The notes under the pieces are model-generated. The model made no database searches and was not told the origin of the DNA. It saw nothing but the letters and a program-made list of their open reading frames with translations. Source: Nitrospirota bacterium (GTDB taxonomy: Bacteria; Nitrospirota; UBA9217). From it: 64,000 nt of DNA. Shown here piece after piece: positions 1 to 64,000 of this stretch. How positions within the stretch are numbered: the first letter of the stretch is position 1; each line of letters starts with the position of its first letter. Made by a program: the position numbers and the translations under genes. The stretch spans positions 32,001 through 96,000 of the forward strand of contig CAWIYV010000001.1 in NCBI GenBank assembly GCA_963840455.1, written 5' to 3'.

Positions 1-37
1 TTGCAAAGGGCTTCTTCATTGTGTAAGGTATGCGGCG

Positions 38-832
38 ATGAACGCACAGAACGGACAGAACAACCCTCTTCAGCGGCTCGTGGAGCTCATGGCAACCCTG
101 CGAGGTCCTGACGGCTGCCCGTGGGACAGGAAGCAGACACCCGAATCCCTCAAGCCGTTCCTGGTCGAGGAATGCTACGAGGTTGTCGATGCGATCGAAG
201 ATGGAGCACCCGCCAAGGTACGCGATGAGCTGGGCGACCTCCTGTTCCAGATCATCTTCCACGCCCGCATCGCCGAGGAGGCAGGCCAGTTCACCATCAA
301 CGATGTCATCACGTCCATCCACGAGAAGATGACCAGGCGGCACCCTCATGTCTTCGGCGACGACAAGCTCTCAACGGACAAGGAAGTGCTGTCGAACTGG
401 GAGGAGATCAAGCGGAAGGAAAAGGGACATGAGGACCGGAAGTCCATCCTCGAGGGCGTGCCGAAAGAGCTCCCGTCCTTGCTCCGTGCCCACCGGCTCC
501 AGGAGCGCGCTGCGCGCGTCGGGTTCGACTGGGCTCACCTGAACGAGGCCATGCCGAAGCTCGATGAGGAGATCGCGGAGTTCAAGGAATCGCTCAAGTC
601 GGAGGATGCAGGCAAGATCGAAGAAGAACTAGGCGATGTGTTCTTCATGCTCGTGAACATATCCCGGTTCCTCGGCGTGAACCCGGAGGATGCGCTCCGC
701 AAGACCATCAGCAAGTTCATCCATCGTTTCCGCTATATCGAAGAGCACGCAGAACAGGCAGGAAGATCATTGAACGACATGACGCTGGATGAGATGGAAA
801 GGCTCTGGCAGGAATCGAAGATGAAACGATAA
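38..832 (+). CDS. mazG: Nucleoside triphosphate pyrophosphohydrolase MazG
   Basis: LRGPDGCPWDRKQT, EECYEVVDAI, ELGDLL, RRHPHVF motifs; two MazG domains. Confidence 0.96.
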   Translation: MNAQNGQNNPLQRLVELMATLRGPDGCPWDRKQTPESLKPFLVEECYEVVDAIEDGAPAKVRDELGDLLFQIIFHARIAEEAGQFTINDVITSIHEKMTRRHPHVFGDDKLSTDKEVLSNWEEIKRKEKGHEDRKSILEGVPKELPSLLRAHRLQERAARVGFDWAHLNEAMPKLDEEIAEFKESLKSEDAGKIEEELGDVFFMLVNISRFLGVNPEDALRKTISKFIHRFRYIEEHAEQAGRSLNDMTLDEMERLWQESKMKR

Positions 833-1264
833 TATACGTGGAGAACCATCATGTCTCCCGATACATCTCACCTTACGTATCGCGTAATTACTCCATCTCA
901 ATCACTTTACAAGGCTCCCGCAAGAATTTCCTCCCCACGTTCCTAAGGTCTGAGCGCGATGGCAAGAACCATATCTGCCTGTGGATTTCGGTCTCGTTAG
1001 CGATGATTTGCCCTCAACAGTATAGGTTGCTGTAAATTGGATTTTCGAAGAACGATTGATCGTGTTGTTCAAAGGATAAATATCGTCACCGTTCACATCA
1101 TAGTAATCATACTTAACGCTGGATCCGGGTAATTCCTATTCCCTATCCGTTATCATCGGCGTAACAACTTCTATACCACTTGAGTTAAAGAGCGTCAGGA
1201 AATGAAAAGGGCCAGGCATGACCACCTGACCGATCTGTTCTCTTGTGACTGATAGGGCCCTCTG

Positions 1265-2662
1265 CTATTTTCCCTCTCGAGGGAGATGGATGGCGTTCCC
1301 GTGCACTGCTTCCGCGGCCTCCATGATGCCCTCAGCGAGGGTTGGATGAGCATGGATCATCGCCCCAAGCTGTTTTGATGTGGCTCCCATGGTGATGGCG
1401 AGCGCGCCTTCATGAACAAGGTCCGCAGCGTGCGCGCCGCAGATATGGACACCGAGCACTCTGTCCGTTCCCGCGTCAGCGATGACCTTCACGATGCCGG
1501 CGATCTCTCCCATGGCGTGGGCCTTGCCGAGGGCCCGATACGGGAATGTTCCGGTACTGATCTTCATTCCCCTCTCGCGCGCCTGATGCTCACGCAGACC
1601 GGCACTGCCGATCTCGGGCCGCGTGAAGATCCCGGCGGGCACTGCCGTGTAATCCATGCGTACGCTGCCTCCCAGGGCGTTCTCTGCAGCCACGATCCCC
1701 TGCCGCGAGGCAACATGGGCCAGCATCATGATGCCGGTCACGTCTCCGATCGCATAGATCCCGGGCACAGTTGTTTCCATCCGGTCGTTCACCGGGACCT
1801 CGCCGCGCTTCCCTGCGGCAAGTCCAGCGTCCTCGAGCCGGAGCCCTTCTGTGTTCAATGCGCGGCCGATGGACACAAGGGCCTTTGCGGCCTGGACCTC
1901 CTGGCCGTTGGACAGCACGGCGGTCACGCCTTCCGCTGTCCCTTTCATGCTTTCGATCCGCGTCCCGGTGATCAGCTTGATCTTCGCTTTCTTGAGCTCT
2001 TTTTCGATAAGGGAGGAGATGTCCTCGTCCTCGGATGAGAGCGCGCGCGGAAGCATCTCCACCACGGTCACGCTGGAGCCGAGAGAACGGTACAGGAAGG
2101 CAAACTCGCATCCGATGACGCCGGCGCCGACGATCAGGATGCTCGCGGGGACCTCATGCATGAGCACGGCGTCGTTGCTTGAAAGAATGTTGTTGCCGTC
2201 GAAAGGAAGGCCGGGGATCGCTGCGGGGCGTGAACCGGTGGCGATGATGATGCGGTCGGACCTGATGTCCTGCGTTGTGCCGTCCTTCCGCACGGCGCGC
2301 ACGACATCCTCGGAGATCAGGCTTCCCCTGCCGGGGATCAGGTCTACTCCCCAGCTCTTGAAGAGGGCCCGGATGCCCTTGACCTGGGTACTGACGACCT
2401 TATCACGGCGTTCACGTATCTTCGGGAGGTTATAGGTGACCTCACCGTACAGCTCGACACCGAAGTCAGCTGCGTGCCGTGCCATCTCCAGCGCGTCTGT
2501 CGAGGCAATGAGGGTCTTGGTGGGAATGCATCCCCAGTTGAGGCAGGTGCCCCCGACCTCGGCATCCTCGACCACAGTCACGCGAGCGCCCCGCTGTGCA
2601 GCCCGGATCGCTGCTACGTATCCGCCGGGTCCCGAGCCGACGATCGTGATCCTGGTCAGCAT
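1265..2662 (-). CDS. lpdA: Dihydrolipoyl dehydrogenase
   Basis: GSGPGG FAD motif, GGTCLNWGCIPTK redox disulfide, C-terminal HPTLAE. Confidence 0.96.
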   Translation of the reverse strand: MLTRITIVGSGPGGYVAAIRAAQRGARVTVVEDAEVGGTCLNWGCIPTKTLIASTDALEMARHAADFGVELYGEVTYNLPKIRERRDKVVSTQVKGIRALFKSWGVDLIPGRGSLISEDVVRAVRKDGTTQDIRSDRIIIATGSRPAAIPGLPFDGNNILSSNDAVLMHEVPASILIVGAGVIGCEFAFLYRSLGSSVTVVEMLPRALSSEDEDISSLIEKELKKAKIKLITGTRIESMKGTAEGVTAVLSNGQEVQAAKALVSIGRALNTEGLRLEDAGLAAGKRGEVPVNDRMETTVPGIYAIGDVTGIMMLAHVASRQGIVAAENALGGSVRMDYTAVPAGIFTRPEIGSAGLREHQARERGMKISTGTFPYRALGKAHAMGEIAGIVKVIADAGTDRVLGVHICGAHAADLVHEGALAITMGATSKQLGAMIHAHPTLAEGIMEAAEAVHGNAIHLPREGK

Positions 2663-2665
2663 ATC

Positions 2666-3055
2666 CTATCGTTCTTCTTCCTCTTTCAGGAACTTCTCGT
2701 ACTCATCCCTGGTCATGAGGTCGTTCACCTCGGACGGATCGCTCATGGTGATGACTACGATCCACCCGTTGCCGTAGGGGTCCTCGTTGATGATCTCGGG
2801 GGAATCGCCGAGGTCCTCGTTGACTTCGAGCACCCTACCGGAGACCGGGCTGATGACCGGCGAGGTGGCCTTGGTCGACTCTATCTCGCAGAGCTCGGAG
2901 TCAGCGTCCGTTTCGGTGTCCCGCTCGGGCAGGTCGACGTACACGATATCGCCGAGCTGCTGCTGGGCCATGTCGGTAATGCCGATTGTCGCGTTCTTGC
3001 CTTCAACGCGAACCCATGCGTGCTCCCGGTGATATTTGATGTCATCTGGATTCAT
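2666..3055 (-). CDS. gcvH: Glycine cleavage system H protein (lipoyl carrier)
   Basis: YHREHAW, GITDMAQQQLGDIVYV, lipoyl-Lys in IESTKA, INEDPYGNGW. Confidence 0.95.
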   Translation of the reverse strand: MNPDDIKYHREHAWVRVEGKNATIGITDMAQQQLGDIVYVDLPERDTETDADSELCEIESTKATSPVISPVSGRVLEVNEDLGDSPEIINEDPYGNGWIVVITMSDPSEVNDLMTRDEYEKFLKEEEER

Positions 3056-3161
3056 CTGCCACCTCCGCCGAAAAGACGAGATTACTTATGCAAGAAGAGT
3101 GAATTGTATTTAGCGTATGCAGGGTTTTTTGTCAAGGGAAAAAGATTTGGCGCCGGCAGGC

Positions 3162-3193
3162 AAAAAAAGGGATACGGTATTCCGTATCCCTTT
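3162..3193 (-). terminator. Intrinsic terminator after rnfB
   Basis: GGGATACGG-4nt-CCGTATCCC hairpin followed by T7 on the minus strand. Confidence 0.85.
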
Positions 3194-3218
3194 CTGGAAC
3201 TGCACGGTGAACGGCCCA

Positions 3219-4376
3219 CTACACCGCGGCCATTTCCTTCTCTGACGTTTTGCCGGCCGACGAGCCTGCTGCCGACAACATCGTAATGGCCTTCTTCGGA
3301 CAGCGCGCTTCGCACATGCCGCAGCCGATGCATTTCGTCTGGTCCACTTTGTGGAGTGAGCGCACATCCCCCGAGATCGCGTTCACCGGGCATACCTTGG
3401 CGCACACGTCGATGCCCACGCATTTCGCAGGATCAATGGACGCCTTCGGTCGCGGCAGCAGGTAATCATGGATCGCGTTGGTGGGGCACTTCTTCACGCA
3501 GAGGCCACAGGTGATACACTTGCTGTGATCGATGCGGGCCAGGTTGTTGTCGATCTTGATGGCGTCGACCGGGCAGGTCCTTACGCAGATGCCGCAAGCG
3601 ATGCAGCCGACCTGGCACTTCTTCTTGACATCGAGGCCCTTGTCCCTGCTATGGCAGCTGATGACGACCGCCTTCGACATGAGCCCCAGCTCGATCACCT
3701 GCTTCGGGCAGGCCGCAACGCATTTGCCGCAGGCGGTGCACTTTTCCTTGCTGATGATCGGAAGGCTGTCCTCGCTCATCCTGATGGCGTCGAAGGGGCA
3801 GGCGCGCATGCAGGTCGCATACCCCAGGCAGCCGTATTCGCAGGACTTGTCCCCGCCTGCCGCAAGCACGGCCGCCGTACAGTCCATGACGCCCGTGTAG
3901 ATGAACTTCCTCTGGCTTTTGCTCCGGCCTCCCTGGCAAAACACCCTGGCGATCTTGGGGTCCACCTTTCCCGCTGCTTTGCCGGTGATCTGGGCGATCT
4001 TTTCCGCAACTGGGGCCTTTCCCGGCGCGCACATACTCACTGCTACATCGGGGTTACCGACAACAGCTTCGGCATAGCCCATGCAGCCTGCAAACCCGCA
4101 GGCCCCGCAGTTCGCACCAGGCAGCGTCTCGCGCACCTGTTCCACCTTCGGGTCCACCTTCACGACAAAGCGGGCCGCAACAATGGCCAGCGCTATGCCG
4201 AAGACGATCCCGAGCGCTGCTAGGACGATGAGTCCCGTGTAGATGATCTGCGGGGCCACGTACTCGACCGCTTCGGCCGATTCGCCGACGCCGACCATCG
4301 GAATGAGCTTGTTGGAGAAAACGCTCAATAGGTGGGAGGATACGTTCAGGAGTATCGATGTTATCTGTTCGAACAT
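3219..4376 (-). CDS. rnfB: Rnf complex subunit B, polyferredoxin type
   Basis: TM helix, LPGANCGACGFAGC, then multiple CxxCxxCxxxCP ferredoxin motifs. Confidence 0.93.
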   Translation of the reverse strand: MFEQITSILLNVSSHLLSVFSNKLIPMVGVGESAEAVEYVAPQIIYTGLIVLAALGIVFGIALAIVAARFVVKVDPKVEQVRETLPGANCGACGFAGCMGYAEAVVGNPDVAVSMCAPGKAPVAEKIAQITGKAAGKVDPKIARVFCQGGRSKSQRKFIYTGVMDCTAAVLAAGGDKSCEYGCLGYATCMRACPFDAIRMSEDSLPIISKEKCTACGKCVAACPKQVIELGLMSKAVVISCHSRDKGLDVKKKCQVGCIACGICVRTCPVDAIKIDNNLARIDHSKCITCGLCVKKCPTNAIHDYLLPRPKASIDPAKCVGIDVCAKVCPVNAISGDVRSLHKVDQTKCIGCGMCEARCPKKAITMLSAAGSSAGKTSEKEMAAV

Positions 4377-4425
4377 TGGTGATTCCCCTTTTGCATGAAC
4401 TGGTTTCTGCCCGTTTTCCTCTGAC

Positions 4426-5010
4426 TTACAACGTGATCATTCCCGAGAACCCAAGGAAAGCCAGTGCGATGAGTCCCGTCAATACGAAGGAGATCGGCAG
4501 GCCCTGGAATGACTTCGGCACGTCCGCGAGTTCCAGTTTTTCCCGGATACTCGCCATGATGATGAGGGCGAGGCTGAAACCGAGGCCGGACCCCAGGGCA
4601 AGCGCAATGCTCTCAAAGAAGCTGTAATTCTCTTCAGCGTTGATAATCGGCACGGCAAGGATGATGCAGTTCGTCACGATCAGTGCGAGGTAGATGCCGA
4701 GCTTATAGTAGAGGGCGGGAGCGATCTTCTTCATGACCGTGTCGGCTGCCTGCACGAAAGCAGCCACAACGCCGATGAAGATCACGATCTTCAGAAAGCC
4801 GAGCTGAAAAGGGATCATCACATATGTGTAGATCAGCCAGTTCAGGGCCGCGCCGATCATCATGACCATGGTGAAGGTGAAGCTCATCCCAACCGCCGTC
4901 TCCATCTTCTTGGTCACGCCGAAGAAGATGCAGAGGCCGAGGTAGCGGGCGAACACAAAGTTATTGATGAGCGCCGAAGCGATGAAGATGGTCAAGACAT
5001 GCTGCCACAT
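4426..5010 (-). CDS. rnfA: Rnf complex subunit A
   Basis: NNFVFARYLGLC, LGIYLALIVTNC motifs; membrane protein; operon position. Confidence 0.93.
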   Translation of the reverse strand: MWQHVLTIFIASALINNFVFARYLGLCIFFGVTKKMETAVGMSFTFTMVMMIGAALNWLIYTYVMIPFQLGFLKIVIFIGVVAAFVQAADTVMKKIAPALYYKLGIYLALIVTNCIILAVPIINAEENYSFFESIALALGSGLGFSLALIIMASIREKLELADVPKSFQGLPISFVLTGLIALAFLGFSGMITL

Positions 5011-5063
5011 AGTATCCTCCAGGAAAAACCCGAAACTCGAACGTCGAAATGGGTATTTATTTC

Positions 5064-5693
5064 TTAATGTCCCCCGCTGCTCGCTCCGGTACCGCCGAAG
5101 AACTTGCGGTCGATCCAGTTAAGCCATCCCATCATAAGGCCCATCGCAAAGAACCCGCCTGCCGGCATGATCATGATGAGCACCGGCTTTCCGGGAAGGA
5201 TCTGGGCACCCCAGAGCGAACCTTTCCCCAGGAACTCGCGGAATATACCGAGCAGCACCAGGGCCAGCAGGAAGCCAAGACCCATGGCGAAACCGTCCAC
5301 AAGGGACGGCAGGAGCTTGTTCTTGCTGGCGAACATCTCCGCCCGAGAAAGCACGATGGCAAATGCCACGATAAGCACAATATAGAGGCCCATTTCTTTG
5401 TAGACCGCCCGCTGCGTGGCGGCCATGACCTGGTCGGTGACCGTGACCCAGGTGGCAATGATAAACATGTACGAGGGGATCCTGACCTTGGGATTGATGA
5501 AGTTCCGAAGCAGCGACACCGTGCCGTTCACCATGGTCATGACGAACAGGACCGCGACGCCCATCAGGAAGCCGTTCTTCACGCCGCCCGTGACGGCAAC
5601 GGCCGGGCAGAGCGAAAGCGCGAGCCGGAAAACCGGGTTTTCGCCGAACATGCCGTTCTTTAAGATCGTCCCGTAGCTGATATTATTGCTCAT
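5064..5693 (-). CDS. rnfE: Rnf complex subunit E
   Basis: ENPVFRLALSLCPAVAVT, PAGGF motifs; operon position. Confidence 0.92.
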   Translation of the reverse strand: MSNNISYGTILKNGMFGENPVFRLALSLCPAVAVTGGVKNGFLMGVAVLFVMTMVNGTVSLLRNFINPKVRIPSYMFIIATWVTVTDQVMAATQRAVYKEMGLYIVLIVAFAIVLSRAEMFASKNKLLPSLVDGFAMGLGFLLALVLLGIFREFLGKGSLWGAQILPGKPVLIMIMPAGGFFAMGLMMGWLNWIDRKFFGGTGASSGGH

Positions 5694-6276
5694 GCTTCAC
5701 CTCTTGCACCGCGGTTTTAATCCCTGCACCGTATTTGTCGACCAGTGTCTGGACTGCGTCCTTGATCCCGTTCGTCACCCCGCGGCTCGATATCGTGGCA
5801 CCGGTGATCGCCTGGATGTTCTCCTTCGTCTCCCCTTTGATCAGGATGATCTGGGAAAGGGGCTTGCCCTTGAACTGGTCGAGGAAGCTCTTTTCGAGGA
5901 CCTGGTCGCCCAGGCCCGGCGTCTCATTCATGCTCAGGACCTTGACCTCGCTGATCTTCAGGTCCGTATCGAGCGACACGAGCATCTGGATGAAGCTTGA
6001 GTACCCTTTTCCCGCCGTGCTCGAGATGTACGCCACCGGTTTTCCCGAAGCCGTCGCCATGTAGTACTCGAAGTTCCTGCTGTGGACCGACCACTTGCCC
6101 GCGGGTGTTATGGGATCTGTGGCAGTGGGTGCCATCTCCTTCAACGCCTCTTCCTTTTCCTTCTTCTCGGCCTTGAACTTGATCGGCGAGGTGAACTTGT
6201 AGGTAACGCCCATTATGAGGCCCGCGCCGATGAAGATCATGACAAGGCTCAGGGTAATTTTCATCATGTCCTTCAT
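5683..6276 (-). CDS. rnfG: Rnf complex subunit G (covalent FMN)
   Basis: N-terminal TM, ETPGLG, ITGATISS flavinylation motif. Confidence 0.93.
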   Translation of the reverse strand: MKDMMKITLSLVMIFIGAGLIMGVTYKFTSPIKFKAEKKEKEEALKEMAPTATDPITPAGKWSVHSRNFEYYMATASGKPVAYISSTAGKGYSSFIQMLVSLDTDLKISEVKVLSMNETPGLGDQVLEKSFLDQFKGKPLSQIILIKGETKENIQAITGATISSRGVTNGIKDAVQTLVDKYGAGIKTAVQEVKHEQ

Positions 6277-7316
6277 TTTTTCACCCCCTTGGCCTCTGCC
6301 TTGCCAAAGACCTTGCTCCGCATGCCGCGGTCAAGCAGCGGGGCAAAACAGTTCATAAGCAGGATGGCGAACATCACGCCCTCGGGATAACCTCCCTTGA
6401 GGCGGATCAGGACGGTCAGCGCTCCGCAGGCCACGCCAAACACCACCTGTGCGCTGCGCACCGAGGGGCCGGTAACATAATCGGTCGCCATGAAGAAAGC
6501 TCCGAGCATGAGGCCGCCCGACATCATGTGCAGCAGACCATCGCCGGTCATGAGGCCGTCCTTGCCGCCGAAGATCCAGGCGAGGATGCCGACGGTGGCG
6601 ATGAACGTCACGGGGATGTGCCAGGTGATATAGCGCTTCGCCAGGAGGAAAACACCACCCAGCAGGATCGCGATGACCGAGGTCTCGCCGAGCGACCCTG
6701 CCCGATTTCCGACGAACAGGTCCCGATAGAGCATGGCCTTCGTGTGGAACACCTCAAGAAGCTTGGACATCCCTTCTTCCTTCAACAGCACCAGCGGGGT
6801 GGCCGTGGTCTTTGCATCCATGGCCATGAACGAAGTGGCCGGTGCGACGAAGGTCGTCATGATCTTGGCAAAACTGACAAGGACAAAGGCGCGGCCGACA
6901 AGCGCCGGATTGAAGATATTGAAGCCCAGCCCGCCGAAGAGGTGCTTGGCGATCATGATCGCCACGACGGACCCGACAAAAGGGATATAGAGCGGCGCAT
7001 TCGCAGGAAGGTTCAGCGCCAGGAGCAGGCCCGTGAGGAAGGCGCTGCCATCGGACAGCGTGATGGGTTTCTTCAGCAGCCATTGCATCCCGGCCTCGGC
7101 AAGAAGGGATGTTATGAGACAGACCACGATGACCATGATGGCCGGCAGGCCGAAGTAGTAGACGGACATGAGCGTGGCCGGCAGGAGCGCGGCGCTCACG
7201 GTCCACATGATCTTCGCAGTGCTCTCCTCGGAAAGCATATGCGGCCCGATCGAGACGATCAGCTCGGGGTGTGCTTTTGGTTGTTCTTTCGGCTGTTCTT
7301 TGGGTGTTGCTTCCAT
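6273..7316 (-). CDS. rnfD: Rnf complex subunit D (start reassigned to ATG 7316; the track ORF overlaps rnfC)
   Basis: AKHLFGGLGFNIFNPALVGR, TTATPL FMN site, GAFFMATDYVT. Confidence 0.93.
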   Translation of the reverse strand: MEATPKEQPKEQPKAHPELIVSIGPHMLSEESTAKIMWTVSAALLPATLMSVYYFGLPAIMVIVVCLITSLLAEAGMQWLLKKPITLSDGSAFLTGLLLALNLPANAPLYIPFVGSVVAIMIAKHLFGGLGFNIFNPALVGRAFVLVSFAKIMTTFVAPATSFMAMDAKTTATPLVLLKEEGMSKLLEVFHTKAMLYRDLFVGNRAGSLGETSVIAILLGGVFLLAKRYITWHIPVTFIATVGILAWIFGGKDGLMTGDGLLHMMSGGLMLGAFFMATDYVTGPSVRSAQVVFGVACGALTVLIRLKGGYPEGVMFAILLMNCFAPLLDRGMRSKVFGKAEAKGVKK

Positions 7317-7369
7317 AATTATATAGACCTCGTTTGGTTGGATGGTCTTGAATTCTGTCTCACGGGGAC

Positions 7370-8704
7370 CTAGTTCTTCTTCTTGGCGAGCTCGCGCTTC
7401 GCCCGTTTGACCCATTGGACCATCGGCCGGTTGGCCGGGCAGACGAAAGTGCAGGAACCGCACTCGAAACAGTCCATGAGGTTGTAGTCCTTCGCGTCCT
7501 CGTAGTGGCCCTTCTCGATGAACAGGCCAATGAGCGATGGCTGGAGGTGCATGGGACAGGCGTCGATGCACCGCGCGCAGCGGATGCAGGGGCCGTAGGA
7601 CTTGGTGCTCACCTCGGCCTTCGGAAGGACCAGGATGCCCGACGTTCCCTTGATGACCGGAACTTCCATATTATACTGGCTCATGCCCATCATGGGGCCG
7701 CCGGCAATGACCTTGGCGGCATCGTCGGTCAGGCCTCCCGCCTCCTCGAGCAGCTGGGAGAACGGCGTGCCGATGCGCGCCAGGAAGTTCTTGGGTTCCT
7801 TCACGCCCCGGCCGGTAACGGTCACATATCGCTCGATGAGCGGCCGACCGTACCGCACGGCATCATAGATCGCTGCCGCGGTCCCGACGTTCTGGACCAC
7901 CACGCCCACGTCCATGGGCAGCCCACCCGCCGGCACGGTCCGGTTCGCGATCGCCTTGATCAGCATTTTCTCGGCGCCCTGAGGGTACTTGACCTGCACA
8001 GCGAAGACCTCGACGTCCGGAGAGCCGGCTGCGGCCTTTTTCATTGTCTCCACGGCGTCGGGCTTGTTCGCCTCGATGCCAATGTAGCCTTTCTTCACGT
8101 TCAGGATCCTCATGAGGATCTTAAGGCCTTCGACGATCTCTTTGGGCTTTTCCACCATGAGCCGGTGGTCCGAGGTAAGGTAGGGTTCGCACTCTGCGCC
8201 GTTCAGGATGATGACATCGATGGGTTTTTCCTTGGGCGGGGAGAGCTTCACGTGTGTCGGGAACGTCGCGCCGCCCATGCCGACAATGCCGGCCTCGGAC
8301 ACCATCTTCTTGAGCTCATCAGGCGAGAGCTGCAGATAGTCCGTCGTTTCCTTGAGCCCGGCGACCCACTCGTCCTTGCCGTCGCTCTCGATGACCACGG
8401 CGGCCATGTCCGTCCCCATCGAGTGCGGGAAGCTCCCGATGGCGGTCACCTTGCCGGACACGGTGGCGTGGACCGGCGCCGATACGAAGCCGCCGCTTTC
8501 GCCGATCTTCTCCCCCTTCTTGACCTCCTGGCCGATGACGACGAGGGGCTTCGTGGGGGCTCCGATATGCTGGCTTAACGGAATGACGACTCGCTTCGGG
8601 ATGGCTGCTGTTACGGTGGGCTTGTGGGAGGTAAGCTCTTTGTTGCCTGCGGGATGCACGCCGCCGCTGAAGGTGGCGCTGGTCTTAACGCTTGTTGCTT
8701 CCAT
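7370..8704 (-). CDS. rnfC: Rnf complex subunit C
   Basis: TFSGGVHP, GIVGMGGATFPT, NGAECEPYLTSD, two 4Fe-4S motifs. Confidence 0.96.
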   Translation of the reverse strand: MEATSVKTSATFSGGVHPAGNKELTSHKPTVTAAIPKRVVIPLSQHIGAPTKPLVVIGQEVKKGEKIGESGGFVSAPVHATVSGKVTAIGSFPHSMGTDMAAVVIESDGKDEWVAGLKETTDYLQLSPDELKKMVSEAGIVGMGGATFPTHVKLSPPKEKPIDVIILNGAECEPYLTSDHRLMVEKPKEIVEGLKILMRILNVKKGYIGIEANKPDAVETMKKAAAGSPDVEVFAVQVKYPQGAEKMLIKAIANRTVPAGGLPMDVGVVVQNVGTAAAIYDAVRYGRPLIERYVTVTGRGVKEPKNFLARIGTPFSQLLEEAGGLTDDAAKVIAGGPMMGMSQYNMEVPVIKGTSGILVLPKAEVSTKSYGPCIRCARCIDACPMHLQPSLIGLFIEKGHYEDAKDYNLMDCFECGSCTFVCPANRPMVQWVKRAKRELAKKKN

Positions 8705-8776
8705 TCGTCCGCACCTCGATCCGGGGGGATTTATATATGAAAGTAAAACGGAAATGCTGTTTAAAAGACCGCGGAA

Positions 8777-8805
8777 TTTATAGCAGATGCTACGGAAAGT
8801 GTCAA
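8777..8805 (-). promoter_or_regulatory. Putative sigma70 promoter of the rnf operon
   Basis: TTGACA-N17-TATAAA with TG extension, ~70 bp upstream of rnfC. Confidence 0.55.
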
Positions 8806-8851
8806 GTTAATTTTGGTTGTTTCGGTTTGCGAGAACTGCCTGAAAAGAAAT

Positions 8852-8899
8852 AAAAAAACCCGGAACGACCTGTTCCAGTCAGAAACGGGTGTTCCGGGT
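8852..8899 (-). terminator. Intrinsic terminator after the NifU-like gene
   Basis: ACCCGGAAC...GTTCCGGGT stem followed by a T-run on the minus strand. Confidence 0.7.
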
Positions 8900-8929
8900 C
8901 ATATGCATAACGTCAATACGGCGCCGGTC

Positions 8930-9157
8930 CTAGGCGACCTGCATTACTTCCTTCACTTCGGGAAGCTGCTGTTTCAGGAACTTCTCCACGCCCATCTTGA
9001 GCGTCATGGTGGACATGGGGCAGCCTCCGCAGGCACCTTTCAACCGCACCTTCACCACCCCTGTGTCGTCGAAGCTGACGAGTTCGATATCCCCGCCGTC
9101 CCGCTGGAGCGCCGGGCGGACCTGTTTGAGCGCATCTTCAAGCTGTTCTTTTGTCAT
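8930..9157 (-). CDS. NifU C-terminal domain (Nfu-type) Fe-S carrier
   Basis: VRPALQRDGGDIEL and LKGACGGCPMS motifs. Confidence 0.93.
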   Translation of the reverse strand: MTKEQLEDALKQVRPALQRDGGDIELVSFDDTGVVKVRLKGACGGCPMSTMTLKMGVEKFLKQQLPEVKEVMQVA

Positions 9158-9262
9158 GGTAGGAAACCTCCTTAAATATCGTTGCTCGGGAATTGCCTGT
9201 TCAAGGTGATTATACTCTGTTCCGGTCCTGTTTCAAAGAGTTTTTTGTACATTTCGAAATAA

Positions 9263-9310
9263 GCTTGCCTGCTGACCCGATTTCAGGCTTGTCAGCTTGT
9301 CTGCTTGACA
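9263..9310 (+). repeat. Degenerate 8-bp tandem repeat (GCTTGNYN x6)
   Basis: gcttgcct gctgaccc gatttcag gcttgtca gcttgtct gcttgaca. Confidence 0.7.
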
Positions 9311-9334
9311 GCATATCGGCGAACGACCTATAAT
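9305..9334 (+). promoter_or_regulatory. Sigma70 promoter, probably giving a leaderless fluC mRNA
   Basis: TTGACA-N18-TATAAT; GTG start 6 nt after the -10; no SD sequence. Confidence 0.75.
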
Positions 9335-9340
9335 GCATCC

Positions 9341-9715
9341 GTGACGAACATCCTGATCATCGGCATCGGAGGCTTCGTGGGTGCCGTTTCCCGGTACGGC
9401 CTCGCCCTCTGGATCGGACAGCGCTGGGGCCGGGCCTTCCCGCTCGGCACCTTCGTGATCAACGTGAGCGGAAGCTTCCTCATCGGACTGCTCATGACCC
9501 TGATGGCGGAGCGGTTCACGGTGAATCCCCAGTGGCGGCTCCTGCTCGTCGTCGGGTTCCTGGGCGCCTACACCACCTTCTCCACGTTCGAATACGAGAC
9601 CGGCTCCCTGCTGAAGGACGGCGAGTGGACCTTCGCCATGCTGAACGTCATCCTGAGCGTTGTCGCGGGATTCGTCGCGCTCAAGCTGGGAGAGGTAATT
9701 GCAAAAGCGATATGA
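9341..9715 (+). CDS. crcB: Fluoride efflux channel FluC/CrcB
   Basis: GGFVGAVSRY, FPLGTFVINVSGSF, GFLGAYTTFSTF. Confidence 0.96.
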   Translation: MTNILIIGIGGFVGAVSRYGLALWIGQRWGRAFPLGTFVINVSGSFLIGLLMTLMAERFTVNPQWRLLLVVGFLGAYTTFSTFEYETGSLLKDGEWTFAMLNVILSVVAGFVALKLGEVIAKAI

Positions 9716-9813
9716 GTTCAATGTTTCATGTTTAAGTGCGGGAATATACAGGGTCCAGAATTTTACCGGTAGCAAGCTTACACTTTGAACTCTGCAACTC
9801 TGAACGTTAAACG
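9716..9813. repeat. Facing 7-bp repeat arrays (GTTCAAN ... TTGAACN)
   Basis: gttcaat gtttcat gtttaag (9716-9736) and ttgaact ctgcaact ctgaacg ttaaacg (9785-9813). Confidence 0.6.
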
Positions 9814-9828
9814 GATGAAGGAGTTATT

Positions 9829-10158
9829 ATGCTCAAATCCGGACCGGCAAAGAAGCTCACCATCTATCTCGACGAGTCGGACAGGGTCCATGGCAAACCT
9901 GTGTACGAGGTCCTGCTCGACATCTTCTTTAAAAGGAAGATCTCCGGCGCCAGCGTGTTCCGAGGCATCGAAGGCTACGGACATGACCGGGTGTTCCACA
10001 CCGCGAAGATCCTCGAGCTTTCCACAACCCTACCGGTCAGGGTCGAGGTCGTGGACACGCCCATCAAGATCGACGAGATCCTGCTCGAGATCACCCCCAT
10101 TGTTCATAAGGGGCTCATCACGGTGAGCGATACACAGGTGATAAAAGCGGGAAGCTGA
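9829..10158 (+). CDS. DUF190 (PII-like) protein, a usual crcB neighbour
   Basis: LTIYLDESD..HGKP, GASVFRGIEGYG, LPVRVEVVD. Confidence 0.88.
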   Translation: MLKSGPAKKLTIYLDESDRVHGKPVYEVLLDIFFKRKISGASVFRGIEGYGHDRVFHTAKILELSTTLPVRVEVVDTPIKIDEILLEITPIVHKGLITVSDTQVIKAGS

Positions 10159-10256
10159 AACCAGCTCGACATTCAAGGTTCAATCAATGAGCACCAAAGC
10201 AGACTCAAGGTTCGAACCTTAGTTCGCGGTCATCAATTTTCAAGGCGCTCTCTGCA

Positions 10257-10902
10257 ATGCCCAAGGATTTCACCAACCGACCCTTTGACAAGCTGAAAAA
10301 AGCAGCTCGAACGACGGCCGCCGCCAGCACCCGCACCCCCGCCGCCGCCGGTTCCGGACTCAAGACCCCTTACGGAGGATGAACTTTTTACACACGCCAT
10401 GACCGATGTCCAGGTGATCGAAGCGTTCCGGGTGCTGCCCTGCGCTAGGTTATCCCGGCGGGAAGCCCCGTCACGGGAGACGCGGGACCCTGATGACGAT
10501 GCCCTTGCCATCCTCAGGCAGATCGCCGAGGGTAGCCATCCCATCAATCTGTCGGACACGCAGGAATACATCGAGTGGACCAATCCCGAGGTGCCTGGTG
10601 AGGTCATCGGGAAACTGCATACCGGGCAATTCTCGGTGCAGGGCTATCTCGATCTCCATGGCTATACCGGTGATGAGGTCAACGAGACGCTCGACGCGTT
10701 CCTTGCAGAAGCGTTCCAGCGGGACTGGAAATGCGTCAAGGTCATCCATGGCCGGGGTTTGCGTTCGGTGAAGGGGCCGGTGCTGAAGGACGCGGTCGTC
10801 CGGAGGCTGGTGGGACGGTATCGGAAGCAGGTGATCGCCTTCGTCAGCGCGCGGCAATGCGACGGAGGGCTCGGCGCGCTGTATGTACTGCTGCGCCGGT
10901 GA
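10257..10902 (+). CDS. Smr/MutS2 domain protein, with an apparent +1 frameshift in the A6 run at 10296-10301
   Basis: MPKDFTNRPFDKLKK joins the Pro-rich linker and Smr domain (LDLHG, VIHGRG, GGLGALYVLL) if one A is removed. Confidence 0.85.
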
Positions 10903-10950
10903 TTCAATATTCCAGATTCATGGTTCTTGAATGCCTGTATATTGAATGAT
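10902..10950. repeat. 7-bp repeat array at the convergent smr/pcm junction
   Basis: attcaat attccag attcatg gttc, then ttgaatg twice. Confidence 0.55.
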
Positions 10951-10959
10951 CTTTACTCT

Positions 10960-11604
10960 TTACTCTTTCCAACCCTTCGCTCCGATGAGCGGAACGAACA
11001 CACAGGGGATGCTCGTTTTCGTGACCACGCCCGATGGCGATTTGATGACCTTCATCAGGACCTGGGAGTACCGTTCGCCAACGGGGATCACCAGCCTCCC
11101 GCCGTCCTTCAGCTGCTCCACCAGGGTGTCGGGAACGTCGGGTGCCGCAGCGGTGACGATTATAGCGTCGAAGGGCGACATCTCCTTCCACCCATAGGTC
11201 CCGTCGTAGACCTTCATGACCACGTTCTTGTAGCCCAGCCGGTCGAGCGTTGCCCGAGCCTTGTCGGCAAGGGTCTTCACCCGTTCGATGGTGAATACCT
11301 TCTGGCACAGCTCGGCGAGCACCGCGGCCTGGTAGCCCGACCCGGTCCCGATCTCGAGGACCCGCTCATCGCCCTTGAGCTCCAGGAGCTCGGACATAAG
11401 CGCAACGATGTAGGGCTGGGAGATGGTCTGGCCCTCTCCGATGGGCATGGCGTGGTCGCCGTAGGCCTGCGCCCGCAAGGCCTCGGGCATGAACTCGTGG
11501 CGAGGCACTTTGCCCATGACGGCCAGGACCCGGGGGTCCGTGACGCCGCGAAAGGCGATCTGCTCGTCCACCATGCGGCTGCGTTCTTTTTCGAAATTGA
11601 TCAT
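10960..11604 (-). CDS. pcm: Protein-L-isoaspartate O-methyltransferase
   Basis: GQTISQPYIVA, VLEIGTGSGYQAAVL, FVPLIG. Confidence 0.97.
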   Translation of the reverse strand: MINFEKERSRMVDEQIAFRGVTDPRVLAVMGKVPRHEFMPEALRAQAYGDHAMPIGEGQTISQPYIVALMSELLELKGDERVLEIGTGSGYQAAVLAELCQKVFTIERVKTLADKARATLDRLGYKNVVMKVYDGTYGWKEMSPFDAIIVTAAAPDVPDTLVEQLKDGGRLVIPVGERYSQVLMKVIKSPSGVVTKTSIPCVFVPLIGAKGWKE

Positions 11605-11632
11605 GTTTGGCTCAGCTTGCAGGCTTGCGGCG

Positions 11633-12409
11633 TTATTTTAGCTCTTCATGTTTCACGGGCTGCTCATAAGCGAGCATTTCGGCAGGCTTGAGAGCATCAA
11701 ATGCGGCATAGTCGGTAAGGTCCAGGTGCAGGGGCGTGATCGAGACCATACCCCGGTCGATGGCGTCGAAGTCCGTTCCCGGCTGGCGCTCCCACTCCGG
11801 CTCCCCTCCCCCGATCCAGTAGTACTTCTTTCCGCGCGGATCGACCCGCTCCACGGTCATCTGGTGGTAGATGCGCTTGCCAAGCCGGGTGAGCGTCGTC
11901 CCCTTTATCTCCGGGAGCGGCAGGTTCGGCACGTTCACGTTCAGGAGCGTCCCTTTGGGAAGGCCCTGCGCAAGGACCAGCCGGGCGACCTGCAGGCCGA
12001 CCTCGGCGGCTTCGGCGAACAGGAAGTTCTCGCGGGCGGAGAGCGAAATGGAGAAGGAGGGAACGCCCAGGATCAGCGCCTCGATGGCGCCGGCGACCGT
12101 GCCCGAATAGGTCACGTTGTCGCCCATGTTGGGCCCCTTGTTGATGCCCGAGACCACGAGCTTCGGCACTTCTTTCAGGAGACCTTTGACCGCGATATTT
12201 ACGCAATCCGTCGGCGTGCCGTTCACGCTGTAGACGCCATCCTTCAGCTGCTCGATGAGCAGCGGCCGGTGGAGCGTCATGGAATGACCGGCCGCGCTCC
12301 GCTCCCGGTCCGGCGCGACGATGACCACTTCGTCAAGGGCTTTCAGGCGCTTTGCGAGAAGTTGGATGCCGGGTGAATAGACACCGTCATCGTTCGTTAC
12401 GAGGATCAC
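11633..12409 (-). CDS. surE: 5'/3'-nucleotidase SurE
   Basis: ILVTNDDG, GTPTDCV, SGINKGPNMG, YSGTVAGA. Confidence 0.97.
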   Translation of the reverse strand: MILVTNDDGVYSPGIQLLAKRLKALDEVVIVAPDRERSAAGHSMTLHRPLLIEQLKDGVYSVNGTPTDCVNIAVKGLLKEVPKLVVSGINKGPNMGDNVTYSGTVAGAIEALILGVPSFSISLSARENFLFAEAAEVGLQVARLVLAQGLPKGTLLNVNVPNLPLPEIKGTTLTRLGKRIYHQMTVERVDPRGKKYYWIGGGEPEWERQPGTDFDAIDRGMVSITPLHLDLTDYAAFDALKPAEMLAYEQPVKHEELK

Positions 12410-12641
12410 AGAGCACTCCTTTCAAGTGCAGTTAAGGGCTCGTCGGCGCACAAGCTTGCATGCTTATGCGATAATAGGCTGAGGTTTGGATAGACTGCGC
12501 CAACTTACTGTTTCCCCGGCTGCAAAGGTAACAGTTTTTTCTGGTCGCTATATATAGCCAAGCCAGTCATATGAGTCTTTAACCGATTTATCTTATAGCA
12601 CGATTTATTTTACATTACTAGCAGTCTCTACCGGAATTTCC

Positions 12642-12915
12642 TTATACACCTTCATTCGTGCCGTTCTGACCTGCTCCTGCAAGAAGGCGCCCATAGAGCG
12701 GCTCAATATGATCACACATACGTTTTGCGCTAAACTCACTTGACCGAGCCAATGCTGCTGCGCCCATCGTATCCTGTCCATTGGGATCAAGCAGCAAAGG
12801 AATGATCATGGCTGCCTGTGTACTCGGATCGGCTGGAGGGACCAGCCGGCCCGACTTGCCATCTTCTATCAGTTCCGGTAGACCGGTAACGACCGATGCG
12901 GCGACTTCAGGCCAA
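12642..12915 (-). pseudogene. C-terminal fragment of a GT4 glycosyltransferase
   Basis: VAASVVTGLPELIEDGKSGRLVPPADP...MGAAALARSSEFSAKRM matches the GT4 C-terminus; the N-terminal part is absent. Confidence 0.7.
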
Positions 12916-13136
12916 CCTCGACCGCAGCTGCGAACCAGAAATACTAGCGGTCGGGAAGAGAGATGGCGAATGAAGGTATGTTGAGGATCAGCGTTTCGAT
13001 TGATACAGCGACCGTCCCTGAGTAGGCCACGTCGTCGCCTAGGCTCGGGCACTTGTGGAGTGCCGTTCACGCTACAAACGCGCTACGCGCTCCATCTCCC
13101 TCTCCCGATATTTCCGCAGGGTGATCTACAGAAAAT

Positions 13137-13168
13137 AAAAGCCGCTGACAATTTTATCGGCGGCTTTT
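13137..13168. terminator. Terminator-like hairpin downstream of the DUF11 cluster
   Basis: AAAAGCCGCTGA...TCGGCGGCTTTT inverted repeat with A/T tails. Confidence 0.75.
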
Positions 13169-13206
13169 GTCATTCTTTCCCGGTTTCCGAGGTCGCCTGC
13201 CCCACC

Positions 13207-16200
13207 CTACTGTCCGGTAATCCACTTCACCGCGTCGCGGACCGAAGCTTGGTCGAACTTCATCCGGAGCTTGACGAAAGGACCTTCAGCCGTGAAGTCC
13301 GCCTTCGAGAAGTCCCGGTCCATGAAGCCGATGAAATTGTATCCCACGCTGATCCAGAGGTTCATGGCCGCCTGGAGGCCCACCGACGCCTGCGTACTGT
13401 AGTCCGTCTGGCCGATGGCAAGCGATCGGAGCATGCTGACGCGCATCCCCACGTCCACCTTTTTCGTGATGTCGTACCGCCCCTCGATGCCGGTCAGATC
13501 CGTGTAGCCGCGGTAGTCGTTCTTTTCGATGGTCTCGCTCACGAACTTGGAGCCGTACTGGAAGGACCACTGCGTCCTGCCCTCGAGCTTGAAGTTCAGC
13601 ACGAAGTTATTCACCACCCGCCAGTTCTCGTAGGGCAGGTCCACGCCCTTCTGCTCCGCCTGAAGGAAGTCGAGCCGGTCGAGGAAGATGACGCGCGTCT
13701 CTAGAGGCCGGTAGGCCGCGCCGAGGCGGAGATCTCCTGAGAAGCTGACCGGTCCCGCAACGTTGACGGTCCGGAAGGTCTGGAGGCCCGCAGCAAGCGC
13801 GAGGCCGTTGCCCACCTCTCCGTTTGCGCCCCCGAAGACACCGAGTTTGTCTTCCGTCGTCGACCAGCGCTCCTCGACGCGGCCGGTCCACGACCACCGG
13901 TCAGCCCTGTACGCCGCGCCGAGGAAAACAGCTGTGAAGTCCTCGGTGCCACCCGACGCTGGCGGGACGTTCGTGTTCATCGAGTACTCGCCCGTCTTGT
14001 GGATCGTGGCTGACCGGTCGAAACCGGTATCAAGGCTCCACCGGCTGGTCAGCTGCCAGGCCTGCTTCAAACCGGTGGTGGCGAAGAGCCGGTTGCCGTT
14101 TTCCGTGGTCTGCTGCTCCATGGTCTGATTCAGCTGGGCGCCAGTCCAGGGGGCTGACCGGATGCCAACGCGGGACGTGGCCGTGTTCGCCTGAATGCCC
14201 CGCGTTACTTCCTGGTCCGCAAAGAGCGTTGTGTTCTTGGTGAGCAGGTAGTCCATTCCCACGGTCGTGCGCGTCGGGAAGTCCACGCTCGAGTCGGAAC
14301 TGTTCAGGGTCTGATCGTGCTGGATGCGGCCGGCCAACCGCTGGGAGAACTGGTATTTCGCGCCAAGGAAGATCTGCTCGGAACGGTGAACCTCACCCGT
14401 GCCGAGCGTGTCCTCGGCGTGCCGCAGCCCGGCGAAGACCTCATAGCCCGGCATGGCGTAGCGAGCCCGCGCCTCGGCCATGTCGCGCACCGCGCCAGTG
14501 GAGAGGTTCTCCTGACGGAAGACCTCGCCACCCAGGGACCAGGGTTGGTTGATGCGGTACAGCAGATCGCCGCCGACCTTGCGCGTTCCGGTTTCGCTGC
14601 CGTTCTGCTGGCCCACCCCGAAGCCGGGCTCCTGCTCGCGGACATACACCTTCCCTTCCGCCTGCTCGGAGCGGTGCTGGATCTCGGCAAGGTACGCCGA
14701 GCCTTCAATTGTAGTCCCGGCATTATCGCTCGAGGACCGAGCGGCCTCGGCGCGCAGCGTCGTGGACGGTGTCAGCCGGACCGAAGCGTCTACGCCGGTC
14801 AGGTTATTCTCGAGGCCCCGCGCCCCTTCATGGGCATGGGTCACGCCGACCTGGCTGCGCCGATCCAGCGAGTTCACGGCTACGCGGCCGCCATAGGTGT
14901 ACGACGTGTTCGAGGGATCGAAAGTCTCGTACTCGGTCACGATGTACACGGGGTTGAAGTTCTCGTCGCGGCTCTGCACGGGGGACTTGAAGAACAGCGT
15001 GCCGGACTCGTAATCGATGGTGTAATCCACATTCCGGCTAAGCCGCTGGGCCGACACGATCACCTCGCTCTTGAACCGGTCGCGGGCCTCGATCGTGACG
15101 GACTCCGAGTTCAGCACGATGTTCCTGCGTGACAGGTGGTAGAGGCCCGATGTACCGTCGCCGCGGAGCTCGTCCTTCACGTGCGCCTGATCGGTGTCCG
15201 CCGCGAAGACGGTGTACTCGAAGCGGTCGCCCTTCATCTCGGACTTCACGCCCGTTAGGTTCCTACTGTACCGGGATAGCTCGGTCATCGTCAAGCCCGT
15301 GGCGTAGTCGCCGAAGAGAGCATAGAACTGGCCTCGCTCCAGCTTGACATACACATGCTTGGCGCTCGGTGCGTCGTTCAGCTGCTCCGTGGCGTCGCCG
15401 TACAGCATATAGTACTTGTTCGGGTCAATGTACTGATACATGTTTCGCCGGCCGCCTGGTTCCTTCGCGCTGTCGTAGGCCGCGGTCAGGAGCCACTCGC
15501 CCTTGATCACGCCCTTGGTGTAGAAGGCCACGCGACCCTCGTGGTAGAGGTCGTCCGAGCCGCCCGTGGCGCCGAAGGACTCCATGTTCCCGGTCACGAT
15601 ATTGTATCCCACCGTGCCTTCGGCAAGGCCGACGAGCACCCAGTCGCGGGCCTCGGGCCGGAGCCACGCGCGAACCTCCTGGGACCCCGACGCGAGCGGA
15701 ATGCGCACCACCGCCTCGCCGGACTGCGTCGTCGGCGCCAGCTCGATCAGGGCGATACCATCGGCGCCCACCTGGTAGCGTATCCGGTCCGTGGCCGGGC
15801 CGGAGATCGGCGACTGCTGGAGCTGGGCCGCGCGCTGCTGCGCGAAATGCGGCGGATCCACCGTAAACTCACCGGCGATCCCCTCGCGCGCCGGATGACC
15901 GTCCTTGTCCAGCAGGCGCACCGCGATGGCCGGGGGGGTGATCCCATCAGCGAGCAGCCGCGACCGTTCGGGGACGAAGACCGCTGCCACGGGGTTTCCG
16001 GAATAATGGACAATCCGGAACATCTGATGGAGCACGGTGCCCGCCTCGTCCCTGACCACGACCTCGAAGCGGTTGTCGCCCTCAACGATGTTGATACCGC
16101 TCCATGTGCTCACCGCCAGACCGCCGTCGCCCCGCTTTAGAGTGCCTTCGAAATATATCGGGTCCACGGGCTTTCCGTCTTGCAGAAGCGTGAGGCGGTG

Positions 16201-19200
16201 CACGGGGTCGTGCTTGAACGCGGCCTTAGTGCTCGGTATAGATGGATGGTAGTTCTCCGGCGGCCAGAGCCAGCTGAAACCGGCGACCGCAGACCCGAGC
16301 CACGCCGCATTGTAGTCGGGCATGGCGTTTCCTGCGGAGCGGTCCGTAGCCTCCGCGTTCGCTTCCTGTGGCCACTCCTCGCCCGGCCGCAGACCCATCG
16401 TTGCCACGGCCTTCATGCCGCTGGGTGGACCGCTCACCAGCGCCGGCACGGCGACGATGATCTTGGGAGGCCTGATCCGGAGCTCCACCCGGCGGTTCCG
16501 TGCGCGGCCCTGCTCGGTACTGTTGCTCGCCACGGGCTCGTCCGGCCCCTTGCCGTCATAGGTGATCTGGTCGGACGTGAGGCCCAGACCGTCGGCAATG
16601 TACGCTCCGACCGTGGCAGCCCGCTCGTAGGACAGCGCGTAGTTGTCGGGGTAGCACGCCTGCAGCCGGGGGCTGATTCGCCGGGCGTCGGTGTGGCCGG
16701 TGACCGTGATATGCTCCACCGACTTCTGTTTCATCCGGGAGATGACGCGGTCCAGTTCCTCTTTGTCCCGCCGGGTAAGCTCGGCGCTCCCACTTTCGAA
16801 CTCGGGATGCAACACGATGTCCGGCGCCGGACGGAGCTCGTCTCGTGTGCCGCGGACGAGCTCCGTGCTCACCGCCGGCGTGCGGTTGTTCTTGCCCTCC
16901 GGCGAGTCAGCGGTAAGGATGGCGGAGGTTCTGAACTGAGCGCCTTCAGGGCCGCTGACGGGCACAACCGTATCGAAGGAAAGCGTTCCACCCCAGTTCG
17001 CCGGGATCTCGGCGAACCGGAAGGTGACCGTGCTGCCAATCTCTTGCGGCTCATCGATGGGGAACGCCTTCCAAAACGTGCCGGTCGGATTGCTGACTGG
17101 CCTGCACTCGGGTCGCGGCCCGGCTGCAAAGGCGGCCGTACCTGGCCGGTAAACACCCCCTTCGGGCAGCATGATGGAGAGCTTCAGGTTCCGCGCCGGC
17201 ACCACGCCGACGTGCACCGGGACCGTATATTGAATGAGGTCTTTCCCCTCCTCCAGAGGCGGCTCGCCAGGTGCCGGCCGCTTCGGAGACGTGAGGATCT
17301 CGATGCCGACCTCGCCGACCTGTTTCGGCTTGAGGCCCACGTGGAAGTCCGCGCGCCAGAGCGCCCCGCCTTGGAGGTCCACAAACTGAGAGAACGGTGT
17401 GCCGGCAAACCGCGTGTTCTCCTCGCAGGCCATGACCTCGTACTTCTCCGGCAACGTCGACAGGTCGACCTGCACCACATGCGTGCCCGGCTGCACGGCT
17501 GCGAAGTGGTACATGCCGTTCTGGTCGGTCACCACGAATGTCCCATCCTCGCGGTAAATCCGCACTCCCGCGAGACCGCCCTCCTCGCGCCGCTCCTTGT
17601 CACCACAGCCGTCCACGCTGACCCGTCCGACGATGGTCGCCGTGCTCCGGAACAGGTCCTCAATGACCACGACTGTGGCCTGCGCCGTGTTCGAAATCGC
17701 GCCGGGCGTGCCGGAGGCAACGGCTGTGTTGGTTGCTATGCCCGGCCGGGCCCCAGCGCCCACCTCGGCCACATAGACGATGTCGGCCTTGGTTCCAGCT
17801 GACAGGTCGCCAGCAGAGAAAGTCAGACTGCGGCCGTCAGAGGAAACAACGGGATCGGCGGTTGTCGCGCTGTTCAAGCGTGCCGAGCCTTTCCGGTAGC
17901 GGAAGCCAATCGGCAGCCGGTCCGTGACCATGACCGCCAGGATATTGCCGGTAGAATTATTTTCCACGGTGAGGCGATAGGGTACGAAGTCCCCCACCGC
18001 TGCGGTCTGTTTGCCTGCCGTCTTGACAAGCCACAGGCTTGCGTTCACGGGGTCCACGGGGATGTCTATGTGGATGGAAGGGCCGGGATTCACAACGAAG
18101 TCCTCGCCACGCGACCCGGGTATTACGATGGCGAAGGGCCCGCCTGGCAGCGTCTGGATGATGTTGGTCGCCACCTGGGACGGCGCGCCGTAGCCAGTGG
18201 GAGGCGTCACAACAAGCCGATAGGTGCCGGGCGCGACGATGAAAGGAAACCGGTAGCCGCCGGGCGTGAAGGTGTAGATTCTGCCGCTGCCGTCCGTAGC
18301 CGTGGCGCCCGAGACAACTGCCGATGGGAAAATGCTGACGCCGTCCTCGCCGTACACCGTGGCCGGAAGGCCGGTCGAAGCATCGATCATCGTAACCGTG
18401 GCCCCGTCCACCGGGAGACCGGACACACTGCTGAAGACTAGTCCGTAGGGATCGACCAGCGCCCCTGCTACCGGTGTGTCCACCGCATCGGCACTGTCGG
18501 TGTACGACGCATTGATACGCGATCCGGTCGCCACCTGCAGGACGCCATTCCCACTCGCGGCCGGCGTAGGCCCGGTCTGGATGTACCCGGCGAAAACGCC
18601 CGTGTTCGGGCCGGATTCAAGGAGCCGCAGCACCTCCGTGTCAAGGGTCACGGGGTTCTGGATGGTAACAAGCACGGTCTCACGGACTGCGGGATCCAGG
18701 TTCTGGTCCAGATCAGTCAGCCGGATGAATACTGGTTCTCCCATGTTGAACTGCGTTGCAGGCACGAGCGGGACCGGAGCTGAGAGATCGATAGGCGCCG
18801 AGCCGACGCCTGGAGTTATATGCACCGGCGGGGCAAGCGCGATGAACGTGCCCGTCGGAGTGCCGTTATTGCTGTAGGACGTCGTCCCGACGGACACGAG
18901 CTGGGCGCCCGGCGCACCAGGGCCGTACTGCAGGAGTTCCAGGGTCGAAGGGGTGCGGAGCGCGATCGTGGTCACGGTGACGCTGTTTGAGCTGACCAGT
19001 AGAGGGACTGAGGATGCTCCGGTGGTATAGACCGCTGCTGCGGTGTTTATGATGTTCGTTCCGGGCAGCGTCGCGGAAATACTCGCTACGGGTACGAGCA
19101 TGATGGATAAGAATGCAAGAAGAACGATGATTAAGGAGAATAATGACGACGTTCTGACCGATGAGTCTCTGTTCTGACGGCTGGCGGCAGCCATGTCGGG

Positions 19201-19281
19201 GCGCACAAGTGGCATCATGCCGGTATTGCTGCCGGATGCCCGTTTCACGCGTATCGTTTGTATGCGCTTATCCCTTTCCAA
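13207..19281 (-). CDS. Giant exported protein: donor-like N-strand, Ig/carboxypeptidase-regulatory-like domains, complete DUF11 domain, SdrD-B-like domain, OmpA-C domain, predicted C-terminal beta-barrel (start uncertain)
   Basis: Hydrophobic signal ending ASISA; LVKT..VGDFVPYRLTVEN..VTDRLP..ATNTAVA (DUF11); VTGHTD..LSYERA..GRARNRRVEL (OmpA); ~800 aa of amphipathic strands ending FVKLRMKF. Confidence 0.85.
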   Translation of the reverse strand: MERDKRIQTIRVKRASGSNTGMMPLVRPDMAAASRQNRDSSVRTSSLFSLIIVLLAFLSIMLVPVASISATLPGTNIINTAAAVYTTGASSVPLLVSSNSVTVTTIALRTPSTLELLQYGPGAPGAQLVSVGTTSYSNNGTPTGTFIALAPPVHITPGVGSAPIDLSAPVPLVPATQFNMGEPVFIRLTDLDQNLDPAVRETVLVTIQNPVTLDTEVLRLLESGPNTGVFAGYIQTGPTPAASGNGVLQVATGSRINASYTDSADAVDTPVAGALVDPYGLVFSSVSGLPVDGATVTMIDASTGLPATVYGEDGVSIFPSAVVSGATATDGSGRIYTFTPGGYRFPFIVAPGTYRLVVTPPTGYGAPSQVATNIIQTLPGGPFAIVIPGSRGEDFVVNPGPSIHIDIPVDPVNASLWLVKTAGKQTAAVGDFVPYRLTVENNSTGNILAVMVTDRLPIGFRYRKGSARLNSATTADPVVSSDGRSLTFSAGDLSAGTKADIVYVAEVGAGARPGIATNTAVASGTPGAISNTAQATVVVIEDLFRSTATIVGRVSVDGCGDKERREEGGLAGVRIYREDGTFVVTDQNGMYHFAAVQPGTHVVQVDLSTLPEKYEVMACEENTRFAGTPFSQFVDLQGGALWRADFHVGLKPKQVGEVGIEILTSPKRPAPGEPPLEEGKDLIQYTVPVHVGVVPARNLKLSIMLPEGGVYRPGTAAFAAGPRPECRPVSNPTGTFWKAFPIDEPQEIGSTVTFRFAEIPANWGGTLSFDTVVPVSGPEGAQFRTSAILTADSPEGKNNRTPAVSTELVRGTRDELRPAPDIVLHPEFESGSAELTRRDKEELDRVISRMKQKSVEHITVTGHTDARRISPRLQACYPDNYALSYERAATVGAYIADGLGLTSDQITYDGKGPDEPVASNSTEQGRARNRRVELRIRPPKIIVAVPALVSGPPSGMKAVATMGLRPGEEWPQEANAEATDRSAGNAMPDYNAAWLGSAVAGFSWLWPPENYHPSIPSTKAAFKHDPVHRLTLLQDGKPVDPIYFEGTLKRGDGGLAVSTWSGINIVEGDNRFEVVVRDEAGTVLHQMFRIVHYSGNPVAAVFVPERSRLLADGITPPAIAVRLLDKDGHPAREGIAGEFTVDPPHFAQQRAAQLQQSPISGPATDRIRYQVGADGIALIELAPTTQSGEAVVRIPLASGSQEVRAWLRPEARDWVLVGLAEGTVGYNIVTGNMESFGATGGSDDLYHEGRVAFYTKGVIKGEWLLTAAYDSAKEPGGRRNMYQYIDPNKYYMLYGDATEQLNDAPSAKHVYVKLERGQFYALFGDYATGLTMTELSRYSRNLTGVKSEMKGDRFEYTVFAADTDQAHVKDELRGDGTSGLYHLSRRNIVLNSESVTIEARDRFKSEVIVSAQRLSRNVDYTIDYESGTLFFKSPVQSRDENFNPVYIVTEYETFDPSNTSYTYGGRVAVNSLDRRSQVGVTHAHEGARGLENNLTGVDASVRLTPSTTLRAEAARSSSDNAGTTIEGSAYLAEIQHRSEQAEGKVYVREQEPGFGVGQQNGSETGTRKVGGDLLYRINQPWSLGGEVFRQENLSTGAVRDMAEARARYAMPGYEVFAGLRHAEDTLGTGEVHRSEQIFLGAKYQFSQRLAGRIQHDQTLNSSDSSVDFPTRTTVGMDYLLTKNTTLFADQEVTRGIQANTATSRVGIRSAPWTGAQLNQTMEQQTTENGNRLFATTGLKQAWQLTSRWSLDTGFDRSATIHKTGEYSMNTNVPPASGGTEDFTAVFLGAAYRADRWSWTGRVEERWSTTEDKLGVFGGANGEVGNGLALAAGLQTFRTVNVAGPVSFSGDLRLGAAYRPLETRVIFLDRLDFLQAEQKGVDLPYENWRVVNNFVLNFKLEGRTQWSFQYGSKFVSETIEKNDYRGYTDLTGIEGRYDITKKVDVGMRVSMLRSLAIGQTDYSTQASVGLQAAMNLWISVGYNFIGFMDRDFSKADFTAEGPFVKLRMKFDQASVRDAVKWITGQ

Positions 19282-19306
19282 TGGTTACCGTTCTACTCCT
19301 GAAAAT

Positions 19307-19336
19307 CTCCCCTCCCACACTCAGGTGGGAGGGGAG
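19307..19336 (-). terminator. Strong intercistronic hairpin between the pilin and anchor genes
   Basis: CTCCCCTCCCAC-6nt-GTGGGAGGGGAG perfect 12-bp stem, followed by ATTTT on the minus strand. Confidence 0.7.
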
Positions 19337-19357
19337 TGGTCGCTGCAGCTTTTTAAT

Positions 19358-20461
19358 TTAGTTCACCGTAACCTGGTACTTGATCCGCGCAACACCGCCA
19401 AGGGAGTTAACAGTTAAGTTCGTGACATTGACCGTGCCTGCGGTAAAATCGGCATTGTCGACATCGCCATTCGTATTCGTGCGGCATCCGAACGTGCCGG
19501 TGCCCGGATCAACGGCGATGCCCTGGCCCGCTATGCAGCTAGGCCCTCCGTCATCGAACTGCGTCCGGAATGTCACCGGCAGCGCACCCAGTGCGTCCGC
19601 GATAGACACGTTCGTAGCATTGGACGTGCCGGGATTCGTGATCGTCACTATGTAGGTGATGACCGCGCCAGGGATCGACCGCGGCGAGGTGGTCCCGTTT
19701 ACGGGATCGGAATAGACCACCGGGGTCTTGGTCACAGTGATCCCCGATATCCGGAACGCACTCCGGTCGGATGCGCGAGCATCGCGTCCTACGTCGCCGG
19801 TGACTGTCCCGTTGCCGGCATCACCGAAGACCGTATCAACACCGTTGTAGTTGGCGACACCCTCGGCCAGGTTCGTCGCTACCCCTGCGCCGCTGCCAAA
19901 GGCGCGGGCTACCGCGGTAAGCGAAAATGCCTGGAGCGCGCCATTCGCCTCACCCGCCGGGATGTTGGCGACGATAAATACTGTCACCGAGACGTCCGAG
20001 TTGATGGTACTGAACAGCGCCGTGTCAACCCCCGGGTCATAGATACCGTTACCAGTATCCACATAGGCGGCGACCGTCGGGACGGTGACAAAGGTGTTCG
20101 CCCCGCCGTTATAGGGGTTGGTGGCCGAAACGGCCGTCACCAGCCCGAAATCGAGCTGTGTGTTCGTGATGTTCGTCACCAGGAACGTCAGGTAGGCATT
20201 CGTTGCGCCTCCCGCCACGTCGACGAAGTTCGCGTTCTGGCGGGTGACCGTCATGTTCACCCGCATACCGACCGTGAATGTGGCCGTGGAGACAAGCGCG
20301 CTTCCCGGCACTCCTCCGATGGAATAACCGACCGACACCGAGTTGCTGATGCCGGTGCCTGCAATGGTGCCCGCTGCCCAGATGGACGCAGGTACCGCAA
20401 TGGCGATCGCCGTAATGATCGCGACCGCCGTCAGGATCCTTTTAATGCTTGTTGCTTGCAT
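19358..20461 (-). CDS. Exported DUF11-family protein, candidate major pilin
   Basis: AAGGAGG RBS; signal peptide ending SIWA; N-terminal AGTIAGTGISNSVSVGY; C-terminal VTKT..SIPGAVITYIVTITN..IADAL..YQVTVN-stop. Confidence 0.8.
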   Translation of the reverse strand: MQATSIKRILTAVAIITAIAIAVPASIWAAGTIAGTGISNSVSVGYSIGGVPGSALVSTATFTVGMRVNMTVTRQNANFVDVAGGATNAYLTFLVTNITNTQLDFGLVTAVSATNPYNGGANTFVTVPTVAAYVDTGNGIYDPGVDTALFSTINSDVSVTVFIVANIPAGEANGALQAFSLTAVARAFGSGAGVATNLAEGVANYNGVDTVFGDAGNGTVTGDVGRDARASDRSAFRISGITVTKTPVVYSDPVNGTTSPRSIPGAVITYIVTITNPGTSNATNVSIADALGALPVTFRTQFDDGGPSCIAGQGIAVDPGTGTFGCRTNTNGDVDNADFTAGTVNVTNLTVNSLGGVARIKYQVTVN

Positions 20462-20661
20462 GACTTCCTCCTTAGGTTAGTGTTTTCGAATATGCAAAAT
20501 AGATTGTTCTGTGGCCGTTCTTGCCCCAGGTCTTTTTATCCCCCCTTCCATGATTCTCCGAACTTGTTCCAGAGAAATCTTCGTTCTTTTCGTTTTCGAG
20601 AATCGTTCCTATATTGTGATATCATGGCATGCTCCTCCCAAGTGCTCCGTCCTTCTCGCGG

Positions 20662-21156
20662 CTACCGGATCTGCGCACGAAACGAGACGCTTCCGCTAGC
20701 GCCAGGTGCCAGGGGGGCCGTCACGGTCCAGCGGATGTGCGTAAAATCCGCGGGCAGGGCCGGACGGACTTTGCCGTCCTTGTTCGTGATCTGCAGTTTT
20801 TCCGGTGCAGCGTATTTCTTGCCACCGTCGACGGAAAAGTCGATCTTCGTTCCCTTGCCCTCTGCGCTCTTTTCCACATAGGCCATGTGCTCGGGCACGG
20901 GGTTCGTGACCACCACCCCAGTGGCCGCCTGCTTTCCTTTGTTGACATAGCGTGTGGTGAAGATCACGACATCGCCTGGAACGACCTTGGCTTTAGAGGC
21001 CTCGATGCGCTTCACCTCGGTCGTTCCCTGGGCTGTCTTTTCCTTGACCTCCACTTCGGCTAGGCTCGTCACGACAATGTCCCCTTGCTGTTGCGCCCAG
21101 GCGGACAGGGGGGCCAGTGCCAATACCAGCATGCATCCAATGATCCTGTTCCTCAT
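20662..21156 (-). CDS. Small exported single DUF11-like domain protein, candidate chaperone
   Basis: Signal ending SAWA; VVPGDVVIFTTRYVN..VVTNPVP..FSVDGG..HIRWT..LAPGASGSVSFRAQIR-stop. Confidence 0.8.
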   Translation of the reverse strand: MRNRIIGCMLVLALAPLSAWAQQQGDIVVTSLAEVEVKEKTAQGTTEVKRIEASKAKVVPGDVVIFTTRYVNKGKQAATGVVVTNPVPEHMAYVEKSAEGKGTKIDFSVDGGKKYAAPEKLQITNKDGKVRPALPADFTHIRWTVTAPLAPGASGSVSFRAQIR

Positions 21157-21179
21157 CTGCGTTCCCTCCTTAGTATTGA

Positions 21180-22217
21180 TTAATCAATTTTTACATCGAA
21201 CGAAATGACCTGCGCAGGCGACGCGCTGGTCAGGTTTCCCACATTGACCGTAATGGTATTCGGAGAAGTGATCCCGAAATTGCCCGCGTCGGCGTCTGTG
21301 GCGTCGGTCAGCGGCACTCCGTTCAGTACTATCGTTCCGGGCTTGTAGGTGGTGCTCGCCGGGATCGCGTCGGAGATGACGATGCCAATTGCAGTTCCGG
21401 TTCCCGCCATGGTCACACTCAGGGTATAGCGGATGGTCGCTCCCGGTTGAGGCCGGTTCCCGCCGTAGGGATCGAGAATGACGGCCGTCTTGGTCACATT
21501 CACCGTGGCACCACTGGAGATGGCATAGCTTCCGGCGGCGGTCCGGGTACCCTGCGACGCGCCGATCACCGCGTCGGAACCTCCTTCGCCGGCACCGGGC
21601 AGGATGGTCCCGGCAGGACCGGTCCCGCTGGCTGAGACCGCAGTCAGGTTGACCGTACCGACGTCGCCATTGGTCATGGTGGTCGCCGGTATACTTGAAA
21701 GTACAAAGATCGTCAGAAAACCGTCAGCTGTGACCGTGCCGGTGCCCGAGCTGTACAGCACGTCCGTGCTTTGGTCAAAGACGCCGTTCCCATTAGCGTC
21801 GAAATAGATCGCCGTGACCACCGGATCGAACTGGTCCCCGCCAATGCCCGCCCCAGTCGCGGACAGAGTATATGCGTCATTGCCGTTCCCAGTGTTGGTG
21901 ATACGGAGCGTAGAGACCGCATTGGCCTGGCCCGGTAGAACGGGTACCGGAGAAGCGTCCTGCAGGGTGAGGGTAAGTTCGAGACGCTCGGCAATCCGGA
22001 GGGATGCGTTGCTGGACTGCGAGTAGTTGTTGCCGGCTATCGTGTAGTTCACGCTTACGGTGTTCATGATCACCGTGCCCGCTGCTGTTCCGACAGCACG
22101 CGCGCTGTCCTGACCCACCAGGCTTGCGGCAAGGAACGCGATGGCAATCAGGGCCTTTTTATATGTAGTTCCGCTTCTCTTCATGGGTCGATCTTTCGTG
22201 CGAGGCGGGCAGAGCAC
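21180..22217 (-). CDS. Exported DUF11-family protein, second or minor pilin (alternative start ATG 22184)
   Basis: Signal ending SARA; N-terminal VGTAAGTVIMNTVSVNY; DANGNGVFD motif; C-terminal VTKT..PGATIRYTLSV..ISDAIP..ISFDVKID-stop. Confidence 0.8.
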   Translation of the reverse strand: MLCPPRTKDRPMKRSGTTYKKALIAIAFLAASLVGQDSARAVGTAAGTVIMNTVSVNYTIAGNNYSQSSNASLRIAERLELTLTLQDASPVPVLPGQANAVSTLRITNTGNGNDAYTLSATGAGIGGDQFDPVVTAIYFDANGNGVFDQSTDVLYSSGTGTVTADGFLTIFVLSSIPATTMTNGDVGTVNLTAVSASGTGPAGTILPGAGEGGSDAVIGASQGTRTAAGSYAISSGATVNVTKTAVILDPYGGNRPQPGATIRYTLSVTMAGTGTAIGIVISDAIPASTTYKPGTIVLNGVPLTDATDADAGNFGITSPNTITVNVGNLTSASPAQVISFDVKID

Positions 22218-22232
22218 GCCTCACTTAGCCTC

Positions 22233-25200
22233 CTAATTGATCCTGACCCGGAACTGGATCGTGAACTGCGGGTTCGGCGGGCCGCTCGTTCCGTTCAACG
22301 CTCCGGCAGGGTTGATGCGTACGCCCTTCACATTCGAGTCATACCCGCCAACCGACACCGGCGTATAGTTGTACGGAGGACCGCCGCCAATCTGAGACGA
22401 GTAGGTCACAGCGGTCGCATAGTTGTACGTCACTCCGCAAGGAGGGACGGCGCTGCAAGTAAAGGTCACGGGATCGCCCGATCCGGTATCGACGTACATG
22501 CTTGTATTGGCCGGAATCGGGTCCGTGATGACGATCGAATTGCTATCAGCGGAGCCCGGGCCGCTATTGATCACCGTTACGGTATACAGCATCACCGCCC
22601 CGGGAATGGATTTTGGGTTGGTCGTATTATTGTATGGGTCGGAGAAGGTCGAGACCGCCTTAACGACCAATATGCTCGGTACAGCGCGTTCACCGATCGC
22701 GAATACGCCAAACCCACTCATACCGGTCGCCGTCGTATTATTGGGATTTTTCGCACCCACGGTCGGGTAGGTCCACACGCCGCCGCTCTTGCGTCCGACA
22801 ATAAAGTTGGCCGTGTTCGCACCGCTATCAATATCGCCATTCACAAATGTGAATGTCGCGTCATACGTTGCGAAGGCTAATGAAGCCCCTTGCGTCAGGG
22901 TCCATGTGCGGTTCACGCTCTTTCCCGCATCAATGCCTGAGGTGTTCGCCGTGGTGTCCCCATGGTCGCCCGTATCGGTGCGAGCGATCAGTACGCCGTT
23001 CACCAGCGTCGAGGTGACGTTGGCCATGGCGACCGTCACCGGGGTGTAATTCGTTGCATCGCCGATAGGGAATGTACAGAGCGTAGTGCCTGCATTGGTC
23101 GGATAATGCAGGCTCAGATTGCCCACCACAAATCCGCCGGTTCGTACGATTCCGGTAGCACAGCTGGACCCCACTTCTAGAACATTCGCGCCGGTCGTGA
23201 AAATCCCGTTGGTGAGAGTTAGCACACCGCTGACGGTGGGACTGGCGCTAAGCGTCGCTCCAAACGCATCGTTCATTATTAAGTTAGCGTAGGTGCCGGT
23301 ACCTGAAAGAACGTGAACGGCCGTGCCGCCGCTCAACGTAATGCTTCCGGTGGTGGCGGTATGCGTTCCGGTGTTGTTCACGTTGCCATTCACGGTCTGG
23401 ATGCTCGCACCACTTCCAAAGATCACACTGGTAATCGCAAGATCTCCCCTCACAACGAAGCTGCCCGCCGCGGTCTTGACGCCGCTACCGCTCACGGTGA
23501 GATTTCCATAGCCCGGAGCCGCTTCAGAAGCAATATTCTGGTTGGCGCCGCTGTATTCGACCGTGCTGGTTGCGCCGAGCGTGTGCGTTGTGTAGTTGGT
23601 TGGAAAGCTGTTGGTCCCACCGATCTTGAGCGTTGTTCCGTTGGCCACCGTGATCATGCCACCGGCAGCCGTTCGGTTCGCGGTGAAGGTAGCGAGATCC
23701 AGCGTTCCCGTGGAAACGGAAAGGTTCCCGACTTGGGTCGCATTGCCCGTCAGGGCGGCTGCATTGCCAGCACCCACATTTATCGCAAGGTTGTTAAAGT
23801 TGGAGGCACCTATCTGCGGTGCTGCGCCTGTGAAAATCACTGTTCCGGTAGGCGTGAAGGTGCCGGCCGATCTCGTCCAGGTGCCCGCGCCTGTGCCGGT
23901 CACCGTAATCGTGTTACCGTTGTCAATCAGCGTGCCGGCCGTCTGGTTGAAGGTGCCGATGGAAATTGGTGTAGCGGCGGTTAAGGTCGTTGCTCCGGTG
24001 GAAGTGTAATTGAGAGCACCGGCAACGGTGAAGCCGGCGTTTCCCGTCATCGTCGCAGCGCCTGAAATGGTAAGGTCGCCGTTGATCGTGGTCACACCTG
24101 TCATGGTCTTAGCGCCGCTGTTGCTCAGGGTAAGGTCATAATAGCTCGTCGGCTCTACTGTCTGCGCGCCGGCACGGTTATAGTTCACCGTGTTGCCGAT
24201 GGCAGACGCGTCGAGAGTGTTAATGCCCGGCGGTCCGATGAACCCGATGCTCAGCGTGCCGGTATTGGCCAGCGTGCCGGTACCAGCCAAGGCGGTCGTG
24301 ACGTTTAGATTTCCGTTATTGGTCAAAGTCACCCCGGTAACGGTAACGTTGGGGATGGTGGTAATAGTTGTTCCACCAAAGCTCTGGCTATTGGTGTTAA
24401 AGGCGTAGACCCCAGTGCCCGCAGTGAAGGTTCCGTTGTTGATCAGGCCGCCCTGCATCGTAATGTTCTCATTAGCGCTATTGTTCCAGGTGCCGCCGTT
24501 ATTGATCGTGATGTTTCCCGTGTAGGTTTTTGTCCCTGCTGCATTGTTGTGAGTCAACGTGCCTGACACTGACGTCGTACCCGTCACTACAGTGTTTAAA
24601 CCGCCCACGGTCAAGGTCGTGCCCGCGCCGACGGAGAGATTGCCGAGGATGTTCAGCGTGCCGGCAGCGGGAGTTTTTGTACCGCTCCCCGACAGAACAA
24701 GATTCGGGTACGTCATCCCGGCCGTTGTGATTGCCTGATTTCCGGCTAAAGCGAGTGTTATCGTTGCTGTTGAGTTTCCTAACGCGTTGAAGGTGTTGGT
24801 TCCTGAATTAGCGGCAAATGGAGTGGCATTGTAAAATTGCAGGTTGGGCGAGCCCGACAATTCCACTTTACAGGTCCCATTACATGCCCCCCCCGGTCCG
24901 CCATTGAGATCAATTCTGTCCAATAACCAGGTTCCCGAACCGGAGAAGGTAGAAGTGACGTTGTTTCCCGCAAGGTAGATGGCATTTGTGCTGCCAGAAA
25001 CAGTGAAGTTGACGCTGCCATTGTTGACGAGGTTGCCCCCCAAGTATATGTCGGAGTTGGCTCCAGCGGCGATAGCAAGAGTTCCTCCTGAATCGATCTG
25101 CAGGCTCGCCAACGTGTTAGTGTTGGCATTGAACGTTACCGTGCTGCCGTTCGGTACGATGACTGAGTCGCCTGCTGCCGGCACATGCCCGCAACTCCAG

Positions 25201-25613
25201 GTAGCCGCCGTTCCCCAATTGACGGCACCGGTGTTGCTGGTGCAGGTCGCCGCCTGCGCAACAGATCCCCACGCACCCAGCCAGATCAGCATTACTGTCA
25301 CGATGCAAATTTTGAAAAATTTTCTTATTGCCCGTCTTGGCACGCTAGCCTGTCCGCTGTGGTCAACCGAACCATCCATTTTGTTCCATGAAAGTGGCAC
25401 TGTTCGCGACGCGGCAGACTTCTCTCTTCTTCTGCATTCCGGTATGAGTCGGGATAGTTCTTTGTCTTGCACGTTCACTTGGTCTTTATATTCCCTCATC
25501 GCGCCAACAACGTAGCGCATTGTGTACTGCCTCATCGATGACAGCATCCGTTCTCTCTTGTCATCTGAATTGACCATAATAAACACCCTCACAAATACAA
25601 AAAAACATGGCAT
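22233..25613 (-). CDS. Large Thr/Gly/Asn-rich fibrillar adhesin with C-terminal DUF11-like domain (true start probably internal, e.g. ATG 25379)
   Basis: Signal ending VAQA; WGTAATWSCGHVPAAGD N-domain; repeats such as YxNLxxSGSGxKT; C-terminal VVKA..SIPGAVMLYTVTVIN..ITDPIP..IQFRVRIN-stop. Confidence 0.8.
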   Translation of the reverse strand: MPCFFVFVRVFIMVNSDDKRERMLSSMRQYTMRYVVGAMREYKDQVNVQDKELSRLIPECRRREKSAASRTVPLSWNKMDGSVDHSGQASVPRRAIRKFFKICIVTVMLIWLGAWGSVAQAATCTSNTGAVNWGTAATWSCGHVPAAGDSVIVPNGSTVTFNANTNTLASLQIDSGGTLAIAAGANSDIYLGGNLVNNGSVNFTVSGSTNAIYLAGNNVTSTFSGSGTWLLDRIDLNGGPGGACNGTCKVELSGSPNLQFYNATPFAANSGTNTFNALGNSTATITLALAGNQAITTAGMTYPNLVLSGSGTKTPAAGTLNILGNLSVGAGTTLTVGGLNTVVTGTTSVSGTLTHNNAAGTKTYTGNITINNGGTWNNSANENITMQGGLINNGTFTAGTGVYAFNTNSQSFGGTTITTIPNVTVTGVTLTNNGNLNVTTALAGTGTLANTGTLSIGFIGPPGINTLDASAIGNTVNYNRAGAQTVEPTSYYDLTLSNSGAKTMTGVTTINGDLTISGAATMTGNAGFTVAGALNYTSTGATTLTAATPISIGTFNQTAGTLIDNGNTITVTGTGAGTWTRSAGTFTPTGTVIFTGAAPQIGASNFNNLAINVGAGNAAALTGNATQVGNLSVSTGTLDLATFTANRTAAGGMITVANGTTLKIGGTNSFPTNYTTHTLGATSTVEYSGANQNIASEAAPGYGNLTVSGSGVKTAAGSFVVRGDLAITSVIFGSGASIQTVNGNVNNTGTHTATTGSITLSGGTAVHVLSGTGTYANLIMNDAFGATLSASPTVSGVLTLTNGIFTTGANVLEVGSSCATGIVRTGGFVVGNLSLHYPTNAGTTLCTFPIGDATNYTPVTVAMANVTSTLVNGVLIARTDTGDHGDTTANTSGIDAGKSVNRTWTLTQGASLAFATYDATFTFVNGDIDSGANTANFIVGRKSGGVWTYPTVGAKNPNNTTATGMSGFGVFAIGERAVPSILVVKAVSTFSDPYNNTTNPKSIPGAVMLYTVTVINSGPGSADSNSIVITDPIPANTSMYVDTGSGDPVTFTCSAVPPCGVTYNYATAVTYSSQIGGGPPYNYTPVSVGGYDSNVKGVRINPAGALNGTSGPPNPQFTIQFRVRIN

Positions 25614-25701
25614 TTAGTAACATAAGCTTCAAACATAATAAAATAATTAACTTCTTTTTTTTGAAGTCCAACAAATATTTTTAATACCTATGATACTGTA
25701 A

Positions 25702-25730
25702 ATTATAATAAATCAAATATTATTTGTCAA
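25702..25730 (-). promoter_or_regulatory. Perfect consensus sigma70 promoter upstream of the DUF11 cluster
   Basis: TTGACA (25730-25725)-N17-TATAAT (25707-25702) with a very AT-rich upstream tract. Confidence 0.85.
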
Positions 25731-25844
25731 CACTATTTTTAATAGAATACTATATTATTTAAATATAATATTTCATAATAACAATAAGTTATAGGGTCGT
25801 ATGGTTTAATATGCGAAATGTGCTCTGGAAAGCGTTAGCCGGCA

Positions 25845-26117
25845 TCAAGCAACCCCAATGATTTCGGTCATCGTGAGGTTCACCTTGTTGTCAACTACGA
25901 ACGTTGCAGAGGGATCGGTGCTGATTGCCGGCTGCAACGCGTCGCCGATCGCCCAACCGGGAGAGGTGGCATTGGTCATGGGCTGGTATTGATCGCGGAT
26001 GTGACGACGCTGATGAAACACCATCCCAGCACCAGCAAGGACCAATGCGCGAAGACCCGGCAGAGAGGCAACAATACTCGCGCCGACATAGCGGCGAGCA
26101 CTAATGCATGATGCCAT
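25845..26117 (-). pseudogene. Decayed 5' fragment of another DUF11-type pilin gene
   Basis: ..MTNATSPGWAIGDALQPAISTDPSATFVVDNKVNLTMTE resembles ISNSVSVGYSIGG..STATFTVGMRVNMTVT of 19358-20461; stops after 90 codons. Confidence 0.65.
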
Positions 26118-26309
26118 TCTTCCACCTTAATCGGACAACGGAATGCACCGGGGAACGATGGCCGGGAAGCTAATGGCATTGTCCCAAATAAAAAACTAAA
26201 TGGTGCGCCTGCTGGAATGGCCCATTGTCCTTCGCTCGTTGGAAACCCGGTCAAAATTGACAATTACCTATTAAATCAAAATTTTAGGAAGGAGATATTA
26301 ATTTTAACA

Positions 26310-26338
26310 AGTATAGTTAATATGATATACATAGTCAA
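26310..26338 (-). promoter_or_regulatory. Near-consensus sigma70 promoter upstream of the pilin remnant
   Basis: TTGACT-N17-TATACT within an AT-rich tract. Confidence 0.65.
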
Positions 26339-26592
26339 TACAATAAATATCTTATTTTTACTTTATTTGGATATAAATTCACACACTATCTATATGTTCG
26401 TGGGTGGTTAATCGGAGTGGTTATGGCAGTGATATGATAAAAATAGTGGAGTTTCTGCGTCGTACAGACCGCAGCAATAAAAAGAGGCCTCGTTTTCCAG
26501 GCCCCGCAATTGTGCTTAAATTGTGCCTATTTCACTCGGAAGTGACTTGATTGTATCTGGCTGGAGCTAACTTGATTACTGGAATAAAACTG

Positions 26593-26892
26593 AATGACCG
26601 ATAAAGAAACACGGCGACCTGCACGGGTTATCGAACTGGCCAGCAAGTATGGCCAATATGGTTACCAGATGATAACTGGATTGCTGAAGAACGAAAGATG
26701 GAGGGTCAACCACAAGCGAATAGAGCGGATTGATGTCAGGAAGGCCTCAAAGTATTGAAGAAACCGCCGTAGCGTGAAAAGCTGTGGCTAAATGATGGTT
26801 CTTGTATCAGGCTCCGTCCCGAGTATAAGGACCATGTGTGGAGCTATGATTTCGTGGCAGTGAGATTGTCTAATGGCCGACCGCTCCGTATG
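26593..26892 (+). pseudogene. IS3-family OrfB transposase remnant
   Basis: Interrupted translation RVIELASKYGQYGY..VNHKRIERI../EGLKV..*..LWLNDGSCIRLRPEYKDHVWSYDFV..GRPLRM; contains a frameshift and a stop. Confidence 0.85.
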
Positions 26893-26918
26893 TGTCAGCT
26901 TGTACGCTTGCTAGCATA

Positions 26919-27710
26919 TTAGCGCTTCATCATTCTAGCCAGGCTGTCGAACCAGGTCCTTTTCCCCGCTTCCAATTCCCTCGGCTGCTGTATGCGGACA
27001 GGCCTGTTCGCAACAATGGCCGCCGGTATGGTCTCGACCAGCTCCCGCGCCCGTTCATCGCCGATCAGCGCCGCGGCTGCCTTCACTCCCTCCGAAAGGA
27101 GCGGCCGCCGCACTGTCGCGGAATGGCCGTCGCTGGCCATGATGTGCGCCAGGTCTTTTTTGAGAAGATGGATGCTGAACTTCCTGGCGGCGTTTCCGAA
27201 GCCGCCAAGGAGGCTCATTGCCGTTATCTGCACCAGGGCGCCCATCTGTACAGCCTGTTCCACTGCCTTGGGGTGCCTGACGAACCAGTAGTTCCGCTCA
27301 GGATGGGTGATGACGGGCACCGTGCCGGCTGCGAGCAGCGACCGGAGAAAAGCGTCCCAGGACTGCGGCACATAGAAATGCGGGAACTCCAGTAGGAGAT
27401 AGCAACTGTTGTTGATGGACAGGAAGTTCTTCAGTCCCGGGTGTGTCGGAAGATCCGGGAAGATGGCAACATCAGCGCCCGGCACGATCGTAAGCGCGAT
27501 GTTTTCCTCTTGCAAAGCAACCTCGAGTTCAGCCACCCGTTCCCCGATCAATTCCCCGGTCCGGGGATACTGATCCGGATTAAAGTGCGGAGTCGCGACG
27601 ATGGTCGTGGTCCCGTCCCTGGCTGCCATGCGGCACATCTCAACGGACTCGCGGAGCGTTTCCGGACCGTCATCCATGCTGTGCAGGATATGGCAGTGGA
27701 GGTCGATCAT
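26919..27710 (-). CDS. PHP-family tyrosine-protein phosphatase (CpsB/CapC/YwqE type)
   Basis: MIDLHCHIL..DDG, IVATPH, ITHPERN, ASDGH motifs. Confidence 0.92.
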   Translation of the reverse strand: MIDLHCHILHSMDDGPETLRESVEMCRMAARDGTTTIVATPHFNPDQYPRTGELIGERVAELEVALQEENIALTIVPGADVAIFPDLPTHPGLKNFLSINNSCYLLLEFPHFYVPQSWDAFLRSLLAAGTVPVITHPERNYWFVRHPKAVEQAVQMGALVQITAMSLLGGFGNAARKFSIHLLKKDLAHIMASDGHSATVRRPLLSEGVKAAAALIGDERARELVETIPAAIVANRPVRIQQPRELEAGKRTWFDSLARMMKR

Positions 27711-27756
27711 GCCGTTTCTTTACGCGCCTCCCCTTAGGGGCGGTTTTAGGAATAAT

Positions 27757-27791
27757 AAAAAAAGCCGTAACTCACGAAGAGCTACGGCTTT
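27757..27791 (-). terminator. Intrinsic terminator after tRNA-Pro
   Basis: AAAGCCGTAGCTC-loop-GAGTTACGGCTTTTTTT on the minus strand. Confidence 0.85.
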
Positions 27792-27797
27792 CACTAA

Positions 27798-27874
27798 TGG
27801 TCGGGGCGAGCCGATTTGAACGGCCGACCACTCGCACCCCAAGCGAGTACGCTACCAGGCTGCGCCACGCCCCG
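27798..27874 (-). tRNA. tRNA-Pro(GGG)
   Basis: CGGGGCG...CGCCCCGACCA cloverleaf; anticodon arm CTCGC-TTGGGGT-GCGAG; GTTCAAAT T-loop; encoded CCA. Confidence 0.97.
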
Positions 27875-27999
27875 ATAAACTCTGATCGAATTTGAACAAT
27901 TTTCGCGTACAATAACAATAAGGGAAAGGATCGGGGAACCGGTGAGCAGGCGATGCCGAAAACGCCATCTCCTCTCGCCCTCAGGCTTTCCCTGTCCCC

Positions 28000-28350
28000 C
28001 TATTTGAGCAGCTCCAATATCTCCCTGATCTCTTTTTTCGCCGTTTCGAGGACGGAATCCGTATCCTGCCGGCCTCTGCCTTTCAGCTTCTTCCGTGCGC
28101 CCGATATGGTATAACCGCTCTGGTACAGCAGCTTCTTGACCTGCAGGATATTGTCGAGGTCCTTCTTCGTGTAAAGCCGCTGGCCTGATTTCCTTTTTTC
28201 CGGCCGGAGGTGGGGGAACTCGGTCTCCCAGTACCGCAGCACGTACGGTTCCAAGTCCGTGATTCTGCTCACCTCCCCAATGCGGTAGAAGAGCTTACTC
28301 GGCTGCCGCTGCGGGGGTTGTTGATGCGGAGGCTGTAGACTCAATGACAT
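28000..28350 (-). CDS. MerR-family HTH regulator (ihfA-associated type)
   Basis: KLFYRIGEVS..VLRYWETEFP..GQRLY..GYTISGA. Confidence 0.92.
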   Translation of the reverse strand: MSLSLQPPHQQPPQRQPSKLFYRIGEVSRITDLEPYVLRYWETEFPHLRPEKRKSGQRLYTKKDLDNILQVKKLLYQSGYTISGARKKLKGRGRQDTDSVLETAKKEIREILELLK

Positions 28351-28612
28351 GTTCCTTGAATATCATGCTCGGCCGGAAGCTCACGACACTGCGCGGTGTG
28401 ATCTCGATCTCCTGGCCCGTCTTGGGATTTCTCCCCTTCCGTGACCGTTTTTGTCTCACCACGAAGTTCCCGAACCCCGAGAGCTTCACAGTATCGCCCT
28501 GCTTCAGCGTCTGCTTGATCGTATCAAGGATCATCTCGACCAGTTCTTCGGCATCCTGCTTCGGCAGGCCCACTTTGTCAAATACGTCTGAGATGATATC
28601 TGCCTTGGTCAT
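28295..28612 (-). CDS. ihfA: Integration host factor alpha
   Basis: MTKADI, VKLSGFGNF, RKGRNPKTG, VSFRPS; lies upstream of merR-tRNA-Pro. Confidence 0.92.
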   Translation of the reverse strand: MTKADIISDVFDKVGLPKQDAEELVEMILDTIKQTLKQGDTVKLSGFGNFVVRQKRSRKGRNPKTGQEIEITPRSVVSFRPSMIFKEHVIESTASASTTPAAAAE

Positions 28613-28635
28613 TCCGCACCTCCCGAACGTGCGAT

Positions 28636-28664
28636 ACTATAGTGGATAACTGTTTCAAAGTCAA
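28636..28664 (-). promoter_or_regulatory. Sigma70 promoter of ihfA
   Basis: TTGACT-N17-TATAGT. Confidence 0.65.
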
Positions 28665-28787
28665 GGGTAATTTGCGCTGCCCCGGGGCGCCGGCATCTAT
28701 TGGCGGCGAAGATTTGTCTTGCCTCGGCTGACGAATTATTATAGTATTATGCGGTTTGGACAATCCTGCTGCACGGAGGGGAACACG

Positions 28788-29234
28788 ATGCCGGACCTGG
28801 TCACTGTATCAAGCATTGAAAATTTCGAAGATCTGAAGACCAAAATCAACTTGCTCTTTGAACAGGGCAAGTTCGCAGAGATCATCCAGGCCGTCGGAAT
28901 GCACTCGATCCTGATGGAACCGGAGCATATGATCGGCGACCAGGACCATCTCTACCACCTGGTGCTGAACCTGATCAAGAAGAAGATCAACAGGGAGGAT
29001 CCCAAGCGCTATTCCTCCTGGCTCATCGCCTTCCCTGCCCTTCTCAATCGGATCGTGGAAGAAAAACAGATCGTTACCGATGCCGCTTCGCTCTACGGGC
29101 TTGCTTCGCGCACCGATTCTTTCGGCCCCTTCTCATCCCTCGATGAGTTCTACTTCTGGGCCCTTGACGACCGGCGGCTGACCCTTGACCAGATCGTCAA
29201 ATACATCGAGAAGACCGTGGAGATGTATAGATAG
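28788..29234 (+). CDS. Hypothetical helical protein (148 aa)
   Basis: GGAGG RBS before ATG 28788; host-like codon usage; no motif recognised. Confidence 0.75.
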   Translation: MPDLVTVSSIENFEDLKTKINLLFEQGKFAEIIQAVGMHSILMEPEHMIGDQDHLYHLVLNLIKKKINREDPKRYSSWLIAFPALLNRIVEEKQIVTDAASLYGLASRTDSFGPFSSLDEFYFWALDDRRLTLDQIVKYIEKTVEMYR

Positions 29235-29247
29235 GTCGAAAAAGACA

Positions 29248-29345
29248 GTTCACGGTTCAACGTTAAAGATTCAAGATCAACTTGGTAGCCTGCCCGATTG
29301 AAAGCGTGCAAGCTCGTTAGTTTGTTCATCTGTCAGCCTGCCCCA
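29248..29345. repeat. 7-bp array plus 8-bp array at a convergent junction
   Basis: gttcacg gttcaac gttaaag attcaag (29248-29275); gctcgtta gtttgttc atctgtca gcctgccc (29312-29343). Confidence 0.6.
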
Positions 29346-29387
29346 TTGCTCCCGGTTAACGTGTCTGCCAGTCCGTTGCCTCTCCCC

Positions 29388-30413
29388 TCATAGATGCACC
29401 TGCGCCATCACGTCCTCGACCGAGATCGCCCCCATGCACCGCATCCCTTTATCGCATTCGCGCCGGAAACAGGGCGAACAGGAGATGCCCGTACGCACCA
29501 CCACGTGGCCAGGCCCATACGGACCCGTCCGCCAGGGCGCCGTGGGCCCGAAAAGTGCCAACACCCTGCCGCCGGCAGCCGCCGCAAGGTGCATGGGCCC
29601 CGTGTCCGTGGTGATGAAGAGGTCCGCCAGCGCGGCCAGCGCAGCCAGTTCCCTGAGCGTCGTGTCCCCGGCCCAGTCCGTTGCCTGCTGCCGCATCATT
29701 GCCCGGATCCGTTCTGTCACCGTCCGGTCACCCGGGCTCCCCGTCAACACGACGACCGCGTTCCGCTCGAGGACAAGGCGGTCGGCGAGTTGCGCGAACT
29801 TCTCCTCCTGCCACAGCTTGGTCTTCCACCGGGCCACGGGATTGATGACAACGACCTTCCGTCCCTCTGAAGCGAGGCCCCGCAAACGCAACCGCATGGC
29901 TGCGAGCTCGCGACCAATGGGCAGCGTACAGACCGGCGAAGGGTCAACGGCGCCCAGGTAGCGGGCAACGTCCAGATAGCGCTCCAGCGCGTGCTTCTCG
30001 ATATCGTAGGCAGGAAGGCGTTCGTTCAGAAAGAGGTGGGACAGTTCCCGCGTTCCGGCAAAGCCGATCTTGCGCTTTGCGCGTGCTAGGCCGATGACGA
30101 TGCCGCTCTTGACCAATCCCTGGAGGTCGACGGCGATATCATACCGGCTGCTGCGCAGTTCGCCGATGAACCCGATGATGCCCTTGAGCCCGCGCAGGAT
30201 GGTTGACGGCCGCCGGAGCATGCGCATCCACTCTTTCCTCTGTGATACCAGCAGCGTGTGGATCAGCGGATGCCCCTCAAGGATGTCCGACGCCGCCTCC
30301 TCGACGGCCCAGTCTATGTCGCTCTGGGGATAGGTCCTCTTGATGGCCTCGAGCGCCGGCAGTGCCTGGACCACGTCGCCGATGGCAGACAGTTTGACGA
30401 TGAGTATCCGCAT
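29388..30413 (-). CDS. GT9 lipopolysaccharide heptosyltransferase (WaaC/WaaF-like)
   Basis: MRILIVKLSAIGDV, DLQGLVKS, DTGPMHLAAA, LFGPT. Confidence 0.93.
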   Translation of the reverse strand: MRILIVKLSAIGDVVQALPALEAIKRTYPQSDIDWAVEEAASDILEGHPLIHTLLVSQRKEWMRMLRRPSTILRGLKGIIGFIGELRSSRYDIAVDLQGLVKSGIVIGLARAKRKIGFAGTRELSHLFLNERLPAYDIEKHALERYLDVARYLGAVDPSPVCTLPIGRELAAMRLRLRGLASEGRKVVVINPVARWKTKLWQEEKFAQLADRLVLERNAVVVLTGSPGDRTVTERIRAMMRQQATDWAGDTTLRELAALAALADLFITTDTGPMHLAAAAGGRVLALFGPTAPWRTGPYGPGHVVVRTGISCSPCFRRECDKGMRCMGAISVEDVMAQVHL

Positions 30414-30652
30414 GATTCGTGAGAGCAATCATAATCCATCGGCCCGGTCCCGTCAACCCCGAAGAAAGAGCGGGACCTGGATACTCTTACCCTTGCACTG
30501 CAGTGCCCGGGAACACGACTTCCTTATTGTCTGTTATGACCTTTCTCCTTGCATTTTGGTCTGCTTTTGCTACAATTTTTTCAGAACCCCTTCTCTGAAT
30601 GATACAGGTCTGTTCTATGGTCTGCGTTCCATTGACCGAAGGAGGATACGGC

Positions 30653-31192
30653 ATGGCGATGAAGAAGAGCTCCAGTACCAAGACATCGGTCCGAAAACCG
30701 GCAAGGAAGAAAGTCGCAGGAAAGAAGACCGCGAAGACGAAGGCTGTCGCGAAAAGGCCGGCAGGAAAGAAGGCAGCAAAAAAAAGCGCTGCTGGGAGGT
30801 CGGCCAGAAAGGTCGCGCCAAAAAAGAGGGCGTCAAGGAAGACCAAGCCTGCGTCGGACAGGGTCCCTTCCAAGGCGCCAGCCATAGTGCAACCGGGACC
30901 GCCGCCGGGCAGCGTTCCCCCCGTGGAAGAGCCGTCCCTTCTCGAGGAGGCCATCGGCATCGTGACCCACTATTACAGCCATCTCGGCGTTGCGGTGGTC
31001 CAGGTGAACAAAGGGTCCCTGAAGACAGGCGATAGGATCCATATCAGGGGCCACTCCACGGACTTCACGCAGACGGTAGCGTCCATGGAGTACGAGCACC
31101 AGCATGTTGACCAGGCCAGCGCGGGTCAGAGCGTCGGCCTCAAGATTGCCGACCACGTGCGGGAACACGACATCGTGTACCTGGTGAAATAA
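30653..31192 (+). CDS. Lys/Ala-rich basic tail fused to a translation-factor domain-II-like beta-barrel
   Basis: AAGGAGG RBS; KKVAGKKTAKTK.. tail; IGIVTHYYSHLGVAVV..LKTGDRIHIRG..VGLKI..VREHDIVY. Confidence 0.8.
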   Translation: MAMKKSSSTKTSVRKPARKKVAGKKTAKTKAVAKRPAGKKAAKKSAAGRSARKVAPKKRASRKTKPASDRVPSKAPAIVQPGPPPGSVPPVEEPSLLEEAIGIVTHYYSHLGVAVVQVNKGSLKTGDRIHIRGHSTDFTQTVASMEYEHQHVDQASAGQSVGLKIADHVREHDIVYLVK

Positions 31193-31332
31193 CAGCGTGG
31201 ATGTACGCGGCAATCGCAGTGCGCCAGATCAAAGCCGGTCCTCTGGCCATGTTCTTTGACCGGAGCAGGATCTCGTAATACTGCCAGCGGACCATGGGAC
31301 CGTGCGGCAGCGGAGCACCCCGAGGAGCCCCT

Positions 31333-32958
31333 ATCCCAACCGTTCACGGCAACATAACCGGCCTCAAACCGGCCGAGACCAGGACGCTCGAGCGGCTCTA
31401 CCGCAGGAAGATGCCGCCCGATGCGGTCATCACTCCCGAGGCAGCTCGCGCCCTGACCGAGGCATCGGCGGAGATCGGCAGGCAGGTGGGCCTTATCATC
31501 GACCGTTCCGGCAGCGTACGAGACGTCCTGGTCGGCACGAACCACGATATCCTCATTCCCGACCTCTCTGAGCACCGGCTCGGCGCCAAACGCCTCCGGG
31601 GCGTCCGGTTCATCCACACCCATCTCAAGGAACAACCCCTGAACCAGGAAGACCTTACCGACCTGGCGCTCCTCCGGCTTGATCTGATCGCCGCCCTTGT
31701 GGCCCGGCAGGACGGACTGCCCGGAAACATCTCCATCGCCCATCTTCTGCCGCCCAATCCGGAAGAGAAGCTCTACGAGGTCCTGCCGCCCCGGTCCGTG
31801 CATGGTCTGACCCTCGACGCCCTGGACCTCATCTCGACGCTGGAACGCGAGATGGAGCGGCTCCAAAGGGCCGTGGAGGTCGTCAGGAAAGACCGCGCCA
31901 TCCTCGTGAGCGTGTCCAAGGCTGCCAGGACGGAGCAGGAAGAGTCCATCGAAGAATTGAAGGAGCTCGCCCGGTCCGACAGCATCCATGTCCTTGACAC
32001 GGTCATTCAGCGGCCCCACGACATCAATCCCCGCTACCTGCTCGGCGAAGGCAAGCTCAAGGAACTGATCATCCGTTCTCAGCAGCTCGGCGCCGACCTC
32101 ATCGTCTTCAACCAGGACCTCACACCGGCGCAGGTCAAGGCCATCGGCGACATCACCGAGATGCGGGTCATCGACCGCACCCAGCTCATTCTTGACATCT
32201 TCGCCCGCAGGGCTCACAGCGGCGACGGGAAGGTCCAGGTGGAGCTGGCCCAGCTCAAGTACCGGCTGCCGCGCCTCTCGGAGCGGTCCACTGCCCTCTC
32301 CCGCCTCACCGGCGGCATCGGCGGCAGGGGCCCGGGAGAGACAAGGCTCGAGGTCGACATGCGTCGTGCTCGGGACAAGATCCGGAGGCTTGAGAAACAG
32401 CTGATTGCCCTCGGGAAGGCCCGCAATCAACGCAGAGACAGGCGCGTCAGCAGCGCCGTCCCCATTGTTTCGATCGCTGGATATACGAACGCGGGCAAGT
32501 CCACGCTGTTCAACACGCTGACAAAGGCCGACGTGAATGCAGAGGACCTGCTCTTCGCAACCCTCGACACCGCTACCCGCAGGCTCCGCTTCCCCAAGGA
32601 GCGCGAGGTGGTCATTACCGACACCGTGGGATTCATCCGCGACCTTCCCAAGGACCTCCTGGGCGCGTTCCGGGCGACCCTTGACGAGATGCAGGACGCC
32701 GACCTGATCCTGCACGTCGTGGACATCAGCAATCCCCGGTTCGAACAACAGATGGAGTCGGTGGACAAGATCTTGAACGAGATCGGGCTGGACAATATCC
32801 CGCGGATCATGGTGTTCAACAAGGTAGACCTCGTGAGCCCCCTCTGGGCGAAGGCCATCTCAAGCCGGTTCAACGGTGTCGTATGTTCGGCCATAAGGCC
32901 GGAAACGCTCGGCGGATTATTGAAGGAGATCGAGGAGCGGGTATGGCAGGAGGGATGA
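31333..32958 (+). CDS. hflX: GTPase HflX, long form (probable ATC start; track uses ATG 31294)
   Basis: IDRTQLILDIFA, GGRGPGET, GYTNAGKSTL, LFATLD, DTVGF, NKVD. Confidence 0.95.
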   Translation: MPTVHGNITGLKPAETRTLERLYRRKMPPDAVITPEAARALTEASAEIGRQVGLIIDRSGSVRDVLVGTNHDILIPDLSEHRLGAKRLRGVRFIHTHLKEQPLNQEDLTDLALLRLDLIAALVARQDGLPGNISIAHLLPPNPEEKLYEVLPPRSVHGLTLDALDLISTLEREMERLQRAVEVVRKDRAILVSVSKAARTEQEESIEELKELARSDSIHVLDTVIQRPHDINPRYLLGEGKLKELIIRSQQLGADLIVFNQDLTPAQVKAIGDITEMRVIDRTQLILDIFARRAHSGDGKVQVELAQLKYRLPRLSERSTALSRLTGGIGGRGPGETRLEVDMRRARDKIRRLEKQLIALGKARNQRRDRRVSSAVPIVSIAGYTNAGKSTLFNTLTKADVNAEDLLFATLDTATRRLRFPKEREVVITDTVGFIRDLPKDLLGAFRATLDEMQDADLILHVVDISNPRFEQQMESVDKILNEIGLDNIPRIMVFNKVDLVSPLWAKAISSRFNGVVCSAIRPETLGGLLKEIEERVWQEG

Positions 32959-32964
32959 GAAGAG

Positions 32965-33080
32965 ATTCAAGATTCAAGAATTCACCTAATCTCAAGGTTT
33001 CCTTCGCGTCCTTTGCGTCTTCGCGGTAATAGAATTTGTCGTTGTCCGCCTGTACGCCTGTTAGCTTGCCAGCCTGTTAG
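32965..33080. repeat. Mixed 7-, 9- and 8-bp tandem repeats at the hflX/pmbA convergent junction
   Basis: attcaag x2; ccttcgcgt cctttgcgt cttcgcggt; gcctgtac gcctgtta gcttgcca gcctgtta. Confidence 0.65.
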
Positions 33081-33095
33081 CTGTTTTCCCTGTCT

Positions 33096-34434
33096 TCACT
33101 TCCCTCCGATGGATAGCTCCTTCACTCGGAGCGTCGGGCTTCCGATCCGGCCTGAAAATCGCAGGTCATTCCCGACAGCGTCTACATTCTTCATGAGGTC
33201 AAGGATGTTCCCCGCGATGGTGATCTCCCGCACCGGATAGGCTTTTTTGCCGTTCTCGATCCAGAACCCGGTAGCACCCACGGAAAAATCGCCGGAGATG
33301 GGGTTCGCCATATGCGCTCCCATGATCTCGGTGACGTAGAGCCCCCGCACTGTCGACGCGATCAGCTCTTCGGGAGCATGGGGTCCGGGAGCGATATAGA
33401 GGTTCGTGACACCTACGCCCGGCACGCCTTTGAAGCCGCCCCGGATGCCGTTGCCCGTTGACTCTGTCCGGTCCTGATTCGCGGTGCGAGCATTATGCAG
33501 GAACAGCGCGAGCCTGCCTTGGTCGATGACCGTCTTCTTTCGGGCAGGAACCAGTTCATCGTCCGATGGAGCACTCCCCATGCCGCCATCCAGCAGGCCG
33601 TCATCGTAAACGGTGATGAGCGGTGACACCACTTCCGTACCCAACTTACCAATGAAGAGCGACTTTTTTTTCTGGACGTTCTCAGCGGAAAAGCCGCTCG
33701 CGATGATGGAGAGAACCTCTTCCGCAACGCCTGCCTCCAGGACCACCGGCGCCTTCACCGAATCGATGCTGCAGGCACCGAGCAGGTCCAGTGCCTTCCG
33801 CGCGGCCTTACGGCCGATATCCTCGATGTCCAGTTTGGCGTAGAACCGCTTCACATCGGATTCCCACCCTGCCTGGGACTCCCCCTTTTCCTCGGCGACC
33901 ACCTCGATGCTCGCTGACACGGCCGTTCCGCGGTAGGAGATCGATGCACCGTGGCTGTTCGCGATCAGGGTCTCCGCCTGGTAAAAGCCTGCGGAGGCCT
34001 TGCGGATGCGCCGGACCCGGGGGTCCACTGCGTAGGCCTCGCGCTCCATGGCCATGACGCGGCCGATCTGCTCCTGCTCCGAAAGTGCGAGCGATGGCAG
34101 GATCGAAGATGTCCACGGTCTGATAGGGTGATGAAGGTCTTGCGGGAATGATCGCGAAGGGATCGGGCTCGGTGTTCCGGGCGCCGCTTACTGCCGCTTG
34201 GGCAAGCTCCCGCAGGGAAGGCTCTGTGAGGTCCGTGTTGTAGGAAAAGCCGGTCCGGCCGTTGACCAGGACCCGGAGGCCCACACCGATGTCCCGGGCG
34301 CGCTCGAAGGCATCTACTTTCTGGTCCTTGATCTCGACGGAGGTGGAGGTTGAAACGCGGAGGAAGACCTCGGCAGCATCAGCCTTGAGGTCCCTGGACA
34401 GGGAAAGGATCTTGTATGCCGTCCGATCATCCAT
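33096..34434 (-). CDS. pmbA: PmbA/TldE protein, with an apparent +1 frameshift near 34085-34092
   Basis: ORFs 33808-34434 (N-part) and 33096-34055 join as DPAIA/ALSEQEQIGRV; ANPISGDFSVGATG, ITIAGN motifs. Confidence 0.88.
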
Positions 34435-34505
34435 GCTGTCTTCCCGATGTCCTCTTCTCCGTGCCGCTGCAGTGCCATCATCATCACGCGGCTCGCGACG
34501 GATGG

Positions 34506-34874
34506 TTATTCGAAATAGCTGGCCGACGCCGAGTCCGATTCCCAGACCGTGACGCTGGCGACCTCGACGTTGTCGTCGTTGAGCTTCTTCGCCAGCGTGT
34601 CATAGATCCACTTGGCGAGGTTCTCCGAAGACGGATTGATCTGCGTGAACGGGAAGATATCGTTCAGGAAGGTGTGTTCGAGCTGGTCCAGCACATCGCG
34701 GAGCGCCTTCTTGAGGTCGTGGAAGTCGATCGCCAGCCCCTGTTCGTTCAGTCGTTCCGCGGTAACGGCCACCGTCACCCTCCAGTTGTGGCCGTGGAGG
34801 TTCTCGCACTTGCCCTTGTAGCCGCGCAGCTGGTGCGCAGCGGCGAACTTGGATTCCACCATCAGTTCATACAT
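34506..34874 (-). CDS. queD: 6-carboxytetrahydropterin synthase
   Basis: FAAAHQL, CENLHGHNW, NPSSENLA, VWES. Confidence 0.95.
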   Translation of the reverse strand: MYELMVESKFAAAHQLRGYKGKCENLHGHNWRVTVAVTAERLNEQGLAIDFHDLKKALRDVLDQLEHTFLNDIFPFTQINPSSENLAKWIYDTLAKKLNDDNVEVASVTVWESDSASASYFE

Positions 34875-34881
34875 GGCGGTG

Positions 34882-34910
34882 ATAATAAGTCAGCGATGGG
34901 AAAAAGTCAA
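34882..34910 (-). promoter_or_regulatory. Sigma70 promoter of queD (leaderless)
   Basis: TTGACT-N17-TATTAT-N7-ATG; no SD sequence. Confidence 0.7.
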
Positions 34911-34927
34911 CAGTGAAAAGGGACGGG

Positions 34928-36352
34928 TGTCAAGCCAAAGTAGAAATGTCCTATTCTTACCAAAATAGAAATGTCCGGTTTTTACGGTGCCGATAGAGGC
35001 TGCTCTCGACGTCGTCTAGGTGTGAGGGCGGGCCTCGTTTTCCAGGGATGATCGGTCGGAGGTATCCAAGGCTTCTTTGCTGGGAACAGGGGGAGTGGCC
35101 CCGGCGTTTCCCTTGGCGGCTGTTCCGTAATCATCCGATAGCGCAGGTCCTGGCCGTTGTAAGTGATATGCAAACTGCCGTCAAGACGCGCCTCCACGGT
35201 GACCTTCTTGGCCCGGGTCATCTGCTCGATCTGGTAAAGCTTGCCGTTGTACGCGATCGTAAAGTCGTTCTTGACCGTCCGCTCCTCCTTGATGCAGAAG
35301 ATGCGGTCGAGTTCTCTTGCATGCGGGGCCGGCCGGTGCAGGTCGGCCTTGAGACGAGCCTGTTTCCGGAACCGACTGTTATGCTTCGGCAGATAGGCGT
35401 CCAGGAAGGTATTCGCCTCGTCGACGTTCTTGATCCCCCGAAGGCGCATCTCCCGGACTAAGCGGTCCTGCAGCGTCTTGAACAGTCGTTCCACCCTGCC
35501 CTTGGCCTGGGGAGAGTTGGCGTGGATGACCTCGACCTCCAAGGCCGCCAAGCTCTTCTCAAAATGGCTCATGGGCTCCCGGCCGGACAACTGTTCGTCG
35601 ATGGTCGGCTTAGCCCATGACTTGTACGTGGTGTGCTTGTCCAGATAGACGCTCTGGGGGATACCGTACAGCCTGATATACCGCTTCATGCTGTCCATGG
35701 CAGGCATCGTGCCCTCGTAATCATAGAATCGGCCATAAACGGTTCCCGTTGCGTCGTCGATGTACCCCATGAACACGCAGAACGGGCCCCGGCCCTCGAA
35801 CCAGTCATGATGGGAGCCGTCTATCTGTACCAACTCGCCGAAACAGGCCTTCCGTTCGCGCCGCTGCCGGTGCTTCTTCACTCGGCGCTTTTTATAGGGG
35901 ACCTCCGCCTCGTTCAGCCAGAGCCGGAGTGTTTCATCGCTTATGGCGATCCCATGGACCTCATAAAGTTTCTCCGTGGCATGGGCAAGATTGAAGTCGG
36001 CATACTCTCGCTTAAAAAGCTTGAGTGCCCGCTCCTTGATCTTCTTCAGAATCCGGTTGTTCGACGCCCGGCCGCGAGACCGGTGGCATATGCCGTCGTC
36101 GCCCTCGGTCCGAACCCGCTTGATTAGCCGCCGGAGCTGCCGGTCGCTCAGCCCGAGAACCGCTGCTGCCGCGACCTGGCTGACCTTCCGGTCCAATGCC
36201 TGATGGATAACGTGAAGACGTTTCGATTCCCTTCTGCTCATCGTGATCATGTCCTTATCTGCCACTGTGCCCTCCCGATTGGTAGGGCATTGTAGCCGGA
36301 ATTAGGACATTTCTACTTTGGCAGAATAGGACATTATCATTTTGGCATTACA
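34928..36352 (-). mobile_element. Intact IS1202-like (ISNCY group) insertion sequence, 1425 bp, with 17-bp target-site duplication
   Basis: TGT..ACA ends; imperfect inverted repeats with duplicated CCAAARTAGAAATGTCC-like subrepeats; flanks CAGTGAAAAGGGACGGG at 34911-34927 and 36353-36369. Confidence 0.93.
34982..36265 (-). CDS. DDE transposase (rve-type core, N-terminal HTH)
   Basis: GELVQIDGSHHDWFEGR, IDDATG, YLDKH, SPQAKGRVERLFKTLQDRL. Confidence 0.95.
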   Translation of the reverse strand: MADKDMITMSRRESKRLHVIHQALDRKVSQVAAAAVLGLSDRQLRRLIKRVRTEGDDGICHRSRGRASNNRILKKIKERALKLFKREYADFNLAHATEKLYEVHGIAISDETLRLWLNEAEVPYKKRRVKKHRQRRERKACFGELVQIDGSHHDWFEGRGPFCVFMGYIDDATGTVYGRFYDYEGTMPAMDSMKRYIRLYGIPQSVYLDKHTTYKSWAKPTIDEQLSGREPMSHFEKSLAALEVEVIHANSPQAKGRVERLFKTLQDRLVREMRLRGIKNVDEANTFLDAYLPKHNSRFRKQARLKADLHRPAPHARELDRIFCIKEERTVKNDFTIAYNGKLYQIEQMTRAKKVTVEARLDGSLHITYNGQDLRYRMITEQPPRETPGPLPLFPAKKPWIPPTDHPWKTRPALTPRRRREQPLSAP

Positions 36353-36419
36353 CAGTGAAAAGGGACGGGGAAACATTTTTCTCTGGATAATGCGGGGGTT
36401 TTTCGCTATTCTACTGGTC

Positions 36420-37091
36420 ATGAGACAGCTCAACAAGGTTTCCCTGTTCAAGGACCTGTCCGACGCGGAGTTCAAGGAGCTCGAGCCCTATCTCTCGACG
36501 ACCGCCTACCGGAAGAAAGAGACCATCTTCTCCGAAGGCGAGCCGCCGGAGTGGTTCTACCTCGTCCTCTCGGGCAAGGTGAAGATCACCAAGCTCTCGC
36601 ACGAAGGCAAGGAGATCATCCTGGAGGTGATATCGCCCACCGATATCTTCGGGGGCGTCGCCGTCATCAAGGGGTTCCCCTACCCGGCCAACGCCGTGGC
36701 CATGGAGGACTCCGAAGTGCTGAAGATATCCCGCAAGAACCTCATGCGGCTCATGGACCGGTTCCCCAATCTCATGTACTGCATGGCGATGCAGATGGGG
36801 GACCGCATGAAGAGCTCCCACGATTCCCTCAAGAACATCGCCCTCGAGCGGGTGGAGGCGCGGATCGCGGCGCTGCTCCTCAAGCTCGCCGGAAAGGTCG
36901 GCATCGAAACGAAGGAAGGCACGATGATCGACATGCGCCTCACCAAGCAGGACGTGGCGGACATGGTGGGCACCACGGTGGAGACCTCCATCCGCACCTT
37001 CAGCAAGTTCAGGAAGCAGGGCCTCGTCACCGAGGTCGACGGCAAGATCGTCATCAGGGACAAGGAGAGCCTCGCCGCATTCTCCTCGTGA
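36420..37091 (+). CDS. Crp/Fnr-family regulator lacking FNR cysteines (Dnr/HcpR-like)
   Basis: cNMP-like domain IFSEGE..GKVKI..GKEIIL; HTH LTKQDVADMVGTTVETSIRTFS; start reassigned to ATG 36420. Confidence 0.92.
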   Translation: MRQLNKVSLFKDLSDAEFKELEPYLSTTAYRKKETIFSEGEPPEWFYLVLSGKVKITKLSHEGKEIILEVISPTDIFGGVAVIKGFPYPANAVAMEDSEVLKISRKNLMRLMDRFPNLMYCMAMQMGDRMKSSHDSLKNIALERVEARIAALLLKLAGKVGIETKEGTMIDMRLTKQDVADMVGTTVETSIRTFSKFRKQGLVTEVDGKIVIRDKESLAAFSS

Positions 37092-37092
37092 C

Positions 37093-37506
37093 CTAGCTGG
37101 GCTGTTCGACCGGCGGCATGAGGGTCTTCAGCATGTTGTAGAAGAACAGGAAGATCGAGACCATTTCCAGCGCCCCGGCGAGCACGGTGGCAGCGACCAG
37201 TGTATCCGACGGGCTGTAGACATTGAGCGTGTAGAACACCAGCATCGCCACCAGACCGATATTGGCAATCCAGAACTGGGCCTCTCCCAGCTTCTTGCTG
37301 TACATCTGCCGTCCCATGAACTTCGGCAGGATGTGGTACCCTACCCCGTAGATCATCATGGATACCCAGCCCAGCATGTTGAGATGGGAGTGGACGAATT
37401 TGAGCGCCATCGCGCGCTCGCTGCCGAGCATGGCTATCCCCACCAATGACGCCACCCCGAGATAGACGATGCTCATGATGATGAACCGGCGAACGAACTT
37501 GTCCAT
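37093..37506 (-). CDS. Small 4-TM protein resembling a fragment of heme-copper oxidase subunit I
   Basis: AAGGAGG RBS before ATG 37506; FVHSHLNMLGWVSMMIYGVGYHILP motif. Confidence 0.75.
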   Translation of the reverse strand: MDKFVRRFIIMSIVYLGVASLVGIAMLGSERAMALKFVHSHLNMLGWVSMMIYGVGYHILPKFMGRQMYSKKLGEAQFWIANIGLVAMLVFYTLNVYSPSDTLVAATVLAGALEMVSIFLFFYNMLKTLMPPVEQPS

Positions 37507-37536
37507 TGCGGACCTCCTTGGTCTGTAATAAGAGCA

Positions 37537-37579
37537 AGTATACCAAAAGGCTATGCGGTCTGCTATGACCAGTGTCATA
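37537..37579 (-). promoter_or_regulatory. Crp/Fnr-type box TATGAC-CAGT-GTCATA with extended -10 TGgTATACT
   Basis: Palindrome 37564-37579 centred at about -41.5 relative to the -10 at 37542-37537. Confidence 0.75.
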
Positions 37580-37606
37580 CGGAAAAGTACAAAACCGCTG
37601 TGCCAA

Positions 37607-37698
37607 GTTCACGGTTCAAAGTTCAACAGGTGCTGATTACACTTCCCACGTCATCGCGATAACCGACTATCGTTCATCTTGAACCTACACCTTGAACC
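37607..37698. repeat. Facing 7-bp repeat arrays between the two Crp/Fnr boxes
   Basis: gttcacg gttcaaa gttcaac (37607-37627) and ttgaacc twice (37679, 37692). Confidence 0.6.
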
Positions 37699-37711
37699 TG
37701 ACGTTCGTCCC

Positions 37712-37753
37712 TATGATGTGCGTCATACCATTCCCCGCAGTATCTGGTATCAT
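37712..37753 (+). promoter_or_regulatory. Crp/Fnr-type box TATGAT-GTGC-GTCATA with extended -10 TGgTATCAT
   Basis: Near-palindrome 37712-37727 centred about -40.5/-41.5 from the -10 at 37748-37753. Confidence 0.72.
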
Positions 37754-37782
37754 ATGACCATATCAAGTTCAAGGAGGATGCC

Positions 37783-37998
37783 ATGCTTGCAGAAAAGAAG
37801 ACCGTGACCAAGGATACGCTCATCGGCGATGCCATTAAAAATGTGCCGGGTGCCAAGGCTGTCATCGAAAAATACTTCGGCAATGGGTGCTTTACCTGCC
37901 CGGGGATCAATGTGGAATCGATCTCCTTCGGCGCTATGATGCACAACCTCGATCCCGACAAGGTCGTCGCCGAGATCAATGCTGTGCAGGAGGGATGA
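37783..37998 (+). CDS. DUF1858-like small protein
   Basis: VTKDTLIGD..VIEKYFGNGCFTCPG..ESISFGAMMHNLDPD; AAGGAGG RBS. Confidence 0.85.
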   Translation: MLAEKKTVTKDTLIGDAIKNVPGAKAVIEKYFGNGCFTCPGINVESISFGAMMHNLDPDKVVAEINAVQEG

Positions 37999-37999
37999 T

Positions 38000-38137
38000 A
38001 TGGGAAAACCTGAACTGAAGTGCTTCGTCTGCGGTTCTGAGGACAAGGAAAAGACCTATCTCCCCTGCTACAACGAGGGCAAGGAAAAGATCGTCTGCAC
38101 CCGCTGCCTGCCCACGCTCATACACGGCGCGCACTAG
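38000..38137 (+). CDS. Unannotated 45-aa Cys-rich (CxxC...CxxC) protein
   Basis: MGKPELKCFVCGSEDKEKTYLPCYNEGKEKIVCTRCLPTLIHGAH; GGAGG RBS; starts 1 nt after the DUF1858 stop; below the track length cutoff. Confidence 0.8.
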   Translation: MGKPELKCFVCGSEDKEKTYLPCYNEGKEKIVCTRCLPTLIHGAH

Positions 38138-38261
38138 CTGCTCCCGCACGCTCCTCATTCAGTGTCCTCCGGCCGGCAGGGAAACCATGCCGGCCGATCC
38201 TTTTTCCCCGTCCTCCTGGAAATCTCTGGAAATCGAGGCATAATCTTGGTACACTGCGGTC

Positions 38262-38975
38262 ATGGACAAAGATCTTGCTATCGTGCTCGTAAGCGGCGGG
38301 ATGGACAGCTGCGTCACGGCGGCCATGGCCGCGCAGACCTGCCGCCTCGCGTTCCTGCATGTTAATTACGGCCAACGGACCGAGGAACGCGAACTCCGGG
38401 CGTTCAACGAGTTGGCGGACCATTTTCAATGCTCAAAAGCGTCTTATCGTGAGCATCGAGCACCTGAAGGTCATCGGCGGTTCGAGCCTCACCGATACCA
38501 GTATTCCCGTCCCGGAATCAGGGAGCGCTCCGAGGAAGCCTGACTCGCCGCTTTCTGCACCCAACATCCCCAGCACTTACGTCCCCTTCCGGAACGCCCA
38601 TCTGCTCGCGATCGCCGTTTCCTGGTCGGAGGTCATCGACGCTAAGAAGATCTTTATCGGCGCCGTTGAGGAGGACAGCTCGGGTTATCCCGACTGTCGC
38701 GAAGTCTTCTACCAGGCTTTTAACCGGGTGATCGAGACGGGAACGAGGCCTGAGACGCGCGTCGATATCGTAACGCCGCTCATCCACATGAAGAAATCGG
38801 AGATCGTGAGGAAAGGCTTGGCGCTCGGTGCGCCGTTCGAGCTCACCTGGAGCTGCTACCAGGACAGCGAGAAGGCATGCGGTAGGTGCGAGAGCTGCGC
38901 GCTGCGGTTGAAAGGGTTCCGGGAGGCAGGAAATGAAGGATCCCGATACCGTATGAGGACGGCAGCGCCAGATAG
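38262..38975 (+). CDS. queC: 7-cyano-7-deazaguanine synthase, with three apparent +1 insertions (~38423, ~38931, ~38942)
   Basis: [39 protein letters not shown]; corrected C-terminus [14 protein letters not shown]. Confidence 0.92.
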
Positions 38976-38976
38976 A

Positions 38977-40203
38977 TTAGAGGAAGCAAGTAACGACAAG
39001 GAGCAGCGTCAAGCACGACCATGACGATGACCGTGGCCCAAGCGATGAGATCGAATATCTTCGAGTTGGTATACTCTCCCATGATGTCCTTGTTGTTGAT
39101 CAGCAGAAGCATAAATATGAGCACGAACGGCAGCATGACGCCGTTCACTACTTGCGAGATGAGCATGATCGGGATCAAGCGGTGCGTTCGGGATCAGGAT
39201 GATCAGCGCGCCGACGACGATAATCCCGGTATAGAGCCACATGAACTGCGGCGCAGTCTTGAAGTTCTTGTCGATCCCCGACTCCCACCCCATTCCTTCG
39301 CACACGTAGTAAGCCGTTGCCAGTGGCAAAATGGACGCAGCGAAGAGCGATGCGTTCGCCAGCCCGATAGCGAACAGGATCGAGGCATTCTTACCTGCGA
39401 GCGGCGCAAGGGCGACAGCGGCGTCCTTGGCGTCAGTTATCGTGACCCCGTTCACAAACATCGTGGCCGCACAGGCAACGATGATGAAGAATGCTATCAC
39501 GTCGGTCATGATGCAGCCGACGATTACATCCAGGCGCGATGCACCGTAATTCTCCACTTTGATGTTCTTCTCCACCACCGCCGACTGCAGATAGAACTGC
39601 ATCCACGGTGCGATGGTGGTCCCCACCACGCCGATAAGCATCATCACATAGGTCGGTTTGAAATCAAAGGACGGCTTGACCGTATCGAGCAGGATCTCTC
39701 CCCACGGGGGGTGAATCATGTATGCTGAGACCACATAGGTCAGGAATACGGTGCAGGCGACCAGGAATATCCGTTCGACGAACCGGTAGGTCCCCTTGAC
39801 CACGAGCAGCCAGACGGCAAAAGCCCCGATCGGGACGGAGATATACTTGCTGACGCCGAAGATCTCCATGGCCGAGGCCCAGCCCGCGAACTCGGCAACA
39901 GTGTTCCCCATGTCAGCCACGAGCAGGCTCAGCATGAGGAAGAAGGTGGCCCGGACCCCGAAGTTCTCCCTGATCAGGTCGGCGAGCGTCTTCCCGGTGA
40001 CCACCCCCATGCGCGCGACCATTTCCTGCACGACGATGAGAGCAGCAGTGATGGGAAGGAGCGTCCACAGGAGCGAGTATCCGAAAGTGGGCGCCTGCCA
40101 CCGAATAGGTAGCGATGCCTCCCGCATCGTTGTCAACATTCGCGGTAATGATGCCCGGCCCCAGCACAGACAGAAATATAAGGATCTTATTCTTTTTGTT
40201 CAT
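38977..40203 (-). CDS. NRAMP-family transporter, Mg2+-type signature, with three apparent +1 insertions (~40085, ~39177, ~39011)
   Basis: [42 protein letters not shown]; split over three track ORFs. Confidence 0.88.
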
Positions 40204-40249
40204 TGTCTTTCAGACCCAGCACGCGGTAGGAACCGAGATGCGGTGTGTA

Positions 40250-41515
40250 TTATCGCTTTCTTCGCTTCTTCTTCGATGCGGTCGGCAGTAGAAAATCTAA
40301 AACATCGTCCACGGTCACGATGCCCTGCATGACATTATTCTCATCCACGACAGGGGCGGCGAGAAGATTATACTTTGAAATGAACTCTGCCACATCCTTC
40401 CGTTCGGTCTCGATCGAGAGGGTCTTGACCGGCGTCCTCATGATGTCCTCGATCCTGGACTCCGGCCGCGCAAGGATCAGGTCCTTGAGCGTCACCACGC
40501 CGACGAGCCGCTCGTTCTCGTCGAGGATATACAGGTAGTAGATGGTCTCCACGTCCGGGGCCTCGAGACGGAGTTCCCGGATGGCATCTTCCACGCTCAT
40601 GGACGGCGGGAAGGCAATATACTCGGTGGTCATCAGGCCGCCTGCTGTGTCCTCTTCGTGCTCGAGCAGTTCCTGAACGTCCTCAGCCTCTTCCTTTTCC
40701 ATGAGGTTGATGAGTTCCTTGGCCTTGTCCTCGGGAAGATCGCCCAGGACATCGGCAGCCTCATCAGGAGGCATCTGTTCGAGGATGTCCGAGGCTTTTT
40801 CCTTGGACATATCATCAATAATGTCGGCCTGGACCTTGGGCTCCAGTTCGTGGAGCGCCTCCGCAGCGGTTTCCACATCGAGACTGCCGAACAGTGCGGT
40901 ACGTTCCCGCTGGGAAGCTTCACTGATGATCTCCGCAAGGTCAGCAGGATGCATTTGGGACACTTTTTGGCGGGATACGATCAGGGTGAGTTTCGTGAGC
41001 TTGGGTTCGACCGTCTGAAGATAGTGCCAGCCGATGAGATGATTTTGGAGTTTGTATCCGAAAAGGAATAAGAACTTCTCGCCCCGGGCTTCTACTCCCA
41101 GTCGCCGCAACAGCCCGCGAAGGCCGATATCTGCCGCAACAAGGCACATCGTTCCGTTGACATCGCCAAGCTTAAGGTCGTTGACGCGCACCAGTTTGGC
41201 CCCGTTGATATCCACGATCTGCTTATCAAGCATGTCGCGGAAAACAAGAATGTCCGTTGCGGATGCAGATGAAGGCTGCAAGTTGCTGGCGACGACATTG
41301 ACCGAGATGACGCGGCGGTTAAAGAGGTTGACCGAATCCCAGGGAATGGTATAGGTGCTCCTTCCCGAAGTGACAACAAGTGCCGTAACGGCAGGAAAAG
41401 GTTCACCGAGACCGATGACAATGTCATTAAGCTTCCCGATCTCCTCCCCTGTCTGATCGAGCACCGGCTTCCTGTACACGTCGCTGATAAAGATATCTCC
41501 GGCGAAAAAGGGCAT
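40250..41515 (-). CDS. Soluble MgtE-like protein (PRC-barrel-like + MgtE N-domain + CBS pair, no TM domain)
   Basis: LDKQIVDING..VRVND, MHPADLAEII, MPPDEAADVL, TAGGLMTTEY, GIVTVDD. Confidence 0.88.
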   Translation of the reverse strand: MPFFAGDIFISDVYRKPVLDQTGEEIGKLNDIVIGLGEPFPAVTALVVTSGRSTYTIPWDSVNLFNRRVISVNVVASNLQPSSASATDILVFRDMLDKQIVDINGAKLVRVNDLKLGDVNGTMCLVAADIGLRGLLRRLGVEARGEKFLFLFGYKLQNHLIGWHYLQTVEPKLTKLTLIVSRQKVSQMHPADLAEIISEASQRERTALFGSLDVETAAEALHELEPKVQADIIDDMSKEKASDILEQMPPDEAADVLGDLPEDKAKELINLMEKEEAEDVQELLEHEEDTAGGLMTTEYIAFPPSMSVEDAIRELRLEAPDVETIYYLYILDENERLVGVVTLKDLILARPESRIEDIMRTPVKTLSIETERKDVAEFISKYNLLAAPVVDENNVMQGIVTVDDVLDFLLPTASKKKRRKR

Positions 41516-41560
41516 GCTGCTCTCCGGCTCGGTGCTAAAGGGGATGAACGTGTCGGGCTG

Positions 41561-41588
41561 ATTATACCAGCGGTCGGGTCCAAGTCAA
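41561..41588 (-). promoter_or_regulatory. Sigma70 promoter of the CBS-NRAMP pair
   Basis: TTGACT-N16-TATAAT with TG extension. Confidence 0.6.
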
Positions 41589-41792
41589 GAAAAAACCCGG
41601 TTTCCTGTGCTACAATACGGGCAGAGGTGTCTTCACTGCTGCGGTACCAAGCTGGATCGAATCAAACAGCCGCAGGGATTCTATAAATCCTGAAAATAAC
41701 GATATTAATAAATTTAAGGTGATAGAGACGAGGGTTTCTGCTATATTTTTTCAGCGAACCGCAGGAGCACAGCGGTAAAAGGAGATGCGACC

Positions 41793-42395
41793 ATGCCGGA
41801 CAAGGCCATGAAGGACATAAAAAAAGACCTCTACCTTCTCATGCACAAGGCAGAGCAGATGCTTGAACTCACCGAGGACGCCTTTATGAAGAACAAGATC
41901 GGGTCCCTGGACCAGGCCGAGTCCCTTGCGAAGGAGATCCGGAGCCAGGAGGACGCTCTTACCGAAAAGCTCGCTAAATTGGCACCGTCCGACAGCACTG
42001 CCCGCGCCATTCTCTCCGTTCCCGTTCACATCGAGAAGATCGCTGCCAGCATCGAACGCGTTGTTAGCAATGTCCGGGTCAAGATCAAGGAAGGCCTGCT
42101 GTTCAGCGACAAGGCCATCCAAGAGACCGGCAGGCTGCTCCTCAAGGGGAAGGAATTGCTTAAAAAAGCGGGAGAATCCATCGTGACCGCGTCCCCGGAA
42201 AGCAGGGAGACCGTCAGGATCGACAGCGACGCCATGATCAGGATGTCAAATGACTTTGCCACGTCCCATGAGGACCGTCTGGTGGCAGGTGAATGTTCTC
42301 CCAAGGCCTCATCGAACTACCTGTGCATGCTTTACGCATTCGAGGACATGGCGTCCCACGCAAAGGATGCGGTCAGCAAATTATCGGCAAAATAA
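41793..42395 (+). CDS. PhoU-like helical domain protein
   Basis: Two helical repeats; HIEKIA and HEDRLVAGECSPKAS..Y resemble the PhoU-like C-domain of Na/Pi cotransporters. Confidence 0.7.
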   Translation: MPDKAMKDIKKDLYLLMHKAEQMLELTEDAFMKNKIGSLDQAESLAKEIRSQEDALTEKLAKLAPSDSTARAILSVPVHIEKIAASIERVVSNVRVKIKEGLLFSDKAIQETGRLLLKGKELLKKAGESIVTASPESRETVRIDSDAMIRMSNDFATSHEDRLVAGECSPKASSNYLCMLYAFEDMASHAKDAVSKLSAK

Positions 42396-42407
42396 CCCTG
42401 TTCCCGC

Positions 42408-43700
42408 TCAGTGTTTGAAGACCCGCTGGCCCGTGTAGACCATGGCAATCTTGGGGTCCGCCTCGTTGCAGGCAATGATCGACTCGTGGTCCCGGTCCGA
42501 TCCTCCGGGTTGTACGATCGCCGTGATACCCTCCTTGATTCCCGCGTCCACACCGTCCCGGAAGGGGAAGAACGCGTCAGATACCATGACGGCCCCGATA
42601 AGCCCGCCTTTGTCCCTCCTGGCCTGGGCATCTATCTCTGCAAGCGCCCCCCCGTCCCGTTTGCCCTGACCTGCCTCCAGCTCGTACTGCTTGTAGGGCA
42701 CCCCGTATTTTTTAAAACACAGTGCATCGGCGTATTTGGTGTAGGCTTTGAAGATCGCGATCTCAGCGACGCCGACGCGGTCCTGTTCTCCCGTTCCGAT
42801 GCCGACGGTCACCCCGTCCTTCACATAGATGACCGAGTTCGACGTGATCCCCTGCTCCACATTCCAGCCGAACAGCATGTCGTTGTATTCCTGTTCCGTC
42901 GGCATCCTGTCCGTGATATACTCCCTCCCCTTGAAAACCGCCTTCGCCTGCTGAAAGTCGTTCTTTGTCCGGATCCGGTTCTTCTGGGACTGCTGGACGA
43001 TGATCCCGCCGTCGATGAGCGACTTGAACTCGACGAAGCTCAGATCGCGGTATTTCGCAAGGTCCGCCATCTTTTCCAGCCGGATGATGCGCAGGTTCTT
43101 CCTCCGCGACAGGATGTCGAGTGCACCATCCTCGAACTCCGGCGCGGCCACGACCTCCAGATAATTTGCATTCACCATCTCCGCGGTCTGTCGGTCCATG
43201 GGCCGGTTGACCGCGAGGCATCCTCCGAAGGCCGCAATGCGGTCCGCCATGTTGGCACGTTCGTAGGCCTCTGCCGTTGTCCTGCCATTGGCGACCCCGC
43301 AGGGATTATTGTGCTTCATAATGGCCGCGGCAGGCCTGTCCGCGAGGAACTTGAGGATGTTGAGCGCATTGTCGAGGTCGGTAAAATTGGTCTTGCCGGG
43401 ATGCTTCCCCGCCTGGACCATCTGTTCCGCGGTGATGCCGCTGACCAGGCCGTTTCCCGGTTCGATGAACTTCACGCCGGCAAGCTCCAGGTTCCCGCTC
43501 ACCAGCTGGTACATGGCAGCCTGCTGGTCAGGATTCTCTCCGTAGCGAAGGCCCTTTTCGATCAATTCTCCGGTGCCTTCGTCGGCCAGCTTCCAGGAAC
43601 GTTTCCGATAGGAAAGCTTTTTGTCGCCAAAGGTGATGGTCATTTCCGACGGAAAGTTGTCCGCCATGATGGTCTTGTACATTTTCTTAATATCGGACAC
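42408..43700 (-). CDS. PurH-like AICAR transformylase-domain protein (GTG 43700 after AGGAGG; alternative start ATG 43721)
   Basis: LRYGENPDQ, KHNNPCG, AAFGG, SNSV, SDAFFPFRDG, QPGGS, RVFKH. Confidence 0.88.
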   Translation of the reverse strand: MSDIKKMYKTIMADNFPSEMTITFGDKKLSYRKRSWKLADEGTGELIEKGLRYGENPDQQAAMYQLVSGNLELAGVKFIEPGNGLVSGITAEQMVQAGKHPGKTNFTDLDNALNILKFLADRPAAAIMKHNNPCGVANGRTTAEAYERANMADRIAAFGGCLAVNRPMDRQTAEMVNANYLEVVAAPEFEDGALDILSRRKNLRIIRLEKMADLAKYRDLSFVEFKSLIDGGIIVQQSQKNRIRTKNDFQQAKAVFKGREYITDRMPTEQEYNDMLFGWNVEQGITSNSVIYVKDGVTVGIGTGEQDRVGVAEIAIFKAYTKYADALCFKKYGVPYKQYELEAGQGKRDGGALAEIDAQARRDKGGLIGAVMVSDAFFPFRDGVDAGIKEGITAIVQPGGSDRDHESIIACNEADPKIAMVYTGQRVFKH

Positions 43701-43827
43701 GGGATCCTTCCTCCTGAACATCAATGAAATGACGAAGCCTGGACAGCGGCAGAGAACGCAGAGGGAACAAACGACGAGTTCACGTGTCTGCCGGATAAAA
43801 CTTCCTGCGCGCCTGCCCTCACCTGCT

Positions 43828-44730
43828 CTATACTTTATCCACAGCCTTCTGCCCGAGCAGCCCGGAAGGCCTCAGGAGCAGCGTGATGATCAAGACGAGG
43901 AACGCGAAGGCGTCCTTGTAGACGCTGGAGATGTAGCTTGCCCCGAAATTCTCGATGAGGCCGAGCGTGAAGCCTCCCAGCATGGCGCCAGGAATGCTGC
44001 CGATCCCCCCCAGTACGGCAGCGGTGAACGCCTTGAGGCCTGCCGTATAGCCCATGAAGAAGTGGACGACGCCGTAGTACAGCGTGACCATGACCCCTGC
44101 TACGGCAGCAAGGGCCGATCCGATCATGAACGTCACGGAGATGACCCGGTTGATGTCGATCCCGAGCAGTCCCGCCATGGTCATGTCCTGGGAGGTTGCC
44201 CGCATGGCCTTGCCGAGCTTCGTCCGGGTGATGAAAAGCTGAAGACCGACCATCATGAGCAGCGACGTCCCGAGGATGATGATCTCGACCGGCGATATCT
44301 TCGCGCCGAAGAGGACGAATCCTTCGAGGGTGATGACCTGGGGAAGATACTTGTATTCCTTTCCCTGGGAGAGCATAACCATGTTCTGAAGGATGATCGA
44401 CACGCCGACGGCGCTGATGAAGGGAGAGAGCTTGGCCGCCTTGCGGATCGGCCGGTAGGCTGTCCGCTCAATCATGGCGCCATAGGCGGCGCAGAACAGC
44501 ATGGAAAGGGAAAGGGTGATGGCCAGGGTGGCCACCATGCCCAGGGACGGCATCCCCGGCGCGGTCAATGCGCCGAGCACGATGATGCCCAGATAGGCAC
44601 CCAGCATGTACACCTCGCCGTGGGCGAAGTTGATGAGCTGGAGGATGCCGTAGACCATGGTGTATCCCAGCGCCAGCAGTGCGTACACCGCGCCCAGGGC
44701 TAGTCCGTTGATGATCTGTTGGGCAAACAT
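43828..44730 (-). CDS. livH: Branched-chain amino acid ABC permease
   Basis: ALGYTMVYGILQLINFAHGE, GLKAFTAAVLGGIG, LRPSGLLG. Confidence 0.93.
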   Translation of the reverse strand: MFAQQIINGLALGAVYALLALGYTMVYGILQLINFAHGEVYMLGAYLGIIVLGALTAPGMPSLGMVATLAITLSLSMLFCAAYGAMIERTAYRPIRKAAKLSPFISAVGVSIILQNMVMLSQGKEYKYLPQVITLEGFVLFGAKISPVEIIILGTSLLMMVGLQLFITRTKLGKAMRATSQDMTMAGLLGIDINRVISVTFMIGSALAAVAGVMVTLYYGVVHFFMGYTAGLKAFTAAVLGGIGSIPGAMLGGFTLGLIENFGASYISSVYKDAFAFLVLIITLLLRPSGLLGQKAVDKV

Positions 44731-44899
44731 GGTTAGGAAAAGACCGCAGCACCGGCCCCATCGTGAACGGCACCCTGTCGGACCCCTTCACGGCGGTCCG
44801 GACGGACGGAGCCCGATCGATACGTCAAGGGCTGGCCGGGGAACGGATGGCAGCAAGAACGACCGGCCCTTTATTGCCACCCCGGCGTCATGCGTCCGC

Positions 44900-46009
44900 T
44901 CAGGGCAGCTGCCTGAACGTACCGCCCTTCACTTCCCAGACGACGTAAGGCGCCTTCGTCACGTCACCGTTCTTGTCAAAGGAAATGTCGCCGAACGCGC
45001 CTTTGAACGTGTTCTTCGCGATGTACTCGGCCACTTTCGTCCCCTCGGTCGTGCCCGTTTCCTTGATGGCCGTCAGGATGATGTTGGCCGCATCATAGGC
45101 ATAGATCGAGTAGGGGCCAGGTTCACCGTATTTGGCCCGGTATCTCTCGTTGAAGGTCTTCGCTGTCGACAACCCTGAAGGGTCCTTGCCGAATGTCACG
45201 TAGGTCCCCTCGGCTGCTTTCCCGGCGATGTTGATGAAGGTCGGATCATAAACACCGTCCCCGGTGACCATAGGGATGGTCAGGCCTAGTTCCTTGGACT
45301 GTCGCACCAGGCGCGCGGCCTCGGGATAGACCCCTCCGAAGAAATACGCCTCCGGCTTCTTTTCCTTGATGGCCGTCAACACCGCCTTGTAGTCCGGGTC
45401 CCGCTGCACGATCCCGCCGTAGTAGACCACTTCCGTACCCGTGCCCAGCGCCTTTTTGAAGTAATCCGCGAGGCCCTGCCCGTAGGCGGTCTTATCATGG
45501 ATGACCGCGACCTTCTTCGGCTTCAAGGACCGCAGGACGAACTCCGCGGCGACCCTGCCCTGCTGGTCGTCAGTCCCGCACACCCGGAACACGTTCTTGA
45601 ACCCCTGGAGCGTGAACTGAGGGTTCGTTGTGGCAGGGCTGATCATGACCATGTTCGCGTCGTTATAGTACTTCGCCGCCGGGATCGAGCAGCTCGAGTT
45701 CCAGTGTCCCACGACCGCGACCGCCTTCTGGTTGATGAACTTGTTCGCAATAGACACTGCCTGCTTGGGGTCCGCCTGGTCGTCGCCCGCAAGCAGCTCG
45801 ATCTTTTTGCCCAGGACACCGCCCTTTTCGTTCCATTCGCTTACGGCGAGCTCCGCGCCGTTCCTCAGGTCAATGCCCATCTTGCTCTGGTCGCCCGTCA
45901 TGGGACCGGCTGCACCGATCCTGATCACCTTGTGGTCCTGTGCCGTGCACCCGATCATCAGGCATGCGGCCGCACAGACCGCCAGATAGACACCGAATCG
46001 CTGAACCAT
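44900..46009 (-). CDS. Branched-chain amino acid ABC substrate-binding lipoprotein (LivK/LivJ-like)
   Basis: Lipobox-like MIGC; DDQADP, GHWNS, HDKTAYGQGLA, YAYDA. Confidence 0.92.
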   Translation of the reverse strand: MVQRFGVYLAVCAAACLMIGCTAQDHKVIRIGAAGPMTGDQSKMGIDLRNGAELAVSEWNEKGGVLGKKIELLAGDDQADPKQAVSIANKFINQKAVAVVGHWNSSCSIPAAKYYNDANMVMISPATTNPQFTLQGFKNVFRVCGTDDQQGRVAAEFVLRSLKPKKVAVIHDKTAYGQGLADYFKKALGTGTEVVYYGGIVQRDPDYKAVLTAIKEKKPEAYFFGGVYPEAARLVRQSKELGLTIPMVTGDGVYDPTFINIAGKAAEGTYVTFGKDPSGLSTAKTFNERYRAKYGEPGPYSIYAYDAANIILTAIKETGTTEGTKVAEYIAKNTFKGAFGDISFDKNGDVTKAPYVVWEVKGGTFRQLP

Positions 46010-46035
46010 AGCGTGTTCCCCTTTCAGAACCAGTT

Positions 46036-46731
46036 TTATGAAACCAGCGTTCTCTGTATGCGATCCACCATCCCGCGCGCCGCCTCGTGCAGGTCCGGTG
46101 CGGCAAGAATAGCGCTGATGACCGCAACACCGTCAGCCCCTGCCCTGAGCACCTCGTCAAGGTTCCCGCCGTTGATACCGCCTATTGCGATCACCGGGAG
46201 CGTCACGGCCTTCCGTACCTGGCGAAGACCCTCGATGCCCTGGCGCGGACCGGCATCCTTCGTCTTGGTCGTGAAGATGGGGCCGAAACCGATATAGTCT
46301 GCGCCGGCGGACTGTGCCGCCCTGGCCTGCTCGACGCTATGCGTGGATACTCCTATGATCCTGCTGCCGCCCATGAGCTTGCGCGCCTCTTCTACAGGCA
46401 GGTCGTCCTGTCCCAAATGAACACCGTCAGCGTCCACGGCCATCGCGATGTCAGGATGATCGTTCACGATGAACGCGGCGCTTGAACGCCTCATGAGGAC
46501 AGCAAGACGAAGGCAGGTCTCGTAGATGGCCCTGCGGGTCCCGCTCTTGCTCCGGTACTGAAATAGCCGAACGCCTGCATCGAGGGCGGCCTGCGCGGCA
46601 TCTTCGGCACCGGTCCTCAGGAGGTCTGCATCAAGGATAAGGCACAGGCCCCGGATTTCACTTCTGCGGACTATTGTAACGCTCCATGAACTTGGTGGAA
46701 ATGTTCCCAGTCTGGAAATCCTCTTCGGCAA
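46036..46731 (-). CDS. thiE: Thiamine-phosphate synthase (start uncertain, probably near 46655)
   Basis: [36 protein letters not shown]. Confidence 0.92.
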
Positions 46732-48004
46732 GGATCATTTTGTGCATGGGAATGGTCGTTTTTACCCCTTCGATGATGAATTCGTCCAGTGCCCGCTTCA
46801 TCCGCATGATCGCCTCATCGCGGGTGTCGGCGTACACGATGAGCTTGGCGATCATGGAATCATAGAACGACGGGATGACGTACTGGGTGTACGCTGCAGT
46901 GTCGACCCGCACGCCGGGCCCTCCCGGAGGGTTATAAGCCGTGATGGTGCCGGGAGAGGGCGTGAATTTCACCGGGTCCTCGGCGTTGATCCGGCATTCG
47001 ATGCTATGGCCCCGGACAATCACCTGGTCCTGCGTAAAGGACAGCGGCAACCCCGATGCGACCCTGATCTGCTCTTTGACGAGGTCCACACCCGTTACCA
47101 ACTCGGTAACGGGGTGCTCGACCTGGATCCGGGTGTTCATTTCCATGAAGTAGAAGCTGCGGTCCTCATCCATGAGAAACTCGATCGTTCCCGCGTTCCG
47201 GTATTTAACGGCCCTCGCCAGCGCCACGGCCATGTCCCCCATCCGCTTCCGGAGTGGTCCATCAACGATGGCCGACGGGGCCTCCTCGATGAGTTTCTGG
47301 TGTCTGCGCTGGATCGAGCATTCTCGCTCACCAAGCGACACGACATTACCCTTCTCATCGGCCATGATCTGTACTTCGATATGCCGAGGCTGGGTGATGT
47401 ACTTTTCAACGTACACATCGGCATTGCCGAACGCGGCAAGCGCCTCGGACTGGGCCATGACGAACGCGGATGCGAACTCCGGTTCTTCAAAGACCACCCG
47501 CATGCCCTTGCCCCCGCCTCCGGCAACGGCCTTTATGATGACCGGGAAGCCAAGCTCGCGGGCAAGAGACAGGGCGTCGGCCTCTTCGGTGATGACCCCG
47601 GGGCTGCCCGGCAGGATAGGCACACCCGCCTTCTGTGCAGTCTCGCGAGCCTTGGCCTTGTCACCCATGAGCTTGATGCTGTCCGGGCTCGGCCCGATGA
47701 ACTTGATGCCGGCCGAATTGCAGACCTCGGCGAAGCTCGCGTTCTCGGCCAGGAAACCATATCCCGGATGGATCGCCTCGGAGTCTGTGATCTCGGCCGC
47801 ACTGATGATGCTGGGTACGTTGAGATAGCTGTCAGCGCTCTTGGGAGGTCCTATACAGACGCTCTGGTCGGCAAAACGGACATGGAGGGAGTGGGCATCT
47901 GCGGTGGAATGCACGGCCACTGTCTTGATCCCCATCTCTTTGCACGCCCGGATGATGCGAAGCGCGATCTCGCCCCGGTTGGCTATCAATATTTTCTTGA
48001 ACAC
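46658..48004 (-). CDS. accC: Biotin carboxylase
   Basis: [39 protein letters not shown]. Confidence 0.97.
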
Positions 48005-48059
48005 GAGGACACCTCGGTGTCGGTCAGATTTTATATAACACGTCTTTCGTGACCGCGGT

Positions 48060-48536
48060 CTATGCCGGCTCGATCACAAAGAGGGCCTGACCGTATTCCA
48101 CGGGCTGGCCGTTCTCCACCAGGGCCTGGACCACCTTCCCTGCCGCCTCTGATTCGATCTCGTTCATCAGCTTCATTGCCTCGATGATGCAGAGGATCTG
48201 GCCTTTTTTCACCACATCGCCCACCTCGACATAGGCAGGCTTGTCGGGCGAACTGGACCGATAGAACGTGCCGACGATGGGCGAGGTGACCTTCACCTGG
48301 CCGACGGGTGCTTCGGCCGGCGTCTGCGGCTGTTCGGCGGCGGGCTTCACCGGTTCGACGATGGACGGAGCCACGATGGCGGACGGCGGATACTCCATGC
48401 GCGGCATGGTCGGGTGGAACGTCACGTCCCCGCCCTTCCGGAGCCGTACCTTCACGCCGGAGCGTTCGATCTCCAGCTCGGAGATATCGGTGTTCTTGAG
48501 CATCTCAATGAGTTCTTTCAACTCTTTCAGATTCAT
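48060..48536 (-). CDS. accB: Biotin carboxyl carrier protein (start reassigned to ATG 48536)
   Basis: [17 protein letters not shown]. Confidence 0.96.
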
Positions 48537-48621
48537 GATTGCTCCTTTTCGTGGACCGCACGGACCGGGGGCATCACGGAGGTCCCTGCCGGGCCCGGCC
48601 TGCGGCTGATCAAAGATATCA

Positions 48622-49188
48622 TCACTGCTTGACGCGTTCGATGAACGTCCCGGTCCGGGTGTCGACCTTGATGACATCGCCCTCATTCAGATAGAACGGC
48701 ACTTTCACCACAGCACCGGTCTCCAGGGTGGCCGGTTTGGAGCCTCCCGAGGCCGTGTCACCCCGTACGCCCGGGTCGGTCCGGGCGATCGCGAGCTCGA
48801 CGAACATGGGGATGTCGATGTTGATGGGCTGACCCTTGAAATACAGCACCTTGATCTCCATGTTCTCTTTCAGATAGTTGATGCTCTCGCCGAGCTGCTG
48901 TTCGCTCATGGAAAGCTGCTCATAGCTGCTCGTGTCCATGAACACCCGGTCCTTGTCCGCCGCGTACAGATACTGCATGGTCTTTTCCTCAAGCTCGGGG
49001 ACATCAACCTTCTCGCCTGACCGGAAGGTCCGGTCGATGACGTTCCCGCTCTTCAGGCTTTTCATCTTGGTCCGGACAAAGGCCCCGCCCTTGCCCGGCT
49101 TCACATGCTGGAACTCGACGATGATATACGGTTCACCGTCGATCTCGATCTTCAAGCCGTTCCGGAACTCTGCTGTCGATACTGGCAA
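48622..49188 (-). CDS. efp: Elongation factor P (TTG start at 49188)
   Basis: [28 protein letters not shown]. Confidence 0.97.
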
Positions 49189-49241
49189 TTCCTGATTCCT
49201 CCTCGTGTGCGTTCTCTCTTTAATCGGTATGTATTCTGCGA

Positions 49242-50315
49242 TCACAGTTCCCGGGGCAGGCTGGTCAGGACCCGGTGGCCGTTTTTCGTCACCAGCACCA
49301 TATCCTCGATCCGGACGCCGCCCCAGCCGGGGATATACACTCCGGGCTCCACCGTGAACACCATCCCTTCCCTGATATCTACTTTGGAAAGGGCCGCGAT
49401 GGTCGGCGCCTCATGGACCATAAGGCCGATCCCATGGCCCGTGGCATGGCCGAACTGTTTTCCGTAGCCTGCTTTTTCGATCATGGCCCGGGCTGCCCTG
49501 TCGATATCGGCGCAGGCTATGCCGGGGCGAACAACATGAATAGCGTTCTGCTGCGCGCGCAGGACCAGGCCATGGACCTCGCGCTGACGCGTGTTCGGAC
49601 GGCCCACGCACACAGTCCTCGTGATATCACTGTAATAGCCGTCCGCCTCGGCGCCGAAATCGAATGTCACGAGGTCGCCAGCACGAAGCCGCCGGCCTGA
49701 AACCGACGCGTGGGGCATGGCGCCGTTCCTCCCGGAGGCAACGATGATGTCGAACGCCACTCTGCGAGAGCCCCTCTCGCGAATGAGCATTTCGAGCCGA
49801 ATCCCCAGTTCCTGCTCGGTCGTGCCTGCCCGGATGCGAGGCCTCAGTTCGCAGAAGGCCTCTTCGGCCCGTCGGATGGCCCTCCGGATCAGTGTGAGCT
49901 CGACTGCATCCTTCTCCCGCCGGATCTCGGCAACCGGGTCCTTCATCCCCCGTAGCCGCAGTTTTTGTTTCCTGAGCGCTCTCAAGCGGTCCAGGGTCAT
50001 CGAGGATTCGTCGAACCAGAGTATATCGGTGTCAAAGAGATCGGCTGCTGCCTTGATCGTCGATACATGGTCCTTCTTCTGGATCAGCAGCTTCGTTCCC
50101 GATGTCTCGGCCTTTGCCTGTTCCTTATAGCGGAAGTCGGTGATCAGCACCGGCCTGCCGGAAGCGCCAATGAGCACGCTTCCGGCCGAGCCGGTGAACC
50201 CCGTAAGGTACCGGACATTCTCATGCTGCGTCACGAGCAGGGTATCGATGCCCCGCTCCCGCATGATCCTTCGGAGCCTGGCGATCCGCGTCGCTTCCTG
50301 CCGATTTTTCTTCAT
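49242..50315 (-). CDS. Xaa-Pro aminopeptidase (M24)
   Basis: [43 protein letters not shown]. Confidence 0.93.
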
Positions 50316-50758
50316 TTCTTGTTGGCGCTCTGGGCGGCGTAGATAGCGGCGCGGAGCCCGAGCAGATAGCTCTCGATACCGAACCCAGTGATCTGGCCGA
50401 ACGCTACTCCGGAGATGTATGAGTGATGACGGAATTCCTCGCGGCGGTAGATGTTCGAAAGGTGAACTTCGACCGCGGGTATTCCCGTCGACGTGATAGC
50501 ATCGCGCAGAGCGACGCTCGTATGAGTATATGCCCCGGGATTGATCACGAGCGCCTGGCAGGTGCCCATGGCATCCTGGATCTTCTGGACCAGCTCACCC
50601 TCGTGGTTCGACTGGAAGAACGTGACGTCCGTACCGAGCTCTCGGGCCAGCAATGTAAGACGGCTGTTGATCTCTTCCAGGGTCACCGTGCCGTAGATGT
50701 CGGGCTCCCGTTTTCCGAGAAGGTTCAGGTTGGGCCCGTGGATGACAAGGACGTTCAT
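50312..50758 (-). CDS. aroQ: Type II 3-dehydroquinate dehydratase
   Basis: [34 protein letters not shown]. Confidence 0.97.
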
Positions 50759-50774
50759 GGTCCTCCTGCAAAAT

Positions 50775-50798
50775 AAAAAACTGCCCGGGGCAGTTTTT
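50775..50798. terminator. Short terminator-like hairpin between the roadblock gene and aroQ
   Basis: AAAAAACTGCC-CGG-GGCAGTTTTT. Confidence 0.5.
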
Positions 50799-50828
50799 GG
50801 AAATTACTCGCTGTATGTGAATGATTGT

Positions 50829-51185
50829 TCAGAATTCTTTCAGCAATTTCGGCACTGACATCCGGAGGAGGAACCTGCCTTTTCCAAAGTTACCGTCTGG
50901 CTTGATGATCAGCACCATGAAGTACTCGTCATTGAGACGTCGCAGCATGATCATGGCCTTGTCCGCTATGACCGTGACCTCTCTGGTGGAACCGAGCTGC
51001 GAAGCCTGCGATCCTTGTTCGATCTCCTTCAGGAGCGTGGCGTACTCGACCGTCATGGACTGCAGGTCGATCTCCTTGTCCAGGGTGAATTCCTCTACCG
51101 AGATGCCATCCACCCCTACCACGAGTGCGCCCATTGCCCCCTCAGTTCCCTGTACGACCTCTTTCAGAATATCGGCAAAGGGCAT
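50829..51185 (-). CDS. Roadblock/LC7 domain protein (MglB/MglC-like)
   Basis: GALVVGVDGISVE and GNFGKGRFLLR; TAATG coupling to the upstream gene. Confidence 0.85.
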   Translation of the reverse strand: MPFADILKEVVQGTEGAMGALVVGVDGISVEEFTLDKEIDLQSMTVEYATLLKEIEQGSQASQLGSTREVTVIADKAMIMLRRLNDEYFMVLIIKPDGNFGKGRFLLRMSVPKLLKEF

Positions 51186-52627
51186 TATGATTCTTTCTCC
51201 TTCATGATATTCTTTAGCCACGACTCCAGACGATCGATGGTTTCTTTTCTTCTCACCGTGGCCGCTTGGGGATTACGCACATCGGTACTGTCTGGGACAG
51301 ATTCCATGACGGTTTTCTCAGGTGCGGTCCCAGAGGGGGACGGTTCAGGAGACCTCGGGATCTCTTTCATCGCGCGGAGCGCTTCCGTCGAGGCCTCGAC
51401 CGCAGGCCGCGTTTCCGCTATTGCTTCCGATCCCGCCGGCGTATATTCTCCCTTTCCCGGTACTGCTGTGGCGAATCCCTCAACGCCGCTTTCCGCGGCG
51501 CCAGCCATGGCACGAAGCTTCTCGAGCTTCTGCTGCAAAGCCTTGTTTTCCGGCCGCTCTTCCAGCATGCCCCGATAGATCTCGATAGCTTTATCGTAGA
51601 ATCCCTGCGATATATAGAGCTCGGCAAGAGTGTTCGTATTCAGATCATCGCCGCCTTCATCGCCCCCCGTTGCGGTCTCTGCCGGCCTGCTCTCCTCAGG
51701 CGGTGTGAACATTTCTGTGCCCCACGATACCGCCGCCAGGTCTTCGGTTTCCGTTGACGCCATCGCCGGTGCTTCACTCAGATCGAATGCGGGCATCTCG
51801 GCGGTCTCTGCGTCCTGGCCGGCAGGCTCCGGCTGGAGTATCGCCGCGTTCTCGACAGCAGGCGCCTTGACCTCCGGCGCAGGACCGGGCTGTTCGAGAG
51901 GTTCGATCTCAACGATGTCTTCAATGACCTCTGCCTCATCATGGGCCGGGGGTGCAGGTGGTGGCGGTACAGGCCGGGGCTGTGCGACAGGCCTTGCGGG
52001 CGTTGCAGGTGCTGATGAGTCTATCTTGGGGACAGCGGGGGCCGGTGTGGGAGCCTTCTGCGCAACTGTGGGAACAAAACCTGGCGTTGACCCTGCCGGT
52101 TTTGCTGCTCCCGAGGAGGGTACCGGTTTCGGTTTAAGCGGCGCGACAGACGCTGGCGCGGCTTGCGGAGCCGCAGGCGAAGTCAGTACTTTCGGCCGGG
52201 GGACCCGCGCAGAAACGTCCTTGCCGGCCTCAAGGTCGGCAAGCAGCGAAGGGAGTTCCTTGTCACTGGGATTCAAGGCCAATGCCGCTTTGTACCGCTT
52301 CAGTGCATCATCTCTCCTGCCCTGGAGTACATAAAGATCCCCCAGCTTTCGCTGGGCGAGCAGGTTGTCGGGAATTGCCTTGATGACCTCTTCAAGCTCC
52401 TTCTGAGCGCCGGTCAGATCTCCCTTGTCAATCAGGAGCCTGCCCAGGAATGACCGCGCAGTGACATAGCCGGGATTGGACCTGAGCCCTTCCGTGAGGA
52501 CCTGGATGGCCATCTCGAGGTCCCCTGCCTTCTTGTGCTCTTCCGCCAGCGGCACAAAAAGCTTCGATTTGGGGTCCTTGGCGATCCGCTCGGTCAGTTT
52601 CGCTATTTCAGAGGAATCTTTGTCCAT
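51185..52627 (-). CDS. TPR protein with Pro/Ala-rich linker and C-terminal TPR-like motif
   Basis: DPKSKLFVPLAEE N-terminal TPRs; TNTLAELYISQG; LESWLKNI C-terminal helix. Confidence 0.85.
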   Translation of the reverse strand: MDKDSSEIAKLTERIAKDPKSKLFVPLAEEHKKAGDLEMAIQVLTEGLRSNPGYVTARSFLGRLLIDKGDLTGAQKELEEVIKAIPDNLLAQRKLGDLYVLQGRRDDALKRYKAALALNPSDKELPSLLADLEAGKDVSARVPRPKVLTSPAAPQAAPASVAPLKPKPVPSSGAAKPAGSTPGFVPTVAQKAPTPAPAVPKIDSSAPATPARPVAQPRPVPPPPAPPAHDEAEVIEDIVEIEPLEQPGPAPEVKAPAVENAAILQPEPAGQDAETAEMPAFDLSEAPAMASTETEDLAAVSWGTEMFTPPEESRPAETATGGDEGGDDLNTNTLAELYISQGFYDKAIEIYRGMLEERPENKALQQKLEKLRAMAGAAESGVEGFATAVPGKGEYTPAGSEAIAETRPAVEASTEALRAMKEIPRSPEPSPSGTAPEKTVMESVPDSTDVRNPQAATVRRKETIDRLESWLKNIMKEKES

Positions 52628-52691
52628 AAAAAAGAAAGCGTCGAACTTACGAATTTTAAAATTTTACCAGAAATCGCGTCCTAAAGTCAAG

Positions 52692-53909
52692 TTAAAGCCC
52701 TTGATTTTTCTTGAGTTCTACGATTGTGTCCATGATGCGCGCTGCGAGTTCGGTTTTCGTCATTCGTGGTAATTCCGTAATATTCCCTCCGCGTTCCATT
52801 AGGACTGCATCATTCATGTCTGATGCGAAACCACTACCCGGCAGCCCAATCGTGTTCGCAACGATGAGGTCGAGGTTCTTTTTCTTGAGCTTGTCTCCGG
52901 CATTCCGGATGAGGTCGTCGGTCTCGGCCGCAAAACCTACGAGGACCTGCCCCTCTCTTGCGTCACCAAGGCCTTGCAGGATGTCCTCGGTACGCTCGAG
53001 TGTAATGGTGAGGGATGCGCCCTCCTTCTTGAGCTTGCGTTCGGAAGGCTCCTTTGGCCGGAAATCCGACACGGCTGCTGCCATGATGAGGATCTGGCAC
53101 CTGCCGGCATGGTCCCGAACCGCGCGATGCATCTCGGCGGCGGTGGTGACCGATCTGTGGTTGACTCCCTGGGGAGGATACAGATGAGTAGGACCGGAAA
53201 TGAGCATTACGTCTGCACCGCGGTTCCGCGCCTCAGCGGCAAGCGCATACCCCATCTTCCCGGTCGACGGATTGCTGATGAACCGGGCGGCATCGATCGG
53301 CTCTCTCGTGGGCCCTGCCGTCACTAGGACCGTCATACCGACGAGGTCCTTCAGAGAAAGTGCCTCCTGTACTGCCTGGACGATGCGGTCCGGCGAAGCA
53401 AGCCTGCCCTGGCCGCTCGTCCCGCACGCAAGGGCGCCGATCTCAGGCTCTACGATCCGGATGCCCACTGCCCGCAGGTTCCCGATATTGCGCTGCAGGA
53501 ATGCGTTCCGGAACATGCGTTCGTTCATCGCAGGTGCGATGATGACCGGGCATTCGGCCGCCATCAGCGCGGTCGACAGGGCATCGTCGGCGATACCAGC
53601 TGACAGTTTCCCGATGATGTTCGCCGTGGCCGGCGTAACCAGGGCAAGGTCAAGCCCGTCGGTCACGGCAATGTGCCCCATCGGGCCCCAACCATCTTCG
53701 CTGAACTCATCGGTCAGCACCGGCTTCCCGCTGAGCGCGGAGAACGTCAGCGGAGCGACGAAACGTGCAGCGTTCCGGGTCATGACGACCCGTACCTCTG
53801 CGCCCAGTTCCATGAGCTTCCGCAGGACCTCTACAGCTTTGTAGGCGGCGATCCCTCCGCTCACCCCGAGAAGGATGCGCTTGCCGGTCAGTATACCTGG
53901 TCGCTCCAC
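52692..53909 (-). CDS. coaBC: Phosphopantothenoylcysteine decarboxylase/ligase
   Basis: GGIAAYK, PATAN, PAMN, LACG..GQGRL, TAGPTRE, GFAAET. Confidence 0.97.
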   Translation of the reverse strand: MERPGILTGKRILLGVSGGIAAYKAVEVLRKLMELGAEVRVVMTRNAARFVAPLTFSALSGKPVLTDEFSEDGWGPMGHIAVTDGLDLALVTPATANIIGKLSAGIADDALSTALMAAECPVIIAPAMNERMFRNAFLQRNIGNLRAVGIRIVEPEIGALACGTSGQGRLASPDRIVQAVQEALSLKDLVGMTVLVTAGPTREPIDAARFISNPSTGKMGYALAAEARNRGADVMLISGPTHLYPPQGVNHRSVTTAAEMHRAVRDHAGRCQILIMAAAVSDFRPKEPSERKLKKEGASLTITLERTEDILQGLGDAREGQVLVGFAAETDDLIRNAGDKLKKKNLDLIVANTIGLPGSGFASDMNDAVLMERGGNITELPRMTKTELAARIMDTIVELKKNQGL

Positions 53910-53912
53910 GTG

Positions 53913-54347
53913 CTACTCTTCCGCTTCCCCGGTGGACTCCTCGACTTCCTCTTCCACGGGCGGCTCTGCCTCGCCCTCGGCGCCTTCAACCTCTCCGAGA
54001 TCGCCCTCCTCCTGAGTGTCTGTCAGGTAGGCCGAAAGTTCCTTCCGGATCTCCTCTTCCTTCGCGGAAAGCTGCTCTTCCAACTTCTCCTGCTCCTTAC
54101 GCTTCCGAAGCTCTTCCTTGGCGACCTTCGCCTCCTCGCCCACAATGATCTTGTAGGACCCCAGCAGGCTTTCTTCGAGCGCGACGGTCGTATCCTTGAT
54201 GGACCTCGACGTCACGAGCGGCGTCTCGCCTGCGGAAAGCTCGCGCACCCGCTGGGACGCGATGTGCACAAGCCGGAACTTCGAGTCAGCCATCTTCGGA
54301 TTGATCTCTATCGGCAGCGATATGATGTCTTCTGCAATCTTAGCCAT
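53913..54347 (-). CDS. rpoZ: RNA polymerase omega subunit with long acidic C-terminal extension
   Basis: SKFRLVHIASQRVREL..TTVALEE; position between gmk and coaBC. Confidence 0.88.
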   Translation of the reverse strand: MAKIAEDIISLPIEINPKMADSKFRLVHIASQRVRELSAGETPLVTSRSIKDTTVALEESLLGSYKIIVGEEAKVAKEELRKRKEQEKLEEQLSAKEEEIRKELSAYLTDTQEEGDLGEVEGAEGEAEPPVEEEVEESTGEAEE

Positions 54348-54376
54348 GGTTCTCCTCCCTGAAATCAGCGTTTATA

Positions 54377-54988
54377 TTATCTCAACAGATCTTCGATCCA
54401 GTTGTTCCTGAGCAGCTTGGTACGGCAGCGCTCGGCCACGACGATCGAGCGGAGTTCGGAAAGCGCCCGCTCGAAGTCGCGGTTCACGACGATATAATCA
54501 TAAAGCCCGTAATCCCTGATCTCGTCGACCGCCCGCCGCATGCGTTTCCGGATCTCTTCCTCCCGGTCGGACTTACGGTTCCTGAGGCGCTCCTCGAGGA
54601 TCGCCATCGAGGGCGGCATGATGAACACGAAAACGGCCGTGGTGAAATGGGACTTGATCTGGCGCGCACCCTGGGTGTCGATGTCGAGGATCACATCGAC
54701 GCCTTCCCTGATCATGTCGTCCAGGACGCGCTTCGATGTCCCGTAGAGGTTCGCATGGACCTCGGCATACTCGGCAAAATCGCCCGCCTGTACCATGTCA
54801 CGGAAACGGTCCGCGGTGACGAAATAGTAATCCCGTCCGTCGGTCTCCCCGGGCCGGGGCTTCCGGGTCGTATAGGAAATGGAGTGCGTCAGGTTCTCGA
54901 GGGATTCCGTGATGCCCTTGCACAGCGTTGTCTTCCCGGCGCCGGACGGTGCCGAGACAACGAACAGGATACCGTCCCGATGCTTCAT
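54377..54988 (-). CDS. gmk: Guanylate kinase
   Basis: SAPSGAGKTT, SYTTRKPRPGE, YGTS, DIDTQGA. Confidence 0.97.
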   Translation of the reverse strand: MKHRDGILFVVSAPSGAGKTTLCKGITESLENLTHSISYTTRKPRPGETDGRDYYFVTADRFRDMVQAGDFAEYAEVHANLYGTSKRVLDDMIREGVDVILDIDTQGARQIKSHFTTAVFVFIMPPSMAILEERLRNRKSDREEEIRKRMRRAVDEIRDYGLYDYIVVNRDFERALSELRSIVVAERCRTKLLRNNWIEDLLR

Positions 54989-55227
54989 GCCGCATCACCT
55001 CCGAGCAAACGCTGCGCAAGCGTCTTCACCTGGACCGCCGAAAGGATCACGTGGTCGCTGTTCGTGACGACGATGGACCGCGTCCTCCTCCCCTGCGTGG
55101 CATCGACCAGCATGTTCCGTTCTTTTGCGTCATCCTTCAGCCGGCGCATGGGGGCCGATTCGGGCGAGAGGATGGTGACCCCCTTCGACGACATGACCAT
55201 GTTGCCGTACCCGACATCGACCAGCAT
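54985..55227 (-). CDS. remA: DUF370 / RemA-family protein (start reassigned to ATG 55227)
   Basis: VGYGN, SPESAPMRRL, VDATQGRRTRS, HVILSA. Confidence 0.9.
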   Translation of the reverse strand: MLVDVGYGNMVMSSKGVTILSPESAPMRRLKDDAKERNMLVDATQGRRTRSIVVTNSDHVILSAVQVKTLAQRLLGGDAA

Positions 55228-55240
55228 GTGCTCTCTGCGT

Positions 55241-56122
55241 TTACTCAATGTTCTGGACCTGTTCGCGGATCTTCTCGAGCTCGGCCTTGATATTGACCAC
55301 CTGCAGGGATATATCCGCATCAAGCGCCTTGGAGGCGATCGTGTTCACCTCACGCCCCATCTCCTGGATCAAGAAATCCAGTTTTCGCCCGACAGGCTCC
55401 GCGCCGGCCCCGCTCACCATGGCTCGGAACTGGCCCATATGGCTTCCCAGCCTCGTGATCTCCTCGGTCACATCGGTCCGCTCCGCCAGGATGGCGATCT
55501 CCTGGGCAAGCCGCGCTGGTTCGGGCGGGTCCTTCAGGATCTTTTCGAGGGCCTCGGTCATGCGCTTCCGCGCCTGTTCCACGATCACGGGGGTGCGGAC
55601 CCGGACCATTTCAATGAGCGTGACAATGGCGTCCAAACGACCGGTTATATCCCTCGCCAGAGAGGCCCCCTCCTGCTCCCGCATGGCCCCGAGCGCACCA
55701 ACGGCCTGCCTGATGCCGCCCACGAGCGAAGTCCAGAGCGCCTCCAGGTCCTCGGTAACCTCTTCCTTTCCGATAATATCGGGCAGTGCGTTCAGAAGCG
55801 CAAGGTCCACCTCTCCGGGAAGAGAGAACCGCGCTTTCAGCTCCTTCAGCACACCGATGTACTGCCCCGCGCGCTCATGATCGACGGTGAACTTGAACGG
55901 GCTTGCATCGGCGCCGCTCCGCGTGATGAACACGTCCACGCGGCCCCGGGAGAACCCTTCCTGGACTTCTTTCCGGATGCGCGGTTCAAGGGCATTAATG
56001 CTCCTCGGCAGCTTGATCTGCACGTCGAGATAACGGTTGTTCACCGACCGCATCTCGATGGCGAAATTACCTGCAGCGCTCCGGACATCTCCCCGCCCGT
56101 ACCCGGTCATGCTATGTATCAC
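55241..56122 (-). CDS. yicC: YicC/YloC-family endoribonuclease
   Basis: SMTGYGR, SVNNRYLD, GRKLDFLIQEMGREVNTIASK, REQVQNIE. Confidence 0.95.
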   Translation of the reverse strand: MIHSMTGYGRGDVRSAAGNFAIEMRSVNNRYLDVQIKLPRSINALEPRIRKEVQEGFSRGRVDVFITRSGADASPFKFTVDHERAGQYIGVLKELKARFSLPGEVDLALLNALPDIIGKEEVTEDLEALWTSLVGGIRQAVGALGAMREQEGASLARDITGRLDAIVTLIEMVRVRTPVIVEQARKRMTEALEKILKDPPEPARLAQEIAILAERTDVTEEITRLGSHMGQFRAMVSGAGAEPVGRKLDFLIQEMGREVNTIASKALDADISLQVVNIKAELEKIREQVQNIE

Positions 56123-56170
56123 GTTCCCGTCCCTCTCCGCAGTCGCTCCCGTAAGCAGGAACGCCTGATG

Positions 56171-56563
56171 TTACCTGGTCGATAGACTCGCTTCTGCAAC
56201 GGGCGCAAAATGATATTCCTGGACGCACAGGTCGCCGCAAAGGCCCCCGAAATAATGGACCTCCACATCCCATGCCGTTTTAATGATCATCTTGCGTTTG
56301 TCATCATCGCGAATGATCAGGAAGTTCTCGCCCTTGAGCGGCAGGTCGAGTTCCTTGGCCTTGGCCGCGAGGTCCGCCAGTATTTCCTCGTCCTTAAGCA
56401 CCTGCGCAGCGCTTGCCTTGATATCCATGGTATCCTTCATGCGTTCGAAATCCAGCCTCACGGACAGATATTTGATGCCTACATGGATCACTGCCCCCAA
56501 TAGAGCGAGGATGATCAGTACTTTCAGCTTGCTGACCCCGGATTCGTTGCCTATCATTTGCAT
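56171..56563 (-). CDS. Membrane-anchored protein with pilin-like N-terminus (DUF4845-like position after lepB)
   Basis: NESG-VSKLKVLIILALLG hydrophobic N-terminus; GGAGG RBS. Confidence 0.6.
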   Translation of the reverse strand: MQMIGNESGVSKLKVLIILALLGAVIHVGIKYLSVRLDFERMKDTMDIKASAAQVLKDEEILADLAAKAKELDLPLKGENFLIIRDDDKRKMIIKTAWDVEVHYFGGLCGDLCVQEYHFAPVAEASLSTR

Positions 56564-56581
56564 AGCGTCCTCCTCGATCGA

Positions 56582-57295
56582 CTACTTGATCAGGCTGCCG
56601 ATTCGTTCCCACCGGAGCCACCTGCCGTCGTTCCCGTCCCAGGACCAGTAGATGATGAGTGCTTTGCCGAGGATCTTGTCGTACTTCACGAATTTCCATA
56701 CCCTGCTGTCCTGGCTGTTGTCCCGGTTGTCACCCATCACGAACACCGACTCCTTGGGGACGAGGACCGGTCCGAAATCATAGCCGGACTGATCACGGAG
56801 GTACTGGATCCTGTGGGTGACGCTGCCCAGACGCTCTTCGAGGACCCGCGGCCTCCCCCATAGCGATGCCTGGCCGGACCCCGGTTCTTTGTCACCGTCA
56901 TTGTTCAGCTCTGTTACGGGCACCGGCTGATCGTTGATCAGCAAGATGCCCTTCCGTATCTCGATCTTGTCGCCCGGCACCCCGACAACGCGTTTGATGA
57001 AGTTCTTGCTCTCATCCTCCGGGAACTTGAAGACGATGATATCACCGCGTTTCGGCTCCGCCCCCGAGAAGAAACGGCTGTCCGTGAAAGGAATGCGCGG
57101 GCCGTAGATGAACTTGTTCACCAGCAGATGGTCGCCGATGGTGAGCGTGGGGATCATGGACCCCGAGGGGATCTTGAACGCCTCGACCACGAACTGACGG
57201 ATGAACAGCGCAACGACCGCTGCGATCAGGAACGGTTCGACCCATTCCTTGAAAAAGGATTTCTTGGTGCCCTGCTGTTTCGCTTCCTCTGACAT
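56582..57295 (-). CDS. lepB: Signal peptidase I
   Basis: IPSGSMIPTL, FIKRVVG, GDNRDNSQDSR. Confidence 0.96.
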   Translation of the reverse strand: MSEEAKQQGTKKSFFKEWVEPFLIAAVVALFIRQFVVEAFKIPSGSMIPTLTIGDHLLVNKFIYGPRIPFTDSRFFSGAEPKRGDIIVFKFPEDESKNFIKRVVGVPGDKIEIRKGILLINDQPVPVTELNNDGDKEPGSGQASLWGRPRVLEERLGSVTHRIQYLRDQSGYDFGPVLVPKESVFVMGDNRDNSQDSRVWKFVKYDKILGKALIIYWSWDGNDGRWLRWERIGSLIK

Positions 57296-57320
57296 CAAAC
57301 CTCCGCCTTTTGTACTGCAT

Positions 57321-57377
57321 TCTAAATTGCAAATTCGGAATAGTAAATTTCAAATTTTGCTATTTACAATTTATAAT
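57321..57377. repeat. AT-rich 7-bp tandem repeat (NNNAAAT-like) between lepA and lepB
   Basis: tctaaat tgcaaat tcggaat agtaaat ttcaaat tttgctat ttacaat ttataat. Confidence 0.7.
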
Positions 57378-57403
57378 GTCTCTGTTTGAAATGATCGCGG
57401 TAC

Positions 57404-59215
57404 TTACTCCCCCACCTTGAGGACCGCGAGGAACGCTTCCTGAGGTAGTTCGATGCTGCCGATCTGTTTCATCTTCTTCTTGCCCTCTTTCTGCTTCTCC
57501 AGGAGCTTCCGTTTCCGGGTGATGTCGCCGCCATAACACTTCGCCGTCACATCCTTGCGAAGAGCTCGAACGGTTTCGCGGGAGATGATCTTTGTCCCAA
57601 TCGCGGCTTGAATGATGACCTCGTACATTTGACGAGGGATGACTTCCTTGAGTTTTTCTGCAAGTTGGCGTCCCCGAATGGCTGCCTTGTCCCGATGGGT
57701 GATGAGCGAGAGCGCGTCCACCGGCTCACTGTTCATGAGCATATCCAGCTTCACGAGGTCGGACTCGACGTAGCCGGACAGTTCGTAATCGAGCGACGCG
57801 TATCCCTTGGTCAAGGACTTGAGCCGGTCGTAGAAGTCCATAACGATCTCGTTCAGCGGAAGCTCGTAGTGGATCTGAACCCGGTCCTTGGTGATGTAGC
57901 TGATGCTCTTCTGGATGCCGCGCCGCTCCTGGCAGAGCGCGATGAGCGCACCGACATAGGTCTCCGGCGTGATAAGCGTGGCTTTGATGAAGGGCTCCTC
58001 GATCTTCAGGATCTCCTGAATACCCGGAAGCTTCGCCGGATTGTCGATGAGCACAACCTCACCATTGGTCTTGGTCACCTTATAGATCACGGTCGGCGCC
58101 GTAGGGATCAAGGAGAGCTTGAACTCCCTCTCGAGACGTTCCTTGATGATGTCCATGTGAAGCAGCCCCAGGAACCCGCAACGGAAACCGAAGCCCAGCG
58201 CCAGGGATGTTTCCGGCTCGTAGGTAAAGGATGCATCGTTTAGCCGGAGCTTTTCGAGCGCATCCTTGAGGTCGGCATAGTCGTCGCTGACCGTCGGATA
58301 GAGGCCGGAAAACACCATGGGTTTAACGTCCTTGTAACCCGCGAGTGGTTTCACGGCCGGACTAAGTGCGTCGGTGATAGTATCGCCGATCTTGGCGTCC
58401 GCAACACGCTTGATGCCCGCAATGATGTACCCCACTTCACCGGGTGACAGTTCGCTCTTCTGCGCCATCTTGGGTGTGAAAACACCCACGGATTGGACCT
58501 CATGGAGCGCTCCCGTAGACCAGAGTTTGATCTTCTGGTGCGGACGTACCGTTCCCTCCATGACCCGGACGAGCACCACCACGCCCTGGTACGTGTCGTA
58601 CCATGAGTCGAAGAGGAGCGCTTTGAGCGGCGCATCGGGATCGCCGGACGGCGCCGGAATGTTCTTGATCACGGACTCGAGGATCTCCCGGGTGCCGATG
58701 CCTTCCTTGGCGCTCGCCGGGATGGCTCCGGACGCATCGAGGCCGATGATGTCCTCGATCTGGTGCTTCGCCTCCTCGACATTGGCGCTCGGCAGGTCGA
58801 TCTTGTTGATGACCGGGATGACCTCGAGGTCGTGGTCCAGGGCAAGGTACACGTTCGCCAGGGTCTGCGCCTCGACACCCTGCGACGCGTCGACGACGAG
58901 GAGCGCGCCTTCGCAGGCGGCCATGCTGCGCGACACTTCATAGGTGAAGTCGACATGTCCCGGCGTGTCGATCAGGTTCAGGACATACTCCAGACCGTCC
59001 GACGCCTTGTAGGTGAGACGAACGGCGTGAGCCTTGATGGTAATTCCCCGCTCGCGCTCCAGGTCCATGTCGTCCAGCACCTGGTCCCTGCCTGCCGCAG
59101 CCATTTCCCGGTCCGAAAGGGCGCCGGTATACTCGAGGATCCGGTCGGCAAGGGTCGACTTGCCGTGGTCGATATGGGCGATGATGCAAAAATTTCTGAT
59201 ATGGCTGCCTGACAT
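57404..59215 (-). CDS. lepA: Elongation factor 4 (start reassigned to ATG 59215)
   Basis: [47 protein letters not shown]. Confidence 0.98.
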
Positions 59216-59293
59216 AGTCTCCGATTCATGCTGACCATGGACACCGGCAGAAACCGGAGGACCGGTCCCTGATACCATCCACGGGATTCAGGA

Positions 59294-60253
59294 TCATGAT
59301 AGTTTGGCGATCTTCTGGAACGCCACCGCAGCTGCTCCCACCATCCCGGCCTCATCGCCGAGCACGGAGGGTACGATCTTTGTCCGCTCTGCAGTATAGG
59401 CAAAGGCCCGTTTCCGGACCTCCTCGCGCGTGGCGTCTATGAAAAGGTCCCAGGCATCCATTACGCCTCCGCCGATGACCACCATCTCAGGATTGAATAT
59501 ATTGATGAGATTGGCGATACCGATGCCAAGGTAGCGTCCCATGTCCTTCATCACGAGATGGGCCACGGTGTCACCGTTCCGCGCCGCCTGATAAATCTGC
59601 GCCGACGTGAGTTCCTGCCGGTCCTCAGCATCCAAACGCTTCTCTGCGCACATTGCCTTGAAGGTCATGACGATGCCACGGCTGGAAGCATACATCTCGA
59701 GACAGCCCCTGTTCCCGCAGCCGCATGTTCTGCCATCAGGGATGATGGTCATGTGCCCAACCTCGCCCGCCATGCCGTCGGCGCCGTGCCAGATCCGGCC
59801 GTCCAGGATGATGCCTCCGCCCACGCCAGTGCCGAGAGTCAGGAATATCATGCTTCTGATGTCCTTCGCAGCTCCGCGCCACTGCTCGCCAAGGGCAGCG
59901 GCATTTGCGTCGTTCTCGATGAACACGGGAAGCTTCAGTTCCCCTTCGAGGATCTGCTTCAGCGGGAGTTCGTTCCAGTCCGGGAAGTTGGGTGATTTGA
60001 CCACGACCCCGGTCTGCTCATAGATCACCCCCGGCGCTCCGACACCCACCGCTGCGACCCTCCGGCCGTACTGGTCTGCGTTCGCACGCTGCCGGTCGAT
60101 GTTCCTGATCAGCTTTGCGATGACCTTTTCGTGTCCTTCTGCTGCCAGGGTCTCCTCTTTCTGCTTCTCGAGGATATCGCCACTACGTGCCACCAGCGCA
60201 GTACGCGTATTCGTTCCGCCGAGATCCACGCCGATGACCACGCGGTCCACCAA
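59294..60253 (-). CDS. ROK-family sugar kinase (glucokinase-like)
   Basis: GVDLGGT, ENDANAAALGE, TLGTGVGGG, GEVGH..CGCGNRGCLE. Confidence 0.93.
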   Translation of the reverse strand: MVDRVVIGVDLGGTNTRTALVARSGDILEKQKEETLAAEGHEKVIAKLIRNIDRQRANADQYGRRVAAVGVGAPGVIYEQTGVVVKSPNFPDWNELPLKQILEGELKLPVFIENDANAAALGEQWRGAAKDIRSMIFLTLGTGVGGGIILDGRIWHGADGMAGEVGHMTIIPDGRTCGCGNRGCLEMYASSRGIVMTFKAMCAEKRLDAEDRQELTSAQIYQAARNGDTVAHLVMKDMGRYLGIGIANLINIFNPEMVVIGGGVMDAWDLFIDATREEVRKRAFAYTAERTKIVPSVLGDEAGMVGAAAVAFQKIAKLS

Positions 60254-60386
60254 GCCCCTCCCTTAACCATCGAATAACAAAAGGATATTTTACGAAGACG
60301 CTTATATTATCATAGTGTCCATGAAATGGCAACAATATTATTCATTTTTATTCATATATCCAAATAGTTGTAAGGGATAAAGCCGG

Positions 60387-60791
60387 CTAAAGGCTGAGGG
60401 CAAGATATGCCCAATTGGCAAGCAGAACCACGACCACTCCCACCCTCATCAGTGTTGCTTCGCGAGGTGTGAGTGAGAGGGATATGCGTGAACCGCTGAA
60501 CAAGGTGGCAACGTCATACACGAACATCAGTAGTGCAGCGAACATAAGCAGGGCAATGGCCGGGTTCATACCGAACGATGCCGACAGATTGCCGTTCGCC
60601 AAGTGCACCAGCGAACGCGTTGCTCCGCACGTTGGACAAGGGATGCCGGTGAAGGCCCTGAATACGCATGATGGCATCAACTCCAGCACCGGAAGGAACC
60701 GCACTGCGATCAGCGCCAGGATAGCGATCGTACCGTAGATCAGACCGAACACGATATCGCCGGACATGCGTTTTTTTAGTGTCAGATGCAT
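60387..60791 (-). CDS. DUF2752-like membrane protein
   Basis: CVFRAFTGIPCPTCGATRS motif flanked by TM helices. Confidence 0.85.
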   Translation of the reverse strand: MHLTLKKRMSGDIVFGLIYGTIAILALIAVRFLPVLELMPSCVFRAFTGIPCPTCGATRSLVHLANGNLSASFGMNPAIALLMFAALLMFVYDVATLFSGSRISLSLTPREATLMRVGVVVVLLANWAYLALSL

Positions 60792-60849
60792 GGCGGGAAC
60801 ATTGAGCCTTCAGTCAGCGGGGACCCGTTTTCGGTCATCGGTACTTCCC

Positions 60850-61599
60850 CTATTTCCACGGCTGCTGGGGCATCGTACCAAATGACGCGGCAACCGTTCC
60901 CAGAACCAGGAGCGAGAACAGGACAGCGAAGGCGCAGCACATGATCAGCGGGAACAGAACAACAAAGGCCGCTTTACCACCGCTTGTACCATGGGCGTCC
61001 CGAAGACCGATGACCACAAGGACCAGGGTCCAGATAGCGGAGAGAAAAGCGCCGCACAGGGGAATGAGCAGGAAAATGTTGGCTCCACTGCAGTAAGCAA
61101 CGACCCTGAAGGTCGCTTCAAACCCGTTCTTCGCTCCGCGCACGATCAGCAGGAGCAGGTGTATGATGCCGGAACAGATGAACAATCCGATAATAAGCAT
61201 GAAGGGCGTGAGTATCGCCTTGACCGCCAGACCTGTTTCTGCGAACATGTCAAAGCCTTGTTGAGCTTTCGACGGCAGGTAGCCGAGAAACGTATCGTGA
61301 AAGATGATCTCCCAAAAATAATAGCCCATCCAGCCGACCATACCGGTGATCAGGGCGTAGAGCATGGGGTTGGCCAGGCCGCCGGTGACGTTCATCTTTT
61401 TGAAGAACTCCGATGGATTAAACAGGGTCTCCTTGAGCGTGGTCATCAGCCCGCCAAAGGACCATTGCGTCCCCTCCTCCTCCCAGGCGGTATGCCTGCG
61501 ACCCGTTCCGGGAGAAGGCGCTGCCGTCGTCTTTCCCCCGCAGAACTGGCAGAAGGCCTGATTTTCCAAGATCTCTTTTCCGCAGTGTGGACAGAACAT
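60850..61599 (-). CDS. Zinc-ribbon + YIP1-like membrane protein (start reassigned to ATG 61599)
   Basis: MFCPHCG..FCQFCG; LFNPSEFF, FEATFRVVAY, 5 TM segments. Confidence 0.85.
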   Translation of the reverse strand: MFCPHCGKEILENQAFCQFCGGKTTAAPSPGTGRRHTAWEEEGTQWSFGGLMTTLKETLFNPSEFFKKMNVTGGLANPMLYALITGMVGWMGYYFWEIIFHDTFLGYLPSKAQQGFDMFAETGLAVKAILTPFMLIIGLFICSGIIHLLLLIVRGAKNGFEATFRVVAYCSGANIFLLIPLCGAFLSAIWTLVLVVIGLRDAHGTSGGKAAFVVLFPLIMCCAFAVLFSLLVLGTVAASFGTMPQQPWK

Positions 61600-61813
61600 T
61601 GGTTCTCCTTGCCGAAATAGTAGACTGCTGCCGGTCGTCGTAAAGGCTGGATCCGGGAGCGAATGCGGTCCCCCAACGTTCACCGTGGGATCAGCGAGCG
61701 GCCAGGATACCGACGACCGCTTCGAGGATTGAAAATCCTCTGCCATTTCTTGCTCGGTTCTTCACTGTAACAAACACCGGAAGTGATTGTCAATGGAAAA
61801 TGGGTGGAGGATG

Positions 61814-62308
61814 CTAGGCCGGCCTGGCGCAGTCCGAGGGATCACCCTTGATCTTCTCGACAGCGTGGGAGAGGGCGGGAAGGATGACCGCGAGGTTCTC
61901 TCTCACGGCCCGGGGGCTTCCAGGGAGGTTCACGATGAGGGTTTGTTTACGGATACCGGCGATCGAGCGGGAGATCATGGCATGGGCGGTCTTCTTGAGA
62001 CTCTCTGCGCGCATCGCCTCGGCCATGCCCGGCAGCTCACGCTCGATGACGTCGCGGGTCGCCTCAGGGGTCACATCCCGCGGGGCCACGCCGGTCCCCC
62101 CCGTGGTGATGATCAGATCAATAGTGCCTGAGTCGGCGAGACGCGCCAGCGCCGCCGCGATGAGAAGCCGTTCGTCGGGAAGGACCTCGTAGTGGCGCAC
62201 GTCTGCGCCGATCGCAGAGACCATCTCCCGGATTGTCCTGCCGCTCTCGTCCTCGCGTTCGCCTTTCGAACCTTTGTCGCTTAAGGTGATGATCGCTGTC
62301 CGTATCAT
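61814..62308 (-). CDS. mog: Molybdopterin adenylyltransferase (Mog/MoaB family)
   Basis: TLSDKG..REDESG, TTGGTGVAPRDVTPEAT, NLPGSP. Confidence 0.9.
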   Translation of the reverse strand: MIRTAIITLSDKGSKGEREDESGRTIREMVSAIGADVRHYEVLPDERLLIAAALARLADSGTIDLIITTGGTGVAPRDVTPEATRDVIERELPGMAEAMRAESLKKTAHAMISRSIAGIRKQTLIVNLPGSPRAVRENLAVILPALSHAVEKIKGDPSDCARPA

Positions 62309-62369
62309 GGTCCTCCCTGCCGCCGCTCGTCCTGATGGCCCGCCTGCCGCTCCGGGGCAGATCGGGACG

Positions 62370-63764
62370 CTACGCTACCTCGCCGCCAACAGTGATCTCC
62401 GGGATCCTGAGGGTGGGCTGGGCATCGCTCACCGGCGACCCCTGTCCGTCCTTGCCGCAGGTACCGATGGAAAATCCCAGGTCCGATCCGACCAGATCGA
62501 TCGACATAAGGATGGCGGGACCGTTGCCCACAAGCGTCGCGCCACGGACCGGCTCTCCGACCCTGCCGTTCTCGATGAGGTATCCTTCGCTCACTTCGAA
62601 CACGAAATCTCCGTTGACCGTATTCACCTGGCCGCCGCCCATCTTCCGGACGAACAGGCCCGTCGGCGTGGACCGCAGGATGTCGCCAGGCCTCGTCTCG
62701 CCCGGCACGATCATGGTGTTCGTCATCCGCGGAATAGGCCGGTGACGGTACGATTCCCTTCTGCCGTTCCCCGTGGACCGCGTCCCGTCCTTCATGGCCG
62801 TGAGCCGGTCGTACAGATATGTCTTGAGTATGCCACGGTCTACGAGTACGGTGCGTTGCGCCTCCGTCCCCTCGTCGTCAACGCTGAATGAACCGCGGCG
62901 GCCTGGAAGCGTCGCATCGTCGACCACGGTGATCACCGGTGCAGCGATCTGCTGTCCGATCTTGCCCGAATACACGGAGAGACCCGACTGCGCGAGGTCC
63001 GCCTCGAGGCCGTGGCCGATGGCCTCGTGGATCATGGTCCCTCCTGCTTCGGACGACAGGACCACCGGCATCCTGCCCGCCGGGGCCTTCCGGGCGGACA
63101 GCATCATCACGGCGCGACGCGCTGCCTTCTCTGCGGCCAGTTCGAGCGGCTCCGTTTCGAACAATTCCATGCCCGCAAGCCCGCCCACGGGCTCGTACCC
63201 GGTCTGGATAACGTCCCCGTCGGACGCTACCACCTGCACCATGGCCGTCAGATAATTCCGGGCATCCTCGGAGAGGCTTCCCTCCGAGTTGGCGATCAGC
63301 ACTTCCTGGCAGTTCTCCCGATAGGTCACCATCACCTGGCGGATGCGCGCATCGAACGACCGGGCAACTCGGTTCGCCCGCTTTACCATAGCTGTTTTCC
63401 GTTCCGGAGAGACCGACCGGGGCGGCTGCCTCACCAGACCATGGGAAGCAACGGGATGTGTTCGGGACAGGGAGATCGCCCGGACCGCCGCCGCATCGCC
63501 ACTGCCGACCGCGTGCCCGACCGCGTCCGCCAGTTCAAGGAGCGACGAAGTAGTGAGCTCGTTCGTGTAGGCATAGGCCGTCCTCTTCCCGGCGATGACC
63601 CGCAGTCCCGCGCCATGTTCGCGGCCGGCGATCACTTTGTCCAGGCGGTCATCTTCGCACAGAATGGCGAGCGGTGATGATCTCTCTAGGAACAGGTCAG
63701 CATATTCTCCGCCATTCCTGAGCGCTCTGCGCAGCACAGCATGAGCGTCAAACCCTGTGGACAT
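62370..63764 (-). CDS. tldD: TldD metalloprotease
   Basis: HEAIGHGLEAD, STGNGRRESY, PRMTNT, GTCGKDGQ. Confidence 0.95.
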   Translation of the reverse strand: MSTGFDAHAVLRRALRNGGEYADLFLERSSPLAILCEDDRLDKVIAGREHGAGLRVIAGKRTAYAYTNELTTSSLLELADAVGHAVGSGDAAAVRAISLSRTHPVASHGLVRQPPRSVSPERKTAMVKRANRVARSFDARIRQVMVTYRENCQEVLIANSEGSLSEDARNYLTAMVQVVASDGDVIQTGYEPVGGLAGMELFETEPLELAAEKAARRAVMMLSARKAPAGRMPVVLSSEAGGTMIHEAIGHGLEADLAQSGLSVYSGKIGQQIAAPVITVVDDATLPGRRGSFSVDDEGTEAQRTVLVDRGILKTYLYDRLTAMKDGTRSTGNGRRESYRHRPIPRMTNTMIVPGETRPGDILRSTPTGLFVRKMGGGQVNTVNGDFVFEVSEGYLIENGRVGEPVRGATLVGNGPAILMSIDLVGSDLGFSIGTCGKDGQGSPVSDAQPTLRIPEITVGGEVA

Positions 63765-64000
63765 TCGAGCCTCCCGTTCTTCCTGTGCTCCCGGCCGACA
63801 ACCCTGGCAGGACGTTCATGCGAGAAGTTCCCTTCACCAGGCTGCAGGGCATCTTCGATCCCCAGACAGCCATAACGCTCGCCAACTCCGATGAAATCCC
63901 TGATGGACGCGCCAGCTGCCGGCCCCTCACGATCGTTCAGCTGGTCATACTACTCCAGAACCGGATCATTTACAATATATTCCCAGAAAGTTCGTACCGA

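Follow-up and report, generated by a model that had tools for sequence, protein, structure and literature searches.

Arrays of DUF11-family domains (PF01345/TIGR01451) normally build single-chain fibrillar adhesins, according to the accessible parts of PMC12617251 and of the preprint 10.1101/2025.08.19.671072. In the CLIPPER adhesins of this family, the domain is described as whole and the isopeptide bond as lying within one chain (Protein Sci 2025, accessible part of PMC12617251); the solved domain 9IFR carries Lys715 and Asn806 (same source). An isopeptide-forming Ig-like domain can also be divided between one strand and the rest of the domain, which re-form and bond spontaneously, as in the Tag/Catcher pair SpyTag/SpyCatcher (accessible part of PMC6539128). 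Donor-strand complementation together with a sortase-independent inter-subunit isopeptide bond is described, in the portions of the sources available, for BsaA of Clostridium perfringens (10.1101/2024.11.04.621531) and for the threads of Sulfolobus (PMC9715654), in which Asn is bonded to the N-terminal amine of subunit n+2. Further points of comparison are the chaperone-usher pili (type 1, P and Saf) and the type V pili of Bacteroidota (Fim and Mfa). The usher barrel has 24 strands, and type V subunits are lipoprotein precursors that undergo proteolytic trimming and donate strands from the C-terminus.

Here, a five-gene operon (A-E) is analysed within a window of 64,000 nucleotides from a Nitrospirota bacterium. 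At a probability of roughly 0.6, it encodes a self-contained, donor-strand-complemented and probably isopeptide-locked surface fibre of split CLIPPER domains, exported and anchored by the product of gene E. The new element would be the anatomy of the domains, whose split suggests a concrete donor-strand mechanism.

The original prediction, made from the DNA alone, was of five co-oriented genes under one promoter, each with a signal peptide and DUF11 motifs. The five gene models are real and lie on the minus strand between 13207 and 25613 (Table 1). The 1100 residues given for A correspond to a start at Met27, the first ATG yielding 1126; translation probably starts at Met27 or Met79. A promoter-like site upstream of A matches at 12 of 12 hexamer positions and sits in an AT-rich leader, in a region where 12 such sites were counted against 4.5 expected from shuffled sequence. 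The hairpin just 3' of E is a possible operon terminator; its stem is palindromic, the printed sequence has T-runs on both strands, and the program listing places it on the plus strand. All five products begin with a hydrophobic stretch that ends in an Ala-x-Ala-like site (called by eye on the translations), in agreement with the predicted signal peptides. TIGR01451 scores of 35.1, 38.3, 27.6 and 44.8 bits for B, C, D and E, respectively, all pass the cut-off of 24 bits, so DUF11 is present in these four as predicted, and in A it was recovered with a hidden Markov model (HMM) built from D orthologues. The predicted absence of textbook pilus families also held: no PapD, PapC/usher, sortase, type IV pilus ATPase or curli family was matched by Pfam and NCBIfam in A-E, nor among the 15 flanking open reading frames scanned.

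Table 1. Features of the operon, with residue numbers of the encoded proteins.
Feature	Position	Strand	Details
Promoter-like site	25702..25730	-	sigma-70 type (TTGACA, 17 nt, TATAAT), upstream of gene A
Gene A	22233..25613	-	1126 aa from first ATG, 1100 aa from Met27, 1048 aa from Met79; signal peptide ending near residue 121; G8 domain 138-256 (33.8 bits)
Acceptor domain of A	22236..22673	-	residues 981-1126; Lys and Asp kept; chain ends one residue past strand F
Gene B	21180..22217	-	345 aa; signal peptide; donor 41-66; middle Ig-like domain; C-terminal acceptor 235-345
Gene C	20662..21156	-	164 aa; signal peptide; single acceptor-like DUF11 domain 53-163; Asn at catalytic Asp position
Gene D	19358..20461	-	367 aa; signal peptide; donor 28-67 (Asn40); middle Ig-like domain ~64-240; acceptor 239-367 (Lys245, Asp289)
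Donor segment of D	20261..20380	-	residues 28-67; donor HMM E 1.1e-13
Acceptor domain of D	19361..19747	-	residues 239-367; HMM E 1.6e-35
Gene E	13207..19281	-	2024-aa ORF; signal peptide, donor, Ig-like stalk (one complete DUF11), OmpA-like, two Ig-like domains, giant beta-barrel
Donor segment of E	18967..19086	-	~residues 66-105; Asn79 invariant in 32/32 orthologues
Complete internal DUF11/CLIPPER domain of E	17650..18039	-	residues 415-544; Lys420, Asp454, Asn518 invariant in family
OmpA-like domain of E	16474..16800	-	peptidoglycan-binding type; residues 828-936; PF00691, 59.1 bits
Barrel region of E	13261..15528	-	~residues 1252-2007; AlphaFold2 secondary structure
Hairpin	13135..13170		GC-rich, 14-bp stem; just 3' of E stop codon; possible terminator

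The complete domain within E provides the reference for the others. Its Lys, Asp and Asn are all invariant over 43 sequences, and its profile matches 9IFR (E 1.2e-4) with a Lys to Asn spacing of 91 residues, the same as that of Lys715/Asn806 in the accessible description of 9IFR. In each of A, B, C and D, the D-acceptor HMM finds its match at the very C-terminus. Given that the chain of each ends one residue past strand F, the C-terminal CLIPPER domain of A-D is without its last two strands; on the 131-position profile of the complete E domain, C reaches position 94 before it ends, and the scored part of B stops at 84. The two missing strands, including the Asn of the isopeptide bond, are found at the start of mature B, D and E, the donor motif occupying the mature N-terminus in B and D, and hhalign aligns the N-terminus of E with that of D (probability 96.4%). 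In a natural two-subunit fusion of 621 residues (L013:17251-19116), the acceptor ends at residue 322 and the donor motif begins at 323, and an A-like protein of another locus (L039) has the same junction within one complete domain. The sequences thus show split CLIPPER (DUF11) domains, with acceptors at the end of A-D and donors at the start of mature B, D and E. The original prediction was right as to the DUF11 family of the subunits, and to it is added that their terminal domains are split, not complete.

This division sets the locus apart from the described CLIPPER adhesins, with which it shares the family assignment of B-E and the profile alignment of Lys, Asp and Asn; because the domain is spread over two polypeptides, the same chemistry would here join subunits. 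By analogy, the arrangement resembles a Tag/Catcher pair. The known pairs, in the accessible account, were made in the laboratory from Gram-positive adhesins, whereas the present split appears natural and repeated so as to chain subunits.

The residues of the putative bond are widely retained. Lys and Asp are both kept in the acceptors of A (19/21), B (41/44) and D (40/41; Lys245 and Asp289 are invariant across 41 sequences), and the donor Asn was found in 37/38 D and 31/37 B proteins. Since the acceptor keeps Lys and Asp and the donor brings Asn, complementation would allow an inter-subunit isopeptide bond, and a Lys-Asn lock is probable. In 6 of the 37 B donors, Ser or Thr replaces Asn, and at these loci the A and B acceptors retain Lys, with Asp or, in L018, Glu as the acidic residue; hence either the lock is not universal or pairing differs from the proposed order. 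Like BsaA and the Sulfolobus threads, the proposed fibre would combine strand complementation with a sortase-free isopeptide bond, but as far as the available accounts go the folds are unrelated (BsaA is TasA-like and the thread subunit has no Pfam family) and the chemistry of the threads is unlike the Lys-Asn bond proposed here. Their hosts being monoderm or archaeal, BsaA and the threads have no outer-membrane component.

Folding of two copies of D, for which a dedicated alignment of 41 rows was the input, placed the N-terminal strands of one copy in the C-terminal domain of the other. The ipSAE values, which express the model's own confidence, were 0.77, 0.74 and 0.72 (median 0.74; best of 3 controls 0.00), on a scale whose mark is passed by 20/30 solved pairs and 1/23 single chains. 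The runs had at least 98% of contacts in common, with a partner pLDDT of 86 or higher. The two copies meet in an asymmetric interface, in which segment 30-67 of copy 2 packs against residues 239-296, 351 and 366-367 of copy 1; Lys245 contacts residues 42 and 58, and Asp289 residues 42-43.

The D monomer is also modelled confidently by AlphaFold2 throughout, including residues 31-63. This would suit a very improbable alternative in which no fibre is made, B and D being circularly permuted, self-completed monomers and the five products separate surface or periplasmic proteins of a shared domain type. True donor-strand pilins also self-complement in monomer models (accessible part of PMC9715654), and the monomer model is therefore uninformative rather than supportive; given donor strands at pLDDT above 90, a D monomer that is self-complemented or otherwise docked may nonetheless occur. 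Several observations argue against independent monomers. A contains no donor for its acceptor, in which Lys and Asp are conserved, and E contains no terminal acceptor for its conserved donor, so neither could be satisfied within its own chain. In D, the donor adjoins the middle domain on its N-terminal side, a 3-residue linker connects the C-terminal side of that domain to the acceptor, and the middle and acceptor domains superpose on extended tandem arrays. In addition, the donor follows the preceding acceptor in the natural fusion, and the trans arrangement was chosen in the two-copy fold. Structural searches with D list the donor-strand-complemented pilin fusions SafDAA-dsc and CfaB among many other Ig arrays.

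The polarity of the set can be read from these parts: A carries an acceptor alone, B and D carry both parts, and E carries a donor without a terminal acceptor. To this extent, the predicted division into tip adhesin, subunits and outer-membrane platform is sustained, the polarity of A, B/D and E fitting tip, shaft and base. D is a candidate main shaft subunit and B a candidate shaft or adaptor subunit. A is a candidate tip adhesin. Its acceptor was matched only by the D-orthologue HMM (residues 981-1126, E 1.2e-18), G8 was the only domain found by Pfam, and a long Gly/Thr/Asn-rich, beta-helix-like region lies between G8 and the C-terminus. In all 32 A-like adhesins examined, the chain terminates one residue past the same strand, and no donor motif was matched in A even at a domain E of 5. 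C, the most conserved of the small proteins of the operon, is a candidate non-covalent assembly factor or cap. Asn stands at the catalytic Asp position in 39/48 C proteins, and an acceptor-like domain usually without this Asp is compatible with a transient, non-covalent role.

E is the candidate base. An I-x-N-x-A-type motif is present in 128/154 full-length E proteins. A distance-matrix test of the E donor against the D acceptor gave no support for that pairing (partial r -0.11). No Pfam family was matched in the C-terminal ~800 residues, which fold in AlphaFold2 as an outer-membrane beta-barrel (mean pLDDT 75, pTM 0.64) of four strands, an inserted, highly conserved beta-rich segment (~1341-1431) and 32 long strands; the count of ~32-36 comes from the secondary structure listed for a single model, whose confidence is moderate. 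The invariant residues of E concentrate in the barrel region. Structural matches are led by the largest known barrels, SlpA, SprA, LptD and MtrB, at low TM-score, and the structural search gave no close relative among solved structures. Because the OmpA-like domain sits between stalk and barrel, the stalk would start out in the periplasm.

Whether the barrel is a conduit bears on a further alternative, judged improbable, in which the fibre or stalk is real and E only its anchor, the subunits crossing the outer membrane elsewhere (for example, by a type II system) and the barrel serving for anchoring or transport. The moderate confidence of the barrel model would allow this, as would the fact that no solved translocon stands out as a neighbour in structure: the pore of PapC scores on a par with ordinary porins (Z 12.8 against 12-13.5). 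Against it, E and the subunits keep strict synteny across phyla with no further conserved neighbour noticed, and ~32-36 strands far exceed the need of an anchor and resemble the largest known conduits. Moreover, conservation in E is highest in a module at the barrel start that recurs in other giant proteins.

In the proposed split-domain fibre, the donor of each incoming subunit would complete the acceptor of the previous one, head to tail. A, having an acceptor only, would lie at the distal tip, B and D would form the shaft, and the N-terminal donor of E would close the chain and tie it to the cell. Lys and the catalytic Asp of the acceptor with Asn of the donor would yield a sortase-free Lys-Asn bond between subunits. 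C, given its acceptor-like groove usually without catalytic Asp, would hold donors or cap subunits non-covalently ahead of assembly. The E barrel would serve as outer-membrane conduit, its OmpA-like domain fixing the base to peptidoglycan, and growth would proceed tip first from the periplasmic side in the manner of chaperone-usher pili. With those pili, the proposed system shares a tip adhesin with a groove and no extension, and an operon that also encodes a dedicated outer-membrane barrel and a small periplasmic accessory protein. It differs in that no PapD-like chaperone or PF00577 usher was matched, the subunit fold is CLIPPER/DUF11, two strands rather than one are donated, an isopeptide triad lies at the joint, the ~32-36-stranded barrel is fused to its own donor, stalk and OmpA-like domain, and the accessory protein resembles a subunit domain and not the PapD fold. 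The type V pili, as far as available descriptions go, are likewise adhesive fibres of diderms with strand exchange, no PapD/PapC pair and a dedicated base anchor; here, however, the signal peptides look ordinary and cleavable, the donor strands lie at the N-terminus and a giant barrel protein would act as anchor.

Failure of the genes to co-occur in other genomes would have counted against the original prediction. The genes do co-occur, across phyla, and the order B-C-D-E is kept at most loci whose flanks are long enough. E-like proteins number at least 1599, and at least 552 species genomes contain E relatives. Two or more mid-size acceptor-ending ORFs plus at least one small one occur at 32 of the 48 loci that extend 5 kb or further upstream of E, and one or more such ORFs at 47. 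A second locus in the same genome has the same design, with 205-aa single-domain subunits, two near-identical subunit genes side by side and a giant OmpA/barrel protein of its own; at L022, two genes are D-like. Both cases fit a subunit used in many copies, and the D-D interface is predicted head to tail and open-ended. These points count against a composite adhesin of fixed length, an unlikely reading in which A, B, D and E are present in one copy each on E as base and D does not homopolymerise, even though one copy of each already satisfies the polarity, the several Ig-like domains of E already make a stalk, and single-chain fibrillar adhesins are the normal form of DUF11 arrays (PMC12617251 and 10.1101/2025.08.19.671072, accessible parts).

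No description of such a split-domain pilus system was found in the literature searched. If the proposed fibre of split CLIPPER domains is correct, the operon would represent an undescribed and very widespread route to an adhesive surface fibre in outer-membrane bacteria.

The five adjacent, co-oriented reading frames named in the original prediction were borne out by translation of the minus strand (A to E in the table), and a perfect sigma-70 consensus lies ahead of A, in line with the single promoter of that prediction. The spacers between the genes measure 15-200 nt, and a strong hairpin lies directly beyond the stop codon of E. The longest spacer, between C and D (20462-20661), is 200 nt as compared with 15-76 nt for the others; a scan of this spacer found no terminator on the minus strand, and a regulatory element that sets subunit ratios could be located there. 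A hydrophobic, signal-like segment, judged by eye, is present at each of the five N termini, in line with the signal peptides predicted earlier. The operon is flanked by genes for SurE, PCMT and Rnf subunits on one side and for CpsB/CapC and a heptosyltransferase on the other.

Coordinates of the operon and of a second locus (L083) in the same genome
Feature	Location	Strand	Evidence
Gene A (1126 aa)	22233-25613	-	ORF
Gene B (345 aa)	21180-22217	-	ORF
Gene C (164 aa)	20662-21156	-	ORF
Gene D (367 aa)	19358-20461	-	ORF
Gene E (2024 aa)	13207-19281	-	ORF
Candidate promoter, perfect sigma-70 consensus	25730-25702	-	promoter-site scan
L083 beta-helix adhesin	contig 9, 258000-277900: 174-4157		
L083 three 205-aa subunits, single split-DUF11 domain each	contig 9, 258000-277900: 5849-6466, 6579-7196, 7337-7960		
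L083 OmpA/barrel protein (1985 aa)	contig 9, 258000-277900: 7963-13920		

DUF11 motifs had been predicted in every protein of the set. With the TIGR01451 repeat model (cut-off of 24 bits), scores of 35.1, 38.3, 27.6 and 44.8 bits were obtained for B, C, D and E, respectively, and the cut-off of PF01345 (24.6 bits) was exceeded only by C (35.1) and E (44.5). The claim thus stood for these four proteins; in A, where Pfam finds G8, the DUF11-like end was detected only with an HMM built here from the C-terminal domain of D. Pfam also places an OmpA-like domain in E. The predicted lack of known pilus machinery was confirmed across the five proteins and 15 flanking ORFs. Here, Pfam and NCBIfam gave no PapD-like periplasmic chaperone (PF00345/PF02753), and no sequence-family match to a PapC/FimD-type usher (PF00577) was obtained with the five proteins. 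Such ushers are 24-strand barrels with a plug. No sortase family, no type IV pilus family (class III signal peptide pilin or assembly ATPase) and no CsgA/CsgG family was found in the 20 ORFs scanned. No LPXTG-type sorting signal is present at the C termini of A to D, which end in a strand-F motif, and no lipobox cysteine was found in the translations, where Ala-x-Ala-type cleavage sites, assigned by eye, directly precede the donor segment described below. Assignment of E as TraB, of the Myxococcus TraA/TraB outer-membrane exchange system, was considered and rejected, the score of 44.7 bits against NF033763 (cut-off 700 bits) coming from the OmpA-like domain only.

In almost every locus, the HMM of the C-terminal domain of D matched A, B, C and D at their extreme C termini, and 32 of 32 A-like adhesins terminate one residue past the same strand. 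Against a profile of the complete DUF11 domain of E (residues 415-544; 131 profile positions), C stops at position 94, and the part of B that is scored reaches position 84, so that this terminal domain, termed the acceptor, lacks its last two strands. Directly after the signal peptide, B and D have a conserved strand of the G-T-x-I-x-N-x-A type followed by a second strand, together termed the donor. The same motif is found at the N terminus of E, where Asn79 is invariant in 32/32 orthologues, and in 128 of 154 full-length E proteins, the remainder being mostly N-terminally truncated gene calls or carriers of a G-D-x-I-x-N variant. Alignment of the E and D N termini with hhalign gave a probability of 96.4% over a span that includes the signal peptides.

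In a natural two-unit fusion of 621 residues (L013:17251-19116), residue 322 is the last of the first acceptor and residue 323 the first of the donor motif, and an equivalent acceptor-donor junction occurs inside the chain of an A-like protein of locus L039. At the level of sequence, these junctions show the donor motif to be what would normally follow strand F. A complete-domain HMM placed the N termini of E and C in the right register for the last strands with weak scores (0.4 and -1.4 bits), so that the equivalence of donor and missing strands is carried by the fusion and junction evidence instead. The L013 fusion belongs to a second gene set of that contig, adjoining another E-like gene. 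No fused form of D was scored among longer proteins in a set of 8000 candidates, a result of little weight. Comparison of donor and acceptor distance matrices (mirror-tree) gave partial correlations of 0.25 or below throughout, with the highest values for pairs of segments within one protein and for the pairing of the C acceptor with the B and D donors; the value for the D acceptor and the E donor was -0.11. C is much more conserved than B and D, which fits a protein that would not be exposed at the surface. Upstream of the operon promoter, a short minus-strand frame (25884-25949) scores 10.3 bits, in a search of three sequences, against the latter half of the donor-region profile and may be a remnant of a further subunit gene; an ORF with HTH and integrase-core matches (34982-36265) lies farther from the promoter. 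We favor, with a probability of roughly 0.6, a fibre or stalk that is linked by donor strands and based on E.

In the complete DUF11 domain of E, a Lys, an Asp and an Asn are all invariant in 43 sequences. A single-sequence search with this domain gave no match among solved structures, and a profile search retrieved the solved CLIPPER domain 9IFR (E = 1.2e-4), to which all three residues align, with the Lys and Asn 91 residues apart. The bonded pair reported for 9IFR, Lys715 and Asn806, has the spacing seen in E (PMC12617251). The Asn of the complete domain corresponds to that of the donor motif. The terminal domains of A, B and D have only the Lys and Asp, the Asn being located in an N-terminal donor of another or the same chain. 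Both acceptor residues are kept in A (19/21), B (41/44) and D (40/41), and the donor Asn is present in 37/38 D and 31/37 B proteins, with Ser or Thr in the remaining B proteins. These substitutions occur in six loci (L007, L018, L022, L027, L038 and L078), the acceptors of which retain the Lys and an acidic residue; in L018, the latter is Glu at the Asp site of the A acceptor, and the D donor also lacks the Asn. The joints of these six loci may be non-covalent or may follow a different pairing order, and absence of the Asn from the B donor showed no covariation with absence of Lys or Asp from the acceptors of A or B. In C, Asn replaces Asp in 39 of 48 small proteins, a count made by hand that excludes seven long proteins labelled C by the classifier. 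A covalent lock, as the residue pattern suggests, is less certain than the donor-strand-linked fibre or stalk.

The donor could in principle be used in cis or in trans. It may complete the acceptor of its own chain, and the donor strands are confidently placed in the monomer model of D; models of true donor-strand pilins are reported to self-dock likewise (PMC9715654). Completion in cis is at odds with the ends of the gene set. Given that A has a Lys/Asp acceptor and no donor-like segment even at a loose threshold, and that E has a donor and no terminal acceptor, neither can be satisfied inside its own chain. The geometry of the D model points the same way, since the donor leads without a break into strand one of the middle domain and three residues separate the last strand of that domain from the acceptor, as does the L013 fusion, where a donor stands behind the preceding acceptor. 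The middle and acceptor domains of D superpose on extended tandem Ig arrays (antigen I/II C-terminal domains and PrgB), and the structural neighbours are only generic Ig-array and single Ig-domain matches (Z 7-8.7).

A two-copy fold of mature D, with an alignment built for this analysis as input, docked the donor of one copy on the acceptor of the other, again contrary to completion in cis. The ipSAE values were 0.77, 0.74 and 0.72 (median 0.74), compared with 0.00 for the best of three controls; this mark is reached by 20/30 solved pairs and 1/23 single chains, and by the tool's own definition it supports binding and does not show it. At least 98% of contacts agreed between runs, with a partner pLDDT of at least 86. 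The interface is asymmetric and open-ended: residues 30-67 of one copy rest against 239-296, 351 and 366-367 of its partner, with Lys245 in contact with residues 42 and 58 and Asp289 with residues 42-43. Four points drawn from sequences and models, namely the polarity of A and E, the geometry of D, the L013 fusion and the two-copy fold, thus argue for joining in trans.

In the base protein E, the donor is followed by a stalk of Ig-like domains (SdrD_B-like, CarboxypepD_reg-like and two DUF11) and by the OmpA-like domain (residues 828-936), which would tie the barrel to peptidoglycan. Given that this domain is located between the stalk and the barrel, the stalk and donor of E would begin in the periplasm, and the simplest scheme is accordingly tip-first growth from the periplasmic side. 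The AlphaFold2 model of residues 940-2024 (mean pLDDT 75.0, pTM 0.64) contains two confidently modelled Ig-like domains, then four strands, an insert rich in beta structure at ~1341-1431 and 32 long strands. SlpA, SprA, LptD and MtrB were ranked highest by Foldseek, with TM-scores near 0.2, and a second, independent structure search gave generic barrel matches only. In the latter, with the whole 1085-residue model as query, the PapC pore (2vqi_A) was second-ranked (Z 12.8, rmsd 9.1 Å over 277 aligned residues) and tied with porins at Z 12-13.5.

Residues invariant in the E family are concentrated in the insert and where the barrel begins, and residues ~1186-1519 (alignment A2 positions 247-580) form the most conserved module. 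The barrel is predicted to form a broad channel equipped with a gate or handover module, a pore role that is less certain than the fibre or stalk. The conserved module alone also matches open frames of ~900 to 4,600 residues, found in many of the genomes sampled from the phylum, a pattern that may point to a larger superfamily of giant outer-membrane proteins. Stand-alone proteins of ~850 residues in the ESM Atlas, in clusters that are unnamed or named only generically as outer membrane protein, are similar to the E barrel (feature scores 0.94-0.97); as a lead only, the barrel may be a separate gene in some organisms.

At least 1599 relatives of the C-terminal part of E were found among 7999 candidates scored, with no name more specific than "OmpA family protein" or "TIGR01451 repeat protein", and a scan with one genome per species confirmed at least 552. 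The 80 retained loci, tallied by hand from record titles, comprise 39 from Deltaproteobacteria in the old sense (Geobacteraceae, Desulfuromonadales, Desulfobacterales and others), 14 from Gammaproteobacteria, 8 from Nitrospirota, 5 from Betaproteobacteria, 2 from Lentisphaerota, and 1 each from Krumholzibacteriota and an unclassified proteobacterium, with 9 from unclassified bacteria and 1 on a contig binned as an archaeon. Cultured strains account for 4 of the 80; cultivable carriers of the operon include Geomonas azotofigens, Geomobilimonas luticola, Desulfatibacillum alkenivorans and Desulfosarcina alkanivorans. The E homologue of the contig binned as a Halobacteria archaeon (L028) nests among gammaproteobacterial sequences in the tree, and the contig is probably mis-binned. 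In the same barrel-region tree, a Nitrospirota record is the sister of the window E (SH-aLRT 96). In a sample of the phylum to which the window belongs, the E C terminus was detected in 61 of 401 genomes, and in 39 of 63 within the family of the window. A search of sequencing runs returned no RNA data sets and 14 DNA data sets that matched with small word shares.

Immediately upstream of E, homologues of B, C and D are arranged as B-C-D-E or C-x-x-E, and A may stand upstream or downstream. Co-occurrence of the genes in other genomes was upheld in the 48 loci for which 5 kb or more upstream of E was available: at least one ORF ending in an acceptor was present in 47 (all except L023), and 32 passed a strict test for two mid-size ORFs and one small ORF each ending in an acceptor domain. 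The genome also contains, at L083, what is by its sequence a second, divergent system of the same design. Two of its three 205-aa subunits are near-identical and in tandem, and one passes the TIGR01451 cut-off (25.3 bits). At their N termini, the subunits carry an N-T-A-type motif together with a Gly-rich linker, and their C termini fall at the strand where the window acceptors stop; the 1985-aa protein starts with an I-x-N-x-A-type motif. Genes for c-di-GMP signalling flank the locus (an HD-GYP response regulator, a histidine kinase and a GGDEF response regulator).

The original prediction of a complete non-canonical Gram-negative pilus system appears broadly right and can be sharpened into a split-domain mechanism that can be tested. 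We propose tentatively, and at somewhat poorer than even odds, a further class of diderm pilus shared by hundreds of species, with a range from Nitrospirota to Gamma- and Betaproteobacteria. The subunits would be natural Tag/Catcher halves of a split CLIPPER domain that polymerise tip first in the periplasm, locked covalently without a sortase, and the fibre would exit through a barrel of ~36 strands, among the largest of single-chain barrels. Growth would end once the donor of E caps the last subunit, making the E N terminus both chain terminator and covalent anchor, with the OmpA-like domain tying the fibre to the cell wall. C, apparently derived from a subunit, would stand in for the chaperone, a role less certain than the fibre or stalk itself.

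Chaperone-usher pili offer a functional likeness, with the same polarity and an operon-encoded barrel; their incomplete Ig fold, completed by the N-terminal strand of a neighbour, has its predicted counterpart here by analogy and not by homology. BsaA and archaeal threads likewise combine strand donation with a lock. Given that the defining components were tested for and not found, the window system appears to fall outside the chaperone-usher, BsaA and thread families. Type V pili differ in having lipoprotein precursors, C-terminal donors and an N-terminal strand removed by protease, whereas the donors here are N-terminal. CLIPPER/DUF11 domains described so far are whole, with an intrachain bond in single-chain adhesins, unlike the split domain of the window. 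No paper on this gene set or on a split DUF11 pilus was found in literature searches outside most subscription journals and supplements, and neither DUF11 nor CLIPPER occurs in the first 300,000 of the 525,587 characters of a 2026 Chemical Reviews survey.

If correct, the proposal would give a function to a large protein family present in at least 552 species genomes and now labelled "OmpA family protein", "TIGR01451 repeat protein", "DUF11 domain-containing protein" or "hypothetical". It would define a route of diderm pilus assembly that has no component in common with chaperone-usher, type IV, type V or curli systems, and the first covalently chained, cell-wall-tethered diderm fibre. The split-domain isopeptide trick of protein engineering would then exist in nature, as a source of many orthogonal donor-acceptor pairs. 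Given that many carriers are anaerobes of sediment, groundwater and wetland (Geobacteraceae, Desulfobacterales and Nitrospirota), such fibres could matter for attachment to minerals and partner cells.

Follow-up and report, generated by a model that had tools for sequence, protein, structure and literature searches.

A candidate sortase-free surface-fibre operon with split DUF11 domains in a Nitrospirota bacterium

The window, by which we mean the whole 64,000-nucleotide stretch analysed, carries on its minus strand an operon of five genes (13207-25613) that encode, in order, a tip adhesin (1126 aa), two pilins of 345 and 367 aa with a 164-aa DUF11 protein between them, and an OmpA/outer-membrane anchor of 2024 aa (Table 1). 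In our judgement the operon is fairly likely to assemble subunits that are secreted separately into a surface fibre or stalk, in which donor hairpins complement incomplete domains, an autocatalytic Lys-Asn bond locks them and the order runs from adhesin through pilins to anchor. At the C-terminus of the adhesin and of each pilin lies a DUF11 (CLIPPER, CnaA-like) domain in which Lys and Asp are retained but the last two strands are absent; the absent hairpin, Asn included, is what the mature pilins and the mature anchor begin with. The initial annotation had named four of these genes, and every string it quoted is found in the translations; the fifth gene, that of the small DUF11 protein, had been omitted.

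Table 1. Positions of the operon genes and of their donor, acceptor and anchoring parts in the window.
Feature	Position	Strand	Evidence and key residues
Tip adhesin, 1126 aa, acceptor only	22233-25613	-	N-terminal signal peptide, G8 domain, Gly/Thr/Asn-rich repeats
Adhesin C-terminal truncated DUF11-type domain	22236-22691	-	Pilin C-domain profile, residues 981-1045, E 2e-9; Lys985 (22659-22661), Asp1031 (22521-22523); C-terminus ...FRVRIN (stop)
First pilin, 345-aa ORF, donor + acceptor	21180-22217	-	TIGR01451 35.1 bits, cut-off 24
First pilin donor hairpin, residues 42-77	21987-22094	-	Asn52 at 22062-22064; hhalign and 113/116 Asn
First pilin acceptor domain, residues 232-345	21183-21524	-	Lys243, Asp283; C-terminus ...FDVKID (stop)
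Small secreted DUF11 protein, 164 aa	20662-21156	-	Pfam DUF11 35.1 bits, cut-off 24.6
Second pilin, 367 aa, donor + acceptor	19358-20461	-	Profiles: nterm E 2e-13, ndom E 6e-26, cterm E 2e-19
Second pilin donor hairpin, residues 30-66	20264-20374	-	Asn40
Second pilin acceptor domain, residues 240-367	19361-19744	-	Lys245, Asp289; C-terminus ...YQVTVN (stop)
Anchor, 2024-aa ORF, donor only	13207-19281	-	Signal peptide, N-terminal hairpin, Ig-like stalk domains
Anchor orphan donor hairpin, residues 71-104	18970-19071	-	Asn79 at 19045-19047; pilin hairpin profile iE 1.9e-4
Anchor complete DUF11/CLIPPER domain, ~residues 418-545	17647-18030	-	Lys420, Asp454, Asn518
Anchor OmpA-like peptidoglycan-binding domain, residues 828-930	16492-16800	-	Pfam OmpA E 5.7e-16
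Anchor C-terminal region, residues 1230-2024	13210-15594	-	Putative large outer-membrane beta-barrel

Comparison of sequences establishes that the domain is split and that the split is conserved, that the set has orphan ends and a syntenic gene order, and that unsplit relatives exist with the parts in line. DUF11 is an experimentally demonstrated Lys/Asp/Asn isopeptide domain (PDB 9IFR; main text of PMC12617251). A complete-domain profile made from anchor homologues aligned with the 345-aa pilin over positions 24-101 of its 158, and the protein ends three residues further on. The domain breaks off exactly before the Asn segment, as claimed earlier. What is missing, and donated, is not a single strand, however: it is a hairpin of two strands, about 35 residues long, and the Asn lies on the penultimate strand of the domain. 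In the complete-domain alignment of 161 columns, the N-terminal 39 columns of the pilins match columns 105-139 with Asn on Asn, although the match taken alone is weak (hhalign, P = 0.0065, probability 5.8%). The pilin hairpin profile also hits complete internal DUF11 domains at their Asn strand (iE 7.5e-3 in L013 and 0.02 in L015). Among 116 aligned pilin homologues, Lys243 and Asp283 are each present in 116, Asn52 in 113, and 111 end at the same column; conservation on this scale shows that the split is not a chance event. The first pilin probably starts at Met12 (the database form has 334 aa), with signal-peptide cleavage predicted after Ala41, and the mature chains of pilins and anchors both carry, ten residues in, an Asn that is about 90% conserved.

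Conservation of the donor Asn, which the initial annotation had placed in every donor segment, holds for the homologues as a group but is not universal in the first pilin. In 105 family representatives, which retain Lys in 104 and Asp in 103, the Asn is replaced by Ser, Thr or Tyr in 13 and by Asp in one more. Ser takes its place in the first pilin at five of 14 loci, so that Ser or Thr occupies about 12-36% of first-pilin donors; the second pilin keeps its Asn at 14/14. All 14 representatives without a donor Asn of their own nevertheless keep Lys and Asp, as do the five such pilins among the loci (5/5), which is expected if these residues serve the Asn of the next subunit. The adhesins of the five Ser-donor loci also retain Lys and Asp, and at least one junction there would therefore be non-covalent, with Lys and Asp unused.

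The two ends of the set are orphans. The adhesin, with a Pfam G8 match (E 3.5e-8), gave no match at its N-terminus to the pilin N-terminal hairpin profile; its acceptor domain was aligned as the window copy with 12 other adhesins and six pilins, and the Asn hairpin is absent. An adhesin-like protein with a truncated Lys/Asp domain and without a donor is present in the window and at 12 of 13 other loci. The anchor family (544 homologues at E <= 0.001) has the opposite arrangement. The pilin hairpin profile matches the N-terminus of 95 of 120 anchors (iE < 0.01), the Asn being aligned in 104 of the 120, and the only DUF11 domains of anchors are complete, each with its own triad. The complete domain of our anchor (Pfam match at 418-534, E 2.2e-11) has a triad that is invariant in 63/63 aligned anchors and aligns, weakly (E 1.3), with that of 9IFR; the anchor model matches 9IFR with a TM-score of 0.68 (Foldseek, E 2.6e-6), and the bond in this domain is presumably intramolecular. 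The C-terminal region of the anchor resembles unnamed clusters of about 850 aa by atlas feature (scores 0.97-0.98), one of which is auto-named 'outer membrane protein family protein', and has a sub-threshold YfaZ match (19 bits, cut-off 23). Several anchors among the relatives are divided among several ORFs, which weighs against the reading we favour. The adhesin is placed distally because it can only accept and the anchor proximally because it can only donate, and the comparative evidence supports the polarity proposed previously, from the adhesin through the pilins to the anchor. An orphan acceptor and an orphan donor can be satisfied only between chains, so at least some complementation must be inter-chain.

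Related loci and relatives extend this picture. The gene order pilin, small protein, pilin, anchor recurs at 13 of 13 other loci in the phylum sample. The small protein, found in the window and at all 13 (one copy truncated), lacks the hairpin, does not conserve the Lys position and in the alignment mostly has Asn in place of the catalytic Asp; a chaperone, a decoy acceptor and a non-covalent subunit are candidate roles. A single chain of 3865 aa (P0331) repeats the truncated-type domain, the hairpin and the pilin N-domain in line across at least six junctions, with hairpin iE values of 4.8e-5 to 1.3e-2 and each hairpin adjoining the preceding domain (e.g. 2953 to 2955). The same genome encodes, on contig 9, a second, minimal system, in which an adhesin that is acceptor only and an anchor paralogue that is donor only accompany three pilins of 205-207 aa. 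These short pilins have no other domain after the hairpin and almost no linker to the Lys strand; the donor Asn precedes the Lys of the same chain by 29 residues, fewer than the 38 that separate Asn(i) from Lys(i+1) when domains are arrayed in tandem. Because both strands run from the entry end to the exit end and the spacing is short, self-insertion is probably excluded sterically. Searches of the genome, 100% complete by marker count, found no match to sortase or usher families, in line with the earlier view that no sortase is needed, and the subunits are probably joined covalently without one. The operon proteins gave no match in Pfam to a PapD-like chaperone or usher, nor was a TasA-type match found.

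For the long pilins, the hairpin might instead occupy the C-terminal domain of its own chain, as a circularly permuted DUF11 with the N-domain inserted and an intramolecular bond, leaving only the adhesin and anchor, or nothing, to pair between chains. The AlphaFold2 monomer of the first pilin (pLDDT 93.9, pTM 0.70) shows the hairpin as continuous 12-residue strands (pLDDT 87/96/96 over the first three blocks), most likely self-inserted in the model, and such a clasp is thus sterically possible. The anchor's orphan hairpin, by contrast, has broken strands and lower confidence (pLDDT 72-82), a difference that also suits completion between chains. The chain could be led back by a conserved Gly-rich linker, about 40 residues long, together with an extra strand that precedes the Lys strand; the second pilin at 3/14 loci combines a donor-strand Cys with an extra Cys that lies further downstream in its own chain, at a distance of about 170 residues, a pair compatible with an intrachain contact; and FimA of type 1 pili is reported to fold as a self-complemented monomer or as a polymer (available text of PMC6615685). 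However, monomer prediction cannot separate cis from trans contacts, and self-insertion would give no role to pilins set between an orphan acceptor and an orphan donor at 13/13 loci. The invariant Lys and Asp of pilins without their own Asn, the position of the hairpins in the in-line relatives and the nearly linker-free short pilins also argue against it, and we consider it unlikely. The initial proposal that each N-terminal strand completes a neighbour therefore stands in so far as the orphan ends require some inter-chain completion, while the long-pilin monomer is compatible with self-insertion.

Complementation between subunits could also be entirely non-covalent, with the triad inherited as packing residues and strand insertion alone stabilizing the fibre, as in chaperone-usher pili. 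The Ser, Thr and Tyr donors do imply that some junctions are bond-free, and BsaA N35A oligomers were reported to be SDS-stable until heated (available text of 10.1101/2024.11.04.621531). Against this, Lys and Asp are near-invariant in both family samples and in register with the 9IFR triad, where the bond was seen, whereas according to the main text of PMC12617251 the triad is not universal across DUF11 domains, some of which are bond-free; we regard this reading as improbable. It is very improbable that there is no complementation at all, in which case the hairpin would just be strands one and two of the domain after it, and the C-terminal domains would be self-sufficient, naturally shorter DUF11 domains of independent surface proteins. 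The hairpin-to-domain-end match is statistically weak, and the pilin C-terminal domains score 21.1 and 18.0 against Pfam DUF11, below the cut-off of 24.6. Yet this would leave unexplained both why Lys and Asp are invariant in a domain that has no Asn of its own and why an Asn is conserved near the mature N-terminus of pilins and anchors, and it fits neither the hairpin matches in L013 and L015 nor the short pilins, where the hairpin is followed by no other domain.

Set beside known systems, the proposed covalent fibre has its closest precedent in BsaA of C. perfringens, where an N-terminal donor segment enters the neighbour's sheet and a Lys-Asn isopeptide follows, catalysed by an acidic residue of the acceptor, without a sortase and with the triad divided between donor and acceptor. 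BsaA, however, has a TasA-like rather than a CnaA-like DUF11 fold and forms a homopolymer in a monoderm with a SipW peptidase, without an acceptor-only tip or a donor-only outer-membrane anchor; the operon system donates a two-strand hairpin and its catalytic residue is Asp. Chaperone-usher pili (type 1 and P pili) have a tip adhesin with a groove only and a last subunit that terminates the fibre at the outer membrane. Our set resembles them in both respects, but their contacts are non-covalent and made by one donated strand, and they need a PapD-like chaperone and the usher for which this genome has no match. Sortase-assembled monoderm pili share Ig-like CnaA/CnaB modules, isopeptide chemistry and a covalent fibre, and Foldseek finds BcpA, SpaD, RrgB and SpaA with the anchor model; there, a sortase joins Lys to a C-terminal Thr carboxylate between subunits, whereas the operon pilins end in ...V.IN/ID without a sorting signal, in a genome without a sortase match. 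SpyTag/SpyCatcher and SnoopTag/SnoopCatcher are intramolecular CnaB-type domains cut in the laboratory, in which a peptide with one reactive residue completes a domain with the other two and locks spontaneously; in the operon the split appears natural, the domain is CnaA-like and the tag is a hairpin. The CLIPPER domain of 9IFR (DUF11, PF01345) agrees in family, fold, Lys/Asp/Asn order and Asn on the penultimate strand, and one complete copy lies in the anchor. Its triad is in one chain with an intramolecular bond, whereas in the operon three proteins stop short of the Asn hairpin and three start with it, and the main text of PMC12617251 makes no mention of split or intermolecular DUF11 forms. 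The threads of Sulfolobus acidocaldarius, as described in the available text of PMC9715654, likewise combine donor-strand complementation with a proposed inter-subunit isopeptide that involves Asn and releases ammonia; that bond, however, joins the N-terminal alpha-amine of subunit n+2 to Asn57 of subunit n without a Lys/Asp/Asn triad, in an archaeal subunit without a Pfam family.

In the mechanism we favour, the adhesin and both pilins would present a CnaA-like DUF11/CLIPPER domain with Lys and catalytic Asp but minus its last two strands, and signal-peptide cleavage would expose the first 35 or so residues of the next subunit, a pilin or the anchor, as a hairpin with Asn on its first strand. 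Insertion of this hairpin would complete the neighbour's domain and bring the Asn beside the Lys and Asp, where an isopeptide bond could form autocatalytically with loss of NH3; the conserved triad is what suggests such a bond between subunits. For the long pilins we infer complementation between chains, as well as the order and copy numbers of subunits in the fibre. The OmpA-like domain and presumed barrel of the anchor would fasten the structure to wall and outer membrane. Joined in this way across chain breaks, the subunits would reproduce the geometry that tandem domains have in a continuous stalk, and the assembly may be a defined four-part stalk in place of a polymer.

The unit to which the split domains belong is a five-gene operon, and the span 19027-22700 singled out in the initial annotation lies within it but only cuts through it; the table lists the operon together with two related loci of the same genome. 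It is bordered by genes unrelated to it, for SurE and PCMT at one end and for a CpsB phosphatase, a MerR regulator and a heptosyltransferase at the opposite end. Besides a signal peptide, the adhesin has a G8 domain (Pfam E 3.5e-8) and long Gly/Thr/Asn-rich repeats, which suggest a beta-helix-like head with a binding or enzymatic role. Relatives differ in the adhesin head, which spans 634-1735 aa, and keep the C-terminal acceptor domain, as if the tips were exchangeable. In the public gene calls the start codons of the anchor and of the 345-aa protein are probably miscalled. The database form of the latter has 334 aa and begins at Met12, probably the true start of the 345-aa ORF; that of the anchor (1964 aa) starts inside an apparent signal peptide, and the longer ORF has a normal signal peptide ending in SISA, immediately before the donor.

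Coordinates of the operon in the window and of two related loci in the window's own genome (ORF positions of L022 and L023 are those within each locus)
Feature	Location	Position	Strand	Length (aa)	Content
Operon	window	13207-25613	minus		five genes, transcribed as adhesin, first pilin, small protein, second pilin, anchor
Adhesin	window	22233-25613	minus	1126	truncated C-terminal domain
First pilin	window		minus	345
Start region of first pilin	window	22182-22217	minus		Met12
Small protein	window		minus	164
Second pilin	window		minus	367
Anchor	window		minus	2024	DUF11 (residues 418-534), OmpA-like domain (828-930), then ~800 more residues
Start region of anchor	window	19069-19281	minus		apparent signal peptide
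L022	contig 9	256000-275900	plus		minimal second system with the same logic
Acceptor-only protein	L022	2174-6157	plus	1327
Pilin	L022	7849-8466	plus	205	near-identical to the next
Pilin	L022	8579-9196	plus	205
Pilin	L022	9337-9960	plus	207
Anchor paralogue	L022	9963-15920	plus	1985	with donor
L023	contig 11	630000-649900
Tandem-DUF11 protein	L023	6624-15857	minus	3077
Anchor-like protein	L023	1426-6573	minus	1715	anchor similarity E 3e-59; adjoins the tandem-DUF11 protein

All of the motifs previously quoted from these proteins are found in the translations. The C-terminal domains of the adhesin and of both pilins stop before the Asn hairpin, leaving truncated acceptor domains with Lys and Asp, and the pilin chains stop right after the last strand. 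The proposal that the missing strand reappears at the mature N-termini stands insofar as this N-terminal donor matches the missing end, but the piece is a two-strand hairpin and not one strand. Positions 24-101 of a 158-position complete-domain profile, built from 196 domain copies out of the 120 listed anchor homologues, align on the 345-aa pilin; the chain stops three residues further, and the profile continues for ~35 positions beyond the pilin end, comprising the Asn strand and the last strand. In an hhalign comparison, the 39 leading mature columns of the pilin family fall on columns 105-139 of the complete-domain alignment (161 columns), with the two Asn positions matched (P 0.0065, probability 5.8%, which is weak alone). 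These 39 columns would be exactly the part that is missing from the truncated domain.

The three residues are strongly conserved. Among 116 aligned pilins, which comprise the two window pilins and 114 of the 120 listed homologues (left out were the short fragments P0016, P0021, P0023, P0029 and P0121, and P0006, whose sequence is that of the window protein), Lys243 and Asp283 of the first pilin are retained in all 116 and Asn52 in 113, and 111 of the chains share one end column. The wider family numbers 1737 matches at E <= 1e-30 among 1.84 billion representatives, giant tandem DUF11 proteins counted in, and the best 150 of these contain 105 newly listed pilin-sized proteins (106 with P0017). 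In this independent set of 105 representatives (<=50% identity), Lys is found in 104 and Asp in 103, and the donor position holds Asn in 91, Ser in seven, Thr in five, and Tyr and Asp in one each. Ser or Thr (once Tyr) thus occupies the donor position in 13 of the 105, as Ser does in the first pilins of five related loci, and Gln is often the following residue.

The adhesin has a truncated Lys/Asp domain at its C-terminus (Lys985 and Asp1031) and no donor. The anchor has the opposite equipment. Its internal DUF11, the only domain among the operon proteins to hold Lys, Asp and Asn contiguously, is complete, with Lys420, Asp454 and Asn518 invariant in 63 of 63 aligned anchors, so that its N-terminal donor (Asn79) is needed by no domain of its own. 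At least 544 proteins belong to the anchor family at E <= 0.001. In 95 of 120 listed anchors the pilin-hairpin profile has a match (iE < 0.01) inside the N-terminal 160 residues, in the window anchor at residues 71-104 (iE 1.9e-4), and an in-register donor Asn is present in 104 of the 120, the remaining 16 being gene calls truncated at the N-terminus or a divergent variant. The latter is the unbiased count; the rows of one anchor alignment were preselected by a donor regular expression (85 of 121), and donor conservation in it is circular because its rows already matched that expression. The assignment of the OmpA-like domain is solid and well supported by Pfam and other domain searches. The C-terminal 795 residues of the anchor gave no family match, with YfaZ only below threshold, and scored 0.97-0.98 in feature similarity against unnamed ~850-aa clusters, one of them auto-named as an outer-membrane protein; a whole-anchor search of solved structures returned OmpA-like domains only.

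Pfam DUF11 (PF01345; cut-off 24.6 bits) recognizes the anchor (44.5) and the 164-aa protein (35.1), and the pilins score below it (21.1 and 18.0); TIGR01451 (cut-off 24 bits) recognizes the pilins (35.1 and 27.6). The adhesin matches neither model and is detected only by a custom pilin C-domain profile (E 2e-9). DUF11 has been renamed CLIPPER, and according to the report on its crystal structure (PDB 9IFR) an intramolecular, domain-stabilizing Lys-Asn bond involves Lys715, Asp748 and Asn806, the triad positions are not universal across DUF11 domains and some domains have no bond (PMC12617251). Residues 71-565 of the anchor model match 9IFR with E 2.6e-6 and a TM score of 0.68 on the target over 128 columns, and the anchor triad aligns on that of 9IFR, weakly (E 1.3). 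For the pilin model 9IFR is absent among the 50 listed structural matches, and a search of solved structures with the pilin profile returned nothing relevant, its sole match being a histidine kinase (E 0.18). Because the three triad positions of 9IFR are the same as those conserved in this operon, where they are spread over two chains, we infer that an isopeptide bond would form across the split domain.

The pilin profile is positive in 22 of the 301 genomes sampled from the phylum, the window's own included, and in 18 of the 63 genomes of its family; pilin and anchor family members carry the labels Nitrospirota, Desulfobacteraceae, Geomobilimonas and Alphaproteobacteria. The order pilin, small DUF11 protein, pilin, anchor recurs in all 13 fetched loci, with one additional pilin in L011. 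An acceptor-only adhesin-like gene is present in 12 of the 13 and lies upstream in ten; in L009 and L010 it lies downstream of the anchor and not upstream of the first pilin, and at L011 none was seen. The gene order in the operon matches the simplest possible chain, which would run adhesin, first pilin, second pilin, anchor. Four of the loci have a fragmented anchor gene, with two ORFs in L014 and at least three in L015, L018 and L019, for which frameshifts, pseudogenes and assembly errors are possible causes; L016 and L019 each have a split pilin as well, and the L013 anchor is cut by a contig end.

Across these loci, Asp is kept in all 42 acceptor domains and Lys in 41, the Lys strand of the single exception lying outside the slice. 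All 14 second pilins and all 12 aligned anchors carry the donor Asn. It is found in nine of 14 first pilins, the other five (L011, L013, L018, L019 and L020) having Ser, and every acceptor of these five loci keeps Lys and Asp. This asymmetry would fit heterotypic junctions. When donor-acceptor covariation was sought, loss of the donor Asn was found without matching acceptor loss, so that no donor-acceptor pairing can be assigned. Retention of Lys and Asp by the adhesins of the five Ser loci implies that either the junctions are promiscuous or one Lys/Asp pair is unused, and no explanation proposed here covers it.

It is conceivable that the hairpin completes the C-terminal domain of its own chain as a cis clasp, with an intramolecular Lys-Asn bond, and the AlphaFold2 monomer model of the mature 345-aa pilin is compatible with this arrangement. 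The model is very confident (pLDDT 93.9, pTM 0.70), its hairpin is formed by strands 8-19 and 22-33 (block pLDDT 87, 96 and 96), and the likeliest interpretation is that the hairpin is inserted into the domain of the same chain. A monomer run, however, places coevolving contacts in cis if it can, so that the model makes cis insertion sterically conceivable and no more. Against it stand the orphan acceptor of the adhesin and the orphan donor of the anchor, the hairpin of which, having no cis partner, is predicted with broken strands and lower pLDDT (72, 78, 82 and 74, against 88-97 for the rest of the model). Furthermore, pilins without a donor Asn of their own retain Lys and Asp (14 of 14 representatives and the first pilins of five of five loci), as is expected if these residues react with the Asn of the next subunit and unexpected if they serve their own. 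A three-copy complex prediction of the mature 345-aa pilin gave no answer (scores of 0.26 and 0.30 for a mark set at 0.42, in a run without controls) and weighs neither for nor against binding. Foldseek with the pilin model gave only generic tandem-Ig matches at TM 0.2-0.3, namely integrin legs, the donor-strand fusions SafDAA and CfaB, and BspA, which are uninformative on the choice between cis and trans. The second pilins of L012, L013 and L017 (three of 14 loci) have a donor-strand Cys a few residues before the Asn and an extra Cys ~170 residues downstream in the same chain, which suggests a disulfide that might report hairpin placement; the pattern fits cis and trans alike.

Two further groups of proteins also count against the cis clasp. 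The pilins of contig 9 (205-207 aa) consist of nothing but the hairpin and the truncated domain, with almost no linker, the donor Asn standing at about mature residue 3 and 29 residues ahead of the chain's own Lys. In tandem DUF11 arrays, described as beads on a string in a recent preprint (10.1101/2025.08.19.671072), Asn(i) and Lys(i+1) lie 38 residues apart, and Lys and Asn inside one domain 106-107. Since the last strand ends at the exit of this elongated domain and the Lys strand starts at its entry, cis closure through a connection of ~4 residues would probably be impossible in the contig 9 pilins. In-line relatives place the hairpin with the preceding domain: P0331, a protein of 3865 aa, has six junctions at which a hairpin-profile match (iE 4.8e-5 to 1.3e-2) comes directly after a truncated-type domain and leads into a pilin N-domain, and the hairpin there is part of the preceding domain, just as it is in every complete DUF11. 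A pilin gene is then equivalent to such a repeat cut between domain and hairpin, and re-assembly between chains would restore the same stalk. On these comparisons of sequences we favour an N-terminal extension that completes the fold of the previous subunit. The data fit a covalent stalk of four parts and a long polymer equally well.

A word-index search for longer fused forms returned two proteins only, and the in-line relatives came from an exhaustive search. P0259 (1335 aa) resembles an adhesin-type domain end fused straight to a pilin that has no signal peptide, a similarity weak enough upstream (E 0.033) to count only as a hint; in the domain ahead of its fused hairpin Lys and Asp are apparently missing, and its Asn stands out of register. 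Judging from this one weakly similar case, a continuous chain might be able to do without the lock. One of the two word-index proteins, P0247 (942 aa), combines a donor hairpin and an N-domain with what is by eye a complete DUF11, the complete-domain profile matching only at positions 18-56 of 158. The adjoining tandem-DUF11 and anchor-like proteins of L023 may be a single-chain adhesin and its outer-membrane partner.

The 164-aa protein, present in the window and in 13 of 13 other loci (the L019 copy has only 119 aa), has a signal peptide and a DUF11 core that ends on the same strand as the acceptors. Its Lys position is variable, most aligned copies have Asn at the Asp position, and the hairpin profile gave no match to its mature N-terminus (QQKG...). 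We hypothesize that it is a non-locking, acceptor-like chaperone which would hold donor hairpins until assembly; it could alternatively be a non-covalent subunit.

Sortase-assembled pili depend on a sortase and a C-terminal LPXTG-type signal. Neither was found here, and the earlier expectation that no sortase is needed agrees with the zero sortase matches in the window's genome (the control was positive in three Gram-positives). Chaperone-usher pili share the polarity logic of this operon; the outer-membrane usher PF00577 has no match in the genome (control positive in E. coli), and neither a PapD-like chaperone nor a Pfam match to the TasA-family fold or the SipW-type peptidase was found among the five operon proteins and ten flanking ORFs. 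The closest precedent is BsaA, a fibre protein of Clostridium perfringens, for which modelling and the N35A, K74A and E56A mutants support donor-strand exchange followed by a Lys-Asn lock (10.1101/2024.11.04.621531). Donor-strand insertion with an autocatalytic isopeptide lock is thus already known as a mechanism class, to which the Sulfolobus threads belong in another chemical form (PMC9715654). The BsaA/TasA-type layout, with Asn on an N-terminal donor and Lys and an acidic catalyst on the acceptor, recurs in this operon, at the level of sequence only. The literature searched contained neither a split DUF11/CLIPPER domain nor a diderm donor-strand isopeptide fibre, and the supplementary tables of PMC12617251 or the tree of the BsaA preprint might list such cases. 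Relative to that literature, the naturally split CLIPPER/CnaA-like domain, the donation of a hairpin and a diderm fibre with a dedicated OmpA/barrel anchor were not found in print.

Taken together, these observations permit a joint reading that we put forward as a tentative and, as a whole, rather doubtful proposal: a widespread, undescribed class of diderm fibre, in which a tandem-Ig stalk would be cut into secreted modules and re-stitched outside the cytoplasm by natural CLIPPER hairpin-tag/catcher pairs. In this reading the 164-aa protein, without Lys and Asp, would be a decoy acceptor that holds donors reversibly and prevents self-locking, the ~2000-aa OmpA/barrel protein would be both the last subunit and the outer-membrane conduit, and one genome would carry at least two mutually orthogonal tag/catcher sets, in the window and on contig 9. 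If true, covalent fibre building without sortase or usher would be added to the repertoire of diderm bacteria, along with a natural source of peptide-hairpin/protein ligation pairs that may be orthogonal. By what means isopeptide domains are kept from reacting with themselves becomes a directly testable question, and a route is shown from a tandem-domain adhesin to a modular kit with exchangeable tips.

Follow-up and report, generated by a model that had tools for sequence, protein, structure and literature searches.

In the window, a stretch of 64,000 nucleotides from a Nitrospirota bacterium, a five-gene operon was analysed (Table 1). One of its genes codes for a secreted protein of 164 amino acids, here called p164. 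This protein is a DUF11/CLIPPER domain, truncated like the C-terminal acceptor domains of the neighbouring subunits, and it is a core part of the operon. The reactive residues of the neighbouring acceptor domains are lost in p164, and the donor hairpin of an adjacent subunit fits into its groove in a structural model. Based on sequence comparison and modelling, we regard p164 as a candidate for a strand-accepting, non-reactive CLIPPER domain, which would hold donor hairpins reversibly in the periplasm, either as chaperone or as placeholder. A probability of roughly 45% is given to this reading.

Table 1 Features of the p164 operon, with positions counted from the first nucleotide of the window
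Feature	Position	Strand	Basis
2024-aa anchor: N-terminal donor hairpin (about residues 72-108, Asn79), complete internal DUF11, SdrD_B-like region, OmpA domain, C-terminal strands (AF2 model)	13207..19281	minus	profiles
367-aa subunit: N-terminal donor hairpin (about residues 30-66, Asn40), C-terminal acceptor domain (Lys245, Asp289)	19358..20461	minus	ORF list, profiles
p164 gene (164-aa secreted DUF11/CLIPPER protein), stop codon included	20662..21156	minus	ORF list, Pfam PF01345, TIGR01451
p164 PVPEHM, residues 86-91; with Y93 the invariant motif of the family	20884..20901	minus	69/69 members
Codon of p164 Asn85, which stands where CLIPPER acceptors have the catalytic Asp	20902..20904	minus	hhalign column
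p164 strand A, residues 25-40 (GDIVVTSLAEVEVKEK)	21037..21084	minus	strand 27-40 in AF2 model
p164 signal peptide, residues 1-21, AWA then QQQ	21094..21156	minus	read from translation, cleavage site inferred
Strong ribosome-binding site AAGGAGGG, 7 nt upstream of the p164 ATG	21164..21171	minus	read from sequence
345-aa subunit: N-terminal donor hairpin (Asn52), middle domain, C-terminal acceptor domain (Lys243, Asp283)	21180..22217	minus	ORF list, Pfam, NCBIfam profiles
Donor hairpin of the 345-aa subunit, residues 42-78	21984..22094	minus	modelled within p164 groove
1126-aa tip: G8 domain, Thr/Gly-rich repeat region, C-terminal acceptor-only CLIPPER domain	22233..25613	minus	Pfam G8, E 3.5e-8
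Promoter-like site TTGACA-17-TATAAT, 12/12 matches, upstream of the tip gene	25702..25730	minus	consensus scan, pattern match only

The open reading frame of p164 is intact and starts with ATG. The protein contains the segments VVPGDVVIFT, VVTSLA and VVTNPVP and ends with LAPGASGSVSFRAQIR. It matched Pfam PF01345 (DUF11) with E 1.9e-8 and 35.1 bits (cut-off 24.6) and TIGR01451 with E 9.9e-10 and 38.3 bits (cut-off 24), both above the curated cut-off. The only further Pfam match at E <= 0.1 was a weak one to DUF7507. The PF01345 match spans profile positions 7-57 of 114; p164 is not a complete DUF11 domain, and its end coincides with the end of the truncated acceptor domains. When p164 was aligned by profile-profile comparison (hhalign) to the C-terminal domains of its neighbours, the probabilities were 96% for the 345-aa family, 98% for the 367-aa family and 97% for the tip family, and in all three cases the last residue of p164 is aligned with the last residue of the partner. 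Among 2411 candidates no longer, fused form of p164 was found, which is weak evidence. The AF2 monomer model has a pLDDT of 85 overall, above 94 for residues 61-164 and below 50 for residues 1-24. Compared with 9ifr_A by VIA-align, the model gave a Z of 8.3 and an rmsd of 2.0 over 87 residues, rank 3 among many Ig-like matches with Z 7-9. Foldseek returned no match at E <= 1e-3, and a sequence search of the PDB yielded only a chance-level Asp-box match to xyloglucanase (E 0.088).

CLIPPER domains are described to lock themselves by a Lys-Asn isopeptide bond catalysed by Asp. In the domains that form it, Lys lies on strand A, the catalytic Asp behind strand C and Asn on a late strand. In PDB 9IFR (adhesin B9T28_05395 of Acinetobacter silvestris) this bond joins Lys715 and Asn806 with Asp748, and some DUF11 domains lack the isopeptide triad (accessible part of PMC12617251). 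In the operon, the tip and both subunits have Lys and Asp in their C-terminal domains; the reactive Asn is found on an N-terminal hairpin in both subunits and in the 2024-aa anchor. The acceptor Lys is kept in 70 of 71 members of the 345-aa family (K243), in 39/39 of the 367-aa family (K245) and in 32/32 tips; for the acceptor Asp the counts are 71/71 (D283), 39/39 (D289) and 30/32. The donor Asn is kept in 59 of 71 members for the 345-aa subunit (N52), in 52 of 59 for the anchor (N79) and in at least 90% for the 367-aa subunit. The donor-hairpin pattern GT.I.N.A.V.Y was detected in 53/80 members of the 345-aa family, 16/41 of the 367-aa family and 40/70 of the anchor family. It occurs in none of 79 p164 proteins and none of 31 tips, and mature p164 begins only about four residues ahead of strand A.

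In the hhalign comparisons, Asn85 of p164 falls on the Asp that is invariant in each of the three acceptor families. Among 56 in-operon members this position is occupied by Asn in 50, Ser in three, Asp in two and Leu in one. The position of the reactive Lys falls on S31 or A33: a global alignment to the tip favours S31, motif spacing and the complex model favour A33. Across 69 members, T/S/N/A/H occur at position 31 and A/V/G/S/N at position 33; Lys was found at neither of them (0/69), and the inner face of strand A carries nearly no Lys in the family. Lys49/Arg50 were considered as the canonical Lys position and rejected; position 49 is Arg in 33 and Lys in 24 of 69 members, and there is no conserved Lys. 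One of the two members with Asp85 (L026) has in addition a Lys at the inward-facing position 35. Hence, with no Lys, with Asn at the Asp site and without an Asn-bearing strand, p164 is unable to make a bond of the 9IFR type. The sequence-only reading had described a truncated acceptor layout, a missing donor strand and an exchange of the catalytic Asp for Asn; all three were confirmed, and the loss of Lys and Asp proved to be conserved among the homologues. It had also named Ser as the replacement of Lys. The absence of Lys holds in 69 of 69 members, the residue standing in its place depends on the uncertain register.

The high Lys content and charge of p164, noticed in the sequence-only reading as well, were borne out by counting. 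Mature p164 (143 residues) has 15 Lys, 25% K/R/D/E and a pI of 9.6. For the acidic, Thr/Gly-rich 345-aa and 367-aa subunits the values are 3 Lys in 304 and 2 Lys in 338 residues, with a charged share of about 10% and a pI of 4.1-4.3. Furthermore, p164 diverges more slowly than the subunits: in the nearest loci the identity to the copy in the window is 50-58% for p164, 31-50% for the subunits and 45-60% for the anchor. As far as can be judged from sequence, this character fits a soluble assembly factor.

At E <= 1e-3, the search returned 219 homologues that match p164 in length, for which the databases give only the label 'uncharacterized repeat protein (TIGR01451 family)'. Of 77 loci, which come from several phyla, most have the p164 gene between the two subunit genes; a 345-like gene lies upstream in 57, a subunit gene downstream in 60, and the anchor is present in 58. 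In a phylum sample of 151 genomes, full-length p164 occurs in 16, each of which also has the full anchor; of the 17 genomes with a full anchor, 16 carry p164. The place of the gene in the operon is fixed across Nitrospirota, Desulfuromonadales/Geobacter, Lentisphaeria and Gammaproteobacteria, many loci belonging to the last group. The cultured Povalibacter uvarum DSM 26723 is among the carriers of the operon. Words sampled from the sequence were matched in small shares only, and solely by metagenomic DNA runs; no RNA run was among those listed. In the window, the 345-aa gene stops 23 nt before the p164 start, which suggests co-translation with a donor-bearing partner, and the 367-aa gene starts 200 nt past the p164 end. 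From the promoter-like site to the end of the anchor gene, the ORF list contains no further accessory gene. The C-terminus of the anchor shows a run of about 32 long strands in an AF2 model of the last 1085 residues (pLDDT 67.6). Foldseek matched this model to the barrels LptD, SprA and SlpA with probability 1.0, but the TM of at most 0.2 makes these matches weak. According to the model, the C-terminus is likely a large outer-membrane barrel, to which no family is assigned.

Residues E89, H90, M91 and Y93 are present in all 69 p164 members. A stand-alone branch of the family, 13 of the 77 loci, is located between the genes of a PEP carboxykinase and a DinG-like helicase. In five of five genomes searched from this branch, neither an anchor nor a 345-like subunit was found, and the branch retains PVPEHMxY, D110, R131 and W143. 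Hence, the invariant motif has some role without this fibre, and from the sequence comparison it is not explicable by donor binding alone.

The sequence-only reading had suggested that p164 binds donor strands, and a prediction of the complex was in line with this. For p164 with the hairpin of the 345-aa subunit an ipSAE of 0.69 was obtained (0.70, 0.69 and 0.69 in the runs), against 0.00 for the best of three controls; in calibration, 58 of 80 solved complexes and 2 of 110 mismatched pairs attained this mark. Contact agreement was at least 94% and partner pLDDT at least 88. Donor residues 54-60 are paired with p164 residues 85-78 and donor residue 56 with p164 residue 29 in the model. Thus, Asn52 is placed beside Asn85 and Ala33/Ser31. 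Asn85 itself touches donor residues 54-55. The modelled interface comprises residues 42-44, 48, 50-61, 65 and 67-78 of the subunit and includes residues 24-33 and the invariant 88-91 of p164. The model covers one donor and one acceptor, and close cousins of true partners also pass at this mark. Such a pass is the outcome expected when a fold is completed by a homologue, and the likeness of p164 to the true acceptors alone may produce it. When groove residues of p164 and donor residues were tabulated locus by locus, no covariation pattern was seen, because the donor motif hardly varies.

It was also considered that residues 25-40 could act as a pseudo-donor strand, by which p164 would complete itself to a closed domain or become a donor like PapD. 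This was rejected. In the subunit acceptors, too, a long strand A is followed by a Gly turn, a return strand and the PGD strand, and the global alignment matches residues 25-40 with the Lys-bearing strand of the tip. A Cys26/Cys74 disulfide pair, found in 36 of 69 family members, places the start of the strand beside the B-C loop, as for strand A. In the complex model the foreign hairpin enters between residues 25-40 and strand C.

In the operon, the CLIPPER fold is divided between proteins. In the tip and both subunits, the C-terminal domain breaks off ahead of the last two strands; these strands, with the reactive Asn, are found as an N-terminal hairpin in both subunits and in the outer-membrane anchor. 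According to the mechanism we propose, insertion of a hairpin into the groove of the next protein would complete the fold and lock it by a Lys-Asn isopeptide bond, and the outcome would be a single covalent chain of tip, subunits and anchor. Pairing between proteins is indicated by the tip, which has an acceptor and no donor, and by the anchor, which has a donor beside a complete internal DUF11. p164 would offer the same open groove; it has Ala/Ser for Lys, Asn for Asp and no hairpin of its own. In the periplasm, it would take up the donor hairpins of freshly exported subunits without reacting, and this hold would prevent their insertion into their own or other subunits' acceptors before export. 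At the anchor or pore, the hairpin would be released, and the isopeptide bond would make its insertion into a reactive acceptor irreversible. For the 345-aa and 367-aa proteins, the hairpin may also insert into the acceptor of the same molecule, which would give no polymer.

Several points speak against a donor-hairpin holder. An empty groove lacking two strands is expected to be unstable alone, yet the monomer of p164 is modelled with confidence. Capping of the donor leaves the subunits' own acceptor grooves open, and Asp85 is kept by two of 56 in-operon members. Of the sequence-only proposal of a reversible donor-binding chaperone, the loss of reactive residues, the model and the composition argue for it; the stand-alone branch, and a model pass that likeness alone may explain, weaken it. 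The main rival is a distal cap or minimal tip. In fibres without adhesin tip, the donor hairpin of the outermost subunit would be free; exported p164 would then cover this hairpin by a non-covalent contact, and may start assembly as first acceptor. Its topology, acceptor only and without donor, is that of the tip, and a recognisable tip gene occurs in only 31 of 77 loci. The modelled insertion of the hairpin suits a cap equally, and the basic surface of p164 could stick to negatively charged material. On the other hand, losing Lys and Asp is of no benefit to a cap, and a covalent cap would serve no worse; nevertheless, this loss is conserved. In a chain that is covalent elsewhere, a non-covalent joint would be the weak point. 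Composition and slower divergence resemble machinery and not exposed subunits. We consider a cap unlikely.

Doubtful, too, is an accessory role without binding of donor hairpins, in which the surface of PVPEHMxY, SxDxG, R131 and W143 would bind the periplasmic domain of the anchor, glycan/peptidoglycan or metal, and the likeness to acceptors would reflect ancestry. The stand-alone branch would be explained by such a role, since it keeps the invariant residues where neither anchor nor subunits were found. The monomer is modelled with confidence without a partner, and the Cys26/Cys74 pair points to a stable fold of the monomer. The pass of the complex model, which may stem from likeness, leaves room for it as well. 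What this role does not account for is the small Asn85 in the operon compared with Tyr/His/Phe/Arg in the stand-alone branch, which fits a groove that is open only where donors exist. The strict gene order and co-occurrence and the short distance to the gene of a donor bearer also argue against it. That p164 is a decaying, functionless paralogue of a subunit seems very improbable: the residues defining the reactive domain are lost, as expected for decay, but the invariant motif, the many homologues of equal length, the fixed operon place across distant groups, the intact frame and the strong ribosome-binding site are not in accordance with it. With the donor-hairpin holder as preferred reading, a wider proposal can be put forward, for which we see odds rather below even: an undescribed assembly pathway of diderm bacteria with split, self-locking CLIPPER domains, in which p164 is a dedicated dead-acceptor chaperone with a polarity opposite to every known pilus chaperone, and the isopeptide bond drives the hand-over.

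To our knowledge, the strand-exchange pili of Gram-negative bacteria known so far are non-covalent, and their chaperone fills the groove of the subunit. The chaperone PapD consists of two Ig-like domains. In contrast, p164 is a single domain of 143 residues, and no match to PapD_N or PapD_C was detected with Pfam at E <= 0.1. The proposed role would be comparable to that of PapD/FimC, which keep subunits unpolymerised in the periplasm until they reach the outer-membrane site, by strand complementation and with no energy input (accessible parts of PMC11821415 and PMC1868955). PapD fills the subunit's groove with a strand of its own, whereas p164, according to the model, would accept strands of the subunits (PMC11821415, in part). 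The contrast to PapD drawn in the sequence-only reading is fair as a description of this polarity; the Pfam matches of p164 include no chaperone family. A further difference is the final joint, which would be covalent here. The tips FimH and PapG likewise have a pilin-type domain with open groove and no donor strand of their own, and hence are found at the distal end only. They are structural and carry a lectin domain, p164 is a bare domain without the residues kept by the tip of the operon (FimH/PapG as described in the available part of PMC11821415). 'DUF11' matches in that paper on tafi, as far as its available part goes, concern DUF1102 and not DUF11.

With 9IFR, p164 shares the Pfam and NCBIfam families and the layout PGD...N.G...(D/N)P, and its modelled fold may be similar. 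The domain in 9IFR is complete and internally locked, whereas p164 lacks the Asn-bearing strand and the strand following it (9IFR according to the accessible part of PMC12617251). Covalent strand exchange is described for BsaA of Clostridium perfringens, where the N-terminal strand enters the next subunit and an Asn-Lys isopeptide bond follows (bioRxiv 10.1101/2024.11.04.621531, in part), and for the Sulfolobus thread, a strand-exchange fibre fixed by an Asn-Lys isopeptide bond (PMC9715654 and its preprint, in part). The BsaA operon also contains paralogues without the triad, BsaB and others; the available part of the same preprint holds no proposal that BsaB is a donor holder. These fibres, as far as the two sources describe them, have a TasA-like or other fold; the organisms, a monoderm bacterium and an archaeon, lack an outer membrane that the fibre would have to pass. 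The p164 operon, known here from sequence and models, would combine a split CLIPPER domain with a giant OmpA/barrel anchor in diderm bacteria. A full-text literature search found no description of a DUF11/CLIPPER-based strand-exchange fibre or of an accessory protein of the p164 type. Self-locking covalent strand-exchange fibres are known from an archaeon and a Gram-positive bacterium, and the operon would unite both ideas. If the proposed role is true, p164 would represent a new control element, a decoy acceptor unable to react. It would explain how a spontaneously cross-linking polymer stays unreacted across the periplasm, and a function could then be assigned to a widespread family of proteins of about 164 residues.

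A comparable principle was reached by engineering. SpyDock is a man-made, unreactive catcher, derived from a CnaB domain with Lys-Asp chemistry, that holds its tag reversibly. p164 would be the natural counterpart of this protein, which has been presented as an engineered 'pseudo-SpyCatcher' (accessible part of PMC6465384). In contrast to SpyDock, p164 is natural and presumably CnaA-like, and both Lys and the catalytic acid are lost. Together with the acceptors of the operon, it would provide protein engineering with a natural pair of reactive and unreactive catchers on a CnaA-like fold.

The protein p164, presumably secreted and 164 aa long, is encoded by the third gene of an operon that as a whole resembles a CLIPPER domain divided among several proteins, with Lys and Asp in truncated C-terminal domains (acceptors) and Asn on N-terminal hairpins (donors). 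CLIPPER is the new name given to DUF11 in a 2025 survey (PMC12617251). The crystal structure described there has an intramolecular isopeptide bond between Lys715 of the first strand and Asn806 of a late strand, with Asp748 as presumed catalyst; in the chain numbering of 9ifr_A these are about K10, D44 and N101 of 123. According to the survey authors, triad residues are missing from some DUF11 domains (PMC12617251).

Positions of the features in the window and in related loci
Feature	Coordinates	Strand	Remark
Five-gene operon	13207-25730	minus	gene order 1126-aa, 345-aa, p164, 367-aa, 2024-aa
Promoter-like site	25730-25702	minus	12/12 match, ahead of the five genes
345-aa subunit gene	21180-22217		
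p164 gene	20662-21156	minus	ORF of 164 codons (ORF list)
Asp-box-like S-x-D-x-G-x-x-Y/F	20812-20835		p164 residues 108-115
Spacer, p164 to 367-aa gene	20462-20661		200 nt, AT-rich
367-aa subunit gene	19358-20461		
Modelled strands of the anchor	within 13207-17500		anchor residues about 1445-2007, after the OmpA domain
Giant ORFs elsewhere in the window's genome	G000:C9:269229-270644; G000:C11:633192-639277		
Candidate reactive p164 variant	L026:9869-10480		
Stand-alone p164-like genes	L028, L029, L035, L037, L038, L048, L071, L077, about 9800-10500 in each		Steroidobacteraceae-type genomes

For the 1126-aa protein (tip) a G8 domain was detected (E 3.5e-8); the 2024-aa protein (anchor) combines DUF11 with an SdrD_B-like region and an OmpA domain. 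In the anchor and in the 345-aa and 367-aa subunits, the mature N-terminus resembles the late Asn strand of DUF11 and the strand after it (GT.I.N.A.V.Y ...), and the C-terminal DUF11 of the tip and of both subunits ends just ahead of the Asn-strand equivalent. Triad conservation was counted in protein families drawn from 77 homologous loci. The 345-aa family has the acceptor Lys in 70/71 and the Asp in 71/71 members, with the donor Asn in 59/71 (Ser in 10). Both acceptor residues occur in 39/39 members of the 367-aa family, and the donor Asn in at least 90%. For the tip family, Lys was found in 32/32, Asp in 30/32 and the donor motif in 0/31; the tip is thus an orphan acceptor. The anchor hairpin (Asn in 52/59) is an orphan donor, since the internal DUF11 of the anchor is already complete. 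An orphan acceptor and an orphan donor are thus the main argument for hairpin insertion between proteins, which would give a chain of tip, subunits and anchor. Alternatively, the hairpins of the 345-aa and 367-aa proteins may insert into their own acceptor domains. The mature subunits contain few Lys, 3 in 304 residues (345-aa) and 2 in 338 (367-aa); the invariant Lys of each subunit, presumably the reactive one, is among them.

After the OmpA domain, 31-32 consecutive strands of 10-17 residues each were modelled in the anchor (AF2 model of its last 1085 residues, pLDDT 67.6). Foldseek matched this model to the LptD, SprA and SlpA barrels with probability 1.0 but a weak TM of at most 0.2. The C-terminus is likely a large outer-membrane barrel, and this predicted barrel may both anchor and export the fibre. 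The giant ORFs elsewhere in the same genome, with open frames of about 2026 aa at one site and of 1716 and 3090 aa at the other, share the middle of the anchor C-terminal profile or a DUF11 repeat; no 164-aa gene lies nearby.

The ATG start of p164, read from the sequence, lies 7 nt downstream of AAGGAGGG and 23 nt after the 345-aa stop. In the spacer that follows p164, scoring gave no promoter-like or terminator-like site on the minus strand; a wider second gap (111-219 nt) also occurs in several related loci (L005, L009, L018). The N-terminus reads as a predicted signal peptide ending in AWA, followed by QQQ, and residues 1-24 are disordered in the AF2 model. The domain was identified by scores above cut-off for Pfam DUF11 (E 1.9e-8, 35.1 bits, cut-off 24.6; residues 52-106 on profile positions 7-57 of 114) and TIGR01451 (E 9.9e-10, 38.3 bits, cut-off 24). 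No sequence relative was found among solved structures, the best match being a xyloglucanase with E 0.088. This match covers the Asp-box-like stretch FSVDGGKKY, the sole stretch matching any solved protein; the pattern is nearly invariant across the family. With the model (30 homologues, pLDDT 85, pTM 0.74) Foldseek gave no match at E <= 1e-3. In VIA-align the third-ranked match was 9ifr_A, the one CLIPPER domain with a solved structure (Z 8.3, rmsd 2.0 over 87 residues), and many Ig-like sandwiches scored similarly. Mature p164 has a pI of 9.6, 25% K/R/D/E and 15 Lys, compared with a pI of 4.1-4.3 and about 10% charged residues for both subunits. Identity to the window's copy in the nearest loci (L001-L008) is 50-58% for p164, 33-50% for the 345-like protein, 31-37% for the 367-like protein and 45-60% for the anchor.

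Profile-profile alignment of the p164 family with the acceptor families of the 345-aa protein, the 367-aa protein and the tip gave probabilities of 96, 98 and 97%. All three alignments extend to the final residue of both partners, and the donor motif was found in 0/79 family members; the truncated acceptor layout without donor strand, proposed by the sequence-only reading, is thus confirmed. The replacement of the catalytic Asp by Asn could be shown as well: Asn85 aligns with the invariant Asp of the acceptors, and position 85 of the 56 in-operon members is N in 50, S in 3, D in 2 and L in 1. The proposed exchange of the reactive Lys for Ser held for the absence of Lys; its counterpart in p164 could be Ala33 instead of Ser31. 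Alignment of the N-terminal part is of low confidence and sets the Lys column at Ser31 (tip) and at Glu34 or a gap (367-aa, 345-aa), and motif spacing (subunit 'L...K', p164 'L...A') points to Ala33. Counts over 69 family members are T 26, S 19, N 10, A 8, H 4, V 1 and C 1 at position 31 and A 57, V 5, G 4, S 2 and N 1 at position 33; one member has Lys at position 35. Position 30, variable and polar, alternates with 31/33/35 and is Lys in 33/69. One of the two in-operon members with Asp85 also has an inward-facing Lys35 and may be a still-reactive variant (L026). Cys26 and Cys74 (D26 and G74 in the window's copy) are both present in 36/69 homologues and both missing in 30/69. They are read as a disulfide linking the beginning of strand A with the loop ahead of strand C, which looks lineage-specific, mostly of Gammaproteobacteria.

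For the complex model, a fragment of the 345-aa protein spanning residues 42-200 (hairpin and middle domain, its own acceptor left out) was combined with p164 residues 22-164, using an alignment of 35 rows per chain from the same loci. The complex score was 0.69 (runs 0.70, 0.69, 0.69) against 0.00 for the best of three controls; in the calibration, only rough for custom alignments, the score mark was reached by 58/80 solved complexes and 2/110 mismatched pairs. Contacts agreed to at least 94%, and the partner pLDDT was no lower than 88. The modelled interface comprises residues 42-44, 48, 50-61, 65, 67-78 and 111 of the 345-aa protein and 24-33, 53-54, 57-61, 64, 66, 68, 70, 76-86, 88-91, 149 and 163-164 of p164, including the invariant residues 88-91. 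From the best-defined pairs (345-aa:p164 54:85, 55:84, 56:83, 57:82, 58:81, 60:78, also 56:29) the donor Asn strand would run antiparallel to p164 strand C, beside strand A. Given the Cys26-Cys74 restraint, strands A and C should point in the same direction. Hence we infer from these pairs, beyond the direct output of the tool, that donor Asn52 lies opposite Ala33 and diagonal to Ser31 and Asn85. A pass can arise from likeness alone; since p164 is homologous to true acceptors, the model shows compatibility of groove and hairpin, not actual binding.

In a large protein collection 219 homologues of 90-287 residues were found (E <= 1e-3); the best 120 show 49-96% identity, and for many the sole annotation is 'uncharacterized repeat protein (TIGR01451 family)'. 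Looking for longer, fused forms gave none, which is weak evidence. The 77 loci of the species-representative genome scan belong to Nitrospirota, Thermodesulfobacteriota/Geobacter, Desulfuromonadales, Lentisphaeria, one Gemmatimonadaceae MAG and many Gammaproteobacteria, including Steroidobacteraceae, Woeseiaceae and the cultured Povalibacter uvarum DSM 26723. The order of the genes is conserved: a 345-like gene lies upstream in 57/77, a subunit gene downstream in 60/77, the anchor is present in 58/77 and a recognisable tip in 31/77; several loci missing neighbours are short contigs. A single p164 copy is present in the window's genome. In 151 sampled genomes of the phylum the p164 profile (E <= 1e-5) gave 20 matches, 16 full-length and 4 partial, the latter being DUF11 parts inside giant ORFs. 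The anchor C-terminal profile (E <= 1e-20) gave 24, of which 17 reach the barrel end and 7 are partial, in other giant proteins. A full anchor occurs in each of the 16 genomes with full-length p164, and 16/17 with a full anchor have p164, these being related rather than independent genomes. The exception (G115) is a 310-contig assembly with the anchor frame cut at 1316 aa.

Our preferred reading, held tentatively (probability about 0.45), is that p164 holds donor hairpins reversibly before export, as a chaperone or placeholder. A cap at the fibre end is unlikely, because only reversibility explains the consistent loss of both reactive residues with the groove and the Asn at the acid position kept, and because composition and conservation suit machinery rather than an exposed subunit. 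E89, H90, M91 and Y93 are invariant (69/69), and decay of p164 is very improbable.

A role without donor hairpins is somewhat less doubtful than the cap, mainly on account of a stand-alone branch. No other operon gene was found in 13/77 loci. In the eight inspected, the p164-like gene lies between a divergent PEP carboxykinase gene and one for a DinG-like helicase; genes for tRNA modification and for regulators are close by. The five genomes searched each have one p164-like gene and no anchor match (E <= 1e-10), and the 345-like subunit gave none, barring a weak match on the p164-like gene itself. Stand-alone proteins retain PVPEHMxY, D110, R131 and W143, but carry bulky side chains at position 85 (Y 6, H 4, F 2, R 1; n=13). 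Thus, the invariant motif may serve something independent of this fibre, or the branch may have changed its partner, with the groove filled.

Two exchange-and-lock fibres are known, BsaA of Clostridium perfringens with an N-E-K triad (bioRxiv 10.1101/2024.11.04.621531) and the Sulfolobus thread (PMC9715654). Comparable to p164, triad-less paralogues are described beside BsaA in its operon (bioRxiv 10.1101/2024.11.04.621531). PapD-type chaperones give a strand to the subunit (PMC11821415, PMC1868955). With p164 as a reversible holder the polarity would be reversed, and p164 lies outside the PapD family (Pfam). Searches of full-text literature found no publication describing a DUF11/CLIPPER strand-exchange fibre, a split-CLIPPER operon or a p164 accessory. 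The closest functional analogue would be SpyDock, an engineered pseudo-SpyCatcher.
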